Assembly: GCA_963842525.1 (NCBI GenBank)
Contig: CAWJGT010000023.1
Coordinates: forward strand, 320,001-384,000
Source: an uncultured Holophagales bacterium
Lineage (GTDB): Bacteria > Acidobacteriota > Thermoanaerobaculia > Multivoradales > UBA5704
Length of the DNA: 64,000 nucleotides
Direction of reading: 5' to 3'
This document shows, piece by piece, positions 1 to 64,000 of the stretch; within the stretch, counting starts at the first letter, position 1; the number at the start of each line of letters is the position of its first letter. The notes beneath the pieces were generated by a model. That model worked only from the letters and a program-made list of their open reading frames with translations. It was not told where the DNA came from and did no database searches. The translations under genes and the position numbers were made by a program.

Positions 1-374
1 GAAGAGGCCAGCGCCTGCTCGACCCAGAAACTCGACGCCGTCAACAGGACCTGCGCCTCCGCAGGGGTGAGCACCCGGTCGTACGGCTGGCGCATCACGA
101 CGCAGTAGGACGCTCCCGGCGTGGCCGCGAGGTCGTACTCTTCCCAACCGTAGAACGTGTTCTCGATGTATTGGAGCACCCGGCGGCTCGGCTGGCGCAA
201 GGCGACGTCCTGCGGACAGCCGGCGATCCCGAGCTCCTCCTGCGCGATCAGCCGGCCGGTCACCCGCTGTGGCAGCTCCTGCCACGGGACCTGCCGCATC
301 TCAGCCTGAGCCCGGGCCGTCCCGAGGACGACCGCGAGAAACGTTGCGAACAGCACGGCGACGCGCTTCGACAT
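1..374 (-). CDS. Secreted hypothetical protein, partial (runs off the window start)
   Basis: Manual translation from ATG at 374: MSKRVAVLFATFLAVVLGTARAQAEMRQ..., open to position 1. Signal-peptide-like N-terminus with a GGAGAGGAG RBS upstream. Not in the ORF track. Confidence 0.75.
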   Translation of the reverse strand, partial: MSKRVAVLFATFLAVVLGTARAQAEMRQVPWQELPQRVTGRLIAQEELGIAGCPQDVALRQPSRRVLQYIENTFYGWEEYDLAATPGASYCVVMRQPYDRVLTPAEAQVLLTASSFWVEQALAS

Positions 375-469
375 GGAGCTCCTCTCCGGGGCGTGGATTC
401 GCCCCCCTCACAGTCGGACACGTTCGGGCTGGAAATTGTTTAGAGGGTGTTTGGATGACTCTGCTGGGA

Positions 470-811
470 CCGCGGGAAGTCGAACCGCTGCCGCGGCGGC
501 GACAACGCCCACCGCGGGACCAGCTACAGCCACCGCGGGAAGTCGAACCGCTGCCGCGGCGGCGACAACGCCCACCGCGGGACCAGCTACAGCCACCGCG
601 GGAAGTTCGAACCGCTGCCGCGGCGGCGACAACGCCCACCGCGGGACCAGCTACAGCCACCGCGGGAAGTCGAACCGCTGCCGCGGCGGCGACAACGCCC
701 GCCGCGGGACCAGCTACAGCCACCGCGGGAAGTTGAACCGCTGCCGTGGCAGCGGCAACGCCCACCGCGGCAGCAGCTCCATCCACCGCGGGGAGTCGAA
801 CCAGTCCGCGG
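470..811. repeat. Tandem array of 17 x 21-bp units, each with CCGCGG (63-bp higher-order unit, ~5.5 copies)
   Basis: CCGCGG at 470, 491, 512, 533, 554, 575, 596, 618, 639, 660, 681, 702, 723, 744 (CCGTGG), 765, 786 and 806. Confidence 0.95.
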
Positions 812-994
812 GACCAGCAGGACTGCCGGCTTCCCGCCCTAGATCCTACACTCCCGCTCAGCATGACACGATAGACCGGGCTCTGCGGTGAGAACCTTCC
901 TGGATCGCTGGCGAGCTTCTTTGGAGCGTGCCCCGTTAACAAAATGGCTCCTCCGGCGTTTCTCTGGTGACGGCATCCGACGGGAGGATCTACC

Positions 995-2611
995 GTGATC
1001 GGGACGCCCATCCTTCTGCACCTTTTCCTCAATGCTCTCTGGATCATGCTCCAGGCCCAGAGCCCGCTCCTGACTGGCCGCTGGATTGGACAGTTGGACC
1101 TCGCGGGAGAGGCCACGGTCTTCCGGCTCAACGGCACCTCCGGCAGCGCGACGGTCGACCTCCTGCCGTCGGGGCCGTCGGCGCTGCCGGTCCAGGGCCT
1201 CTCGTCCCAGGAGTCCGGCATCCATTTCGAGCTGCCACTCGGGCCTTCGTCCCTCGTGTTCAACGGCCGGTCCGACGCGCAGGAGATCGCCGGGACCGTC
1301 CGCCGGGACGGCGCGGAAGGCCGCTTCCGGATGCTGCGTCTGGCCGACCTGGAGCCCTCCCGGCGCGAGCTGGTCACGGGCAACTACGAGACCGAGTCCG
1401 GACGGGTGATCTGGGTCGGCCCCTTCGGCGAGTTCGGGGCCGATCTCTACGTCCTCGACTACGCAACGGGCCGCTTCGGCGCGCTCTACCCGCGATCGGA
1501 GACAACTTTCGTGGCGGGGCCGGCGATCGTGACTCCCCTCTTCCCCCTGGCCCTGACCCTCACGTTCGAACCGGACGACAAAGGCCAGATCACCGGCCTG
1601 CTCTACCAGGAGGGCGACCACCCGGCGATCGGCGCGAGCCGCGCGCGCCGCCGCGACCTCACCCGGGAAGAGGTTTCGTTCCGCAACGGCGACGTGACTC
1701 TGGCCGGCATGCTCACCCTGCCACCCAAGAAAGGACCCCACCCGGCCATCGTGCTCATCCACGGCTCGGGACCCGAGGACCGCAACTTCCTGGGGCCGTG
1801 GATCGACTTCTTCGCGCGCCAGGGACTGGCCGTCCTGTCCTACGACAAGCGGGGCGTGGGCGCTTCGGGAGGCGACTGGCAGGACGCGGGCTTCGAAGAG
1901 CTGGCAGGCGACGCCCAGGCGGCCTTCCGATACCTCGCGGGCCGCGGCGACGTCGACCGCCGGCGGATCGGCTTGTTCGGCATCAGCCAGGGCGGCTGGA
2001 TTGCGCCGCTCATCGCGTCCCGCCACCCCGAAGTCGCCTTCATCGTGCTCCACGCCGGCGCGAGCGTCACCGCTGCGCGCCAAGGGGAGCTGCATCTCGA
2101 GCACGAGCTGCGGGCCTACGGCCTCCCCGAGGAGGAGATCGCGGCAGCGCTGGCGTACAAGCGGCTCGATGACGGGTACACACGCACCGGCCAGGGCTGG
2201 GAGAAGCTCCAGGCAGCGGACCGCAAGGCGCGCGAAGCCCCGGCGCAGTGGCTCTACGCCGACCTCCTGCCCGCCGACGCCCCGTTCCGCCGCATGTTCC
2301 GAAAGATGATGGACTTCGATCCCGCCGCTGCGTGGCGCCAGGTGAAATGCCCTGTGCTCGCGTTCTTCGGCGAGCTCGACCTCAACGTGCCGCCGCAGCC
2401 CAACCGGGAGATCCTGGAAAAGACCCTCGCGAGCGCCGGCCACACAGCCCATACGATCCGGGTCCTGCCCAAGGCGAACCACCTGTTCCTTCAGGCGGAG
2501 ACCGGCGTCATGACGGAGTATCCCCGCCTGCGCGGCTTCGTCCCTGAATACTTCACGGAGCTTGGAGGGTGGCTGCAGAAGGTTGTGCCCCTATCAAACC
2601 CCGCCATGTAG
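995..2611 (+). CDS. Alpha/beta-fold serine hydrolase (S9/S15-like), probably exported
   Basis: HGSG oxyanion motif, GISQGG nucleophile elbow, C-terminal Asp (GELD) and His (ANHLF); hydrophobic N-terminus. Confidence 0.85.
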   Translation: MIGTPILLHLFLNALWIMLQAQSPLLTGRWIGQLDLAGEATVFRLNGTSGSATVDLLPSGPSALPVQGLSSQESGIHFELPLGPSSLVFNGRSDAQEIAGTVRRDGAEGRFRMLRLADLEPSRRELVTGNYETESGRVIWVGPFGEFGADLYVLDYATGRFGALYPRSETTFVAGPAIVTPLFPLALTLTFEPDDKGQITGLLYQEGDHPAIGASRARRRDLTREEVSFRNGDVTLAGMLTLPPKKGPHPAIVLIHGSGPEDRNFLGPWIDFFARQGLAVLSYDKRGVGASGGDWQDAGFEELAGDAQAAFRYLAGRGDVDRRRIGLFGISQGGWIAPLIASRHPEVAFIVLHAGASVTAARQGELHLEHELRAYGLPEEEIAAALAYKRLDDGYTRTGQGWEKLQAADRKAREAPAQWLYADLLPADAPFRRMFRKMMDFDPAAAWRQVKCPVLAFFGELDLNVPPQPNREILEKTLASAGHTAHTIRVLPKANHLFLQAETGVMTEYPRLRGFVPEYFTELGGWLQKVVPLSNPAM

Positions 2612-2632
2612 GGGCGGGGCTTGTCCCCGCCC
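2608..2632 (+). repeat. GTAG-type REP-like palindrome
   Basis: GTAGGGGCGGGGCTTGTCCCCGCCC: GTAG head plus GC hairpin overlapping the stop codon. Confidence 0.6.
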
Positions 2633-2654
2633 GGGAGGGGGACCGGGCTCGACC

Positions 2655-2876
2655 TCAGCCTGTCGGGCGGCCTGAGTGCGCGAAACGCTTGGGTCTTTGC
2701 ACCACAAAGTAAAGGACCGCACCGACAGTGTGGGTCAGAGCGATGATGATGATCCAGACCAGCCGATTGGGGTCATCGACCCTCTTTGCACAATCGACAA
2801 GCATCCAGATCCAGAAGACAGTGGCGACGCCAACCAACAGCAGCATGAAGAGCTCGGCAGGGCCAATGCCAGGCAT
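2655..2876 (-). CDS. Small membrane protein, PLDc_N-like
   Basis: 73 aa; FWIWMLVDC...RLVWIIII...GAVLYF matches the phospholipase D N-terminal pattern; AGAGGAG RBS. Confidence 0.8.
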   Translation of the reverse strand: MPGIGPAELFMLLLVGVATVFWIWMLVDCAKRVDDPNRLVWIIIIALTHTVGAVLYFVVQRPKRFAHSGRPTG

Positions 2877-3288
2877 TCCAATCTCCTCTTATGATCCCTG
2901 GTTCAGAACGGGCGGTAAAGTCTCAGCTTGCTGCTGATGGAGGTACCTACCTCGAAAGCCTCCACCGACCAACCGGCGAAGGGGACATGCAGGAGCTTGA
3001 TCTCGGCTGGCATCTCACCAGCATCAGTTGTTACAGTAACCCGAGCCTTCGAGCCGTCCTCAATGTACGCCGTTGCGCAGGATGTCGTCCAGGGCCGAGG
3101 CCATCTCGGGCGCCAGATCGTCCCGACATGGATGCAGCTCCCTTTCCGCGTCCCGGGCGCAGGATTGTCGAGCCCCGGCATCTCGCCGGGGCTCCCGGAG
3201 AGGCCCGGCGCGCACCACACCTGTTAGAAGTGCGCCGTTTCCGGCTCGCGGCAAGGGAGCCGCGACCTACTTTCTGGGGAGACACATC

Positions 3289-5850
3289 ATGACAGGCAAA
3301 GGCATTTTCCACCGCTGGTGGGCCATCCTGGCGGCAGGCATGATAGCTGCCACCACTTTCACGACGGCGGCCACGGCACAGCAGGTCGATCAGAACCGGG
3401 GTGTGGATCCCCGGGTGGACTACCCCTCGTTCGTCCAGCTCGGACCCTGGGATGACCGCAACTACCGGGTCACGAAGGAGGATCTCGCCGTCCTCGCCCC
3501 CAACGAGCACGAGCTCAAGGACCCCATCCCCGTCTTCTTCCGGATCGAGCTGCGCAAGGCCATCCCCGGAATGCCGCGCATCGGCGTGGCCCAGTACCCA
3601 CGGAGCGCTCTCCAGGTCTTCGAGCTGAAGTACGGCGGCTACCTGATCGGCAAGACCCTGTACAAGGGGGCGACCTACCGCAATGGCCGCTTCGAGGTGG
3701 TGCAGACCAAGGGCGTCACCGTGGAGGAGTTCGAGAACAAGGCTCTGACCAATGACGTGCGCGTCACCTCGCCGACCGGCGGCGCCGAATCGGCGGTGAA
3801 GATCCATCCGACGGATGTCAACAAGGTGGTGGCTGGATCGAACGGGCCCGGCTCGGGCCAGATCATGTGGTTTTCGACCAACGGCGGCTCCACCTGGACC
3901 CAGGCCGCTGCTCTTCCCCAGGGCGGCACCTGCTGCGACCCCACGGTCGACTGGTCCTCGAATGGCCAGTTCGCCTACACCTCCACCCTCGGCGGCTGCG
4001 GTGCGGTCTGCAATGTGTGGGTCTACCGCTCCTCCGACGGCGGCGCCACCTGGAACGACCTGGCGACCATCACGCCGGGAGACGGCCGGCGCGAGGTCAC
4101 CTCGGCGAACACCAGCGACAAGCAGTACATCCACGTCGACAAGTTCGCGACCTCTCCCTTCCGCGACAACATCTACCAGTGCTGGCACGACAACAACGTC
4201 CTGAAGCACTCGCGGTCGACGGACTTCGCCCACACCTGGAGCGCGCCGCTGACCATGTCGAGCGGCACGAGCCAGTCGGGCATCGGCTGCGATCTGACGA
4301 CCGACAAGGCCGGCAATGTCTATTATTTCTGGCCGGCGGTCAACGGCCAGACCATCCTGATGCGCAAGTCGACCAACGGCGGCTCGAGCTTCGCCGCGGC
4401 CGCTACCGTGTCCACCACGTCGGACGGCTACGATTTCGCCATCCCGGCGATGGAGACCCGCCGCGCTTTCATTTACGCGTCCGCCGATGCGGACGTTTCG
4501 AACGGCGCCTTTGCGAATTCAATCTACGTCGCCTGGACGGACACCACGGCTCCCGAGACGTCGCCCCCCGCCAACAACCATGGCCGCATCCGGGTCGCCT
4601 ACTCCCGGGACGGCGGCGCCACCTGGACGGTCCGCACGCCGCACGAGACGGCCGATGCCAACACGGTCGACCGTTTCCATCCCTGGCTGGGAGTCGGCCC
4701 GGACGGCAAGGTCTATGTCATGTTCTATGACACCCGCCGCAGCCCAACCCGGGTGGGAGTCGACATCTTCTATTCCGTCTCCTCCGACGGCGGCAACACC
4801 TGGCCGACGCCGGTCCGCCTGACCAGCGTGCTGTCGCCGCAGATCGACACCGGCTTCGAGTGGGGTGACTACAACGGTCTGGACATCGTCGGCAACCAGC
4901 TCATCACCATCTTCACCGACAACCGGCACGAGACCGGCGGTACCGCCGACTCGGTCGACGTCTATGCCGCAGGGGTCCAGATCGGCGGCGGCCCGGGCAA
5001 TACGCCGCCGGTCGTGACCATCACCGCGCCGCCCAACGGCACCTCGGTGGCGCAGGGCACCTCGGTGACCTTCAGCGGCACGGCCACGGACGCCGAGGAC
5101 GGCAACATTTCAGCCAGCCTGACCTGGACCTCGAGCATCAACGGCATTTTCGGCAGCGGCGCCTCGTTCAGCACCTCGACGCTCTCGGCGGGCACCCACA
5201 CGATCACCGCTTCGGTGACCGACAGCGCCGGCGCTCCGGGCTCTGCCCAGATCACCCTGACAGTGACCTCCGGCTCGACGACGGTGACCTTCAATTCGGT
5301 GGCCGCGCAGGACGGCCGCATCTGGGAGTCGGGCGAGAACACCAACGTCGGCGGCGGCGGCAACTCGACCGAAAACCTGACGACCGCGCTTCGGATCGGC
5401 GACACCAACGTCGACGAGCAGTACAAGAGCATCGTCTCCTTCGACACCTCGTCGATCCCGGACGGCGCGACGATCCTGTCGGCGACCCTGCGCCTGGTGC
5501 GCGGCGCCATCTCCGGCACCAGCCCCTTCTCCACCCACGGCCCCTGCGTCGCCGACATCGTGACCGGCGGCTTCGGCGGCTCGACCGCCTTTGCCTTCGC
5601 CGACTGGCAGGCGGCGGCGACAGCCAACGCCGTGGCCACCATGTCGAGCCCGGCCAGCAACGGCTCCCCGTCGACGGGCAGCCTGAACGCGGCCGGCCTG
5701 AGCGCCGTCAACAAGACCGGAACGACGCAGCTCCGCGTTTACTGCACGCTCGGCGACAACGACGACAACGGCTACGACTACATCGGCTTCTACCCGGGTG
5801 AGGCCACCACGGCAACCAACCGCCCGCAGCTTACCGTCACCTACCAGTAG
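3289..5850 (+). CDS. Secreted BNR/Asp-box (sialidase-like) beta-propeller protein with Ig/PKD-like and C-terminal beta-sandwich domains
   Basis: ATG at 3289 after a GGGGAG RBS; signal peptide; repeated SxDGGxTW Asp-boxes; GDY motif; Thr/Ser-rich Ig-like module (NTPPVVTITAP). Confidence 0.85.
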   Translation: MTGKGIFHRWWAILAAGMIAATTFTTAATAQQVDQNRGVDPRVDYPSFVQLGPWDDRNYRVTKEDLAVLAPNEHELKDPIPVFFRIELRKAIPGMPRIGVAQYPRSALQVFELKYGGYLIGKTLYKGATYRNGRFEVVQTKGVTVEEFENKALTNDVRVTSPTGGAESAVKIHPTDVNKVVAGSNGPGSGQIMWFSTNGGSTWTQAAALPQGGTCCDPTVDWSSNGQFAYTSTLGGCGAVCNVWVYRSSDGGATWNDLATITPGDGRREVTSANTSDKQYIHVDKFATSPFRDNIYQCWHDNNVLKHSRSTDFAHTWSAPLTMSSGTSQSGIGCDLTTDKAGNVYYFWPAVNGQTILMRKSTNGGSSFAAAATVSTTSDGYDFAIPAMETRRAFIYASADADVSNGAFANSIYVAWTDTTAPETSPPANNHGRIRVAYSRDGGATWTVRTPHETADANTVDRFHPWLGVGPDGKVYVMFYDTRRSPTRVGVDIFYSVSSDGGNTWPTPVRLTSVLSPQIDTGFEWGDYNGLDIVGNQLITIFTDNRHETGGTADSVDVYAAGVQIGGGPGNTPPVVTITAPPNGTSVAQGTSVTFSGTATDAEDGNISASLTWTSSINGIFGSGASFSTSTLSAGTHTITASVTDSAGAPGSAQITLTVTSGSTTVTFNSVAAQDGRIWESGENTNVGGGGNSTENLTTALRIGDTNVDEQYKSIVSFDTSSIPDGATILSATLRLVRGAISGTSPFSTHGPCVADIVTGGFGGSTAFAFADWQAAATANAVATMSSPASNGSPSTGSLNAAGLSAVNKTGTTQLRVYCTLGDNDDNGYDYIGFYPGEATTATNRPQLTVTYQ

Positions 5851-5874
5851 ACTCCGAGGAGGCAACCGGTCAAG

Positions 5875-5900
5875 GGGGGCGCGATCCGTCGCGCTCCCCC
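5875..5900. terminator. GC hairpin after the BNR gene (terminator or REP-like)
   Basis: GGGGGGCGCGATCCGTCGCGCTCCCC stem-loop. Confidence 0.5.
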
Positions 5901-6045
5901 ACTCCGGGACGCCGATGACCAGCGGCAGCGCGCGCAGCACTGGCAAGGCCGTCGCCCCCGTGGACCCAACCGAACACTCGCCGGGCACCTGTTCGGCACG
6001 GTTTGTAGACCATGCCGGCGTTTTACGGCGTAGAATGACGGCGTC

Positions 6046-7206
6046 ATGGTCGAAGCGGTACTGCCACGGATCACGGTCGCGCCGAAGGGCAGCTTCTTCC
6101 TGTTCGGTGCCCGCGGAGTCGGCAAGAGCACCTGGGCACGCGAGACCTTCCCAGGTGCTCACCGCTTCGACCTTCTCGACGAAGGGCTCTTTCAAAGCTT
6201 CCTTTCCGACCCGGCGTTGTTCGGCGCCGAGCTGCGGACGCTCGAGCCGGGCAGTTGGGTGGTCGTCGACGAGGTACAACGGATTCCCGGGCTTTTGAAC
6301 GAGGTCCACCGCGCGATCGAGGAGCTACGGCTGCGCTTCGCGCTGCTCGGATCGAGCGCCCGGAAGCTCAAGACCGCGGGGACCAACCTCTTGGCCGGCC
6401 GGGCTCTATGGCGAACGATGTACCCCTTCGTGCCGCAGGAGCTGGGCGCCGCTTTCGACCTCGAGAGCACCTTGCAGTTCGGGAGTATCCCTCTGGTGGT
6501 GGCATCCGAGGATCGAGGGGCGACCTTGGCGGCCTATTTCCAGCTCTATATCCGTGAGGAGATTCGGGGCGAAGCGTTGGTGCGGAATCTTCCGGGCTTC
6601 GTCCGCTTTCTCCCGATCGCTGCTCTCGCGCACGGCCAGGTTGTCAACGTCGCCGGCATCGCCCGCGATTCGGGCACCGCGCGAACCACCGTCCAGGGCT
6701 ATCTCGAGATCCTCGAGGATACCCTTCTCGCCTGGCGGCTCGCGGCTTTCGAGACCCGCCTGCGAGTGCGGGAACGCAAGCACCCGAAGCTCTACTGGCT
6801 CGATCCCGGCTTGGTGCGCGCGGTCAAAAAGCAGGTCGGCACCGTATCTTCCGAGGAGGCGGGCTCCCTGTTCGAAGGCTGGATCCACACCTTGCTCCGC
6901 GCCTACGGCGGCACGGGCACGCTCTTCGACGAGATCGCCTACTGGTCGCCGGCCGAAGCTCGGTCGGTCGAGGTCGATTTTCTCCTCCAGCGGGGCGGCG
7001 AGCACCTGGCCCTCGAAGTGAAAGCCGGGGCGCGCTTCACGCCCGCCTGGCTGTCCGGCCTCACGGCGATCGGCGACCTGCCGCGGCTCGCGCGGCGGAT
7101 CCTGGTCTACACCGGCACACGCGAGCTGCGCACTCCGGAGGGAATCGAGGTCTGGCCGCTCGACAAGCTCCTCACCGCGCTCGCGGACGGGACGCTCTGG
7201 CCGTGA
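6046..7206 (+). CDS. AAA+ ATPase with DUF4143 / C-terminal PD-(D/E)XK-like domain
   Basis: Walker A GARGVGKS, Walker B VVVDEVQ, GSS motif, KLYWLDPG, C-terminal EVDF...LEVK. Confidence 0.9.
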   Translation: MVEAVLPRITVAPKGSFFLFGARGVGKSTWARETFPGAHRFDLLDEGLFQSFLSDPALFGAELRTLEPGSWVVVDEVQRIPGLLNEVHRAIEELRLRFALLGSSARKLKTAGTNLLAGRALWRTMYPFVPQELGAAFDLESTLQFGSIPLVVASEDRGATLAAYFQLYIREEIRGEALVRNLPGFVRFLPIAALAHGQVVNVAGIARDSGTARTTVQGYLEILEDTLLAWRLAAFETRLRVRERKHPKLYWLDPGLVRAVKKQVGTVSSEEAGSLFEGWIHTLLRAYGGTGTLFDEIAYWSPAEARSVEVDFLLQRGGEHLALEVKAGARFTPAWLSGLTAIGDLPRLARRILVYTGTRELRTPEGIEVWPLDKLLTALADGTLWP

Positions 7207-7247
7207 GCCTCGCCGGCCGGCGCCGAATCACAGCCCGTGCCGGCAGC

Positions 7248-7278
7248 AGGGGCGCGATGGATCGCGCCCCTTTTCTTT
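7248..7278 (+). terminator. Intrinsic terminator
   Basis: AGGGGCGCGAT-GG-ATCGCGCCCCT hairpin followed by TTTCTTT. Confidence 0.7.
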
Positions 7279-7395
7279 CGCGGCGCGCCTCGGGCGAGCG
7301 GCCGTGCGTCAGCGCCGCCCCGGCCCCTCGGGCATGGATGTTCCGCCCGGCCGCAAGATCCTCTATAATCTTTGTCGCAACCCTGTAAGCCGACG

Positions 7396-9042
7396 ATGTA
7401 CCGACGACTGCTCGCCCTCGCTTCTGCCGCCCTGCTGGCCACGGCCTGCGACTCCACGAACCCGGTGGCGCCGCCGGCTCCGGACGACCCCGGCTCGCCC
7501 ACGACGCTGACGGTCACCGTGGCCTCGGACCGCGGCCAGATCGAGGCCGGCTCCTCGCAGGCGGCCAACTTGACGGTCACGGCGAAGAAAAGGGACGGCT
7601 CGCCGGCTCCGGACGGCACCGAGGTCGCCCTCAACACCAATCTGGGCAGCTTCGGGTCGGACAACCTGGGCAACCCGGTCCAACTCGTCACGAAGACGCT
7701 CGCCGGCGGCACCACCACGGTCCAGTTCTTCGCCGGCAGCGCCCAGGGCACCGCCAACATCCTTGCCCAGGCGGGCACCGCCTTGGGGCAGATCAACCTG
7801 CCGATCGTGGCGGCGTCGGCCCCGCCGGTGGCGGAGTTCGCCTTCGAGGCCAGCGGCCTGTCGGTCCTCTTCGAGGACGCCTCGACGGGCACCCCGACCG
7901 CCTGGATCTGGGACTTCGGCGACGGCAAGGTGAGCACGGCGAAGAGCCCGCTCCACACCTACTCCGCGGCCGGCAGCTACGCGGTGTCGCTCACGGTCAC
8001 GGCCGCGGGCGGACAGAGCACCAAGCGCAAGTTCGTCACGGTCGACGAAGGCGATGCGCTGATCGCCAACTTCACCTTCTCGACGAACGGCCTGACCGTG
8101 CTGTTCACGGACGCGTCGGCCGGCAGTCCCCGGAGCTATTTCTGGGACTTCGGCGACGGCAAGACGAGCACGGCGAAGAGCCCGAGCCACACCTACGCCG
8201 GGCCGGGCGACTATACGGTCACGCTGACGGTCGCCAATGCCTTCGGCACCACGGACAGCCTGAGCAAGTTCGTGACGCTGTCGCTTGGCACTGCGCCGGT
8301 GGCGGAGTTCCAGTTCGAGACCGACGGCCTGCGGGCCCTGTTCACCGACGCATCGACCAACACGCCGACCCGCTGGGCCTGGGACTTCGGCGACGGCGGG
8401 ACGAGCACGCAGCAGAACCCCTCCCACAACTTCTCCACCGGGGGCACCTACAACGTGACCCTCACGGCCTCGAACAACGGCGGCTCCTCGTCGAAAACCA
8501 AGTTCGTCACCGTCTCGCTGGGCACGCCGCCGGTGGCCTCCTTCGAGGCCACGCCCAACGCCCTGAACGTCGCCTTCACGGACACCTCGACGAACACCCC
8601 CACGAGCTGGAGCTGGGAATTCGGCGACGGCGGCACGAGCACGCTGCAGAACCCCTCCCATACCTATGCGGCCGCCGGCAGCTATACGGTGGCGCTGACC
8701 GCCTCGAATGCCGCGGGCTCCAACCGCACCACCAAGGTGATCACCGTCTCGGCCAGCGCAAACCCGCCGGTGGCCAACTTCTGCTACCGGCGCAACGGGC
8801 TGGCCGTGGTCTTTTCCGACTTCTCCAACCAGGGCCCCACCGCCTGGCAATGGAATTTCGGCGATTGCAGCACCTCGCCTTCGACCTGCCAGAGCACCCT
8901 CCAGAATCCCGCCCACACCTATGCCGCGGCCGGCACCTTCGCCGTCGTGCTCGCGGTCTCCAACTCGGCGGGTGACAGCTCGATCAGCAAGTTCGTCGAG
9001 GTCACCGGCACGACCGTGGACCTCGTGCCGATCTGCTTATAA
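7396..9042 (+). CDS. Lipoprotein with five PKD domains
   Basis: Lipobox LATA-C; five WxW(D/E/N)FGD...P.HTY repeats; TATAAT at 7364-7369 upstream. Confidence 0.9.
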   Translation: MYRRLLALASAALLATACDSTNPVAPPAPDDPGSPTTLTVTVASDRGQIEAGSSQAANLTVTAKKRDGSPAPDGTEVALNTNLGSFGSDNLGNPVQLVTKTLAGGTTTVQFFAGSAQGTANILAQAGTALGQINLPIVAASAPPVAEFAFEASGLSVLFEDASTGTPTAWIWDFGDGKVSTAKSPLHTYSAAGSYAVSLTVTAAGGQSTKRKFVTVDEGDALIANFTFSTNGLTVLFTDASAGSPRSYFWDFGDGKTSTAKSPSHTYAGPGDYTVTLTVANAFGTTDSLSKFVTLSLGTAPVAEFQFETDGLRALFTDASTNTPTRWAWDFGDGGTSTQQNPSHNFSTGGTYNVTLTASNNGGSSSKTKFVTVSLGTPPVASFEATPNALNVAFTDTSTNTPTSWSWEFGDGGTSTLQNPSHTYAAAGSYTVALTASNAAGSNRTTKVITVSASANPPVANFCYRRNGLAVVFSDFSNQGPTAWQWNFGDCSTSPSTCQSTLQNPAHTYAAAGTFAVVLAVSNSAGDSSISKFVEVTGTTVDLVPICL

Positions 9043-9056
9043 CCGAGAGGCCGAAT

Positions 9057-9165
9057 GTGCAGCGAGCTCAAATGGGTTTCGCCCTGCTGCTCCTGGCGAT
9101 GTCTTCTCCGGTCTACGCCTGGGGACCTATCGGACACCGGACCGTCGGCAGGATCGCGATAACAG
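9057..9165 (+). pseudogene. 5' remnant of an S1/P1 nuclease gene
   Basis: Signal peptide followed by AWGPIGHRTVGRIA, the N-terminal WG..GH..V..IA motif of the S1/P1 family; no further homology is visible. Confidence 0.65.
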
Positions 9166-9233
9166 GATCAACCAGCTCCTCTCTCCCCGGGTTTCGCACC
9201 AAGACGAGACCAACCGGTCTCAACGCTGCGGGG

Positions 9234-9497
9234 TCATCGCAATGCCGTGCTCCGCAGCAGCAGGATCGCTTTCTCCAGAAACAGCCGCGCCTGCAGGATG
9301 CGCGGGCGTACCGCCGCCTCGTCTTCGTCCGCCAGGTCCGACACCTCCAGGGCTTCGAGCGACTCGGACACGCGTATCAATGTCCGCCGGTGACCGGCGA
9401 GGAGCGGCCTCGCCTCCACTCTCTGCCTTACCGCGGTATCCAGGCCGCCGCCGTTCGGCAGCGTCACAACAAAAGTTTCGATCAGATCGTCGATCAT
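9234..9497 (-). CDS. Small hypothetical protein
   Basis: 87 aa with natural, helical-looking composition; GGAG upstream. Confidence 0.5.
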   Translation of the reverse strand: MIDDLIETFVVTLPNGGGLDTAVRQRVEARPLLAGHRRTLIRVSESLEALEVSDLADEDEAAVRPRILQARLFLEKAILLLRSTALR

Positions 9498-9564
9498 TCA
9501 ACGTCTCCACGAAAAAAGGGGCTGGTGCGACCAGCCCGATCCAAGCACAACGCGAGGCCCCTCC

Positions 9565-9785
9565 TCAGCTCTTCTCGTCCACGACCGCCAGCAGCGCCCG
9601 GAGCAGCGGCTCGACATGGTCCCTCAGCAGCCCCTGGACCGAGATCCGGAGGCCTGTCACACCTTCCGGGTGCGTTTTGAAGTCCTCCAGGTCCAACTCC
9701 TCCGGCGCCGCCGGGAGCATTTTTTCGATCAGGAACAGCCGCGTGTGCAGCGCCTTGAGGAGCCGGACGCGCCTCTCCTCACGCG
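9565..9785 (-). pseudogene. C-terminal remnant of a small helical protein
   Basis: ...RVRLLKALHTRLFLIEKML...LLRDHVEPLLRALLAVVDEKS* reads like real protein but has no credible start. Confidence 0.4.
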
Positions 9786-9978
9786 CGAGATCACCACCTT
9801 CCGGCTGGTCGGGGCCGCGTACCGCAGGGCCAGCGAGACACACCGCGTGCGCCTCTATACCCGTGAGGAGATCGAAAGCGAGCTGCGGCAGGCCGGGTTC
9901 TCGGTCCGTGTGCAGCGCCGCTATGGCACGCAGGAGGTGGGGCCGCAGCGGCTCGTCTTCTGCGCTCGCAAGATCTAA
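9775..9978 (+). pseudogene. C-terminal remnant of a class I SAM-dependent methyltransferase
   Basis: LLTREITTFR...ETHRVRLYTREEIESELRQAGF...RLVFCARK resembles a methyltransferase C-terminus; the SAM-binding N-terminus is absent. Confidence 0.55.
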
Positions 9979-10868
9979 CTTCGCGCGTCCCAGGCACTCT
10001 TGACCAGGGTGGCGAGCAGGATGATTGCGGCCCCTGCGATCGACCAGGCGCCGGGCCGCTCGCCGTGGACGATCCAGGCCCAGACCGGATTGAGCACCGG
10101 CTCGAGGAGCAGCAGCAGCGAGGCCTCGAGCGCGCGGATGCGTTTCAGGCCGCGCAGCAGGAAGGCGTAGGCCACGCCGACCTGGAAGGTGCCGAGGTAG
10201 GCGATGATCGCCCAATCGGCCCCGGTCGTGGGCCCGAGCGGCAGGGCCATCGGAAGGCAGCAGAGCGCGGTGATCACGCTCCCCCACAGGGCCGAGGCGG
10301 GACCCCAATTGCCCGAAGCCCTCCCCAGCGCCCGGAGCCCTATGATGGTGATCGCCCAGGTGAGCCCGGACAGGGCGCCCAGGATGTTGCCGAGGAAGGG
10401 GTTCGGCGCGGTCACCGAGACCGGATCGAGCCCGACGAAGAAGCAGCCCAGCCCCACCCCCAGCGCCGCCATGTAGATCAGGTCCGCGGCGCGCACCTTC
10501 TCGCCCAGCAGCCATGGGCTCAGCAGGACCACCCAGAGCGGCGCGGTCGCCTGCAGGTAGATCGCGCCCGCCGCCGTGGTGAGCTTGTTCGCCTGGACGA
10601 AGAGCACCATGGTCGCGGCGTAGACGGCGCCGACCCCGAGCACCCGCAGGGTCGGGCGGCGCCGTGCCTCGGGCAGCAGGACCAGGAAGGCGAGGGTGGC
10701 CACGGCCGAGCGGAAGCTCGCCACCTGCCAACCCGTGAGATGGCTTGCCGCCTTGACCGCGGCCCCGCCGGAGGAAAAGAGCGCCGCCGCGGCCAGGACA
10801 CGCAGCCGGGAGCCCAGGGCACCCGGAGTCTCTTCAGCATGGGAGGACGTGGGCTCGGATGTCGGCAT
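9975..10868 (-). CDS. EamA/DMT family transporter
   Basis: About 10 TM helices in two repeats; LLGEK and LEPVLNPVWAWIVHGE motifs. Confidence 0.9.
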   Translation of the reverse strand: MPTSEPTSSHAEETPGALGSRLRVLAAAALFSSGGAAVKAASHLTGWQVASFRSAVATLAFLVLLPEARRRPTLRVLGVGAVYAATMVLFVQANKLTTAAGAIYLQATAPLWVVLLSPWLLGEKVRAADLIYMAALGVGLGCFFVGLDPVSVTAPNPFLGNILGALSGLTWAITIIGLRALGRASGNWGPASALWGSVITALCCLPMALPLGPTTGADWAIIAYLGTFQVGVAYAFLLRGLKRIRALEASLLLLLEPVLNPVWAWIVHGERPGAWSIAGAAIILLATLVKSAWDARS

Positions 10869-10934
10869 GGGATAGGAGGATGCCGTGTGGACGGCCGGGC
10901 GGAGATCTTAGAGCGCGAGCCGGCGCCGCGAAAG

Positions 10935-11075
10935 CCCTCACCCCCGGCCCCTCTCCCATCCGCACTCCCTTCCCCCCGGGGAGGGGGGAAATACATCACC
11001 AGGAAGCTCTTGGGTGGGGGCTCCCCTCTCCCGGGTGGGTGGGAGTGCGGATGGGAGAGGGGCCGGGGGTGAGGG
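10935..11075. repeat. Palindromic element with perfect 35-bp terminal inverted repeats (REP/MITE-like)
   Basis: 10935-10969 CCCTCACCCCCGGCCCCTCTCCCATCCGCACTCCC is the exact reverse complement of 11041-11075; related half-copies at ~24083-24131 and ~47192-47249. Confidence 0.85.
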
Positions 11076-11190
11076 ACCTCGGCGGCGACCTCGCGCAAAA
11101 TCTCGCAAAACCTCTCAGCCTCCCCCCAGTTCTGTAGTACTCTTTCCCGGTTCTACCTCCAGAGCTCGAGCGATAAGGAGAAGCGGTGAT

Positions 11191-12087
11191 ATGTGGCAAC
11201 GTGGTCTGTCCTGGATCCTGGGCCTGAGCCTGCTGGCGGGAGCGCTCCCGGCCGCCGCCCAAACGGCCTATTCGGTCCGCTCCGACGGGGGCTCCTCCGC
11301 GAGCAACTTCGACGATCACCTCTACGCGATCAACCTGGCGAACGGAGAGGCCACCCGCATCGGGCCGACCGGATTCGAAGACGTCGAGTCGCTCGCCTTC
11401 GACCGGGGGTGCAACCACCTCTTCGCGGTCGACGACGTCACGGACCAACTCCTCACCTGCGACCTGCAGACCGGGGATTGCACGCCGGTCGGGCCGCTCA
11501 AAGTGAACGTGACCGACACCGGTCTCGCGTTCGACCTCGCCGGCAAGCTCTACATGTCCACCGACGCACCCAAGAAGCCGACCTTCCTCTACCGCCTCAA
11601 CCTCTACACCGGCGAAGCGGTCCGGGCCGGCGACCAGGGGCAGTCGGTCACCGGCCTGGCCGTGAACGACACGGCCATCTACGGGCTCGGCGGCGACAAC
11701 GCCAACAACCTCGTGGTCATCGACCCCAGGACCGGTGCCGCGAAGGCCATCGGCTCCCTGGGGTCAACGGTGAAGCTGTCCGACGGCGGCCTCGACTTCG
11801 CGGCGGACGGCCTCCTCTACGGCATCAGCGACGCCAGCGGCAGGAACGGCCCAAGCCAGATCTTCACGGTCAACCCGGAGACCGGGCACGCCACGGTCGT
11901 GGCGACCGTCCACGACGCCCAAGGGAAGCCCATCAGCGGCTTCGAAGGGCTGGCGGTCCAGGGCGGCATCTGCTCGATCCCGTCCCCGGGGACCATCACC
12001 GACGTCCCCACGGCGAGCGAGTGGAGCCTGGGGGTGCTGATGGCGCTGCTGGTGGCTGCCGGCATCTTCATTCTGCGGCGCGGGTGA
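11191..12087 (+). CDS. Secreted beta-propeller protein with IPTL-CTERM sorting signal
   Basis: AAGGAG RBS; signal peptide; repeated LAFD..G.LY blades; C-terminal VPTASEW + TM + RRG. Confidence 0.85.
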   Translation: MWQRGLSWILGLSLLAGALPAAAQTAYSVRSDGGSSASNFDDHLYAINLANGEATRIGPTGFEDVESLAFDRGCNHLFAVDDVTDQLLTCDLQTGDCTPVGPLKVNVTDTGLAFDLAGKLYMSTDAPKKPTFLYRLNLYTGEAVRAGDQGQSVTGLAVNDTAIYGLGGDNANNLVVIDPRTGAAKAIGSLGSTVKLSDGGLDFAADGLLYGISDASGRNGPSQIFTVNPETGHATVVATVHDAQGKPISGFEGLAVQGGICSIPSPGTITDVPTASEWSLGVLMALLVAAGIFILRRG

Positions 12088-12171
12088 GGTTGCCGCTCGC
12101 CCTCATCTGAGCTAGCCTGTCGGGTGACGGAGCCATTCCGTCAAGATCTTTGGAGAGCGATCGCAGCCCCC

Positions 12172-13503
12172 ATGCCTGAGCCTCTGCGCAAAATCTTCGT
12201 CCTGGATACCTCGGTCATCCTCTACGACTTCAACGCCGTCCAGAACTTCCAGGAGCACGACGTCGCGATCCCGATCACGGTGCTGGAGGAGCTGGACCAG
12301 TTCAAGAAGGGCAACTCGGTCCTGAACCTCCAGGCGCGCGAGTTCATCCGCCAGCTCGACCGGCTGGCGGGGCGCAACATGCTGAGCGACTGGATCCCCC
12401 TGGACGGGCCGGCCCGCGGCAAGATCCGGGTGCTCACCGACGAGAGCTCGCCGGCCGAGGTCGCGGAGGCCTTCGGCGGCAACCGCAAGCCCGACCACCG
12501 CATCTTGAACGCCGCCATCCGCCTCGCCCAGACCGAGCCGGACCGCCGGGTCGTCCTGGTCACCAAGGACATCAACCTGCGCTTGAAGGCGCGGGCCCTG
12601 AACTTGCCGGCCGAGGACTACGAGACCGTCAAGATCAAGGACGTCGACCACCTCTACACGGGGAAGAGCGAGCTCGAGGTCCACGATCCTGCCGTGATCG
12701 ACCAGCTCTACCGGGAGGAGCACGTCCCGGTCTCCGCCATCACGGCCGAGCCGCCCCCGGCCAATCAGTACTTCATCCTGCGCAGCGAGACGAAATCCGC
12801 CCTCGCCTGCTACAACCCGCGCCTGGAGCGGGTCGAGCGGGTGGTGAAGTCGATGGCCTATGGCGTCTCCCCGCGCAACGCCGAGCAGACCTTCGCCCTG
12901 CACGCCATCCTCAACCCGGAAGTCCCGTTGGTCTCCCTCTCGGGCGCCGCGGGCACGGGCAAGACCCTGCTCGCGCTGGCCGGCGCCCTGGAGCAGCGGC
13001 GGCTCTTCCGGCAGATCTACCTGGCACGGCCGATCGTGCCGCTATCGAACAAGGACATCGGCTTCCTGCCGGGCGACGTGCTGTCGAAGATCAACCCCTT
13101 CATGCAGCCGCTGTGGGACAACCTCGGCATCATCAAGAACCAGTGGGGCGAGCGCGACCGCGAATACAAGAAGGTCGACGAGCTGGTCGAGACCGAGAAG
13201 CTCCACATCGTGCCGCTGGCCTACATCCGCGGCCGCAGCCTCTCGAACGTCATCTTCATCGTGGACGAGGCGCAGAACCTGACGCCGCACGAGGTCAAGA
13301 CCATCATCACCCGAGCCGGCGAAAGCACGAAGATCGTGCTGACAGGCGACATCTTCCAGATCGACACGCCCTATCTGGACGCCCACAGCAACGGCCTTTC
13401 CTACCTGATCGACCGCCTCCGCGGGAATCCCCTCTACGCGCACATCAATCTGGAGAAGGGGGAGCGCTCGCAGCTCGCCAACCTGGCGAGCATGATGCTG
13501 TAA
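12172..13503 (+). CDS. PIN-PhoH (PhoH2/YlaK-like) protein
   Basis: PIN motifs VLDT, EELD and VTKD; Walker A GAAGTGKT; RGRSL, DEAQN and GD..Q.D PhoH motifs. Confidence 0.92.
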   Translation: MPEPLRKIFVLDTSVILYDFNAVQNFQEHDVAIPITVLEELDQFKKGNSVLNLQAREFIRQLDRLAGRNMLSDWIPLDGPARGKIRVLTDESSPAEVAEAFGGNRKPDHRILNAAIRLAQTEPDRRVVLVTKDINLRLKARALNLPAEDYETVKIKDVDHLYTGKSELEVHDPAVIDQLYREEHVPVSAITAEPPPANQYFILRSETKSALACYNPRLERVERVVKSMAYGVSPRNAEQTFALHAILNPEVPLVSLSGAAGTGKTLLALAGALEQRRLFRQIYLARPIVPLSNKDIGFLPGDVLSKINPFMQPLWDNLGIIKNQWGERDREYKKVDELVETEKLHIVPLAYIRGRSLSNVIFIVDEAQNLTPHEVKTIITRAGESTKIVLTGDIFQIDTPYLDAHSNGLSYLIDRLRGNPLYAHINLEKGERSQLANLASMML

Positions 13504-13533
13504 GGGGGCCTTGGAAGCCGCAGGAGCCATGGC

Positions 13534-15066
13534 CTACGTGCGGTGCCTCCAGAAACGGCGGAAACGACGATAAAGTTTACGCAACGGCCCAAGTTGCTGC
13601 CGTCCTTTCCATGTGTCAAGCGCGTCATCTCGCCTTGGAGCTCGCTGATAGAGGACCGGGGCCGCTAAACGGGCGAGGTTCGCTTGGCTAAGCACTCGGT
13701 AGCTCACATCCATTGCATCGGAGATGCCGCGACCGGCGACAAGCAACCTATAAAACGTTTGGCTAAATGCAGCAACCGCCACCTGATCGTCGACATAATG
13801 CTGGAGGGCGACTACAGATGGAATTCCAACTTTGACAAGCTGGTTAGCCACCCGCTGAACCGGCTCAAAATGCGCATCTTGCTTGAATTGCCCCGATAAG
13901 CAGGCGTCTAAAACCACCAAGCGGAGTGTCTGAAGGCCGCGTAGACTACTGGCGAGATCGGCACGCCAAGACCATGCTGCAGCACCGACCGATTCAATTT
14001 GGAGGTGTCGCACCCCGCGCGCGGAGCCCACCTCATTCGGACTACCATGGCCCACGAAATGGACGACTTCGTAACCACCCGAACGTAGGGCTTCTCTGAG
14101 TATTTCGGGTGTCGAAAGCTTGTGGGTAGTAAACTCGATTCCCTCGACTCTCTGGAGCGCCATGGTCATACTGGCGTGTTCCGATGGTACAAAGCAGGGG
14201 TGGCCCCATGCTACAGAATCTACAGAATCTACAGAATCATCCCCGACTTCCGAACAATTCACATAAAGGATACGCAAAGGATCTACACGCTTCGGATGCC
14301 TAGACCCTGCGATAACTTTATCGAGTAAGGCCCAAGCGTCCCAACGGCCAACAGACGGATCGTCCTGGCGTCGCAGAGTCGAAGCCCACCTTTCTAAGAT
14401 CTCCCGATGATTCTGGATCGCCAGAAGAGAGTTGCTGCGGAGGATTCGTTCGAGAACTTCGCCGACACCGCCATAGGTTGCCAACGACTCGACGAAGTCG
14501 CGAAAGAGACCCGCCCTGACCGCCGTTGCCAGTGCGCATCTTCGGTCCTGCTCGGAGCCAAACACCCGGTCCGGAATTTGCTCCCACGCCTCGTAGACTG
14601 AGACGATTTCTCCCTGGAGCGATCCCAATCGAAAGAGGAGTTGCTGGGACGGTTCGGATCGATGGGTGCAACAGGAGAGCGCTCCCGGCAGATCTCCATC
14701 GGCCGGAAGGGGATGAGAGTGGAGGACGCTTTCAACATATTCCAGGACCCCTGGAATCGCGAGCAGCTCCGTCAATTCTTCGGCCGCTTCCCGCCTTGTA
14801 TCGTGCGTCAGTTGAGGATCGAGGAGGATCAAGGCAATGTGGAAGGCGTCGGCTTTTGTGGTCGCGAGCTGCAGCTCACGGGCCACCTCCGGAAGCTCGA
14901 CATCCTCCAAGAATTGGAAATCCCTGGCATCTCCGAATAGGTATGGGATCTCGCGGTCCCGCCGGCGGACCACCTCATCCGTCTTGCCGGCGTGAAGCGA
15001 AGAGAATTTGTCTCCTTCGACGAGGAGAGCGACACCCACCTGTCCTGAGATCACAGCCTGCATCAC
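13534..15066 (-). CDS. Protein with uncharacterised N-terminal domain and C-terminal CHAT (caspase-like) protease domain
   Basis: HFVGHG and VVLDACLS catalytic dyad motifs; GIPSVVALQ, FSQTFY and APVLY CHAT C-terminal motifs. Confidence 0.75.
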   Translation of the reverse strand: MMQAVISGQVGVALLVEGDKFSSLHAGKTDEVVRRRDREIPYLFGDARDFQFLEDVELPEVARELQLATTKADAFHIALILLDPQLTHDTRREAAEELTELLAIPGVLEYVESVLHSHPLPADGDLPGALSCCTHRSEPSQQLLFRLGSLQGEIVSVYEAWEQIPDRVFGSEQDRRCALATAVRAGLFRDFVESLATYGGVGEVLERILRSNSLLAIQNHREILERWASTLRRQDDPSVGRWDAWALLDKVIAGSRHPKRVDPLRILYVNCSEVGDDSVDSVDSVAWGHPCFVPSEHASMTMALQRVEGIEFTTHKLSTPEILREALRSGGYEVVHFVGHGSPNEVGSARGVRHLQIESVGAAAWSWRADLASSLRGLQTLRLVVLDACLSGQFKQDAHFEPVQRVANQLVKVGIPSVVALQHYVDDQVAVAAFSQTFYRLLVAGRGISDAMDVSYRVLSQANLARLAAPVLYQRAPRRDDALDTWKGRQQLGPLRKLYRRFRRFWRHRT

Positions 15067-15896
15067 CGATACTCCAACTCTAGCCCCATCTCCTCCATCC
15101 TCGTTCGGAGAGCCTTGCGAATTGCCTGCCGGGGCGGGCGGGCCCCGGTGGAAAGAACGGCGCGTTCAAAGGACCGGATGGACAGAGATCCCCAGATGTG
15201 CACTTCAACGAAACGGTCGTTCTCAGGATCGGCTCCCTGTTCCAAGAGTAAACCAGGGAAATCAGCCGGAGTCGTATCCTTGTGAATCCACTTGGTAAGC
15301 TTTGCGACACAGAGCTTGGCCCGCTCTCGCCACGGGGCGCGTTGCCCCGGAGGCAGCTTGTAACCGCGGTCGCGGAGGAACACAGCGGAGTTATCCTCAA
15401 ACACCGAAGCCCGGTGCGCGATCAGGTTCTCCCGGAGGACGAACGTGCAATCACCATAGCTCCGCAAGCCCATACCATCCAACGAAAGCGCCGCGAAACG
15501 GATCGGCTTCGCATAGAGAGGAAAAAGCTCCGCATCGGCCTTGACCCGTAGCCGGTCCCATTTGTCGCCGTAAGGCAGTTGAAGCCCGGCTTCGAGCCGT
15601 TGGTAAAAGCTTGAGTACAGTTGCCGATCCGAGGACGCCAAGCGTTCGACCTCAAGCAGCGGGCGATTGATGACCGCCTTCGAGGCGGTAATGGCGGCTT
15701 CGAAGCTCTCCAGGACATCGCGGCAACCCCGGCCAGCCGCGTCCTGAACTGCAGCCTGGTATCGACTATCCAGCGCTGCTGCCTCCAGTCGCGCTGCTTT
15801 GACATTCGGGACCTCGCCCGCTTGGTTGCAGTGCGGACAGTGCTCGACCTCCAGGGGGACATTATTCGCACAGAAACCGCAAGGGCTGGAGTCCAT
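15063..15896 (-). CDS. Zn-ribbon protein with possible DUF3626/ADP-ribosyltransferase-like domain
   Basis: CxxC...CxxC N-terminus; IRFAALS...YGDC and FVEVHIWG motifs; 4-bp ATGA overlap with the CHAT gene. The fold assignment is inference. Confidence 0.6.
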   Translation of the reverse strand: MDSSPCGFCANNVPLEVEHCPHCNQAGEVPNVKAARLEAAALDSRYQAAVQDAAGRGCRDVLESFEAAITASKAVINRPLLEVERLASSDRQLYSSFYQRLEAGLQLPYGDKWDRLRVKADAELFPLYAKPIRFAALSLDGMGLRSYGDCTFVLRENLIAHRASVFEDNSAVFLRDRGYKLPPGQRAPWRERAKLCVAKLTKWIHKDTTPADFPGLLLEQGADPENDRFVEVHIWGSLSIRSFERAVLSTGARPPRQAIRKALRTRMEEMGLELEYR

Positions 15897-15917
15897 GATG
15901 GCTCATTGTAGAGCTTC

Positions 15918-16582
15918 TCAGCCCTGCCCTACTCGCCGTTGCTCCAACTCCCGCCGCAGCCGGGCCAACTCTTCCTCAGCGGCACGGCGTGCCGCAACCG
16001 CCTCCTCATACCGCAGGTACGGCTCGCCGGTCGCGGTGTCTACGACCCGGATCCGCTGCCCTTCCCGCCGGAGCGTCACGCCCGTGGTGCGGCTAATGAG
16101 CGAGCCGTCCGGCTCCGGGGCAACCTCTCGGTAGCGGCCGGATTCGAGCCGGAGGCCCTGGAGCGGCGGATCGAGGTATTCCTCGAAGGGATCAAAGAGG
16201 AAGTACTCCTCCACCCCGAGATCCGCGTAGGTCTTCCTCTTGCGGCCAAGGTCTTCGTCCCGGGTGTTGTCCGAGGTCACCTCGATTACCAGACAGGGCA
16301 CGCGGCCCTCTTCCTTCCAGAGCAGGTAGGTTCTGCGCGGCGGCTCTTTGGCCGCGCACGGCACGACGAAGAGGTCCGGCGCCACGACAGCGCGTGGGTT
16401 GCCCTGCTCGTAATAGAGGAAGAGGTTCCCAGCGACATACACATCCGGCTTCTCCCGAAAACGCTCTCGGAAGGCTTCGAGCAGGTACGTCATCTCCTGG
16501 ACGTGGAGAGCTCGGTTTCCGCCATCGGCTGGCCGTCGGACTCCGGATAGTCGACCGGACGCTGGAGAGGGATCGCGGCCAT
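15918..16582 (-). CDS. Uma2 family endonuclease (frameshift near 16505)
   Basis: Start MAAIPLQRPVDYPESDGQPMAET at 16582, then a frame change into ...APDLFVV...VIEVTS...K...Y..LGVEEYFLFDP. Confidence 0.85.
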
Positions 16583-16662
16583 GCGTGCCTTCCTTTCTCC
16601 GGTTGGTGCCCGAATCCCATCACAAGGACCGCCGGAACGCAACTCGCAGTATGATACCAGGC

Positions 16663-18559
<1,897 letters not shown>

Positions 18560-18644
18560 CGGAGGCTCCTCGGGCTCGGAGGGGGAAGACGAAAAAACCG
18601 CACCGGGGGTGGCGCGGCTTCGCAGGCAGAGGCGGAGATCTTCA

Positions 18645-18730
18645 TCGCTTCCCTACGCTGGCATGACCCAGGTCAGGTGATGAGGGTGGTCCCTGAAGGG
18701 ATCTCAGCCTTGCGGCCCCCCTAGCAGGGT
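18645..18730 (-). ncRNA. TPP riboswitch
   Basis: Minus strand reads GGGG..GCTGAGA..ACCC..ACCTGACCTGGGTCATGCCAGCGTAGGGAAG, the THI-box consensus, upstream of thiC. Confidence 0.93.
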
Positions 18731-18732
18731 TC

Positions 18733-18760
18733 ATCCTACACCGGATGGGCAGGGAGTCAA
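18733..18760 (-). promoter_or_regulatory. Sigma70-type thiC promoter
   Basis: Minus strand TTGACT-N16-TAGGAT directly upstream of the riboswitch. Confidence 0.7.
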
Positions 18761-18866
18761 TGAGGCGCCGGAATCAGCACGGAACCAGCAGGAGCGGGTG
18801 GGTAGCGGTACACTCGTCGTCCGATCGAGGCACCGGCGGGCACCACCCCGTTGCCGGAAGCATTCC

Positions 18867-20120
18867 ATGGCCGAAGAGAGTGAGGAAACGCCGATGAAGG
18901 AGGTCTTCACCGACCCGGGTAGCGAGCTTTCGTTTGCCAGTGCTGGAGACTTGACACGGCAGCTCAGCGAAATGGACTCTTCCGTCCCAAGAAGAACGGA
19001 GGGACGGCGGTCGCATCACCGCGAGAGGTACTGCATCGTGCGCTACCTCACGGCTCTGGCTCGGTCGTCGCTGTTGAAGTTTCCCCTCCGGGTCGAGAAG
19101 TCGGAATCCCCGGACTTTCTTCTCCATCTGTCCGATGGAACTGTCGCTGGGATTGAGGTCACGGAAGCGGGAACAGAACGCTCGCAGCGTGCTGCAACCC
19201 AACTCGAGAAGAGCCCTCCCGGCTCTTTTCTGGAAGACGAAGATAAATTGAGGATGCCCGGTGAAGAGTTGCAAGGGCGGGTTTATGCAGGAAACGAGCC
19301 CGAGATCGAGCTGGCCAAGATCTTCCTCAAGGCAGTTATAGACAAAACCGGGGCGCTGAACCGGGGCCATTATACAGAAGCAGGCCGGTACGAGCTCCTG
19401 ATCTACGACAACAGCCATCTTGCCGTTCTCACCGATCTCGGAGGCCTGGCTCCCTTCTTGAAGCCTGCCTTGAACGAATGGCTCGCGCAAAGCCAGACGG
19501 AGAAAGCTTTCAGTGTGATCTCAGTATTGCGCGATTCTGAGCTGTTGTACGACTGCGCGGGAGCAAGCACTATCTTTGGGGTCGGTGACCTTCCCAACCT
19601 GCGGCTCACTCGTGGCGTCGTAGCCCCCGAGATTATCAAGGCAGCGGGACTGGCCTCCCAGAAGCTCCACGAGGCCAACATCCCCCATGCCCTCGCCGGA
19701 GGTCTTGCCGTGGGCGCCCATGGCTACCCGCGGACGACCGACGATGTGGACTTCCTGGTCGGCGATGAGGCGTTCGAGAAGCATGAGGGCGGCTTCGTGA
19801 CCCTGAAGGTACCCCTGATCGCCATCGGCAACGTCCGGATCGACTTCGTCTCGATCGATGAGTCGAAGGGCGAGGAACGACAGTTGCGTCCTGCAGTAGA
19901 GGAGCCGCCTCAAAGCAACGGAGTTCCGATCGTGCCGCTGCCTGCGCTGGTGTACATGAAGCTCAAGGCAGGAAGACAGAAGGACACCGCAGATCTGGTG
20001 GAGCTTCTGAAGCGTGGCAGAGTCGATCTCGAGGCGATGGATGAGTATCTCGAGGAGTATGCGCCGGAGCAGACCCGGCGCTGGCAAAGGGTCAAGGAAA
20101 TCGCAGCGCGAGAGGAGTAA
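18867..20120 (+). CDS. Fusion of a PD-(D/E)XK-like nuclease domain and an AbiEii/MNT-like nucleotidyltransferase domain
   Basis: N-half ESPDF...GIEVTE; C-half ALAGGLAVGAHGYPRTTDDVDFL and MKLKAGRQKD..DL. Alternative start at 18894. Confidence 0.7.
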   Translation: MAEESEETPMKEVFTDPGSELSFASAGDLTRQLSEMDSSVPRRTEGRRSHHRERYCIVRYLTALARSSLLKFPLRVEKSESPDFLLHLSDGTVAGIEVTEAGTERSQRAATQLEKSPPGSFLEDEDKLRMPGEELQGRVYAGNEPEIELAKIFLKAVIDKTGALNRGHYTEAGRYELLIYDNSHLAVLTDLGGLAPFLKPALNEWLAQSQTEKAFSVISVLRDSELLYDCAGASTIFGVGDLPNLRLTRGVVAPEIIKAAGLASQKLHEANIPHALAGGLAVGAHGYPRTTDDVDFLVGDEAFEKHEGGFVTLKVPLIAIGNVRIDFVSIDESKGEERQLRPAVEEPPQSNGVPIVPLPALVYMKLKAGRQKDTADLVELLKRGRVDLEAMDEYLEEYAPEQTRRWQRVKEIAAREE

Positions 20121-20138
20121 GGCGCGCCCGACTAGACT

Positions 20139-20178
20139 TAGCAGGAGTTCATCCTACACCGATCAAGTGGGGAGTCAA
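20139..20178 (-). promoter_or_regulatory. Second copy of the thiC promoter region (direct repeat of 18722-18760)
   Basis: Shares TAGCAGG, GTTCATCCTACACCG (15 bp exact) and GGGAGTCAA; minus strand again TTGACT-N16-TAGGAT. Confidence 0.75.
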
Positions 20179-23100
20179 CGGACGGCAGGGGCAGGCATGG
20201 CGTGCCGGGATGGTGGAAGGAGGGGGCCTTCGTCGAGGCGGCGCCAGGCTTCCTGGATGAGGTCCTCGGGGCGCCAGAGCCAGCGCCGGACAGATGTCCC
20301 GACGATGCCCGCCAGCCATCTTCGGTCGGCCGAGAAGGCGAGGCCGGTCACGGAGGTCCCCGTGCTCGAAGTGGGAGACCTTGCGGCGGAGGACCAGGTC
20401 CCACACCTCGGTGGTCTCGTCCTCGAGAGCCGTGGCCGCGTACCTGCCCTGGGCATCCAGGGCGACACGAATCGGTTTCGCCGAATAGCTCGCAACCCAG
20501 GAGGGACAGGTCCCGCGTAGATTGCAGACCCACTGGGTCCCGTCGCGACGGGCTGCCACCAGGAGATCTCCTCGCGGGCTGAAGGCGTAGTGGCTGACCG
20601 TCGAACGCAGCGCGGCGACGATCGGCCGCGATCCGGCGTTGCGGATCACGACAAAGCCACCGTCAAAAGAGGCGGCGAGATGGCCTTCGTCGGCGCTCCA
20701 GGCGAGGCTGCGCAGCATGCCGCTCAGAGGAACGCGCTCGATCCGGGCCGCCTTCCCCCGCTCCAGGTCCAGGGACCAGATCTCCAGGGAGCGGCCGCGG
20801 TCCGGACCCATCATCGCGAGATACCTTCCCCGCGGGCTCATCTCGCCAGCGAGCATGCGGTGGTCTACCGGGATCTCCACGCGCGGACGCTCCTCGCCCG
20901 TCCTGCGGATTTCGATCCGCTCGCGCCCAAAGACGGCGAACAAGCGCTCCTGCCGGTCGAAGCTCACGTTGACGCTGAGCAGGGACGGTGCTGGGACCCT
21001 TCGCCCCGAAGGGATCTCCAGCATCCAGGAGTGTTCCCCAAAATCGCCTGCGAGGTACGCCCCCGTCGGGCTGAACGCGACATAGCCTTGCAGACCGCCG
21101 GAGAGGCGCTGGTCGAGGACCCGCTGCGCGGTCCGGATCTCCCAGACCTGGACACGATCGAGCATCGCCGCGGCGAAATATCTGCCGTCCTGGCTCATCG
21201 CGACCTTGCTGCCAGCGCTGCGTACCCCCAACGGTATGTCCTGCGGGCTCGGCGTCAGGTCCCAGACGTGGACCGCGTCCCTGCCGATCGTGCCGAAGGC
21301 CGCCAGGGAGTTGCCGTCCGCGCTGAATGCCAGGTCGCTACCGCCCCCTTGCAGGCGTGCGAGCTCCGCCCGGCTCGACAGATCCCAGAGCTGAACCCTG
21401 AACCGGTTCCCCGTCGCCAGCGTCTGGCCGTCGGGGCTGAAGGCGAGCGCCTCCGGCGCCTCGTCTCTCATCGGCAGGCGTGCGAGCTCGTGTTTACCGA
21501 GGACATCCCAGACGACGACCTCGTTGTCGGGCCCCGGACCCCGATCGACCAGGGCCGCGGCGAGGTGGTACGCATCGGGGCTCAGGGCGACGACCTCGAC
21601 GGCCTGGGACCACGTGCTCAGCCCCTTCGTCCGCGCTGTGAAGCGCGCGGTTTCTTTTCCGAGGTCGGTGTCGAAGAGGCGGACCTCCTCCGCTTCCCGG
21701 GTGGAGATCGCGATTGCGATCGAACGGCCGGCCATGGCCTGAGCCCTCTCGCGGCGTTGCTCTGGACGGTCCGTAAGGAGCAGACGGGAGGGTGGCTCCT
21801 GCGCCTCGGCAAGGTTCCAGATCTGGACCTCCCGCGCCTCCCGGTCTACGGCGAGGAATCGATTTCCCCCCGCGCTGAATGTGGCCGTATCTCCTTTGTA
21901 GGAGCCAAGCCTTCGGCAGTGCGGGTCCGGCGTCTCCCAGCCGTCGCAGATCCAGAGGGAGCCGTCGTGCCCAGCCAGCGCGAGGCGCCCTTGATGGAAG
22001 GCCATGGCTCGGCATCCCGTCGCCGTTGGATCGGGCAGGCTTCCGGCCCTGTGCAGCTTGCCGGCCAAGCTCCAGACTTCGATCCCCTGGTCATAGAGGG
22101 CGACGAGCCGTCCGTCCGGGCTGAACGCCATGGCCTTGGCCTCGAGACCCGAGGGAGCCCTGATCTTGGCCCTGAGGGGACGCACCAGTTCCATGCCCTT
22201 GCGGAGGGTGCGGTCGGCCTGGAGAGAGGCTGTTCCCAGGTCGGCGAGCCGGCGTAGCGACTCTGCCGCCAGTCGGACACTCTCATGCAGCGAGTCGAGG
22301 TCCCTGGTGCGGAGTGCTTCGGCGCGATTTGCCAGACCGAAGGCCTCAGCAAGGCGCTGCTGATGGACAGCCTCGACTCGGGCGCGGCCGGCATCGCGCA
22401 AGGCGGAGTCCCGGGCACCGCGGGCAGTTTCAGCCTCTTTCTTGAAGAGTTGGGAGTCCTTTAGTGCCTTCTCCCGTTCGCGACGCGCGTCTTCTGCCCT
22501 CCGCGCGGCGATCTTTGCACCCATCCGGGCCCACTTCTGCTCGAACTCGGTAGCCTCCCGGCGCTCCTCGGCCCCGCGGACCCGGAAAAGGGAATAGAGA
22601 GTTGCGACCACAATGATGGTTACAACCGCTCCGGTCACCCACGCGAGCACCTGACGCAGGCGACGGCTGCGGCTGACGAAGTCCTCGGCGCCGACAACCC
22701 GCTGGACGACCGCGTCTGAGACCACCCCTTCTTTCAGTGCAGAGAGTGGCTCCCTCTCCTCCGTGATTCCGCCGACGAGGTCGCGCCAGACCGCCACCTG
22801 GAGCGCCCCTTCGAAGTCGATGGGGATTGCCTGCCTTTCCAGCGGGTTGAACGCCACAATCTCTTTACGGACGTTCTCCGAGGCCGCCGCCGCGGGACCC
22901 GCAACGACGACGAGCATTGAGCTGTTCCTCGCCTGAGATAGGACCCTCGGAGAGACCGTGGTCCCAGGCGGTGAGCCGAGCCGGTCGTAGTAGCAAACGA
23001 GGCCTTCGCGGGCGAGCCTGCGGACGAGGGCCTCCGGATAGAGGGTTCCGTCTCTTCGACCGTAGGAGACGAAGACATCGTTGCCGAGAAGGAACCGGTA

Positions 23101-23187
23101 TAGTTTCCCATAGAGCTTGCCCATGGCCTCGTGCCAGGGCAGCCAGAGGAACACCCGGCGCAGGGCTCTCCGCAAGATGGCATCCAT
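20175..23187 (-). CDS. TIR - transmembrane - coiled coil - WD40 repeat protein (frameshift near 20360)
   Basis: DVFVSY TIR start and SENVRKEI catalytic-Glu helix; TM WVTGAVVTIIVVATLYSLF; many AFSPDG...VWD repeats; the true C-terminus (WLWRPEDLIQEA) lies in the 20175..20495 frame. Confidence 0.8.
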
Positions 23188-23329
23188 GGATGCGAGGAAT
23201 TCTAATCCCGCTGAGAACGCAGCTCACACCGAAGCCGCTTCAGATCGGCTCCATGGTCAAAGAGTCGGGCAAAAAGACATGTCTTCCCAAGATCTCGAAG
23301 AGCGGCTAGACTCGTATTCCGGAGGTTGT

Positions 23330-23890
23330 ATGGCTGAGCCCCTCAAGCGGCTGTTCACGCGCGACGAGTACTACGCGATGGCGGAGGCCGGGATCCTGAA
23401 GCCGGAGGATCGGTTTGAGCTCATCGAAGGAGAGATCTACTGCATGCCTCCGATCGGCAATCCCCATGCAGGTTGTGTCAATCGGCTGGTCCGCCAGTTC
23501 TCCGTCCTGACGGTGGCAGATCGAGCCGTGTTGTCTCCCCAGAATCCGGTCAACCTGACGGACATCTCGGAGCCGCAGCCTGACATCACGGTGCTCCGCC
23601 CTCGCGCGGACTTCTACGGCGAGGGCCATCCGACCCCGGAGGATGTGCTCCTTCTCGTCGAGGTGGCGGACAGCAGCCTCGGGTTCGATCGAAATACCAA
23701 GATCCCCCTGTACGCCCGGTGCGGCATCCCCGAGGCTTGGCTGGTCGATCTGGTCAAGGAGATCCTCGAGGTCTACCGCGATCCCTCGCGAGACGGCTAC
23801 CGGAGCGTCCAGCGGCTCCGCAGGGGGGACCGGATCGCGCCGCTGGCGTTCCCGGATTTCGAGATCACCGTCGAGTCCATCCTCCCCTGA
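23330..23890 (+). CDS. Uma2 family endonuclease
   Basis: FTRDEYYAM, ELIEGEI, EPQPD, VEVADSS, K..LYA..GIPE.W; GGAGG RBS. Confidence 0.92.
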   Translation: MAEPLKRLFTRDEYYAMAEAGILKPEDRFELIEGEIYCMPPIGNPHAGCVNRLVRQFSVLTVADRAVLSPQNPVNLTDISEPQPDITVLRPRADFYGEGHPTPEDVLLLVEVADSSLGFDRNTKIPLYARCGIPEAWLVDLVKEILEVYRDPSRDGYRSVQRLRRGDRIAPLAFPDFEITVESILP

Positions 23891-23906
23891 CCCATATACT
23901 CGCCTT

Positions 23907-24075
23907 ATGGCGAGCCCCCGCGACCTGCAGTCCCTTCGCGAAGCCATCGAAGTTGTCGACCCGCGAGATCCTGGCTCAGCTCCGTCGCCGGATGGACCTC
24001 GTCGAGGAGGTGGTCGGCGCCAAGCTCGATGCGGCTTCTCCCTTCCGCGATCCGGTCCGCGAGGAGGCTCGAACG
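23907..24075 (+). pseudogene. 5' remnant of an AroQ chorismate mutase domain
   Basis: With one frameshift reads DLQSLREAIEVVDREILAQLRRRMDLVEEVVGAK...PFRDPVREE; ends at a palindromic element. Confidence 0.65.
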
Positions 24076-24082
24076 GTTTTTC

Positions 24083-24131
24083 TCCCCTCTCCCGGTGGAA
24101 GGGAGTGCGGATGGGAGAGGGGCCGGGGGTG
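24083..24131. repeat. Half-copy of the 10935-11075 palindromic element
   Basis: GGGAGTGCGGATGGGAGAGGGGCCGGGGGTG is identical to 11041-11071. Confidence 0.8.
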
Positions 24132-24176
24132 CGGCCCGTATTTGGTACAGTTCGCCCCGCCCCCGGAGGTGCCATC

Positions 24177-26057
24177 ATGTCCAATCGCGCGTGCAGGCTC
24201 GTCTTTTCCCTCAGCTTTCTGTTCCTTCTCGCCCTTCCCCTCACAGCTCAACAGCCCGCCTCTCCCATCCCCCGGGAGTGGCTCACTCCGGCCGAGGTCG
24301 CGGGCTTCGAGGCCACGCCGAGCTATGACGAGACGCTCGCCTTCCTGCGCAAGGTCCAGACCCGCCTGCCCGCGATGTACATCGGCACCTACGGCAGCTC
24401 CGGCGAGCACCGGCCGCTCCCCTTCGTCGTCGTCTCCAAGGACAAGGCCTTCACCGCCGACAAGGCCCGCCAGCTCGGCAAACCGATCGTCATGATCCAG
24501 AACGGCATCCACGCGGGCGAGATCGACGGCAAGGACGCATCCCTGATGATCCTCCGCGACATGGCCCTGGGCCGCCATGAGGAGATTGCGGAGATCCTCA
24601 ATGCCGTGACCCTGGTGATCGTGCCGATCTACAACGTCGACGGCCACGAGAAGGTCTCGCCCTACAACCGGGCAAACCAGGACGGGCCGCGCAAGGGCAT
24701 GGGCTTCCGGACCACCAGCAACGGGCTCGACCTCAACCGCGACTACCTGAAGCTCGCCTCCGAGGAAGCCCGCGCCCTGGTCGGCCTGATCGCGGACTGG
24801 CGCCCCCATCTCTTCGTGGACAACCATGTCACCGACGGGGTCGACCACGACTGGGTGCTGACCTGGTCCTGGGCCGAGGCGCCGCAGAGCCCGGCGCCGG
24901 TGGACGCGTGGATGCGCGCCCATCTGCCCGCCGCGCTCGCCAACACCGAAAAGGCCGGCCACCGCACCGGGCCGTACGTCGACTTGAAGGACCGCAACGA
25001 TCCCGCCAAAGGGTTCAGCTCCTGGGTCGGCGGGCCTCGCTATTCGTCCGGCTACCTGCCGCTCCGCAACCGCGCCGCGGTCCTGGTGGAGACGCACTCG
25101 TACAAACCCTACCGGCAGCGGGTGCTCGCCACGCGCGACTTCCTGGTCACCCTCCTCCTGGAGGCGGCGAACGACCCGCAGAGTCTGCGCAAGGCGGTCG
25201 CCGACGCCGAGGCCGCCACCGTGGCGATGGGACGGCCGGACGCTCCGCCCTCCGAGGTCGCCGTAGCGTACGACGAGAGCGAAACCGCGGACCGCATCCG
25301 CTTCCCCGTCTATGCCTGGGACATGAAGACCTCGGCCGTGACCGGCCAGCCGCTCCTGGTCTACCGCCGCGGCGAGGTCAAGGAGATCGAGGTCCCCTGG
25401 TACCACGCTCCGAAGGTGGCCAAGGCACTCCCCCGCCCGCGAGGCTACCTCGTGCTCCCCGGCTGGCCGCAGATCGAGCAGCGCCTGCAATGGCATGGGC
25501 TTCGATTCGAAAAGCTGACCGCGCCCGCCGAGCTCGAGGTCGAGACGCTGCGCGTGTCGAATCCCGATCCGGCCGATGGTCCCTACCAGGGCCTGACCCA
25601 GGTCTCGGCCCAGGTCGAGCACAGGACCGAGCGCCGGAAGATCCCCGCCGGCGCGCTCTGGGTCCCGGCCGACCAGCCCGACTTCGCCGTCGCCGTGCAC
25701 CTACTGGAGCCCGAGAGCCCCGACTCGCTCTTCGCCTGGGGTCTCCTCTCCACCGTCTTCGAACAGAAGGAGTACATGGACGCGAGGGTCCTGGAAGGGC
25801 ACGTGGCCGAGATGCTGAAGGACCCCAAGGTCGCCGCCGAATGGCAGGTCGCCCTCAAGGACGAGAAGCTCGCCGGCAATCCCTTCGCCCGCTATCGTTG
25901 GTGGTATCTGCGGACGCCGTATTGGGATGAGGCCGTGGGGCTGGTGCCGGTGTTCCGGGTCCTCAGTCCCTGGAATCCTTCAGCCCGGCCGGCGAAAACG
26001 GGACAGCACAAACCCTACGCCACCGGCGAGAAGCAAGACTCCGCCCATCAACCATGA
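24177..26057 (+). CDS. M14 zinc carboxypeptidase family protein, secreted
   Basis: Signal peptide; GIHAGEIDG (HxxE), DLNRD and DNHVT zinc ligand motifs. Confidence 0.9.
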   Translation: MSNRACRLVFSLSFLFLLALPLTAQQPASPIPREWLTPAEVAGFEATPSYDETLAFLRKVQTRLPAMYIGTYGSSGEHRPLPFVVVSKDKAFTADKARQLGKPIVMIQNGIHAGEIDGKDASLMILRDMALGRHEEIAEILNAVTLVIVPIYNVDGHEKVSPYNRANQDGPRKGMGFRTTSNGLDLNRDYLKLASEEARALVGLIADWRPHLFVDNHVTDGVDHDWVLTWSWAEAPQSPAPVDAWMRAHLPAALANTEKAGHRTGPYVDLKDRNDPAKGFSSWVGGPRYSSGYLPLRNRAAVLVETHSYKPYRQRVLATRDFLVTLLLEAANDPQSLRKAVADAEAATVAMGRPDAPPSEVAVAYDESETADRIRFPVYAWDMKTSAVTGQPLLVYRRGEVKEIEVPWYHAPKVAKALPRPRGYLVLPGWPQIEQRLQWHGLRFEKLTAPAELEVETLRVSNPDPADGPYQGLTQVSAQVEHRTERRKIPAGALWVPADQPDFAVAVHLLEPESPDSLFAWGLLSTVFEQKEYMDARVLEGHVAEMLKDPKVAAEWQVALKDEKLAGNPFARYRWWYLRTPYWDEAVGLVPVFRVLSPWNPSARPAKTGQHKPYATGEKQDSAHQP

Positions 26058-26252
26058 AAGCCAGACCAGCAGACCGAAGCCGAGGGAGTTGCCTCCCTCC
26101 GGGCCGAAGGTGCGATCCAGCAAGAGCGGGACCGGACCTCCGATCATCAGGAGAACGCCGAGCACAAGCAGGGTCCAACTCGCGCCCCTGACGATCTTCG
26201 GGGTTTCGCCTTCCGGCGGGCTCGCCTCTTGATCGCTGTCGCTCGTGCTCAT
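25980..26252 (-). CDS. Small two-TM membrane protein
   Basis: 90 aa from ATG at 26252; two hydrophobic helices and a basic tail. Confidence 0.6.
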   Translation of the reverse strand: MSTSDSDQEASPPEGETPKIVRGASWTLLVLGVLLMIGGPVPLLLDRTFGPEGGNSLGFGLLVWLSWLMGGVLLLAGGVGFVLSRFRRPG

Positions 26253-26339
26253 GGTGGTACAGGGGTGCAGTATAGACTCCCCCGCCAATGACGATCTGCG
26301 TCCTCGGCGCTTGGACCGGCGGCCGTCTTCTCTCACCTC

Positions 26340-27716
26340 ATGCCACGAAAAAAACTGCTCAGCCGGTTGGCCGCCCTGGATCCCCTGATTCCTGAAGCCT
26401 GCCTGACGCTGCTCTGGACCTGCTTCGAGGAGGTTGGGCTTTCCGCCGTGGAAAACGCCATGCGATCGAGGAGGATTCATCCCATACGGCTCGAAGCACA
26501 CCGCCCATCTGGGAGATCCATTCGCGATCTCCTGTCCGCCGGCGTCGAGGATCTGCGGGCCGCCGGTAACGCGGAGGACTTCGACCTGCTTGCCCTACGC
26601 TGGCTGAAATGGCTTGATATCTGGCTGGGGGAGGGAGAACTCGAGGACTTCGAGAGTGACAGATTTACAGGGCTCGACGGAAGGCTCTATGCCGTACGGC
26701 GCCGTAACGCCTTCCTCGCCTCCCACTACGAGGGATCAGGGGTCGCCGTTCGATGGAGCGCACATCAGGGCCTCTCCCTTGCGGCTTATTGCCGCAACTT
26801 CGTCGTCGTCCCCTGCGAGCCAGTGCACGGGCTACGCATCGTGCCGCGCGCTGCAGCCCGCTGGGGTACACCCTATCTGCACGACCGGCTTCGGATGGAG
26901 AGCGAGGATCTGCGGATCATGCTCTGGCCCCTCCGAACGGCTCTGGACTACCCCTCTCTCGCCGCTCTCCAGAGCTCTCCTCCGCCGACGTTCCTCAGCT
27001 TCGATCAGATCCGGAACGAGCCCGAACTCCAGGATGAGGTGCTGCAAGCGCTCACCATTGCCCGCCACGAGAGAGCGACGGTTCTCGTCTTTCCCGAGCT
27101 CGCGATTCCCCCGACCACGGAGCAAGGGATCCGACGCACCCTGGCCGGCCACGGCGTGGACGGCCACCCCATTCTCACCCTTTTCGGATGCTGCCACCGC
27201 CCGAACAGCCGGGGGGATCTTGACCTGAACGAGGCGGTTCTCCTCGGGTCGGACGGCTCCGAGCTCCACCGGCACCGCAAGCTCGCTCCGTTCACCGACT
27301 ACTCTTTCGGAGAGGAACACCCTTGTGGAGAAAGGCTGGAGCTCGGAACGGACGTGACCGTCCTGGAATCGGCACTCGGCAACCTCACACCGCTGATCTG
27401 CCTCGATCTGCTGAATGGGAGCGTCGCCGAGGCCCTCTACCGGAGTCACGCGAACCTCTTCGCCGTCCCTTCCCTCAGCCAAGAGACCAGGGCCCACCGG
27501 AGCGCCGCAAAGCGGCTCCAGGTGAGCCTTCAGGCTAGCACCTTCGTCTGCAACCGGTGGGTTGCCGCCCTTTCGGAGGAGCGCACGAGCTTCTTCCAGA
27601 TCCCGCGCCAGCAAGGTCTCGTCTGTCACCTCCCCGATCGCAGCGACAAGCCATACCTCCTCTTCGATCTTTCCGAGAGCCCAGGGGTGGACAAGTCAAC
27701 AATCCGGCAAGTATGA
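26340..27716 (+). CDS. Carbon-nitrogen hydrolase (nitrilase-fold) protein with long N-terminal extension
   Basis: E-K-C triad in VLVFPEL, HRKLAPF and PLICLD. Confidence 0.8.
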   Translation: MPRKKLLSRLAALDPLIPEACLTLLWTCFEEVGLSAVENAMRSRRIHPIRLEAHRPSGRSIRDLLSAGVEDLRAAGNAEDFDLLALRWLKWLDIWLGEGELEDFESDRFTGLDGRLYAVRRRNAFLASHYEGSGVAVRWSAHQGLSLAAYCRNFVVVPCEPVHGLRIVPRAAARWGTPYLHDRLRMESEDLRIMLWPLRTALDYPSLAALQSSPPPTFLSFDQIRNEPELQDEVLQALTIARHERATVLVFPELAIPPTTEQGIRRTLAGHGVDGHPILTLFGCCHRPNSRGDLDLNEAVLLGSDGSELHRHRKLAPFTDYSFGEEHPCGERLELGTDVTVLESALGNLTPLICLDLLNGSVAEALYRSHANLFAVPSLSQETRAHRSAAKRLQVSLQASTFVCNRWVAALSEERTSFFQIPRQQGLVCHLPDRSDKPYLLFDLSESPGVDKSTIRQV

Positions 27717-27733
27717 TGTCACCTGGTTGAGAG

Positions 27734-28705
27734 ATGATTGTCATGCTAGCAAGCCCGCCCATTCTCCTCGCGCTTTCGGTCTTCCGGGATGCTCCGCCCT
27801 CCGAGGTGGCGGACCTGCTCGAAAGAGCGGCTACCGAGCCGCAGGAGGAGGCGCTCTCGGCTCTTTCGGCTCTGCTGATGAACCGGACGCTGCGTCTGTT
27901 GCGCCAGGGATCGCGGCAGGAGATCCTCGAAGAGTCCTTGATGCTCAACCGCTTCCTGGCGATAGACGCCGGAGACCGGTTGCGGCGAGCTCGCCTCGAT
28001 GTGTCCAGCCGCTGGGCCGCTCTGGGAGAGCTCCTCTCGGGGGCCGCGCGCTCAACGAGCCGGGCGGCGGTCCCCTCGATCCTGAAGAGCACGCGGGGGC
28101 GCGGTCAGGAAATCCTGGAGCTGCTGGCCGGCGAGGGGCGTCCAGTCCCCCGGTCGGAGGTCAAGCGGCGCCTCGGCCTCGCGGAATCCCACCTCTCGCA
28201 CCTTCTCCGCGACTTGGAGGGAGCCAACCTTGTCGTCCGCTATCGCCCAGAGGGTGGAAAAGAGGTCCTAGTGGCCCTCGGCCCGGCCGGAGAGGAAGTG
28301 GTCGACGAGTCGGTATTGCCACCCTGGATCGAGAGGTTGGCAGAGGCTCTCGCCGCGGTCTCCCGCGGCGTTCGGATCGACGGAGAGGAACTCGCCCGAA
28401 GCCTGCACGACTCGGGCGCCCCATCCCGGCTCGCAGCCGGCAGGCTGGCCGAGGCGTTGGGGAAGCTGAGCCTCCCTTCCGAAGCTCCCGCCACCGGTTA
28501 TGCCGCAGCAGAGGACACAGATTCACCAGCTTCCGAGGCTGGGCAACGTCGCGAGGCTGCTCGCCGGACAACAGAGCGGGTAAAGGAAACGAACCCGCAC
28601 TTTGCCAACGTGCTGACCTTTCAGCGCGAACGGCGACCCGGCGCTCTCTTCTCCGCACCCGAGCCTGATGCGGGGCCGCGCTCGGCCGGTGCCGACGGCC
28701 GATGA
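27734..28705 (+). CDS. Winged helix-turn-helix (MarR-like) domain protein
   Basis: EILELL...RSEVKRRLGLAESHLSHLLRDLEGANLVVR...GKEVLVAL is a wHTH pattern; helical flanks. Confidence 0.75.
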   Translation: MIVMLASPPILLALSVFRDAPPSEVADLLERAATEPQEEALSALSALLMNRTLRLLRQGSRQEILEESLMLNRFLAIDAGDRLRRARLDVSSRWAALGELLSGAARSTSRAAVPSILKSTRGRGQEILELLAGEGRPVPRSEVKRRLGLAESHLSHLLRDLEGANLVVRYRPEGGKEVLVALGPAGEEVVDESVLPPWIERLAEALAAVSRGVRIDGEELARSLHDSGAPSRLAAGRLAEALGKLSLPSEAPATGYAAAEDTDSPASEAGQRREAARRTTERVKETNPHFANVLTFQRERRPGALFSAPEPDAGPRSAGADGR

Positions 28706-31700
28706 TCGTCACCTTCTATTCGTTCAAGGGCGGAGTCGGACGCAGCTCAGCTCTCGTCGAGGTCGCAGCACAGCTTGCCGCGCAAGGGCGGTCGGTCGTC
28801 GTCTGGGATCTGGACCTCGAAGCCCCGGGCCTCCAGAAAATGCCCGACCTCCAGTCGCTCGACCAGCGGCTCGAGATCGGTAGCCTCGACCTGCTCCTGG
28901 AATTTCAGAAGAACAACTACACCCTTCCCAGGGAAGGCGCTCTCCGTCGGGCCGTGATCGACCTTCCTCTCTACGGCCGGCTGGCGAAAGCGCAGGGGAG
29001 GCTCTCCTTCTTGCTTCCCGCCCGGCTCGACGACGGGTATGCAGCCAAGTTCAGCCAGGTGGACTGGGCGGCTCTCTTCGAACCGGAGGGAGCGGGCCCG
29101 GCGTTCTTTCACAGTCTCGCCGGCTCTCTCCTTCAAGAGCTGGGCTACGAGATCGTCCTCGTCGATTCGCGGACCGGTTATACCGACCTCGGAGCGGTCT
29201 GCACCTTACAGCTCCCCGACCTCGTGGTGCTCGTCTTCAACTTCAACGAGCAGAACCTCGCAGGCATCGAACGCGTCCATCTGGCCGTCACTCAGACCCC
29301 GGCGCGCCATTCGGGGACCATCCCGGTCTTCCTCCTGGCGAACATGCTCCCGGACCGGCCCCGCGAGCTGTACGCTCGGAAGAAGGAGGCCCTCGCCGCC
29401 AAGGGGCTCCGTCCGCACGCCGAAGTGATCCTCCGGCCCGAGCTTCTCCTGAGCGATCGAGTACCGACTCTGGCGGGGATGGACGAGGCCGCAGCGGCTC
29501 TGCGGCCCGTCGTCGAGGAGATCGAGAGTCGGATGCGCGAGCTCGAGGCCACGGCGGAGGCCGAGGCCCGCAGCCGGCTGAGCCGCGCAAAGTCGAGAGG
29601 CGACGAAGAGGAGCTCGAAACTTTGCGCCGGCGCGGCATCTACGAGAAGGCCAAGACTTTCGAGGACAAGGTCGCGGAGCTCTTCGCCCTGCTCGGCTAC
29701 CGCACGACGGTCGACTATAAGCGGGACGACCTCCAGCTCGACATCCGCCTGGAGGCGTCGTTCGGGTCCCTGCCGATCCATGCCCTCGTGGAGTGCAAGG
29801 ACACCGAACGGCCGGTCACGCAACAACAGGTCCGGGACTTTGCCTCCAAGGTGGAGTACGTGAGCCGGGTCGACAAGCGGCCGTATCAAGCCATCCTGGT
29901 CGCCCGCTCGGCCTTTGCAAATAACGCCCATACGGTGGCTGAGAACTTGCACGTTAACCTCCAGACCTTTCAGCATCTCCTCCTCTCTCTCGTCGATCTC
30001 CGTCCGAATCTGGAGGCGGCGACCCGAGCTTTCCAGGGAACACCCTTGGAGCGGCTCTACGTCGAGCAGAGCGTAGTGCTGGAGGCGGACATCCGGCCCG
30101 GCGAGGATCTCCACCCGCGTGGGCTCACCGACACGGTCCTCCAGTGGCTCGATCAGCCGGGAGACACTTTCCTAACTCTGCTCGGCGACTTCGGGTGCGG
30201 CAAGACGAGCTTCTGCAAGAGGCTTGCATGCGAGTTGGCCCAGCAGGCCAAGGAACGGCCGGACCAGGTCCGGACACCGGTGCTCATCGATCTGCGGGAA
30301 GGAGGCTCGACGACGGTCACGCTGGAAAACCTCCTCACCTATCACTTCCAGCGCCTCTCTTCGCAGCCGTTCAACCCCCAGGCCCTGCTCCACCTGAACC
30401 GGGAGGGCTACCTCCTCCTGATCTTCGACGGTTTCGACGAGACGATCGCCTATTCGGAACCGGGCCGCTATGTCGAGAACCTGCGGCAGATCCTGCGCGC
30501 CGCCGAGGGGAAGGCGAAGGTTCTTCTCACCTGCCGCACCCACTATTTCCGAGACCGCCCGGAGGCGCTGCGGCGCCTGGGCAAGGCGCCGGAGATTCCG
30601 ACGACGACCGGGGCGACCCGGCTTTACGAGGAAATCCAGGAGCGACCCGGCGCCGAGGTCGGCTATGTCCTTGAATTCGGTGAGGAACAGGTCCGGGAAT
30701 ACCTGCGTAAAGCCCTTCCGCCGCCAGCGGACCCGGAGGCGTTTCGCGAGCAGATCCGGCGTAGATACAACCTGGAAGACCTCGCCCAGCGTCCGGTCCT
30801 CTTGGAGATGATTGTCAAGACGCTGCCGCGGCTCACCGCCTTTGGCAATGGTGAGGTCTCGATTGCGGATCTCTATGAAGCCTATTGCGAGGGATGGTTC
30901 CAGCATACTGACTTCCGTCTCACCCTGACGCGGGAGCGCAAGGTGGCCTTGGTGGAGTACCTGGCGCGCTTGATCTGGGACTCCCCCGAGAACCGCGTCC
31001 ACTACGAGGTGCTGTCCGAGAAAGCGGCCGAGTTCTTCAAGGACCGTCCCTTCACGGTCTTCGAGCGGGAGCGTGTGGACTACGAGGTGCGCACGGCCCT
31101 CTTCCTCCGCCGCGACGCCGAGGGCCACTACTCTTTCATTCACCGCTCATTCCTCGAATTCTTCATCGCTCGCACTCTGCGGGCCGGGCTCGTAGCAGGG
31201 AATCCGGGCTGCCTGGACCTGCGCCGGCTGACGCGAGAGGTGGTCTTCTTTCTGGAGCTCTGGGCGGAGGCACAAAGGATTCCTGACCTCAGTTGCAAGG
31301 TGTTGGAGCAGGATTACCGGCCCCGGATCTCCGAAAACGCGCTTCTCCTGCTCTACCTCCACGCCCGGGCATCTCTGGGGCCGCTCCTTGGCACGGGTGC
31401 GGAAGGGGATGACGGGCAAGCAGACCTGGGAAGGGTGCGGGAGGTATTTCAGCGGACACGTCCAAGAGCTCTTCGGCTCGAAGGAGCGGACCTCGAAGGA
31501 GTGATGCTGGCCGGGGCGGATTTGAGCGGGGCCTCGCTCATCGCGGCCCGGCTGGCCGGGGCGGACTTGCGGGAGGCCTCTCTCGACGGTGCCTGCCTCG
31601 CGAGAGCATTCCTCTCTTCCGCCGACCTAAGGCGTGCTTCGGCATTGAACGCGGATTTCAGTGAAGCCAATCTGGATCACGTGGATGCCCAAGAGGCGAT

Positions 31701-33888
31701 CCTCCAAAGGGCAAACCTCCATGGAGCGAATCTCTGCTTCGCCCGGTTCACTCGGGCGAATTTACTGGAATCCGACTTGGGCGATGTCCTTGCAGATGGG
31801 GCTGGATTCCTCAAGTCCGAGATGTCCCCAGGTTGGGAGCTGTCTTCCACAACCGGTGCGATCGAGCCGCGCGTCTTGGAGCTTCGCGCCCAGGTTGGAC
31901 ATTCCTCTAAGGTTACTCGCCTAGCCTGGATGCCCGGAGGTAGAATTATCGCTTCCACATCTCTTGATGGCGCAATCCTTCTCTTAGATGCCGTTTCGGG
32001 CCGTTTGCTCCAGACGCTGGAGGGCCATCCAGGTGGAGCGCTGTCAGTCGCCTGGGCGCCAAACGGAACACGACTGGCTTCCGGTGGTCGTGACCAAATG
32101 CTTCGGCTGTGGCGTCCGGGCCACCACCAACCTGAGCTCGTCCTACAACACAATCAGGGCGATGTTTACGCGGTCGCATGGTCTCCAGATGGGAAGTTAT
32201 TGGCTGGCGCTTCTGATAAAGTCCGAGGTTGGGATTCAGAGAGTGGCCAGTTGATCTTTGAGTTTGGAAAGAATGCAGGAGCAGCCGCGTGGTCTCCCGA
32301 CGGCCAGCAACTTGCCGTCAGTACCAATGACCACATCATCCTTTGGAATCTAGCAGCAAGGCAGTCCGTCCTATCCTTCCATGCTCACCAGAAGCCTATC
32401 ACTGCTCTTTCATGGTCTCCCGACGGTCGGTTATTAGCATCTGCCTCCCTCGACGATACAGCCGGGCTCTGGAATACAGTAGATGGCACGCTCATCCAAT
32501 CCCTTGCCCATCGGAGCTGGGTCTTGGATGTTTCTTGGGATTCCAGAGGTGGGCAACTCGCCTCGGCCTCGGACGATCAAAGAATCCGAATCTGGGATTC
32601 AGTCACAGGAAAGCTCATCCAATCTTTTGCGGGTCATGGATCTGCCTTCCATGCTGTGTCCTGGTCTCCAGAAGGAGGGCGGCTTGCGGCAGGCTCCGAC
32701 GATGGCCAGATTGAGATCTGGGACGTCGAGGCCGGTCTTTCTGTTCTCGTATCGCAGAGCTCTCGGACTTCCGCTCACATGATATCTTGGGACCACAATG
32801 CTGCACGCCTTGCCTCCTCCTCGGCAGATGGAATTCGGATCTGGGACTCTCGAAGCGGAAAAGTAATACTCAGCCGACAAGAACCAGCAGGTTATTATTT
32901 TTGGATACCGGATGGAGAGAAACTACTCGCTATCGACTTGCTTTATGGAGAAGTCAGGATCTGTGATATAAGCGAAAGAGAAGACGTGATTCTCAGGTCT
33001 TCGCGAAAAGGAAGCTATAAGCCCCCGTTCGTCGCCTTCTCTTTATCTCCTGACCATCATTGGTTAGCATATGGCGATTTCCAAGGCCTTATGTATGTCG
33101 GCAAAACCGCGGACCATGCTAGTCTGCGATCTATAAAAAAACACAATAGTTGGGTCCACGCTATCGCTTGGTCCCCTGATGCAAATCTTATAGCTTCCGC
33201 CGCTTCTGAGCCTACCATCCAGATCTGGGAACCCAGTTCCGGGAGAAGCATTCATACACTCTTGGGGCATGAGGATATGATTGGGGTTCTTGCCTGGGCC
33301 TCAAATGGAGCCTTGCTTGCTTCTGCTTCAACAGATGCAACAGTCCGGCTCTGGGAGCCCGTCTCCGGGCAGTGTCTCGCAACCCTGGAAGGTCACCTGA
33401 GCGCTGTTGTAGCCCTCTCGTGGGCATCCGACAACGGCCGGCTCGCGTCCGCTTCCGTCGATGGGACAGTCCGTCTTTGGGAGCCGAGTTCCGGTTCACC
33501 TCTCCATACCCTCGACGTCCCCGCGCCCATTGACCTGGAATGGTCCCCCGACGGAACGCGAATAGCGGTCACATCAAATCGTGGGTTTATAGAGCTATGG
33601 AACGTCGCCACCGACCCACCTCGCCCTCTCGGCCGGCTCTATCAGACCCCGGACGGCACCGGCTTTGCCGCCACGCCGGACGGCTACGTTTCCGGCCCGC
33701 CGGAGGCGCTCGAATGGGTGCGCTGGGGTGACGGGTGGGCACTCTATGATCTGACGGATGTGCCAGATCGGCTGTCGCCCGAGCGGGTCGCAGCAGCACT
33801 TCGGGGTGAAGGCCTTCCGACAGGTAGGCGAAGACGAGGGGCTGTCCCTACGAAAGCGTCCCGGCGGCGGCCAAAGCCAGGGGGCTGA
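28702..33888 (+). CDS. ParA/MinD-like (KGGVGR) ATPase - Mrr-like REase - NACHT NTPase - pentapeptide - WD40 protein
   Basis: FYSFKGGVGRS, DLDLEAPG and DSRTG; FEDKVAELF...DI...VECK; Walker A GDFGCGKT and Walker B LIFDGFDE; A(D/N)Lxx pentapeptides; more than 10 WD40 repeats. Confidence 0.88.
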   Translation: MIVTFYSFKGGVGRSSALVEVAAQLAAQGRSVVVWDLDLEAPGLQKMPDLQSLDQRLEIGSLDLLLEFQKNNYTLPREGALRRAVIDLPLYGRLAKAQGRLSFLLPARLDDGYAAKFSQVDWAALFEPEGAGPAFFHSLAGSLLQELGYEIVLVDSRTGYTDLGAVCTLQLPDLVVLVFNFNEQNLAGIERVHLAVTQTPARHSGTIPVFLLANMLPDRPRELYARKKEALAAKGLRPHAEVILRPELLLSDRVPTLAGMDEAAAALRPVVEEIESRMRELEATAEAEARSRLSRAKSRGDEEELETLRRRGIYEKAKTFEDKVAELFALLGYRTTVDYKRDDLQLDIRLEASFGSLPIHALVECKDTERPVTQQQVRDFASKVEYVSRVDKRPYQAILVARSAFANNAHTVAENLHVNLQTFQHLLLSLVDLRPNLEAATRAFQGTPLERLYVEQSVVLEADIRPGEDLHPRGLTDTVLQWLDQPGDTFLTLLGDFGCGKTSFCKRLACELAQQAKERPDQVRTPVLIDLREGGSTTVTLENLLTYHFQRLSSQPFNPQALLHLNREGYLLLIFDGFDETIAYSEPGRYVENLRQILRAAEGKAKVLLTCRTHYFRDRPEALRRLGKAPEIPTTTGATRLYEEIQERPGAEVGYVLEFGEEQVREYLRKALPPPADPEAFREQIRRRYNLEDLAQRPVLLEMIVKTLPRLTAFGNGEVSIADLYEAYCEGWFQHTDFRLTLTRERKVALVEYLARLIWDSPENRVHYEVLSEKAAEFFKDRPFTVFERERVDYEVRTALFLRRDAEGHYSFIHRSFLEFFIARTLRAGLVAGNPGCLDLRRLTREVVFFLELWAEAQRIPDLSCKVLEQDYRPRISENALLLLYLHARASLGPLLGTGAEGDDGQADLGRVREVFQRTRPRALRLEGADLEGVMLAGADLSGASLIAARLAGADLREASLDGACLARAFLSSADLRRASALNADFSEANLDHVDAQEAILQRANLHGANLCFARFTRANLLESDLGDVLADGAGFLKSEMSPGWELSSTTGAIEPRVLELRAQVGHSSKVTRLAWMPGGRIIASTSLDGAILLLDAVSGRLLQTLEGHPGGALSVAWAPNGTRLASGGRDQMLRLWRPGHHQPELVLQHNQGDVYAVAWSPDGKLLAGASDKVRGWDSESGQLIFEFGKNAGAAAWSPDGQQLAVSTNDHIILWNLAARQSVLSFHAHQKPITALSWSPDGRLLASASLDDTAGLWNTVDGTLIQSLAHRSWVLDVSWDSRGGQLASASDDQRIRIWDSVTGKLIQSFAGHGSAFHAVSWSPEGGRLAAGSDDGQIEIWDVEAGLSVLVSQSSRTSAHMISWDHNAARLASSSADGIRIWDSRSGKVILSRQEPAGYYFWIPDGEKLLAIDLLYGEVRICDISEREDVILRSSRKGSYKPPFVAFSLSPDHHWLAYGDFQGLMYVGKTADHASLRSIKKHNSWVHAIAWSPDANLIASAASEPTIQIWEPSSGRSIHTLLGHEDMIGVLAWASNGALLASASTDATVRLWEPVSGQCLATLEGHLSAVVALSWASDNGRLASASVDGTVRLWEPSSGSPLHTLDVPAPIDLEWSPDGTRIAVTSNRGFIELWNVATDPPRPLGRLYQTPDGTGFAATPDGYVSGPPEALEWVRWGDGWALYDLTDVPDRLSPERVAAALRGEGLPTGRRRRGAVPTKASRRRPKPGG

Positions 33889-34082
33889 GCCAGGTTTCCG
33901 CCGTCCACGCCCAACCCATAGACAAGCGGCCCCCGATCCCCCTGTGGCGGACTGCATCGGGAAAGCTGCCGACTGTGGCGGGAGTCTCGTTGCCGCCGCT
34001 CCCCGCCCTGAGGCTCGCGGTCGGTTTCGCATCGACCCCGAGCCTCGTCTCGCCGACCCAGGCCGGCAGCTCATTGACCGTG

Positions 34083-34545
34083 ATCAAGGTCTCGCTGCTC
34101 GTGATCTGAGCCTTTCTGCCCGCAGCCAGCGGCTTTCGACTCCCTGACAAAGCAACGCTGACACGTGTCGACGTCCCGGTGACAGCAGCCAGCGGCTGGC
34201 TGACCCAAGCCAGGGCCTCTCTGCTCCCGAGGCGGCTCTCTCTGCTCGCGGTCAGCGGCTGTCGGCTCCCTGTCAGAGTCACGTTGACACGGGTCAACGT
34301 CCCATGGATCGCAGCCAGCGGCTCTCTGATCCGGGTCAGAGCCTCTCTGCTCCCGAGGCGGCTCTCTCTGCCCGCGGTCAGCGGCTTTCTGGTCCCTGGC
34401 AGAGCCACGCTGACACGGGTCAACGTCCCATGGATCGCTGCCAGCGCCTCACTGACCCAGGTCAGGATCTCTCTCCTTGCGGTCAATGACTGCCTGATTG
34501 GGGTCAAGAACTTCCGGAAGAGCGCCGGCTCTGCCAGGACCGCGG
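34083..34545. repeat. Degenerate 21-bp-period array with a 126-bp higher-order repeat
   Basis: G(T/C)CA-like anchors at 34125, 34146, 34167, 34188, 34209, 34251, 34272, 34293, 34314, 34335, 34377, 34398, 34419, 34440, 34461, 34482 and 34503. Confidence 0.85.
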
Positions 34546-34707
34546 CCGCCAGCGTCCTCGTCCAAGTCTGAAAACGCTATTCCCGCCGGTCTGCCGCGGG
34601 ATTCGGTGGCAAACGTGTCGCTGGTTCTCGCTGTCAAATAAAAACCAACTGGTGGAATGTGTCGGCCAGATCTCCGAGCGTGATCTCGAGTTGATCTTCG
34701 TCGCGGA

Positions 34708-34944
34708 TCACCACTCGACGCGCCGGAGCACGCTCCGTGCCGTTTCGGTCACGAAGCGATCCTCGGGCTCTGCGATCGAATCCCAGACTTCGTTCAGACG
34801 CTCAGTGATCGTATCCGGGTTGTGGCGGGCGAGGTATTCGACCAGTGCATTGGTGTAGAGCTGGCTCCTGGTCGTCTCCAGACGTTCGGCCACTCGCTCA
34901 GCTTCCTGGAAGATGTGGTCCGGAACAGAAATCGCAGTCTTCAT
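34708..34944 (-). CDS. Ribbon-helix-helix antitoxin (ChpI/MazE-like)
   Basis: MKTAISVPD.IF..AE..A......RSQLY..AL.EYL signature; 78 aa ending in EW. Confidence 0.85.
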   Translation of the reverse strand: MKTAISVPDHIFQEAERVAERLETTRSQLYTNALVEYLARHNPDTITERLNEVWDSIAEPEDRFVTETARSVLRRVEW

Positions 34945-35180
34945 ACTCGGAGCATAAGCCATCTCGGCGCTCCCAGGGCACCCCCGCCCGGCGCAAAAGT
35001 TGGCGCCTATGGGGGACGGGGCTGAGGGCCTACGGCCAGCCATCGAGGTGTCGCCTGTCAGGCCCCATCCCGCTTCAGCTTGTGCGGCGTACAGCGCCCC
35101 TCCGGGCCATGGTACGACGGCCCGGAGGGGTTGGGTTTCAGCCCTGCTGCGATGGCCGGACGCGGGTCGATCGCTCTTCC

Positions 35181-38399
<3,219 letters not shown>

Positions 38400-38900
38400 G
38401 GAGATCTTCCTCCCCGATCGATGTGAAGGCCCGGTCTTGAGCCCCTCACACCACTTAGACCCGCGACGCGGCGAAAACGATCCTGTGTGCCTCATCCCGT
38501 GAACCGAAGCGACATGTGTTTGACAGCGTACCGACTGCCCCGGCGCTATGCTCCCCTACTGTAGGACGCCGACCGTGGGGATCGTCATCGACTGCAGCGG
38601 CGACGTCGGTTCAAAAGCCAGCGCTGAGCAGACGGTCGAAGGCGCCGAGGTCGTCTTACCAGATCGGGACACCCCGTGGCGAACCTCGACCCGATCCAGA
38701 CGGCCAGCCTTTCAATTCGGTCCGCTTAGCGGCCGCTGAGACGCCCCGGGGCGTCTCGACAGCTCTGGGGGCAAGCGCGAGCGGCATGAAGATCTTGAGA
38801 TTTCTGCCTCGGTACGGCAGTGGCACCTTCCCGCCGTCCCGCAGCTCTTTGGCCTGCAGAATCTGGCAAACATTTTCGCCTCCTTCCACCAATCAGGTTT

Positions 38901-41352
38901 CTACTCGCTGCGCAGCGCCTCCGCTGGATCAACCTCGGCCGCACGGCGCGCCGGCTCCAGACAGGCGAAGATCGCGACGCCGAGCATCGCCAGCGGTGCG
39001 ACAGAGAAAGCCACCGCGTCGAGCGGCTCGACGCCGAAGAGCAGGCTTGCCATCAACCGCGTCACGGCCAGCGCCGCGCCGATCCCGAGCGCGAGGCCCG
39101 CCACGGTGAGCACCAGCCCTTCGCGCAGGACCAGGCGCAAGAGCCGCGCCCTGGTCGCGCCGAGCGCGGCCCGCACGCCCATCTCGCGCCGCCGCTGCGA
39201 GACGCCGTAAGAGAGCACGCCGTAGAGGCCGATCGCCGCCAGGGTCAGCGCGAGCGCGGCGAAGACGGCGAGCACGAGAGCCGCAAAACGCGGCTGCGCC
39301 ACCGCGGCGGACAGCCGGCTCGTCAGACTGCCGACCTCGTCGAGGGCGGCCAGCGGCTCGATGTCGCGCACCAGCCGCCGCAGGTCCGGCGCGAGAGGGA
39401 GCGGATCGCCCTTGGTGCGCACCAGAAGGAACACCTGGGCGCCGAGCTTCCCGGCCGTACGACCCCGCCGCAAGATAGATCTCGGGCTGCGGCGGCCGGC
39501 TGGGCCCATCCTTCAGGACATTGTCGACCACCCCCACGATCTCGGTCATCGTCTCGTCATCGCCCCTGGCGAGGATGCCGGTATACCTCCGGCCCACCGC
39601 GGGCTTGCCGTCCGCCAGGAACAGGCGCACGAACTCCTCGTTCACCACCATCGCCTGCGTGCCGGACGTGAGGTCGCCGGCCTGGAGGAAACGACCGCTC
39701 TTGACCCGCAGCCCGAGCGCCTGTCCGAAGCCCGGAGTCACCATCCAGGTATTCGCGCGGGCGACCGTCTGCTCGCCGTCGGGTCCGCCCGCGGGCAGGG
39801 TGAACCCGCTGATCGCAGTGCTGTTCCCGAACGGCGCCATGTTGGCCGCGCCTGCCGCCACCACGCCAGGCAGGGCTTGCAGGCGTGCCATCAGCGTATT
39901 CACGAGCGCCGTGCTCCGCACCTCTTCCCCCTCCACCGCCGGCAGAAAGAGCTGGGCCGTGAGCACGTTCGACGGCTCATAACCGCCATCCACCTGGATG
40001 AGCCGGGCGAAGCTGCGGATCAGCAGGCCGGCGCCGATGAGGAGGAGGACGGCGAGCGCGGCCTCGGACACGAGCAACCCACCGCGCAGCCTCTTGCCGG
40101 CCGCGCTCGTCGCCCGGTTGTCGCCCTCGTGCAGGACGGGCGCCAGCCCGCTGCGCGTGCCCCGCCAGGTCGGCACCAGGCCGGACAGCAGGCCGGCGAG
40201 CAGCGACGCGGCCACCGCGAACGCCAGGACGCGGCCGTCGAGCTGGATCTCTTCGAGGCGCGGCAGGTCTTCCGGCGCCAGCGCCGGGACCGCCCGCGTG
40301 AGCCCCCAGGCGAGCAGGATGCCGAGCGCTCCGCCGAACATCGACAGCACCAGGCTTTCGGTGAGGAGCTGGCGGGCCAGCCGCCCGCGGCCGGCGCCGA
40401 GCGCGGACCGGACGGCCAGCTCCCGCTGCCGTGCGACACCCCGCGAAAGATAGAGATTGGAGACATTGGCGCAGGCGATGAGCAGGACGAGGCCGACCGC
40501 CACGGCGAGCACGACGAGCGCCGGCCGGATGCTCGCCGTCAGCTCGTCGACCATCGGCCGGATACGCACCTCGACCGGCTGCCCCTTGCCGAACAACATA
40601 TCGGCCGCCATGGGCCGCGGCACCGCGCGTGCCGCCGCCGTCCCCTCGGCGGCAGCCTGAGAAGGCGTCATACCCGGCTTCAGCCGTCCCAGCGCCGGGA
40701 ACACGTGCATCCCGCGCTGCTCCGGGTTCTCCGGCCGAGGGATCACGTGCGGCATCCACAGCACGACCTCGGGGCTCGGGAAGGCGAAGCCCGGAGGCGC
40801 CACGCCGACGATGCGGCGGGGCCGGCCGTCAAGGAAGATCGACTGGCCGACAGCCGCCGGACTGCCGCCGAAACGCTCGCGCCAGAACGAATGACCGAGG
40901 ACGACCACGTCGTCAGCCCCTTCGACAGCCTCTCCGGGCTCGAAGAAGCGGCCTGCCGCGGGAGCCACGCGGAGCAGCGGAAACAGGGACGGCGACGCCG
41001 ACGCACCCGGCAGCCGCACCGGGTTCTCCCGCCCGACCGTAAAAACCTCGTCGTTGTAGGCGGCCACCCCTTCCAGTGTCCGCATCGCCGGCGTCCAGCT
41101 CTCCAGGGTCACATCGCTCAGGAGGGCCCAGACCAGCGGCGAATTGGCGCCCGGATGCTCCTCCGAGATGCTCACCAGCCGCTCCGGATCGGCATACGGC
41201 AGCGGCTTGAGCAGCACGCCGTAGATCACCGAAAAGATCGCCGTGTTTGCGCCGATGCCGAGCGCGAGCGTCAGGGAGGCGGCGGCCGTAAAGCCCTTCT
41301 GCCTTCCCATCCACCGCAGCGTATGCCGGACGTCCTGCCAGAGCTTTTCCAA
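38901..41352 (-). CDS. ADOP-type (MacB/FtsX duplicated) ABC permease, frameshift near 39460
   Basis: LALGIGANTAIFS, LLIACANVSNL, RELAVRSALGA; the C-terminal GLYGVLSYGVSQRRREMGVR...DPAEALRSE is in the second frame. Confidence 0.9.
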
Positions 41353-41437
41353 AGGTCACCTCATCGAGCAGAATGCAGTCTACCCTTCCCTCTTGGACGA
41401 CCCGCGGCAGGGATCGGTTCCCGGTCCGAGGAGCCTC

Positions 41438-41885
41438 CTACTCCCCCCGCAACGCCTCCGCCGGATCGACCGCCGCCGCACGGCGCGCCGGGACCAGACA
41501 GGCGACGACCGCGACGCCGAGCATCGCCAGCGGTGCTGCGGCGAAGGCCACCGTATCGAGCGGCGTCACGCCGAAGAGCAGGCTCGCCATCAGCCGCGTC
41601 ACGCCCGCGGACGCGCCGATCCCGAGGGCCAGGCCGAGAGCGGTCAGGATCAATCCCTCGCGCAGGACGAGGCGAGTTGGCGCCCGGATGCTCCTCCGAG
41701 ACACTGACCAGCCGCTCCGGATCGGCATAGGGCAACGGCTTGAGCAGCACGCCCCAGACCACGGAAAAAATCGCCGTATTCGCGCCGATGCCGAGCGCGA
41801 GCGTGAGAGAAACGGCGGCCGTGAAGCCCTTCTGCCTCCTCATCCACCGGAGCGTGTGCCGGACGTCCCGCCAGAGCGTCTCCAC
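41438..41885 (-). pseudogene. Internally deleted paralog of the ADOP permease
   Basis: About 70 N-terminal codons (METLWRDVRH...EEHPGANS) are joined out of frame at ~41672 to the last ~76 codons (RLVLREG...DPAEALRGE). Confidence 0.85.
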
Positions 41886-42007
41886 AGGTAACCTCGCCTT
41901 CGCCTGCTGTCCAGGAAACGAAGTCTATGCGCGGCATCCCTCAGGGGCGGCTCACCAGACCGCTTGCTCCGGATGATCCTGCCGGCGTCTTGCGGTAAGA
42001 TGACTCC

Positions 42008-42994
42008 ATGCGGCCAGTTTTCGCGGATCCCAAGACCGACTTCGTCTTCAAGCGTATTTTTGGCAGCGAAACCCACAAGCCGCTCCTCATCGAGCTGCTC
42101 AACGCCCTGCTGGAGCTCTCAGGAGACCACCGGATCGTCGACCTCAAATACCTCTCCCCCGAGCAGCACGTGCCGGTCGAAGAGCTGAAGCTGTCCGTGG
42201 TTGATGTCAAGTGCTTCGACCAGCGCGGCCGGCACTACGTGGTCGAGATGCAGGTGCTCAACGTCGAGGGATTTGAAAAGCGGGTGGTCTACAACGCTTC
42301 CAAGGCCTACGTCACCCAACTGCGTACCGGCGAGGACTACCCCGGCCTCGACGACGTGGTGGGGGTGACGATCTGCGATTTTCTGCTCTGGCCCGGACCA
42401 CCGGCTCCTGGTGGCGCGCCGGTGCCGATGCTCAGCCGCTGGCGGATGCAGGAGCAGCACGGTGGCGCCCTCGGCCTTTCTCAGGTCCAGTACGTGTTCC
42501 TGGAACTGCCCAAGTACCGTGCCGGCGCCGATCCGCGGGGAACGATCGACCGTTGGGCCTACTTCTTCCGCGAGGCGGAGAACCTGGAGATGGTGCCACC
42601 AGCCCTGGCGCAGCCGCCATACCGTGAGGCCTTGGAGGTTGCTCGCATAGCGGGCTTCAGCACCGGCGAGCTCGACCTCTACGACCGAGCGAAGATCGCC
42701 GAGCAAGACGCCCGTGGCGCCCTCAGCCTGGCCGAACGGCAAGGCCGCGAAGAGGGGTGGCGCGAAGGCCACGACGAGGGGTTGCGAGAGGGCCGCGACA
42801 AAGGACTGCGAGAGGGCCGCGACGAGGGGCTGCGAGAGGGCCGCGACGAAGGACTGCGCGAAGCGATCCTCATCCTTTGCCAGACCCTGGAGATCGATGT
42901 CGACGCGGAGCGTGAAGCCCTCCTGGCCGGTCTGGGAGCTGGCGAGCTGAAAGCGCTGCAAGCCCGCCTGCTGCGCGAGCGGCGCTGGAGCTGA
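42008..42994 (+). CDS. Rpn family recombination-promoting nuclease / PD-(D/E)XK transposase-like
   Basis: DPKTDFVFKRIFG, DV....VEMQ, FLELPK; C-terminal EGLREGRD repeats (24-bp tandem at ~42770-42860). Confidence 0.92.
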   Translation: MRPVFADPKTDFVFKRIFGSETHKPLLIELLNALLELSGDHRIVDLKYLSPEQHVPVEELKLSVVDVKCFDQRGRHYVVEMQVLNVEGFEKRVVYNASKAYVTQLRTGEDYPGLDDVVGVTICDFLLWPGPPAPGGAPVPMLSRWRMQEQHGGALGLSQVQYVFLELPKYRAGADPRGTIDRWAYFFREAENLEMVPPALAQPPYREALEVARIAGFSTGELDLYDRAKIAEQDARGALSLAERQGREEGWREGHDEGLREGRDKGLREGRDEGLREGRDEGLREAILILCQTLEIDVDAEREALLAGLGAGELKALQARLLRERRWS

Positions 42995-43067
42995 AGTGCT
43001 CTCCCAGGAGGCATCTTTTTTCAGTCCTTCGGAGCGCCAGCGGAGCGTCGAGAGGAGATCTCGAAGG

Positions 43068-43340
43068 GCTCGGGAGGATTCGGAAGACCTTCCGGACGGT
43101 TCTGAAGAGCTTCCGGACAGTTCTCCAAGGCTTCCGGACGGTTCCGGAGGGCTTCGGAAGAATTCTGAAGCCTTCCAGAATTTTTTCCAGCCCTTCGGAA
43201 AAATTCTGGAAGCCTCCAGAAACGTTCTTCAGGGCTTCCGAGCTGTCCTGAAGCCCTCCGGAAGACTTCTGAACGACTCGAAAAGTTTCTGGAAGGCTTC
43301 CGGGAAGCTGTGGAGCTTCCCGGAATTTTTCTTCAGGGCT
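43068..43340. repeat. Degenerate 21-bp-period TTCCGGA/TTCTGAAG array
   Basis: Units begin at 43090, 43111, 43132, 43153, 43173, 43194, 43215, 43236 and 43257; TTC recurs every 10-11 bp. Confidence 0.8.
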
Positions 43341-44106
43341 TCGGGTCCACGGCCTTCGGTTGCGGCTTCCCCGAGATCGTATCGTCGATCCACCGCGCAT
43401 AGGCCGAAACGCGCGTGTAGTACTCGACGACGCCGTAGACGCCCTCCCGGCCCTGCTCCCGGTTGTCCTGACCGGAGCTGACTCCGGCGACAAACAGGGT
43501 CCCGTCCACTTCGAGCAAAGCCGGGCCGCCGCTGTCTCCGGGTCCGCTGATGCCTTCGAGCGGAGTGCCGCCCGGAGGCTCGTCGAAGCGGAAGACCAGC
43601 ATTCCCTGGGTTGTCTTCCACACCTCGTTGGTGGCTCCCCGGAAGAGGCCGTCGCGCTTCTCTGGCCCGGTGAGGCCGGTCCCGAACCCTCCTCGTCCGA
43701 CGAAGGTTACGATCCTGCCGGCCTCATCCCGGCCGCGATAGAGCGCGACCGGCCGGGTTCCCTGCACCTCCCGCACGAGCTTCACGAGGGCCAGGTCATC
43801 CTTGCCCTCTCTCCCATCCGGATAGACAGCCACCTCCGCCACCTCATACTCCGCGTCCGCGCACCGCACCGTATGCGCTGGCTTGAACCACTTTGCGACA
43901 TGGGCGGCGGTCAGGATCCAGGCCGGAGCGACCAGAGTCCCCTCGCCTCCAGGCAGGTTCATCGCACAGGTCACAGGGAAGCGGGCTCCCAGCTCCAGAT
44001 ATCCAGCGTCCTCCCGATCGTGACGGATCACGATCGACCCCGCGGGTACCGCCATGGCCACGATCAGCACCGGCAGCAGGGCTCGTTCAACGGACCGTTT
44101 TCTCAT
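43333..44106 (-). CDS. Secreted trypsin-like (S1) serine protease
   Basis: Triad motifs LTAAH, DLALV and GDSGGP; signal peptide; AAAGGAG RBS. Confidence 0.9.
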   Translation of the reverse strand: MRKRSVERALLPVLIVAMAVPAGSIVIRHDREDAGYLELGARFPVTCAMNLPGGEGTLVAPAWILTAAHVAKWFKPAHTVRCADAEYEVAEVAVYPDGREGKDDLALVKLVREVQGTRPVALYRGRDEAGRIVTFVGRGGFGTGLTGPEKRDGLFRGATNEVWKTTQGMLVFRFDEPPGGTPLEGISGPGDSGGPALLEVDGTLFVAGVSSGQDNREQGREGVYGVVEYYTRVSAYARWIDDTISGKPQPKAVDPKP

Positions 44107-44175
44107 GTCCCACTCCTTTGCGGGCGGCGCAGATGGCGAAGGCAACTATGCTCGCGAGCGTGCGTATCATGGCTT

Positions 44176-44207
44176 GACCGGGCGGTGCCCGGCTTTCAAA
44201 AAATTGC
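44176..44207. promoter_or_regulatory. 32-bp motif copy 1 (putative AraC operator/promoter)
   Basis: GACCGGGCGGTGCCCGGCTTTCAAAAAATTGC, 30/32 identical to 47137-47168. Confidence 0.65.
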
Positions 44208-44208
44208 G

Positions 44209-45138
44209 ATGCTGACGACCGAATCCGATCTCGTCCGTTCTCCCCGCCATCCCGAGATCGACCATGTCCTGTTCGCGAGCCGGCATGTGCTGGTCGGGCA
44301 ATTCCGGGTCGCCGTGGGCAACGCCGTTTTTCACGACACGGGTGCGATCCAGAACTACCTGGTCGCCTTTCCTCGCATCAGTGTGCGGATTCGCCACGAA
44401 GGAAGGCCAGCCTTCGTCGCCGACCCTTCCATCGCCACGATCTACAACCGCGGTCAGATCTACCGGCGGGACGCTATCTCCGCCGACGGGGACCGCAGCG
44501 ACTGGTTCGCGATCGATCCGCTGCTCGCCCGCTCGATCGTGGCGAAGCTCGATCCTTCTGCCGCAGAAGCTCCGGAGCGTCCGTTCCGCTTCGAGTTTGC
44601 TCCGGTCGCGGCGCAGCTCTTCTTACGGCAGCGGCTGCTGGTCCGGCGAGCACAGGCTGCACCGCTCGAAGAGCTGGAGATGGAGGAAGAGGCCGTCGGC
44701 ATCGTCGCCGATGTCCTCTCTGCGGCGGGTGCAGCTTTTGGGAGGAAGCCGGACGCTCAGAAGGTCGATCCGCGGCCGCTGGCGGAGCACGCTCGCGAGC
44801 TGCTCGCCACGACGTTCGCCGAGCCGCTCTCCCTGGTGGAGATCGCAGACCGCCTGGGCTGCTCCCCGTATCATCTCTGCCATTGCTTCCGCCGCGCGAC
44901 CGGAACGACCCTCCATGGCTACCGGATGCAATTGCGGCTGCGCACCGCGCTCGAACGGTTGGGCGAGCCGGACGTCGACCTGACGGAGCTGGCGCTCGAC
45001 CTCGGCTACTCGAGCCACAGCCACTTTACGATGAGCTTCGGGCGCTTCTTCGGCGCGGCGCCTTCGAAGCTGCGCACGCAGTTGCGGGCGGCGTCGCGAC
45101 CAGCAGGAGGCGATCCCACTCCGGCTCGACCGAGGTGA
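44209..45138 (+). CDS. AraC family transcriptional regulator
   Basis: C-terminal double HTH: LVEIADRLGCSPYHL...FRR, LTELALDLGYSSHSHFT..F. Confidence 0.92.
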   Translation: MLTTESDLVRSPRHPEIDHVLFASRHVLVGQFRVAVGNAVFHDTGAIQNYLVAFPRISVRIRHEGRPAFVADPSIATIYNRGQIYRRDAISADGDRSDWFAIDPLLARSIVAKLDPSAAEAPERPFRFEFAPVAAQLFLRQRLLVRRAQAAPLEELEMEEEAVGIVADVLSAAGAAFGRKPDAQKVDPRPLAEHARELLATTFAEPLSLVEIADRLGCSPYHLCHCFRRATGTTLHGYRMQLRLRTALERLGEPDVDLTELALDLGYSSHSHFTMSFGRFFGAAPSKLRTQLRAASRPAGGDPTPARPR

Positions 45139-46363
45139 CAGTGGCGAGCAACGCCAGGCCAATGCCTGCGGCGCCGGTCAGGAAACCGACGTCCTCCCCC
45201 CAGACCGACGGCCAGTCCTGGCCGGCGACCCGGGCCTCGAGCCCCAGCCGGTACCACAGGCGCGCGGCGTCCGCGAACAGCTCGTTCCCGCCGGCCTGGT
45301 AGATGCGGTTGTACAGGTGGGCGAGCCCGAGAGCGCCGTGGCACAGTCCCGTGGCCTGCACGCCGGCATCTTCCGGCGCGGCGCAGGCCGCATGGGCGGC
45401 GATCGCCAGCGCCATGTCCTCCCACTCTTTCATCCCGACAGCGCGGGCGGCATAAAGAAGGGTCGCAGCAACCCCTGGATCGCCGTAGCACCAGGCGAGC
45501 CGCGAGGGCTTCGCCTCGATGCCTGTGCCGACCCGGGAGGGGTAGCAGGCCCCCTTCTGCCCTGCGAGAGGCTGCAGCGCCAGCCAGCGCACCGCACCGT
45601 CGAGCAGGGGGCGCGCCCGGTCCTGCCGGATTCCCAGGCGGCAGGCGGCGGCCAGCAGGGCGATGATGCCGGGGACGCCGTGCGCCACCCCCAGATCGTA
45701 ATAGCCGTAGGGCGTGTGCTCCCGGCCGGCGCTGGACAGGACCTCGGGGGGCCTGAACCAGGTGACCTCCTGTCCGTTCCTCTCGGCGCTCTCGTCCAGC
45801 CGGTCGACGATGGCCTCCAGGCAGCGTACGGCCGACGGGCGGGGGAAGCGCTCCAGGGCATAGACGCCGAAACCGACGAGCCCGCTCGTGAGGTCGTAGT
45901 CGCCCGCCCAGGAGAGGCGGTCGAGCGCCGTCAGGAGGGCCTGGTCGACCTCCTCGCCCATGTCCTCGTCTTCGACTCCGCTCGCCTCCTCCTCCTGCTC
46001 GTCCTGGCCGTCCAGCAGGCTGCCCAGGTGCTCCGCGGCCCAGGCGACGCCTGTAAAACCGGAGTAGAGGGCCGGGCGGGTCGGGGCCATGGCGAGGGCC
46101 TCGACCGCCTGGTTCAGGCGCTGTCGCGCCCACGCGGCATGGCGTTCGGCCCCCGTGGCACTGAAGAGATAGCCGTGGAAGAGCGCCTGGCCCGCGGCGC
46201 CGCCGCCCAGGGAGACGACGCGGTCCATCCAACCGTCGGCGTGATATTCGCGGGGATCTCCAGGGGACCAGGCCTCTAGGGCCTGGGCGACGGCGTTCAC
46301 CGCCTCCCAGGCCCGGACTGCGAGGTCGCCATCGAGCAACGGGCGCCAGCGGCTCGATTTCAC
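45026..46363 (-). CDS. lanC: Lanthionine synthetase C-like cyclase
   Basis: GVAHG, WCYG, LCHG and GFLTG.AG motifs; GTG start 4 nt after the precursor stop. Confidence 0.88.
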   Translation of the reverse strand: MKSSRWRPLLDGDLAVRAWEAVNAVAQALEAWSPGDPREYHADGWMDRVVSLGGGAAGQALFHGYLFSATGAERHAAWARQRLNQAVEALAMAPTRPALYSGFTGVAWAAEHLGSLLDGQDEQEEEASGVEDEDMGEEVDQALLTALDRLSWAGDYDLTSGLVGFGVYALERFPRPSAVRCLEAIVDRLDESAERNGQEVTWFRPPEVLSSAGREHTPYGYYDLGVAHGVPGIIALLAAACRLGIRQDRARPLLDGAVRWLALQPLAGQKGACYPSRVGTGIEAKPSRLAWCYGDPGVAATLLYAARAVGMKEWEDMALAIAAHAACAAPEDAGVQATGLCHGALGLAHLYNRIYQAGGNELFADAARLWYRLGLEARVAGQDWPSVWGEDVGFLTGAAGIGLALLATVTSVEPEWDRLLLVATPPATACAASKAPRRRSARSSS

Positions 46364-46367
46364 AGTC

Positions 46368-46550
46368 CTAATCGCAACAAGCAATGGTCCCCGGAAAGCT
46401 GCAGTCGCAGGTGGCGTAGGCTTGAGTCCAGCCTGGACAAGTATAGCGGCCCTGGGTGGGAGCTGCCCCAACCACTTCCTGCAGATTGCGCTCGGACAGG
46501 TTGCGCAGGGTCTCTCGGTGGAGCTGGAGCTTCTTGACGTTCTTGTTCAT
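46368..46550 (-). CDS. Lanthipeptide precursor LanA1 (60 aa)
   Basis: MNKNVKKLQLHRETLRNL leader; core with 5 Cys and 6 Ser/Thr; AAGGAG RBS; directly upstream of lanC. Confidence 0.85.
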   Translation of the reverse strand: MNKNVKKLQLHRETLRNLSERNLQEVVGAAPTQGRYTCPGWTQAYATCDCSFPGTIACCD

Positions 46551-46662
46551 GCGGCTCTCCTTCAATAAAGAGTTGTGTGTGCCAGGTTCTCGCCTCAGAC
46601 CAGAAACCGGCCGGGCCGCTTCCTGGCTCACATCTACTGTGGCGTAATCGGCGACGCCCGGC

Positions 46663-46829
46663 TATCAGAGTGGAAGAGCGCCTGGCCCGCGGTGCCGCCG
46701 CCCAGGGAGACGATGCGGTCCATCCAACCGTCGGCGTGCTGTTCGCGGGGATCTCCAGGGGACCAGGCTTCGAGGAGGGCCTGGGAGACGGCGTTCACCG
46801 CCTCCCAGGACCTAGAGGCTCGATTTCAC
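46663..46829 (-). pseudogene. Degenerate 5' duplicate of lanC
   Basis: Highly similar to 46170-46363 (AWEAVNAV...DGWMDR.VSLGGG.AGQALFH) with an early stop and deletion. Confidence 0.85.
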
Positions 46830-46863
46830 GGTCAGCCAGCGCCTCCGCGGAGCGTCGCGCTAC

Positions 46864-47043
46864 TTACCCGCAACAAGCAAAGGTTTCCGGGAGACTGCAG
46901 TCGCAGGTGGCGTAGGCTTGAGTCCAGCCTGGACAAGTTCGGCCCTGGGTTAGAGCTGCCCCGGCCACTTCCTGCAGATTGCGCTCGGACAGGTTGCGCA
47001 GGGTCTCTCGGTGGAGCTGGAGCTTCTTGACGTTCTTGTTCAT
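46864..47043 (-). CDS. Lanthipeptide precursor LanA2 (59 aa; absent from ORF track)
   Basis: Manual translation MNKNVKKLQLHRETLRNLSERNLQEVAGAALTQGRTCPGWTQAYATCDCSLPETFACCG*; GAGGAG RBS. Confidence 0.85.
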   Translation of the reverse strand: MNKNVKKLQLHRETLRNLSERNLQEVAGAALTQGRTCPGWTQAYATCDCSLPETFACCG

Positions 47044-47136
47044 TCGGTTCTCCTCTGCGAAGAGTTGTATGTGCCAGGTCGCACCTCAGGTCAGGAACCG
47101 GCCGAGCCGCGTCCTGGCTCGCGTAGAGTCTGGCGC

Positions 47137-47168
47137 GACCGGGCGATGCCCGGCTATCAAAAAATTGC
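47137..47168. promoter_or_regulatory. 32-bp motif copy 2, upstream of lanA2
   Basis: GACCGGGCGATGCCCGGCTATCAAAAAATTGC; a partial third copy lies at ~46649-46667 upstream of lanA1. Confidence 0.65.
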
Positions 47169-47294
47169 TCCGCGGAGGCCTACCGGATGCGTCCCCCCTC
47201 TCCCGGCGGGGGGTGGAAGGAAGACGGGAGAGGGGGACAGGGGGTGAGGATACAGGGCGACGCCGACAGCAGGACTTTCGAAAAGCCCCCTTAC

Positions 47295-47708
47295 TTACTC
47301 ACCCTTCTCGCAGTTGACCATCCAAGGCGTGCCGAACCGATCGGTGACCATGCCGAAGCCGCCGACGGCCCAGAAGGTCTTTTCGAACGGCATGATCACC
47401 GTCCCACCCTCCGCCAGCGCATTGAAGGTGCGTTGTGCATCGGCCGACTTCTCGATGTGGATCGACACGAACAGGCCTCGGGGTTTCTCGTACCGGTCCG
47501 GCGGAGCGTCGGACGCCATCAAGGCCTGGTCGCCGACGACGAGGTGGGCATGCATCACCCTGTTGTGCGTCTCGGGCGGCATCTCGGCTGCCATCGGCGA
47601 CTCGCCATAGGTCATCATCATTTCGATCTTGCCGCCGAACACCTGCTCATAGAACCGGAACGCTTCCGCGCACTGGCCTTTGAAGTTGAGATATGGAGTG
47701 AATTTCAT
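47295..47708 (-). CDS. VOC / PhnB-like protein
   Basis: PYLNF.G.C.EA..FY, MHAHL, MPFEKTFW..FGM.TDRFG.PWMVN. Confidence 0.9.
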   Translation of the reverse strand: MKFTPYLNFKGQCAEAFRFYEQVFGGKIEMMMTYGESPMAAEMPPETHNRVMHAHLVVGDQALMASDAPPDRYEKPRGLFVSIHIEKSADAQRTFNALAEGGTVIMPFEKTFWAVGGFGMVTDRFGTPWMVNCEKGE

Positions 47709-47738
47709 GCTGTCCTCCTTTGGTGGTTTCGAGTGACT

Positions 47739-48035
47739 CTAACCGCCGGCGATGGCAGCTACGATGAGAAAAGGCTCCGCTCCCGTCGCGACTGCCTCGG
47801 GGACCGGGGCGTCCGGCGGCTCATGGGAGAGGTCCTGCTCACAGGCAAAGAACCTTACGAAGGGACGACGACGCAGCGTGCCGTGGTCGCGGATCGTCCC
47901 GCGCAGCACCGGATAGCGGGCTTCGAGAGCATCGAGGATCGAGCGCTGCGTCGCCGGGCCCTCGACCTCCAGCTCCACCTCTTCGCCGGTGCGCGCCAGC
48001 GTCCGCAGATGGGGAGGAATGACGACCCGGATCAT
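47739..48035 (-). CDS. MoaD/ThiS family ubiquitin-like protein
   Basis: 98 aa, RRPFVRFF, C-terminal AIAGG; ATGA overlap with the upstream gene. Confidence 0.88.
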
Positions 48036-49147
48036 GGCAGCGTCTGGACCTCGACGGAGAGGACGGGCGGCAAGTCCCGGACGATCGGAGCCCAGGTGTC
48101 CCCGGCGTTGGACGAGGCATAGACCTGCCCGCCGGTCGTTCCGAAGTAGATGCCGCACGAATCCAGAGCATCGACGGCCATCGCGTCGCGCAGGATGTTG
48201 ACGTAGCAGTCGCTCTGCGGCAGCCCGTTCGTGAGCGCCTCCCACTCGTTTCCGCCCGTCCGGCTGCGGTAGACACGCAGCTTCCCGTCGGGGGGAAAAT
48301 GCTCGGAATCGCTCTTGATCGGGACGACGTAGATGGTCTCGGGCTCGTGCGCGTGGACCGCGATCGGGAAGCCGAAATCGCTCGGCAGGTTGCCGCTGAC
48401 CTCGTGCCACGACTCGCCGGCGTCGTCGCTGCGCATGACGTCCCAGTGCTTCTGCATGAAGAGCACGTCCGGGCGCGACGGGTGCATGGCGAGGCAGTGG
48501 ACGCAGTAGCCGACCTCGGCATCCGGATCGGGAAGCTCGTACCCCATCTTCAGGCCGCGGTTCACCGGCTGCCAGGTCGCCCCGCCGTCGTCGGTCCGGA
48601 ACGCGCCCGCGGCCGAGATGGCGATGAAGATCCGGTCGGGATTTCTCGGATCGAGGAGAATCGTGTGCAGGCACATCCCGCCGGCACCCGGCTGCCAGAG
48701 GTGTCCCTTGGCGCTGCGCAGCCCGGGGAGCTCCTCCCAGGTCTGGCCGCCGTCGACCGACCGGAACAGGGCGGCATCCTCCACCCCTGCGTAGACGGTA
48801 TCCGGATCGGTCAGCGACGGCTCCAGATGCCAGACGCGCTTGAACTCCCAGGGGTGCTGCGTGCCGTCATGCCACTGGTGCGTGCCGGGGACCCCGTCGT
48901 AGGCGAATTTATTGCCGACCGCGTCCCACGTGCTGCCGCCGTCGTGGGAGCGCTGGATGATCTGTCCGGACCAGCCGCTGGACTGCGACGCATACAGCCG
49001 GTCCGGGTCCACGGGAGAGCCCTTGACGTGGTAGACCTCCCAGCCCGCGAAGTGAGGCCCGCTGACGTCCCACCGTTCGCGCTTTCCGTCCGACGTCAGG
49101 ACGAACGCGCCCTTGCGTGTACCAACCAATACCCGTACCCCGCTCAT
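48032..49147 (-). CDS. Cytoplasmic BNR/Asp-box beta-propeller protein
   Basis: [10 protein letters not shown] start; repeated RSxDGGxTW; no signal peptide. Confidence 0.88.
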
Positions 49148-49376
49148 CCGTAGCTCCTTTCTACGCTGAAATCCCGCCGGCGAGCATCGCGCCGGGGCAC
49201 AGTCTATCCGAAAGCGGTGTCAGGTCGACGTTGCCATCGACTCATTCGCTCTCGGGGTTCTCAGGTAGCCCGGACGGGGCCTCCGTCCGCTCATGCACCC
49301 CTCGTGTAGTATTGCCTGGGGCGGAGCGCACCCCCCAACGGAAACCGAGGGCATTCTGCTCGCAGGAGGAACCGCG

Positions 49377-50453
49377 ATGGCCAGCGAAGTCTCCGAGACT
49401 CACCACTCGCCGCCCGCGCTCGCCGAGATGCACGTCGTCTGGGTCACGGCCGGCCTCGGATGCGATGGCGATACCATCGCGATGACCGCCGCCACCCAGC
49501 CCAGCCTCGAGGATCTGGTCATGGGCGCGCTGCCCGGTGTCCCGCGGGTCCTGCTGCACAACCCCGTGCTCGCCTACGAGAACGCCGACGAGTTCCTCGC
49601 GATCCTGCGCCGCGCCGCCGACGGGCAGCTCGATCCGTTCATCCTCGTCTTCGAAGGCTCCGTCCCCGACGAGACGCTCGCCGGTGAGGGGTGCTGGGCC
49701 GGCCTCGGCGTCGATCCGCTGACCGGCCAGCCGATCTCGACCTGCTCCTGGATCGACCGCCTGGCGCCCCGCGCCTGGGCGGTGGTCGCGGCCGGGACCT
49801 GCGCGACCTACGGCGGTATTCATGCGATAGCCGGCAATCCCACGGGCTGCCGGGGCCTGCCGGACTACCTCGGCTGGACGTGGAGGTCCAAGGCGGACAT
49901 CCCCATCGTCTGCGTCCCGGGCTGCCCGATCCAGCCGGACAGCTTCATGGAGGTCCTGCTCTACCTGCTGTACCAGGCCGTAGGCTCCGCGCCGATGATC
50001 CCCCTCGACCAGGCGCTGCGCCCCAACTGGCTGTTCACCGAGACGGTTCATGAAGGATGCGATCGCGGCGGGTTCTACGAGCAGGCCGACTTCGCCAAGG
50101 AGTACGGCACCAAACCGTGCATCGTGAAGCTGGGTTGCTGGGGCCCGGTCGTGCAGTGCAACGTCCCCAAGCGCGGCTGGATGAGTGGCATCGGCGGCTG
50201 CCCCAACGTGGGAGGGGTCTGCATCGGCTGCACGATGCCGGGCTTCCCCGACAAGTTCATGCCCTTCATGGACGAGCCGCCTGGGGCTCACATGTCGACT
50301 GCGGCGGTCGTCACCTACGGGCGCACCGTGCGGGCGCTGCGCCAGTTCACTCTCGGCTCGATGAATCGCGAGCCGGAGTGGCGGAGGCCGGGCAACGGGC
50401 CGACGGCAGCCGGCGAAAACCTGGGCGGAGTCAAGGGAAAGCCGGGGAAATAG
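49377..50453 (+). CDS. hhyS: Group 1h [NiFe]-hydrogenase small subunit
   Basis: GLGCDGD, GTCATYGG, GCP, HEGCDR...CIVKLGCWGP and CIGCTMPGFPD Fe-S motifs; no Tat signal; AGGAGG RBS. Confidence 0.9.
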   Translation: MASEVSETHHSPPALAEMHVVWVTAGLGCDGDTIAMTAATQPSLEDLVMGALPGVPRVLLHNPVLAYENADEFLAILRRAADGQLDPFILVFEGSVPDETLAGEGCWAGLGVDPLTGQPISTCSWIDRLAPRAWAVVAAGTCATYGGIHAIAGNPTGCRGLPDYLGWTWRSKADIPIVCVPGCPIQPDSFMEVLLYLLYQAVGSAPMIPLDQALRPNWLFTETVHEGCDRGGFYEQADFAKEYGTKPCIVKLGCWGPVVQCNVPKRGWMSGIGGCPNVGGVCIGCTMPGFPDKFMPFMDEPPGAHMSTAAVVTYGRTVRALRQFTLGSMNREPEWRRPGNGPTAAGENLGGVKGKPGK

Positions 50454-52239
50454 ATGCCGGTCGACGGTAGAAACCTGACGGATTTGTCCTGGGATCCGAT
50501 CACCCGGATCATCGGCAGCCTCGGCATCCACACCAAGATCGACTTCGCCAACCGGCAGGTCGTGGAGTGCCGGAGCACCTCCTCGATCTTCCGCGGCTAC
50601 AGCGTCTTCATGCGCGGCAAGGATCCTCGGGACGCCCATTTCATCACCAGCCGGATCTGCGGCATCTGCGGCGACAACCACGCGACCTGCGCGGTCTATG
50701 CCCAGAACATGGCGTTCGGCGTCAATCCGCCCTGGCTCGCCGACTGGATCATCAATTGCGGCGAGGCAGCGGAGTACATGTTCGACCACAACCTCTTCCA
50801 GGACAACCTGGTGGGCGTGGACTTCTGCGAGCAGATGGTACGCGAGACGAACCCGAGCGTGCTCGCCCGCGCCGAGACGACGCCGGCGCCGCACGCTGGG
50901 CGCCACGGCTACCGCACCATCGCCGACATCATGCGTTCCCTCAACCCCTTCAGCGGCCCGCTCTATCGCGAGGCCCTGCAGATGAGCCGCCTGGCTCGCG
51001 AGATGTTCTGCCTGATGGAAGGGCGCCACGTCCACCCCTCCACCCTCTACCCCGGCGGCGTCGGGACGGTGCCGAGCGTGCAGCTCTTCACCGAGTACCT
51101 CGTCCGCCTCATGCGGTACATCGAGTTCCTCAAGCGGATCGTCCCCCTTCACGACGACCTCTTCGACTTCTTCTACGAGGCGCTGCCGGGATATGAGGCG
51201 GTCGGACAGCGGCGGGTGCTCCTCGGCTGCTGGGGCGCCTTCCAGGACCCGGTGGCCTGCGACTTCCGCTACGAGACGATGCCCGCCTGGGGTAGGGCGA
51301 TGTACGTCACGCCCGGGATCGTGGTCGACGGCCAGCTCCTCACCACCGATCTCGTGGAGATCAACCTCGGCATCCGCATCCTGCTGGGCAGCTCCTTCTA
51401 CGACGACTGGCAGGACGGCGAGACGTTCGTGAAGGCCGATCCGCTGGGCAATCCCGTCGACCAGCGCCATCCCTGGAACCAGACGACCCATCCCAAACCG
51501 CAGAAACGCGATTTCGCGGGCCGCTACACCTGGGTGATGTCGCCCCGCTGGTTCGAACGCGCGCTCGCAGTCCTACCTCGCCCTGGACACCGGCGGCGGC
51601 CCGCTGGCGCGGTTCTGGGTCACCGCGCTCGCCGGGCTCGTCGACATCAGCACCGTCAAGGCCACCGGCCATAGCGTCAAGATCCTCCTGCCCAGGACGG
51701 CCTCGCTGCCGGAGACCGAGTTGGAATGGAAGATCCCGCGCTGGGCCAACACTCTTGAGCGGAACCGGGCTCGCACCTACTTCCAGGCCTACGCGGCGGC
51801 GGCGGCCCTCTACTTCGTCGAGCGGGCGATGAAGGAGGTCCATGCCGGCCGTCTGCAGACCTGGAAGGAGTTCCAGGTACCCGAGGAAGGCATCGGCTGC
51901 GGCTTCCACGAGGCGGTGCGGGGATTGCTCTCCCATCACGTGGTCATCCGTAACGGGATCATCGCGAACTATCACCCCTACCCGCCGACCGCCTGGAACG
52001 CCAGCCCCCGCGACTGCTTCGGAGTCCCCGGCCCGTACGAGGACGCCATCCAGAACACCCCGTTGTTCGAGGAAAATGGACCCGAAACCTTCAAAGGAAT
52101 CGATATCATGCGCACGGTGCGCAGCTTCGACCCGTGCATGCCCTGCGGGGTTCACATGTACCTGGGAAACGGCAAGGAGATCGAGGTGCGCCACTCGCCC
52201 ACGTTCGGCATTTCGGCGCCCTCCGTGGAGATTCGATGA
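50454..52239 (+). CDS. hhyL: Group 1h [NiFe]-hydrogenase large subunit (frameshift near 51570)
   Basis: L1 TSRICGICGDNH and L2 SFDPCMPCGVH motifs, split over two frames. Confidence 0.92.
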
Positions 52240-53523
52240 ATCTCGCGTCCGTCGAGCCGATCGCCGATGCCGTCCTCTTCGAAGGCTACCTTCTCTACCC
52301 CTATCGGGCCTCCGCGCTCAAGAACCGCCACCGCTGGATCTTCGGGGTGCTCTGCCCACGGACTGCGAGCGAGGCGCGGGGCGGCCTCGAGCCCTGGACC
52401 CTGCAGAGCGAGTGCCTCCTGGTGGGTAGTGCGGAGACGGAGGTCGAGGCGGTCGTCCGCTTTCTCCACCCGCTCCGCCGCGACCTGGGACGCCTCGGCC
52501 AGCCGGCGGCCGAGCTGCCGGCGACCGGGGCCGACCTCCAGCCGGTGGACTCGCTGCAGGTCGGTGACCGCCTGATCGAAGCCGGCGAGGAAGCCTCTCC
52601 CGCGCGGATCTGCCCTCGACTCCTCCGCCTTCGCGAGCTGGAGGAAGGCTGGGTCCGGCTCCCTTTCGCCTGCGCCGCGCGGCGCGATTTCGAAGCGATC
52701 CGTGACGGAGCGGGTCTGTCGGTGGCAGCATTCGTGCGGGAGCAGGAACGCCTCGAAGGTCTCGTGGAGATTGCAGCGGCGCGCGTCGCCGATGACGTCT
52801 TCAAGCTGACCGTGCGGGTGTTCGAACGTGACGCCGCCGCGCGCGGCGGCGACCGAAGGAGACCGCAAGGTCCTCGATTCGTTCGTCTCGACTCATTGGA
52901 TTCTGGGCGTCCGCGGCGGCGAGCTCGTCTCGCTCCTGGATCCGCCGCCGCCGCTCCGCGCTGCGGCGGAGAGCTGCCGCAACCTCGGGGTCTGGCCGGT
53001 GCTGGTCGGGGCCAGAGGGCGGCGCGACACCGTCCTGTGCTCTCCAATCATCCTCGACGACTACCCCGCGGTCGCGCCGGAGAGCCCGGGAGACTCCTTC
53101 GACGGCACGGAGATCGACGAGCTCCTGACCTTGAGCATCCTGGCGCTCTCCGCGGAGGAGCGGCAGCGCATGGCGGCAGCCGACGAGCGCACGCGCGCCC
53201 TCCTCGAGCGGACGGAGGGGTTGCGGCCGGAGCAGCTCCAGCGGCTCCATGGCACGCTGCGGAGACCTGCCCCGGCTGCCGGCGCCTGGCTCGGCCCCGG
53301 CGACCGGGTCCACCTCCGGCCGCGGGGCCGCGCCGACATCTTCGACCTGGCGCTCGCCGGCCGCCGCGCGACCATCCTCTCGGTCGAGCAGGACGTCGAG
53401 GACCGCGTCTACTACACGGTGACGGTCGACGACGATCCAGGCCGGGATTTGGGAGCGGAAGGCAAGCCCGGTCATCGGTTCTTCTTCGCTCCCGAAGAGG
53501 TCGAGCTCGTGGAGAGCGAATGA
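52236..53523 (+). CDS. Conserved hydrogenase-operon hypothetical protein (frameshift near 52826)
   Basis: ADAVLFEGYLLYPYRASALKN start; SPIILDDYP..APESPGD.FDGTEIDE; C-terminal SH3-like GDRV.LRP...FFF.PEEVE. Confidence 0.75.
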
Positions 53524-54002
53524 TGCGCGTCCTGGTCGGCGGCATCGGCAACGTCTTCCTCGGCGACGACGGCTTCGGCGTCGCGGTGGTGGAGCGCCTG
53601 CGCACAGCGCCGCTGCCGCCGGAGGTGGACGTCGTCGACTTCGGCATCCGCGGCGTCGATCTGGCCTACGCGCTGAGCGAGTACGAGGCCGCCATTCTCG
53701 TCGACTGCGTGCGGCAGGGCGGAGCGGCGGGGACGCTCTACGTGCTGGAGCCGGAAGTGCCGGCGGGCACGGCGGGCGTCGCCATGCATGCCATGACGCC
53801 GGAGCGCGTGCTCCAGTGGCTGCCGCCGGGCAGCGCGCCGCCCATCCTGCGCCTCGTCGGCTGCGAACCGGTCGACTTCGGGCCAGAGGGTCTCGGGCGT
53901 GAAGGTCTGTCGGGACCGGTGCTCGCCAGCGTCGAAGAGGCCGTCGGCCTCGTGAAGGGGCTCCTCGACGAGCTGACGCGGGTCGGGGCAGGCCATGCAT
54001 GA
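53520..54002 (+). CDS. Hydrogenase maturation protease
   Basis: GIGNVFLGDDGFG, DFGIRG, VGCEP. Confidence 0.9.
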   Translation: MMRVLVGGIGNVFLGDDGFGVAVVERLRTAPLPPEVDVVDFGIRGVDLAYALSEYEAAILVDCVRQGGAAGTLYVLEPEVPAGTAGVAMHAMTPERVLQWLPPGSAPPILRLVGCEPVDFGPEGLGREGLSGPVLASVEEAVGLVKGLLDELTRVGAGHA

Positions 54003-54324
54003 GCTGGCGATCACTCAGGAGATCGTAGCCCTCGTCGCCGAGCGCGCGGGCGAGACCCGGGTCACCCGCATCGTCCTGGAGATCGGCCGATTGTCGGCGG
54101 TGTTGCCGGACGCCGTCCGCTTCTGCTTCGACCTCTGCGCCGAGGGGACGCCGCTCCAGGGCGCGACGCTGGAGGTCATCGAGACGCCCGGACAGGCGCG
54201 CTGCCGGCAATGCGGGGAGACGGTGAGGCTCGAGCGGCCGTTCGGCTGGTGCCGTTGCGGCGGCTCGGACCTCGAATGGCTCAGCGGCGACGAGCTCAAG
54301 ATTCGCGAGATCGAGGTGACCTGA
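53995..54324 (+). CDS. hypA: Nickel metallochaperone HypA
   Basis: MHE start; CRQC and CRCG zinc ligands; G.EL.I.EIEV. Confidence 0.95.
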   Translation: MHELAITQEIVALVAERAGETRVTRIVLEIGRLSAVLPDAVRFCFDLCAEGTPLQGATLEVIETPGQARCRQCGETVRLERPFGWCRCGGSDLEWLSGDELKIREIEVT

Positions 54325-55112
54325 TGTGCACCACCTGCGGCTGCTCCGGCCACACCCACGAGCCTCACGACGACGATCATGGACGCCATCCCCACGCGCC
54401 GCACGAGCACGGCCCTGAGCACGCTCATCAACACGAGCACGCTCCGCCGGCCGCCACCGTGATCCGCCTCGAGCAGCAGATCCTGGCCCGCAACGACGAG
54501 CAGGCAGAGCGCAATCGCCGCCGGCTCGCCGCGCAGCGGGTTCTGGCCCTCAACCTGATGAGCGCTCCTGGAGCGGGAAAGACCACCCTCCTCGAGCGCA
54601 CGGTGCGCGAGCTGGGCGGCAGCCTCCCCTTGCAGGTGATCGAGGGAGACCAGGCGACAGATTACGACGCCCGCCGCCTGCGAGAGACCGGCTGCCCGGT
54701 GGTGCAGCTCAACACCGGGACCGGCTGCCACCTCGACGCCAGCATGGTGGACCGCGGCCTGCACCACCTCCCGCTCGCCGACGGCTCGATCCTGGTCATC
54801 GAAAACATCGGCAACCTGGTCTGTCCGGCCTTGTTCGACCTCGGCGAGCACGCGCGCGTGGTGGTCGCGGCCGTGACCGACGGGGACGATAAGCCGGTCA
54901 AGTACCCCCACATGTTCCGCGCCGCCACCCTGGTCGTGCTCAACAAGATGGACCTGCTGCCCTACGTCGCCTTCGACCTCGACCGCTTCCAGGCGTTCGC
55001 CCGGCAGATCAATCCGGGAGTCACGGTGCTTCCGCTCTCGGCCAGCCGTGGCGACGGCGTCGACGCCTGGATCGGCTGGCTCCGCGAGCAAGCTCGGAAT
55101 GGCGCCGCGTGA
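54324..55112 (+). CDS. hypB: Nickel incorporation GTPase HypB
   Basis: MCTTCGC, His-rich linker, PGAGKT, GCHLD, ENIGNLVCP, NKMD. Confidence 0.95.
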   Translation: MCTTCGCSGHTHEPHDDDHGRHPHAPHEHGPEHAHQHEHAPPAATVIRLEQQILARNDEQAERNRRRLAAQRVLALNLMSAPGAGKTTLLERTVRELGGSLPLQVIEGDQATDYDARRLRETGCPVVQLNTGTGCHLDASMVDRGLHHLPLADGSILVIENIGNLVCPALFDLGEHARVVVAAVTDGDDKPVKYPHMFRAATLVVLNKMDLLPYVAFDLDRFQAFARQINPGVTVLPLSASRGDGVDAWIGWLREQARNGAA

Positions 55113-57433
55113 AGACGTCCCGCTTGCCGAGCTGACGGACGCATTCCTGGACGGCCAGGCCCCGGCCGACCTCCAGGAGGCGCTCTCCATCCCTCTCTGC
55201 TCGGTGGCGCCAGCCACGGCGGCGACGCCGGCTCCTCCAGCGCCGCCGGCACGCCTGTATGGCCGGCCGGAACGAGCGAGGGAAGGGAGCTGCAGCTCGT
55301 CGAGGCGCGCTACCGGGCGCTGGTCGAGCAGATCCCGGCAGTGGTGTTCCTCGCCTCGGTCGAAGGAGGCTTGAACGACATCTACGTCAGCCCGCAGATC
55401 GAGTCGCTGCTGGGGTTTACGCAGAAGGAGTGGACCAGCAATCCCGTCCTCTGGTTCCGGCAGCTCCACCCCGACGACCGCATGCGGCTCAGCCGCGAGT
55501 TCGCGAAGACCTGCGTCACCGGCCAGCCGTTCCGCAGTATCGTGCGGGTGTTCGACCGTGCCGGCGCCCTGGTGTGGGTCCATGCCGAGGCGAGGCTGGT
55601 GCGCGACGGGTCCGGTCGTCCGCTCTTCCTGCACGGCGTCGGCTTCGACGTCACCGAGCAGCAGAAGGGCGAGCAGACGCGCCAGCAGCTCCTGCTGGAG
55701 CAGCAGGCGCGCGCGGCGGCCGAGGAGGCCTGGCGGCGGGCTTCCTACTTGGCCCGCGTGAGCCACGCGCTGAGCGCGAACCTCGACTATCCGTCGATCC
55801 CCGGCGAGGTGGCGCGGCTGGTCGTCCCCGAGCTGGCGGACCTGAGCGCGCTCACAGGGCGCTCCAAGGGCTCGCTGCAGACGCTGGCACTTGTCCACAG
55901 GGATCCAGCGCGGCTCGAGCTGGCGAGGCGGCTCTGGGATGGCTATCCAGAGGGGTTGCACGCTGCGGGCGAGATCGGTCGCGGCAGGTGGAACGGAGAG
56001 CCTGAGCTGGTCTCCGAAGTCGACGATGCCGTCCTGGGCGCCATCGCCCGTGGTGCGGAGCACCTCGCGCTGCTGCGCCAGCTGGCGCCGAAGTCCTTCA
56101 TGATCGTGCCGGTCCGCGGCCGGAATCTCGTGCACTGCGTCTTGACTCTGGTGACCGCCGAGTCGGGACGGCGCTACGGGCCCGAGGATCTGGCTGTCGC
56201 GGAGGACGTCGCGCAACGGGCTGCCCTGGCCATGGACAACGCGCAGCTCTATCGGGAAGCGCAAGAGGCGAGCCGCCTCAAGGACGAGTTCCTGGCCACC
56301 CTCTCGCACGAGCTGCGTACGCCGCTGAACGCGATCGTCGGCTGGACGCACATCCTGCAGGCCAACGCCGACGATGCGTCGCCGAACGTGCGCAAGGCGA
56401 TCGAAACCATCGCGCGCAACGCCCAGGTGCAGAACCAGCTCATCGCCGATATCCTGGATGTATCGAGGATCGTTGCCGGAAGCTCTCGCCTCAAGGTCCA
56501 GCCGGTGGACCTGGTCAGCGTGATCGAGGCGGCGCTGGACACGGTGCGTCCGGCAGCCGAGGCGAAGGAGATCCTGCTGCAGACGATCTTCGACGCCTCG
56601 GCGGGATCTGTGTCGGGGCGACCCCGACCGGCTGCAGCAGGTGGTCTGGAACCTGCTGTCCAACGCGATCAAGTTCACGCACGCGGCGGGGCAAGGTGCA
56701 GATTCGTCTGGAAGCCGTCGACTCGCATCGTCGAGATCGTGGTCGAGGACAGCGGTCCCGGGATCGATCCGGAGTTCCTGCCCTACGTGTTCGAGCGTTT
56801 CCGCCAAGCCGATTCCTCCAGCACCCGCCGTCACGGCGGGCTGGGGCTTGGATCTGGCGATCGTGCGGCATCTGATCGAGCTGCACGGCGGCACCGTCCA
56901 CGCCGCCAACCGCGAGGACCGGTCTGGCGCCGTCTTCAGGGTCACGCTGCCCGGCGTAGCGTGGCGTCCGGCGCGACCCACGCGTTCTCCCACCCCGCCA
57001 CCGCGGAGGAAACCGGGTGGCTGCAGGCGACGCCTCGCTCGCCGGCCTGCGGGTCTGGTAGTAGACGACCAGCGGGACGGGCGCGAGCTGGTAGCCACGG
57101 TGCTCGAGCGATGCGGCGCCAGGTCACTGAGGCCGCCTCGGCACGCGAGGCCTACGAGGCGCTCCAGCGCGCCGCTTCGATGTCTTTCTCGCCGACATCG
57201 AGATGCCCGAAGAGGACGGCTACTCGCTGATCCGCAGGATCAGGAGCTATCGGCAGGGTGGGAAGATGCGCGCGCGCTCACGCCTATGAGAGCGCTCAGG
57301 ATAGCGTGCGAAGCTTGGAGGTGGCTTTCAGATGCACTCTAGAAACGGTGCAGCTTGCGAGCTGGCGGCGGCGGTGGCCAGCCTGGTGCGGATCAGGAAG
57401 CGCGGTTGGGCGGGGAACGGCGAGCTCGGCTGA
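55099..57433 (+). CDS. Hybrid sensor histidine kinase PAS-GAF-HisKA-HATPase-REC (multiple frameshifts)
   Basis: PAS (YVSPQIESLLG...LHPDD), GAF, EFLATLSHELRTPL, WNLLSNAIKFT, DSGPGI, GGLGLG; receiver remnants LVVDD and DIEMPEEDG. Confidence 0.8.
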
Positions 57434-57464
57434 TGGGTTCGGGGATGCGCAGGTATAGTGGTGC

Positions 57465-59683
57465 ATGGAACGTCGCTAGATAGCGGTACGCGGCATGTAC
57501 AGGGGGTAGGCTTCCGGCGTTGTCTACGGGTTGGCGGGACAGCTCGGGCTCCACGGATCGGTGCGGAATAGGGCGGCGAGGTGCTCATAGAGGTAGAGGG
57601 CTCGCTTCGGTGCTAGACGGTTCTGGACAGGATCGCTGGGAGCTGCGCCTCTGGCTCGCATAGAGGACTGCGCTGGACGTAGAGCGAGGGCAGGGATAGG
57701 CGCGCTCGGACGAGCGCGATTACGGATCGCGCGAGCGATGACGCGGCGACGGCGCGCTCGGAATCTCCCCCGACGTCGCCTTGCGAACACTGCCTCGCTG
57801 AGCTGCACGATCTGCGGATCGCGCTATCGCTACGGTTCTCAATTGCACGCAGTGCGGGCGCGGCTGACGATCACCTCGCTCTGCGTACGACGCGAACGCA
57901 CCACCTGGCGGCGTCGCCTCTGTCTGGTGAGACAGTAAGAGAGCTCGGAGGATCGCAGGTTCCACGCTCAGCGCATCGCCTGCGCGGCTTGCGGCTCGCG
58001 GCTCCGGTGGCGCAACGCTGGCGGCGGCGACGCGGATGATGCGGATGATGCGCTCGCGGCGCGGCGCGGAGGATCGCAGCGGCGGCCTCGTCGCGATCAA
58101 AGGAGTGGCGGCTTCATCTCGCCTGCGATGCCGCTCAGGAAACGCGGTAGACGCCTGCGGGCGGGCAAGGGACGAGGCGACAAGCGTTCGCGCTCATGGT
58201 GCAGACTTGCGACGGCACGCTGGCTGTGCGAGCTGGACGAAGCGGCTGAGCGCTGCTGGCGCCGCGGAGCGGCGGTGGTCTCCTGCGCGGCGGCGCGGAG
58301 CGCGGTGGCGCTGGGCGTCGCTCCCGGGGGCGCTCTCCTCGGCCTGCTCCTGCTCTACTCGCCGCTTCACGACTTCTCCTGGAGCGGCTGGGGCGACGGT
58401 AGTGCTCACGAGCGGCAACGCAGCGGCGAGCGATGGCGATAGAGGAAGGCGAGGCGCGGCGCGGCTCGGGGATGTCGCTGATGGATTCTGACTCGCGACG
58501 CTCGATCGCGTGCGCTGCGACGACAGCGTAGTGCGCTGGACCGGACGGCGGCTGATCTCGATGCGCGCTCGCGCGGCTGGGCGCGCGGCCGGTGAGGGCT
58601 GGCCTCAAAGCGTCCGGCGGTGCTGGCTCTCGGCAGTCATGAGAAGAACACTTCTGCCTGCTGCGGGGGGAGAACGCTATCCTCTCGCACCACATCGGCG
58701 ACCTGGACACAGTAGAGGCGATCCGCGACCTGCGGTGGCTCTCTCCAATACCAGCGCCTGCTCGACTTCACGCGCAGGTAGTGGCCTGCGACCTGCACGC
58801 GGACTATGCATAGACGGTTGGCGCGAACTCTGGCGGCCTGCGAGGTCTGCCGCTGGTGCCGGTACAGCGTCACTATGCGCACGTTCTCAGCGTGCTCGCT
58901 GAGCACGAGCTGGTGGGTGGCGCTCGGCATCGTCCTCGATGGTAGCGGCCTGGGAACGGACGGGACAGTCTGGGGCTGCGAATCCCAGGCGGTGGAGGCG
59001 GGGATGGCATGTCTAGACCAACAGAGCGGGTGCGCCTGCCGGGGGCGAGGCGCGTGCGCGAGCCTGGAGAATGGCGTCGCCTGGCTGCTCGGGCCTGGGA
59101 TGGCGAGCTGCTGCGCTCGACCTGCCGTGCTCGCGGCAGAGCCACGAGCGCGGCACGCGTCGAGCGGCTGGTGCTCGCGGAATACAGGCGCGCTCGCCTC
59201 GAGCGCGGCGGCTGTTCGATGCGGTGGCCGCTCTTCTCGGCCTGCGTTCCAAGGTGTCGTTCGAGGGACAGGCCGCCATGGAGCTGGAAGCTATCGCCGC
59301 AGCGGGGCCGGCACGGCGTACGCTTTCGCTCTCGACGCAGCCGCGGACGGTTTCGTGCTGCGCTTCGACGCGGCGATCCGCGCCATTGCCGAAGAGGTTG
59401 CCGCCGGCGCTGATCCCGGCCGGATCTCCGCCCGCTTCCATCGGACGCTCGTCGACGCGCTGGTCGCCGGCGCGCGCCGGGCACGCGAGGAACAGGGGCT
59501 CGAATGCGCGGTGCTTGCCGGCGGCTGCTTCCAGAACGCCGTCCTCCCGAGGGGACAAGCGAAGCGCAGGCGGCGGCGGGATTCACGGTGCTCGTGCCCG
59601 TCAACGTCCCCCCGAACGATGGTGGACTGGCGCTCGGCCAGGCCGTGGCCGCCGCGGCGGAGGAGCTGCTGCCATGTGCCTAG
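57465..59683 (+). CDS. hypF: Carbamoyltransferase HypF, heavily corrupted sequence
   Basis: Ordered fragments QGVGFR, NCTQCG, RFHAQ, GGLVAIKG, VLTSGN, PHIGDL, DGSGLGTDGTVWG, RLFDAVAALLG, GGCFQN and PPNDGGLALGQ across shifting frames. Confidence 0.8.
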
Positions 59684-59933
59684 CGATTCCCGGCCAGGTC
59701 GTCTCGTTCGAGGACGAGGCCGGACAGATCGTCAAGGTCGACGTGGCGGAAGTGCGCCGCCGGGTGCACGTCGGGCTTCTGGACCCCCTGGAAATGGCGA
59801 CAGGGTGGAGTCCACGTCGGCCGCAATCTCGAGGATCGACGAGGAGGAGGCGGCACGGACGCTCCGCTTCCTCGAGGCGCTCGGCGCGCAGTTCCAGCAG
59901 GAGCTCGAAGAGCTGCGGAGAAGTGAGCCATGA
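59674..59933 (+). CDS. hypC: HypC chaperone (frameshifted)
   Basis: MCLAIPG start; HVG and ISRIDEEEAARTL in adjacent frames. Confidence 0.85.
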
Positions 59934-60538
59934 GCCTCCGCGGCGCCGACGCCCGAGCTCGAGCCGCCCTCCGGCCAGCGCGCCCCCGACCTGCACGCGC
60001 TCGGGCAGGCGCGGTTCGGCCGTTCGCAGCAGGCGGTCGAAACCTTCTTCACGGCCCAGGCAGACGCCGTGTCGGCGGCCTGCTGGGCGATGGCGCGGCG
60101 CTTTCACCGCGGCGGACGGCTGCTGGCCTGGGGAGCCGGGGCCGCGGCGAGTGACGCCTGGCACGTCGTAGACGAATTCGTCCATCCGGTGATCGTCGGC
60201 AAGCGCGCACTGCCAGCTCTGGTGCTCGAGGACGAGCCCGCCGTCGTCTCTCCCTTCTCGGGCGCCCCACCGACATCGCGCTGGCGATTTCGCCGGGCGG
60301 CGACGATCCGCACGGAGCGGCCCTGCTGGCGCGGGCGCGGCAGCGCGGCCTGTTGACCATCGCCCTGACCGGCCGAGGGGCAGTGGACGCTGGAGCCGAC
60401 CATTGCTTCGCGGTCGAGGATGACGACCCGACGGTCGTCCAGGAAGTGCACGAAACGCTCTATCACGTGCTCTGGGAGGCGTCGACGTCTTCCTCGAGCA
60501 GCCGGGGCTCCTTGAGCCAGGGAATTTTCGTTCCATGA
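59930..60538 (+). CDS. SIS-domain (GmhA-like) protein 1, frameshifted
   Basis: MARRFHRGGRLLAWG...SDAWH...EFVHPVIVGKRALPA; LTIALTG; QEVHETLYHVLWE. Confidence 0.7.
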
Positions 60539-61184
60539 GCCACGGCCCCGAGTCCTTGCTCTATCCGTTCCTCGGCTCCGAGACCGCGGACCCGGCCCCG
60601 GTGCTGGCGGACGTCCGTGCCTCCACCCTCCGCAAGGCTGTCGACGTCGTGGCGCTGCGCGCCGCCCTCTGGGAGCGCCACGCCGGAGATCTCGCCGCCG
60701 CGGCCCCAATTCTTCGGCCGCGTTTCTTGTGGGGCGCAAGGTCCTCGCCTTCGGCAATGGCGGCAGCGCCACGGATGCCCAGGACCTGGTGAGCGAGCTC
60801 GTCACGCCACCCGTCGCCGGGTGGCGCTCGCTGCCGGCGCTCGACCCAACCCGCGATAGCGCAGTGCTGACGGCGATGGGCAACGACGTCGGCTACGAGA
60901 ACGTCTTCTCGCGCCAGGTGATCGCCTTGGGCGAGCCGGGGAACATCGCGGTCGGCTTCTCGACCAGCGGCAACAGCGCCAACGTGCTGGCCGCTTTGGA
61001 GCGGGCGAGGAAGCACGGGCTGCAGACCCAGGGCTTCAGCGGCACCGACGGCGGCGACATGGCTGCCGCCGGCCTGGACATCTGCATCGTGGCGCCGTCC
61101 AGCTACATACCCCGCATCCAGGAAGCGCACGCCACGGCGTGCCACACAATCTATCACCTGCTCGAAGCCATCTTCGACTCATGT
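60535..61184 (+). CDS. SIS-domain (GmhA-like) protein 2, frameshifted
   Basis: FGNGGSATDAQ, TAMGNDVG, STSGNSAN, RIQEAH. Confidence 0.78.
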
Positions 61185-62311
61185 AATACATCGATGAATA
61201 CCGCGATCCAGAACTGGCCACCGCCCTCCTGCGGCGCATCGAGAAGCTCGCCGCCGGGGACCGGCGCAAGTTCATGGAGGTGTGCGGCGGGCACACGCAC
61301 GCGATCTACAAGCACGGCCTCGATCAGCTCCTGCCGGATGGCATCGAGCTGGTGCACGGCCCCGGATGCCCGGTGTGCGTCATCCCCATGGGGCGGGTGG
61401 ACGACGCGATCGCGATCGCCGAGCGGGGCGTGATCTTCTCGACCTACGGCGATATGATGCAAGTGCCCGGAAGCCGCAAGAGCCTGCTCGATGCCAAGGC
61501 GGCCGGCGCCGACGTGCGGGTGGTCTATTCTCCGCTCGACGCCTTGCAGCTCGCCGTCCGCCACCCCGACCGCGACGTCGTCTTCTTCGCCATCGGCTTC
61601 GAGACCACCGCGCCGGCCACCGCCGTCACCGTGCTCCGCGCGCGGGACCAGAGACTGCTGAACTTCTCCGTGTTCTGCAACCACGTCACGATTCTGCCGG
61701 CGATCAAGGCCATTCTCGACTCGCCCGACATGCGGCTCGACGGTTTCATCGGTCCGGGTCACGTCTCGACCGTGATCGGGACCCATCCCTATCGCTGGAT
61801 TCCGGAGCGCTACGGCCTGCCGATCGTTATCTCCGGGTTCGAGCCGCTCGACGTCCTGCAGTCGGTCGCCATGCTCCTCGAGCAGCTGCGCGCCGGCCGC
61901 TGCGCCGTCGAGAATCAGTATCTGCGGGTGGTGCATCCCGCGGGTACTCCTCGAGCGGTCGAAGCGATCGCTCAGACGATGGAGCTGCGGCCACAGTTTG
62001 AATGGCGGGGGCTCGGATTCATCGGCCAGAGCGGACTGCGACTGCGCCCGGAGTTCGCTGATTGGGACGCCGAGGCCCGCTTCGCCGTACCGGGTCTGCG
62101 GGTGGCCGATCCCAAGGCCTGCCAGTGCGGCGAAGTCCTCAAGGGCGTCCTCAAGCCCTGGGAATGCCGGGTCTTCGGCACCGCCTGCACGCCGGAGACC
62201 CCGATCGGCACCTGCATGGTCTCCTCGGAGGGGGCATGCGCCGCCTACTACAACTATGGCCGCTACGATCTGCGTCGCCGCGCCGCCGAGGCGGCCGGGG
62301 AGGCCGGGTAG
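61181..62311 (+). CDS. hypD: HypD (codon 2 reads TAA, probable base error)
   Basis: M*YIDEYRD start; MEVCGGHT, GPGCPVC, GFETT, PGHVS, CMVSSEGACAA. Confidence 0.93.
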
Positions 62312-63403
62312 TGGGCGGCAAGCCGACGCTCGGCGAAGCGATGGCGCGGATCGACAGCGCCGCGGAGCATCGTCGGAGCGCGCCGACGTTCCGCGACGAA
62401 CGGGTGACGCTCTCCCACGGGTCCGGCGGCAAGGCCACCCGGATGCTGGTCGAGGCGATCTTCGCAGCCGAGCTGGCGAACCCCTTCCTGAATCCGCTGG
62501 ACGACGCGGCGCTGTTGCCTCCAGCCGCCAATGGACTCGTCTTCACCACCGACTCCTACGTCGTCAAACCGCTCTTCTTCCCCGGCGGCGACATCGGCCG
62601 GCTTGCCGTTTGCGGCACGGTCAACGACCTCGCCGTGGCGGGGGCGACGCCGCTCTATCTCTCGCTGGGCGTCATCCTGGAGGAAGGTTTCCCGATCTCC
62701 GACCTGCGCCGCATCGTGCAATCGCTGCGTCAGGCGGCGGACGAGGCGGGCGTACGAGTCGTAACCGGCGACACCAAAGTGGTCGAGCGCGGCAAGGCGG
62801 ACGGCGTCTACATCAACACGGCCGGCATCGGCCAACTGCGTCGCGGGGCGCGGCTCGCGGCCGCCGCGGCGCGCCCAGGCGACCGCATCCTGGTCTCCGG
62901 CCGCCTGGGCGATCACGGCGTGGCGATCCTGGTGGCGCGCGCGGAAGCTCGACCTCGAGTCGGAGGTGCGCAGCGACACGGCGCCGCTCCACGGCCTGAT
63001 AGCCGACCTGCTGGATATGGCCGGCGCCGGCGTGCGCAGCCTCAAGGACCCGACCCGCGGCGGCCTCGCCACGGCGCTCAACGAGATTGCGCTCGCCGCG
63101 GATGTCGGCATCGCCGTCGAAGAGTCACAGGTGCCGGTGGGCGCCGAGGTGCGCGGCGCCTGTGAGATCCTCGGCATCGACCCGCTGCACCTGGCAAATG
63201 AGGGAAAGCTGCTGGCAATCGTTGCGCCGGAGTGTGTCGCCGTGGCACTCAGAGCACTGCGAGCCCATCCCCTCGGGCGCGAGGCCGCGATTGTCGGCGA
63301 GATCGTCTCCGAGCCGCGCGGCATGGTGTTCCTCCGCACCGCAATCGGCGGTCACCGGGTGCTCGACATGCTCTCCGGCGACGCGTTGCCGCGTATCTGC
63401 TGA
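62311..63403 (+). CDS. hypE: HypE (frameshift near 62945)
   Basis: HGSGG, TTDSYVV.PLFFPGGDIG, GDTKV, DPTRGG, ANEG and C-terminal PRIC. Confidence 0.93.
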
Positions 63404-63459
63404 ATCCGGGGCCACGGCTCGACGCTGATTCCAATCGGCTCTTCCCGGCTCCTGGTTGG

Positions 63460-63660
63460 GAAGGCGCAGACCTGATCGACGGCGGAGACGACAAGGAGAT
63501 CCTCGTGGGAGACCTGGTAAACGACATCATCGTCGGCGGCAACGGGAACGACGATCTGTATGGCGGAGGGGATAACGATGCCATCGTAAGCCAGGCCGGG
63601 ACTGACGGCAGCGGCGGCACGGATTATTGCGATGCCGAGACCGAGCTCAACTGCGAGGGC
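63460..63660 (+). pseudogene. Remnant of an RTX-type calcium-binding repeat protein
   Basis: EGADLIDGGDD, DIIVGGNGNDDLYGGGDND nonapeptides ending in NCE; no start codon. Confidence 0.55.
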
Positions 63661-63762
63661 CTGAGCCGTCCGAAGGGTCTGTGCACCGCAGGCCCGCCGA
63701 CTCACGTCCGCGCGCTGAAATATTTCCTGGCCTTCCTGCCACTCATGGCTGGAGGGCCAACA

Positions 63763-64000
63763 ATGCCTCACGCAGACGTCTCCGCGAAAGTCGCTCATCT
63801 CACGGATCGAGAATTACTGGACCTCTACCTCTCCTTGCCTCCCACGGCACGCGACGAAAAGTTCGTCGACACCGCGCAAGCCGCGGAGATCACAGGTGTA
63901 TCGATCCGTACCATTCAGCTTTGGATCGAAAACGGAGCCGTGCGAGCAATCGTCATCGGCAGGAAATACAGAGTTGTCCTGGACTCCCTGAGGGCACATC
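63763..64000 (+). CDS. Excisionase-like HTH_17 DNA-binding protein, partial
   Basis: GGAGGG RBS; VDTAQAAEITGVSIRTIQLWIENGAVRAIVIGRKYRV; runs off the window end. Confidence 0.75.
   Translation, partial: MPHADVSAKVAHLTDRELLDLYLSLPPTARDEKFVDTAQAAEITGVSIRTIQLWIENGAVRAIVIGRKYRVVLDSLRAH

Follow-up and report, generated by a model that had tools for sequence, protein, structure and literature searches.

A conserved nitrilase, winged-helix and NACHT gene cassette as a putative NLR-like conflict system in Acidobacteriota-type bacteria

Three adjacent genes in a 64,000-nucleotide stretch of an uncultured Holophagales genome (hereafter the window) are best explained as one conserved conflict cassette of Acidobacteriota-type soil bacteria, most likely serving antiphage defence or abortive infection, an explanation to which we give about an even chance of being right. 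The cassette is most likely an undescribed form of NLR-like (bNACHT) conflict system that combines a nuclease arm with a module containing a nitrilase, and in which the antiphage activity, the activation of the nuclease and any role of the nitrilase are putative. Its features are the following.

26340..27716, plus strand: gene 1, 458 aa, N-terminal domain followed by a nitrilase-superfamily hydrolase
26340-26906, plus strand: family-specific N-terminal domain of gene 1 (residues 1-~189)
Residues ~190-449 of gene 1, plus strand: nitrilase-superfamily hydrolase, catalytic E253, K314 and C354
27734..28705, plus strand: gene 2, 323 aa, winged-helix (wHTH) protein
Residues 22-119 of gene 2, plus strand: helical N-terminal domain
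28100-28291, plus strand: MarR-like winged helix of gene 2 (residues 123-186; HTH_27, E 3.3e-6)
Residues 184-245 of gene 2, plus strand: helical C-terminal domain, with the C-terminal tail beyond
28547..28654, plus strand: segment of the gene 2 tail, putative contact with the KGGVGR domain (residues 272-307; interface of the complex model)
28702..33888, plus strand: gene 3, 1728 aa, KGGVGR-Mrr-NACHT-pentapeptide-WD40 fusion
28702..29361, plus strand: KGGVGR-variant ParA/MinD-like domain of gene 3 (residues 1-~220), K9 kept, Walker A Lys replaced by R14
29650..29982, plus strand: Mrr-type PD-(D/E)xK nuclease domain (residues ~317-427), D347, E364 and K366; Mrr_cat (Pfam), E 3e-11
30175..30579, plus strand: NACHT NTPase core (residues ~492-626), Walker A GCGKT (K501), Walker B DGFDE; NACHT (Pfam), E 6.7e-11
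31459..31821, plus strand: pentapeptide-repeat segment (residues ~920-1040); Pentapeptide (Pfam), E 6.2e-22
31888..33621, plus strand: WD40 beta-propeller region (residues ~1063-1640), nine stretches; WD40, E 1.3e-82
After the WD40 region and up to 33888, plus strand: conserved C-terminal piece of gene 3

The operon and its three products

The three genes are co-oriented and their coordinates and junctions, which we read directly, are exactly those of the preliminary description: the stop codon of gene 1 (TGA, 27714-27716) is separated by 17 nt from the ATG of gene 2 at 27734, and the stop of gene 2 overlaps the start of gene 3 as ATGA (28702-28705). The same overlap is found in six other loci (seven in total with the window), while gaps of 6-27 nt separate genes 2 and 3 in four of the remaining seven loci and the spacing is ambiguous in the last three because the longest-ORF rule over-extended the start of gene 3. 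Judged from these junctions, gene 2 appears translationally coupled to gene 3. All the domains named in the preliminary description were found in the three open reading frames. The neighbours of the cassette in the window are TIR-WD40, CHAT, AbiEii-like, PIN-PhoH and Uma2 genes, and it sits amid other conflict genes.

Gene 3 is a STAND protein of the NLR-like kind: its sensor is made of WD40 and pentapeptide repeats, its NACHT switch is intact and its nuclease is of the Mrr type. It has the tripartite effector/NACHT/repeat-sensor layout of bacterial NLR-related proteins. Both Walker motifs of the NACHT are present in 36 of 36 homologues. The Mrr-like nuclease and the WD40 sensor, also part of the initial claim, are both recovered by profile (E 3e-11 and 1.3e-82), and NA-iREase1, a model of the inactive form, matches the Mrr region only at 9.6e-5, under its cut-off. 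About 31 of 36 homologues have an intact D..ExK motif and the other five a broken one, so nuclease activity is not kept universally. The sensor part is the fastest evolving, the WD40 region being the least conserved among orthologues (34-38% identity, versus 57-80% for Mrr and NACHT); near-identical DNA repeats were looked for in this region and none was seen. As for the two different P-loop NTPases announced for this protein, the NACHT is indeed intact, but the first P-loop belongs to a variant ParA-like domain, which is not to be counted as another ordinary NTPase. Over residues 2-192 this domain scores 140.5 bits (cut-off 90) against the NCBIfam model NF047398 ('KGGVGR-motif variant AAA ATPase'), and its KGGVGR[ST] motif, with Arg replacing the canonical Walker A Lys, is found in 36/36 homologues. 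Because of this replacement, the domain may not hydrolyse ATP; the MinD/ParA-like domains of such systems are called predicted inactive in the available text of Kaur et al. 2020 (PMC7159879).

Gene 1 encodes a nitrilase-fold hydrolase with intact catalytic residues. CN_hydrolase (Pfam) matches residues 232-407 (E 5.6e-9, 36.2 bits, cut-off 23.2), and the E-K-C triad recognised from the start (E253, K314, C354) is invariant in 33 of 33 aligned family members. The AF2 model of the protein has a pLDDT of 92.3, and residues ~185-449 match 24 nitrilase-superfamily representatives with Z 15.7-20.8, the next unrelated fold lying at Z 7. The extra domain preceding the hydrolase, first put at some 200 residues, is present and without a match in a Pfam search, its size being closer to 190 aa. 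It is confined to this architecture: its 60 matches among 1.84 billion cluster representatives are nearly all proteins of 420-500 aa or fragments. In gene 2, the central wHTH noted earlier is confirmed by the HTH_27 match (residues 123-186) and by the fold of residues 111-195, which matches MarR/ArsR/TubR-type wHTH domains with Z 10-12.5. No conserved palindromic operator was seen 5' of gene 1.

Conservation of the cassette and the link between its parts

A wHTH homologue comes after the nitrilase gene in all 25 related loci whose sequence continues downstream, and the full KGGVGR-Mrr-NACHT-pentapeptide-WD40 gene comes next in 13 of 23. The order nitrilase, wHTH, gene 3 is kept in 13 other loci; its recurrence in other genomes, with proteins 33-62% identical, makes chance a very unlikely origin of the arrangement, and the three genes make up a conserved and tightly coupled unit. 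The nitrilase was never found without a gene 2 homologue. The pairwise-identity matrices of the nitrilase and the KGGVGR domain are correlated with r 0.89 (0 of 2000 permutations as high), those of nitrilase and wHTH with 0.64 (2/2000) and those of wHTH and KGGVGR with 0.56 (4/2000), figures that, like the Fisher test given below, overstate support because the related loci are kin and not independent.

On at least five separate occasions gene 3 disappeared, was truncated or gave way to another gene with the nitrilase-wHTH pair retained (in L015, L026, L033, L016/L034 and the clade of L036, L037/38 and L040/41/44), the third gene at L033 being a canonical ParA-like gene; a search of the L015 genome, of unstated completeness, gave no KGGVGR protein that passed the cut-off. 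The pair can therefore do without gene 3, and it is the more constant part of the cassette. Such persistence in at least five lineages makes it more than an adjunct of the NACHT protein. As it stands alone in several of them, the pair is probably a module in its own right, either a regulated effector or something akin to a toxin-antitoxin system.

The link of the pair with gene 3 appears to pass through the KGGVGR domain of the latter. When the same longest-contig size is taken as a fingerprint for two matches on one contig, a nitrilase or wHTH match accompanies 16 of 35 gene 3 homologues with the KGGVGR domain, versus 0 of 13 close homologues without it (Fisher p 0.002, with the caveat on kinship stated above). 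For the other 19 of the 35, no nitrilase or wHTH match has the same fingerprint, and gene 3 may also exist alone. On contigs of at least 15 kb, the counts are 10/19 for KGGVGR-bearing and 0/10 for KGGVGR-less homologues. The closest homologue of gene 3 (P0096, on a 684-kb contig) is one of the 19.

Structure prediction points in the same direction. A complex model of gene 3 residues 1-300 and the wHTH protein gave an ipSAE of 0.70 (0.00 for the best of three controls), a score that could owe something to likeness with the solved structures of ParA or MinD bound to peptides of their partners. In calibration, 58 of 80 solved complexes and 2 of 110 mismatched pairs attained this mark, counts that apply only roughly because the alignments were our own. 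Three runs share at least 79% of contacts, with a partner pLDDT of at least 71, and the interface joins residues 272-307 of the wHTH tail to residues 72-75, 124-141, 160-170 and 191-202 of the KGGVGR domain. The C-terminal tail of the wHTH protein is thus predicted to dock on gene 3, a docking site being the best reading of the ParA-like domain. Independently of the complex model, 13 of 14 loci that contain gene 3 have a gene 2 tail of at least 30 aa. Of 11 loci that lack gene 3, two have such a tail, namely L026, which has a gene 3 remnant, and L033, with its ParA-like gene.

A check proposed at the outset was whether the nitrilase and wHTH accompany KGGVGR fusions with variable C-termini. 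This expectation fails, as our profiles match nothing beside 18 other KGGVGR genes: the pair accompanies one KGGVGR architecture only, plus the canonical ParA-like gene of L033. Directly upstream of these 18 genes lies an Xre/MqsA-like HTH gene in seven cases, a TIR gene in five and no recognised partner in six, and the pairing of MqsA-like and KGGVGR genes is also annotated on a Rhizobium plasmid and on a Massilia plasmid. The pairing of gene 2 with the KGGVGR domain resembles these HTH partners and, more loosely, may recall the peptides of ParB or MinE on ParA or MinD. In ParA-ParB and MinD-MinE, a deviant Walker A ATPase fold is touched by a short terminal peptide of the partner, and ParB is itself an HTH DNA-binding protein; the two genes of such a pair are neighbours and co-transcribed. 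However, the P-loop Lys is Arg in gene 3, the domain is fused to an immune-type receptor, the cassette lacks a partition or division context, and the peptide is at the C-terminus of the partner.

The same data bear on the view that two independent neighbours are involved, a solo bNACHT-type defence protein (gene 3) and an ordinary catabolic or detoxifying enzyme, amidase or nitrilase (gene 1), under a MarR-type transcription regulator (gene 2). MarR-type regulators commonly adjoin enzymes under their control, the closest folds to gene 1 are metabolic Nit2, amidases and carbamoylases, and the pair is found in the lineages without gene 3 beside housekeeping genes (MFS transporter, asparaginase, cytochromes); also, bNACHT proteins usually act alone, according to the available text on them. 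Yet independent units do not sit well with the ATGA coupling kept in seven loci, with the predicted docking and its clean controls, with a tail retained only where a KGGVGR- or ParA-like gene follows, or with a pair that accompanies none of the 13 KGGVGR-less homologues. Moreover, the nitrilase family is tiny and patchy, unlike a metabolic enzyme: it comprises 92 clusters among 5.8 billion, occurs in one of 401 sampled genomes of the phylum (the window's own) and gave no match in a plasmid search, both genes of the cassette being rare and patchy, each in that one genome of 401. The wHTH protein, for its part, is twice the size of a MarR protein and has two extra conserved domains. We consider independence quite improbable.

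Relation to known systems

No PADLOC system covers the trio as a whole and no paper of the searched literature describes it, which agrees with the initial impression that the three-part combination is not a named system. PDC-M28, a computational candidate made of A and B components, overlaps with it only in part: its B models match the KGGVGR domain of gene 3 alone (E 4.2e-27 and 3.2e-16), that is, the first ~220 of 1728 residues, and match the other KGGVGR proteins examined as well, while a scan of the whole genome yields nothing for PDC-M28A (PDLC04558), which matches neither gene 1, gene 2 nor the MqsA-like partners.

As far as the available text of these sources goes, gene 3 shares with bNACHT proteins and with nuclease-bearing antiviral STAND (Avs) proteins (preprints 10.1101/2022.07.19.500537 and 10.64898/2026.01.04.697583) an N-terminal effector of restriction-endonuclease type, a central NACHT whose Walker motifs are intact and a C-terminal repeat sensor, and the expected mode, a ligand-driven oligomerisation that activates the effector, would be common to all; the sensor types listed for bNACHT (Kibby et al., 10.1101/2022.07.19.500537) include pentapeptide and beta-propeller. 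Gene 3 differs in adding the N-terminal KGGVGR domain and in lying in a conserved operon with a nitrilase and a wHTH, whereas bNACHTs are described there as rarely found in operons. The searched text of both papers makes no mention of a nitrilase.

The N-terminal domain of gene 3 is that of the KGGVGR/ParA-like STAND and TIR conflict proteins, a class exemplified by the 'FxSxx-COOH system tetratricopeptide repeat protein' and by the 'inactive MinD/ParA-like domain' proteins in the available text of Kaur et al. 2020 (PMC7159879). In KGGVGR proteins the domain precedes a variable effector (TIR, FGE-sulfatase, CHAT or patatin; Mrr in gene 3), then a STAND NTPase (NB-ARC or nSTAND1; NACHT in gene 3) and a repeat sensor, and an upstream partner gene is frequent. 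What sets gene 3 apart is the nature of this partner, a MarR-like wHTH that always travels with a nitrilase.

Finally, gene 1 has in common with DRT1/UG reverse transcriptase-nitrilases (PMC13275509, available text) an intact nitrilase-superfamily catalytic centre and a defence context; in DRT1 the nitrilase domain is the effector, needs oligomeric assembly and acts on a substrate that is not known. However, the cassette has no reverse transcriptase, its nitrilase has a 190-aa N-terminal domain of its own and a wHTH partner, and gene 1 resembles the DRT nitrilases in sequence (best PADLOC match 'RTasNitrilase', weak at E 1e-4 and 19.5 bits) no more closely than it does the Pfam family at large (36.2 bits).

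A possible mechanism and its trigger

At rest, the wHTH protein would hold the system in check, possibly by repressing the operon, possibly by tethering or silencing gene 3 via the KGGVGR domain, and would keep the nitrilase controlled. A ligand on the WD40/pentapeptide part would then drive oligomerisation of the NACHT, so that the Mrr domains meet and cleave DNA. This event would also alter the contact with the wHTH protein and turn the nitrilase into a second effector, with an essential amide- or nitrile-bearing metabolite or protein as its target and an activity that would depend on oligomerisation, as is usual in the superfamily. Gene 3 would, in sum, add a sensor and a nuclease arm to the nitrilase-wHTH module.

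Alternatively, genes 1 and 2 could be a toxin-antitoxin-like or regulatory module linked to gene 3 by control only, the wHTH silencing it as antitoxin or repressor via the KGGVGR domain and the nitrilase making or destroying a small ligand of the MarR-like protein instead of killing as an effector. MarR-family proteins typically respond to small ligands, and the strictness with which nitrilase and wHTH pair would suit an enzyme and the sensor of its ligand. In the same position, other KGGVGR proteins have HTH partners that carry the annotation of MqsA-family antitoxins, and the predicted tail contact is compatible with such control. But neither a ligand nor, upon inspection of the region 5' of gene 1, an operator was found, the private 190-aa domain and strictly conserved triad of the nitrilase equally fit an effector, and in DRT1, the one studied defence case, the nitrilase is an effector according to the available text (PMC13275509). 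We deem a purely regulatory pair unlikely.

It is also conceivable, with rather little probability in our view, that the cassette is a non-antiviral system for programmed cell death, kin discrimination or stress signalling in a large-genome, developmentally complex bacterium, its WD40 part responding to a cue of endogenous or bacterial origin. Fungal incompatibility also involves WD40-NACHT proteins, the genome measures 9.95 Mb, and no phage link was found. The cassette would then fall among the NTP-dependent conflict systems that Kaur et al. 2020 (PMC7159879) describe; their available text ties such STAND systems, also those in which a MinD/ParA-like domain is inactive, to multicellular or complex bacteria. 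This alternative differs from the antiphage explanation that we favour mainly by its trigger, not by its mechanism, and the nuclease effector, the fast-evolving sensor, the AbiE-/TIR-/CHAT-type island and the patchy spread are, as far as the available sources describe it, the layout of proven antiphage STAND proteins.

Architecture of the three-gene cassette

The three co-oriented open reading frames claimed in the preliminary description were recovered at identical coordinates, all on the + strand, and the 17-nt gap between genes 1 and 2 and the ATGA shared by genes 2 and 3 can be read directly at the junctions:

26340-27716, + strand, gene 1, nitrilase-superfamily protein of 458 aa
27734-28705, + strand, gene 2, protein of 323 aa with a MarR-like winged helix (wHTH)
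28702-33888, + strand, gene 3, KGGVGR-Mrr-NACHT-pentapeptide-WD40 protein of 1728 aa

Since the small ORF upstream of gene 1 is divergent, gene 1 heads the unit. A promoter and terminator scan of 25800-35300 gave counts not above those of shuffles, and the upstream regions of 22 loci yielded no shared palindromic operator, only AT-rich hexamers as -10-like candidates, 25-70 nt ahead of the start. The G+C content drops to 0.578 at 32001-34000, the WD40-coding part, versus roughly 0.63-0.72 for the majority of the window's other 2-kb bins.

Gene 1 belongs to the nitrilase (C-N hydrolase) superfamily by both its fold and its Glu-Lys-Cys triad. Residues 232-407 match Pfam CN_hydrolase over the cut-off (E 5.6e-9), the AF2 model is confident (pLDDT 92.3), and in fold searches, which the nitrilase domain dominates, residues ~185-449 reach Z 15.7-20.8 to 24 nitrilase-superfamily representatives, against Z 7 for the next unrelated fold; the best match is yeast Nit2 (4h5u; Z 20.8, rmsd 3.2, 227 residues). 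The triad had been described as intact, and E253, K314 and C354 are indeed invariant in all 33 aligned members of the family. The domain of ~200 aa reported ahead of the nitrilase is also there, although it measures ~190 residues. It has no Pfam match, and its 60 matches among 1.84 billion cluster representatives are nearly all proteins of 420-500 aa or fragments, none of them joined to a different kind of effector; the domain is thus private to the gene 1 family and not exchanged between effectors. The nitrilase gave zero matches to plasmids, and a second copy was not found in the genome from which the window comes (hereafter, own genome).

The central wHTH attributed to gene 2 lies at residues 123-186, between conserved helical domains, and these are followed by a C-terminal tail modelled with low confidence. 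HTH_27 passes its cut-off (27.7 bits versus 22.2), MarR and MarR_2 stay under theirs, and an alignment profile matches OhrR and MarR structures (E 2e-5). MarR regulators have a dimeric fold of ~150 aa; the protein has 323 aa and extra domains of unmatched fold. Foldseek returned zero matches at E 0.001 or better, and the ESM Atlas only generic wHTH clusters.

For gene 3, the two P-loop NTPases, the Mrr-like nuclease and the WD40 region of the preliminary description are all present, but the first P-loop is a variant. Canonical ParA/MinD ATPases carry a deviant Walker A, KGGxGK[ST], which includes the P-loop lysine. In gene 3 the signature lysine K9 is present and the P-loop lysine is replaced by arginine (R14), as it is in 36/36 homologues; the canonical ParA/MinD Walker A is therefore not present, and the ParA/MinD equivalog models score far under their cut-offs. 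The domain matches the KGGVGR-variant ParA-like model NCBIfam NF047398 (140.5 bits, cut-off 90) with its motif at residues 9-14, and both KGGVGR[ST] and DxRTG are found in all 36 homologues. Because of the Lys-to-Arg change, we regard it as a variant that is possibly non-hydrolysing; MinD/ParA-like domains of this kind are called predicted inactive in a passage of Kaur et al. 2020 (PMC7159879).

The Mrr_cat domain follows at residues 317-427 and retains D347, E364 and K366, the residues expected of a Mrr-type PD-(D/E)xK nuclease, as which it is predicted to act; D..ExK is kept in about 31 of the 36 homologues and broken in P0113, P0116, P0119, P0123 and P0130. The NACHT domain (PF05729, residues 492-626, E 6.7e-11, 42.7 bits versus a cut-off of 26.7) has its Walker A GxGK[ST] and Walker B DG[FL]DE in 36/36, and it is followed by pentapeptide repeats (920-1040) and about 580 residues of WD40 (1063-1640). 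At the sequence level, gene 3 thus shares the features of bacterial NACHT/NLR-related proteins, with a putative effector, NTPase and C-terminal repeat-sensor architecture of the STAND type. The WD40 region contains no tandem or near-identical DNA repeats and therefore no sign of hypervariability through repeat shuffling, and a search of own genome for close paralogues of Mrr-NACHT found none. In two other homologues, P0139 and P0140, precomputed Pfam lists give Mrr-NACHT-pentapeptide fused to NRPS-type condensation and AMP-binding domains that replace WD40 or KGGVGR.

Conservation of the cassette and links between its genes

Pattern scans seeded with the nitrilase alignment found 12 loci in species genomes and 21 in metagenomes (loci carry L-numbers). 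Before counting, we dropped L020-L023, whose weak matches (E 1e-4 or worse) span no more than 180 aa and cover the nitrilase domain alone, as well as L031, L042, L045 and L046, which were fragments or came without downstream DNA. In this set, which was gathered via the nitrilase and so describes nitrilase-bearing loci and not gene 3 on its own, the genes do co-occur in other genomes, a point on which the preliminary description depended: a wHTH homologue comes next after the nitrilase gene in 25/25 loci with downstream DNA, and the full KGGVGR-Mrr-NACHT-pentapeptide-WD40 gene is third in 13 of the 23 that show a third position (12/19 when near-identical loci are counted once), some copies running off the contig. 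An apparent frameshift within the NACHT of L012 (L012:14338-14343) and the shortening of gene 3 to 922 aa in L028 (L028:4414-7182) are either decaying copies or assembly errors, and in L019 tblastn did not detect the Mrr domain. In the other ten loci the third position is occupied as follows.

Third gene or third position at individual loci
L015: MFS transporter
L026 (L026:12291-13740): 419-aa ORF with a weak Peptidase_C25 match, then a gene 3 remnant
L033: 514-aa protein with a canonical KGGVGKS ParA-like domain
L034: gene 3 without its first half
L036: asparagine-metabolism genes
L037/38: small DSP-type phosphatase
L040/41/44: DUF6265 and cytochromes

L026, whose nitrilase is the closest relative of the window's, still holds the last ~50 codons of gene 3 at 84% identity, and its third gene was swapped in place. 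No informative PDB sequence match was found for the third genes of L026 and L033. In a maximum-likelihood tree of the nitrilase, loci bearing gene 3 sit on all deep branches, the deepest being L019 (from a genome flagged unpublished), and those without it fall into five or more distinct groups; because of this distribution, gene 3 appears to be an ancestral part of the cassette that has been lost repeatedly. The nitrilase-wHTH pair can evidently stand alone.

Where gene 3 is present, it is closely coupled to the pair. Its start overlaps the gene 2 stop by ATGA in the window and 6 other loci, and gaps of 6-27 nt separate the two in 4 further loci; the 3 remaining ones give no clear junction, as the longest-ORF rule set the start of gene 3 too far upstream. 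Over 13 loci, the pairwise-identity matrices of the three proteins correlate with r of 0.89, 0.64 and 0.56, values reached by 0, 2 and 4 of 2000 permutations respectively, which fits inheritance as one block, although shared host ancestry would yield some correlation too.

A physical link is suggested by a complex model of KGGVGR residues 1-300 (13-row alignment) with the wHTH protein (17-row alignment). It reaches an ipSAE of 0.70, the best of three controls giving 0.00; the calibrated mark for this score is reached by 58/80 solved complexes and 2/110 mismatched pairs, a calibration that holds roughly for custom alignments. At least 79% of contacts are common to the runs, with partner pLDDT of at least 71, and they place wHTH residues 272-307, the C-terminal tail, on KGGVGR residues 72-75, 124-141, 160-170 and 191-202. 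Solved structures already exist for ParA or MinD bound to partner peptides, so likeness to them may contribute to the score. In a count independent of the model, a tail of at least 30 residues is found in 13/14 loci with gene 3 versus 2/11 without, the two exceptions being L026, which underwent a recent replacement of gene 3, and L033, which has a ParA-like gene in third position. Model and comparative data together support a docking of the wHTH tail on the KGGVGR domain.

The same domain marks the gene 3 homologues that travel with the pair. By a shared-contig fingerprint (the same "longest contig" value in protein searches, a heuristic applied to related sequences), a nitrilase or wHTH match lies on the same contig for 16 of 35 KGGVGR-bearing homologues, versus none of 13 close homologues that lack KGGVGR and start at Mrr (Fisher p 0.002; 10/19 versus 0/10 on contigs of at least 15 kb). 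These statistics, like the permutation figures above, overstate the support because the loci are related to one another. The other 19 KGGVGR-bearing homologues, among them the closest, P0096, on a 684-kb contig, have no fingerprint match. The loci that have lost gene 3 would also fit a reading of the cassette genes as mere neighbours; given the ATGA junctions, the predicted docking and the tail count, we find that reading distinctly improbable.

Known systems and the wider KGGVGR family

PADLOC, which had been proposed as a check, gave no whole-system match to PDC-M28, a computational candidate of that library: only component B (PDLC04559) matches, on the KGGVGR domain of gene 3 (E 4.2e-27, residues 3-218 only), whereas component A (PDLC04558) is absent from the 9.95-Mb own genome and matches neither gene 1 nor gene 2, so the cassette is not PDC-M28. 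No Avs/AVAST profile is among the 6 PADLOC matches of gene 3 (E up to 0.1); PADLOC 2.0.0 includes AVAST models, and newer Avs families lie outside the library. The RT-nitrilase models (DRT1/UG) match gene 1 weakly and in its nitrilase part only, and since no reverse transcriptase family match occurs in genes 1-3 or their neighbours, the cassette is not a DRT. The literature searched held no description of a nitrilase-wHTH-NACHT operon, though supplementary tables may list one, and no mention of "KGGVGR" or "PDC-M28"; judged from titles and abstract openings, it held nothing relevant on nitrilase, NACHT and phage together. The word "nitrilase" is absent from the main text of Kaur et al. 2020, Kaur et al. 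2021, the Kibby et al. preprint (10.1101/2022.07.19.500537) and a 2026 STAND survey (10.64898/2026.01.04.697583).

The KGGVGR domain itself heads many STAND proteins with TIR, FGE-sulfatase, CHAT or patatin effectors and NB-ARC or nSTAND1 NTPases, including the actinobacterial "FxSxx-COOH system tetratricopeptide repeat protein", and a KGGVGR protein occurs in 14 genomes of a 401-genome sample of the phylum, the window's own included; the Mrr-NACHT form and the nitrilase are absent from the other 400. Own genome has two more such genes, at C1:747242-752094 (L024) and C24:64743-67271 (L025). One product, KGGVGR-nSTAND1-TPR-S (1195 aa), starts in overlap with the end of an upstream 422-aa TIR protein; the other, of 842 aa, has no further Pfam domain, and similar forms of ~800-900 aa recur in the genomes holding L012, L016 and L017.

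The expectation that the pair would accompany KGGVGR fusions in general did not hold, as the nitrilase and wHTH profiles match nothing beside 18 other KGGVGR genes. Directly upstream of these we found an Xre/MqsA-like HTH gene of ~185-195 aa (7), a TIR gene (5) or no recognised partner (6). A widespread two-gene module recurs, in which an MqsA/Xre-like HTH gene (~167-195 aa) directly precedes a "ParA family" KGGVGR gene (~620-750 aa), on Acidobacteriota chromosomes (L059-L062, L065, L066, L071) and on plasmids (L081, L082); on Rhizobium phaseoli and Massilia plasmids the two are annotated as "type II TA system antitoxin MqsA family protein" and "ParA family protein". The PDC-M28A model has zero matches to the 7 chromosomal HTH partners scanned. 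By eye, the MqsA-like partners terminate in a tail of ~50 residues that includes aromatic ones, loosely like that of gene 2. A broader rule appears to be that KGGVGR proteins are accompanied by a partner encoded upstream, in many cases of HTH type, and the HTH or TIR partners of Acidobacteriota and proteobacterial plasmids suggest a larger unexplored family of two-part systems.

Proposed mechanism and genomic setting

Onto the observed domain content, conserved catalytic motifs, operon structure and co-inheritance, the following mechanism can be projected. A trigger would be bound by the WD40/pentapeptide part, the NACHT module would then oligomerise, and the Mrr domains would cut DNA. The nitrilase may be a second effector, as in DRT1, the single studied defence case, for which parts of the published account (PMC13275509) describe a nitrilase effector of unknown substrate that requires oligomeric assembly. 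The wHTH protein could act both as a repressor or antitoxin-like brake and as an adaptor to the nitrilase. We give about even chances to this overall reading of a receptor-nuclease with a wHTH brake/adaptor and a nitrilase as second effector. Genes 1 and 2 might alternatively have a purely regulatory or toxin-antitoxin-like role, which the antitoxin annotation of the plasmid partners and the predicted contact of the gene 2 tail would fit; the private domain and invariant triad of the nitrilase suit an effector equally well, and we consider this role unlikely.

More speculatively, the pairing of a KGGVGR-variant ParA-like domain with an HTH protein that carries a tail peptide at its C-terminus could be a general means of controlling bacterial immune receptors, one not described to date. 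The DNA-bound partner would restrain STAND, TIR or nuclease effectors via the ParA-like domain and free them on activation, the same adaptor licensing a private nitrilase in the cassette; we hold this generalisation to be rather doubtful. If true, the cassette would encode a receptor of NLR type whose two effector arms differ in their chemistry, one cleaving DNA and the other hydrolysing C-N bonds. Bacterial NLR-like receptors have mostly been described as single proteins. In the cassette, a ParA-like domain of the receptor is the predicted docking site of a DNA-binding partner, and a nitrilase always accompanies that partner; a conserved operon of this kind would reveal how NLR-like receptors are controlled and how further effectors are connected to them. 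To our knowledge, RT-nitrilase systems, whose substrate is still unknown, are the only defence setting known for nitrilases; an independent second module with a nitrilase would offer a new way to approach the substrate question.

Several conflict-type genes (PIN-PhoH, CHAT, Uma2, AbiEii-like and TIR-WD40) lie at ~12-34 kb of the window:

12124-13503, + strand, PIN-PhoH fusion
13534-15066, - strand, CHAT-domain protease-like gene, its start overlapping the stop of the 277-aa ORF by 4 nt
15063-15896, - strand, 277-aa ORF
15918-16493, - strand, Uma2 endonuclease-like gene
18798-20120, AbiEii-like ORF

With the conflict genes of 12124-16493 and the AbiEii-like ORF, the region looks like a defence island. 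A non-viral trigger would be compatible with the domain content of the receptor; in a setting of this kind, we judge it quite unlikely. A TIR-WD40 gene (20149-23187, - strand; 1012 aa, N-terminal TIR and WD40 propellers) lies 3 kb upstream of the cassette and is predicted to be a second NLR-like or TIR conflict gene. Amid the conflict genes there is also a TPP riboswitch (18633-18732, - strand; 65.9 bits, Rfam gathering score 54.3), which presumably controls the downstream minus-strand ORF. Downstream of the cassette lie hydrogenase maturation genes, a PD-(D/E)XK family transposase-like gene (42008-42994) and a LanC-like gene (45026-46471). At L030, a tRNA-like sequence recognised by eye directly upstream of the cassette (L030:9820-9900) may mark an integration site.
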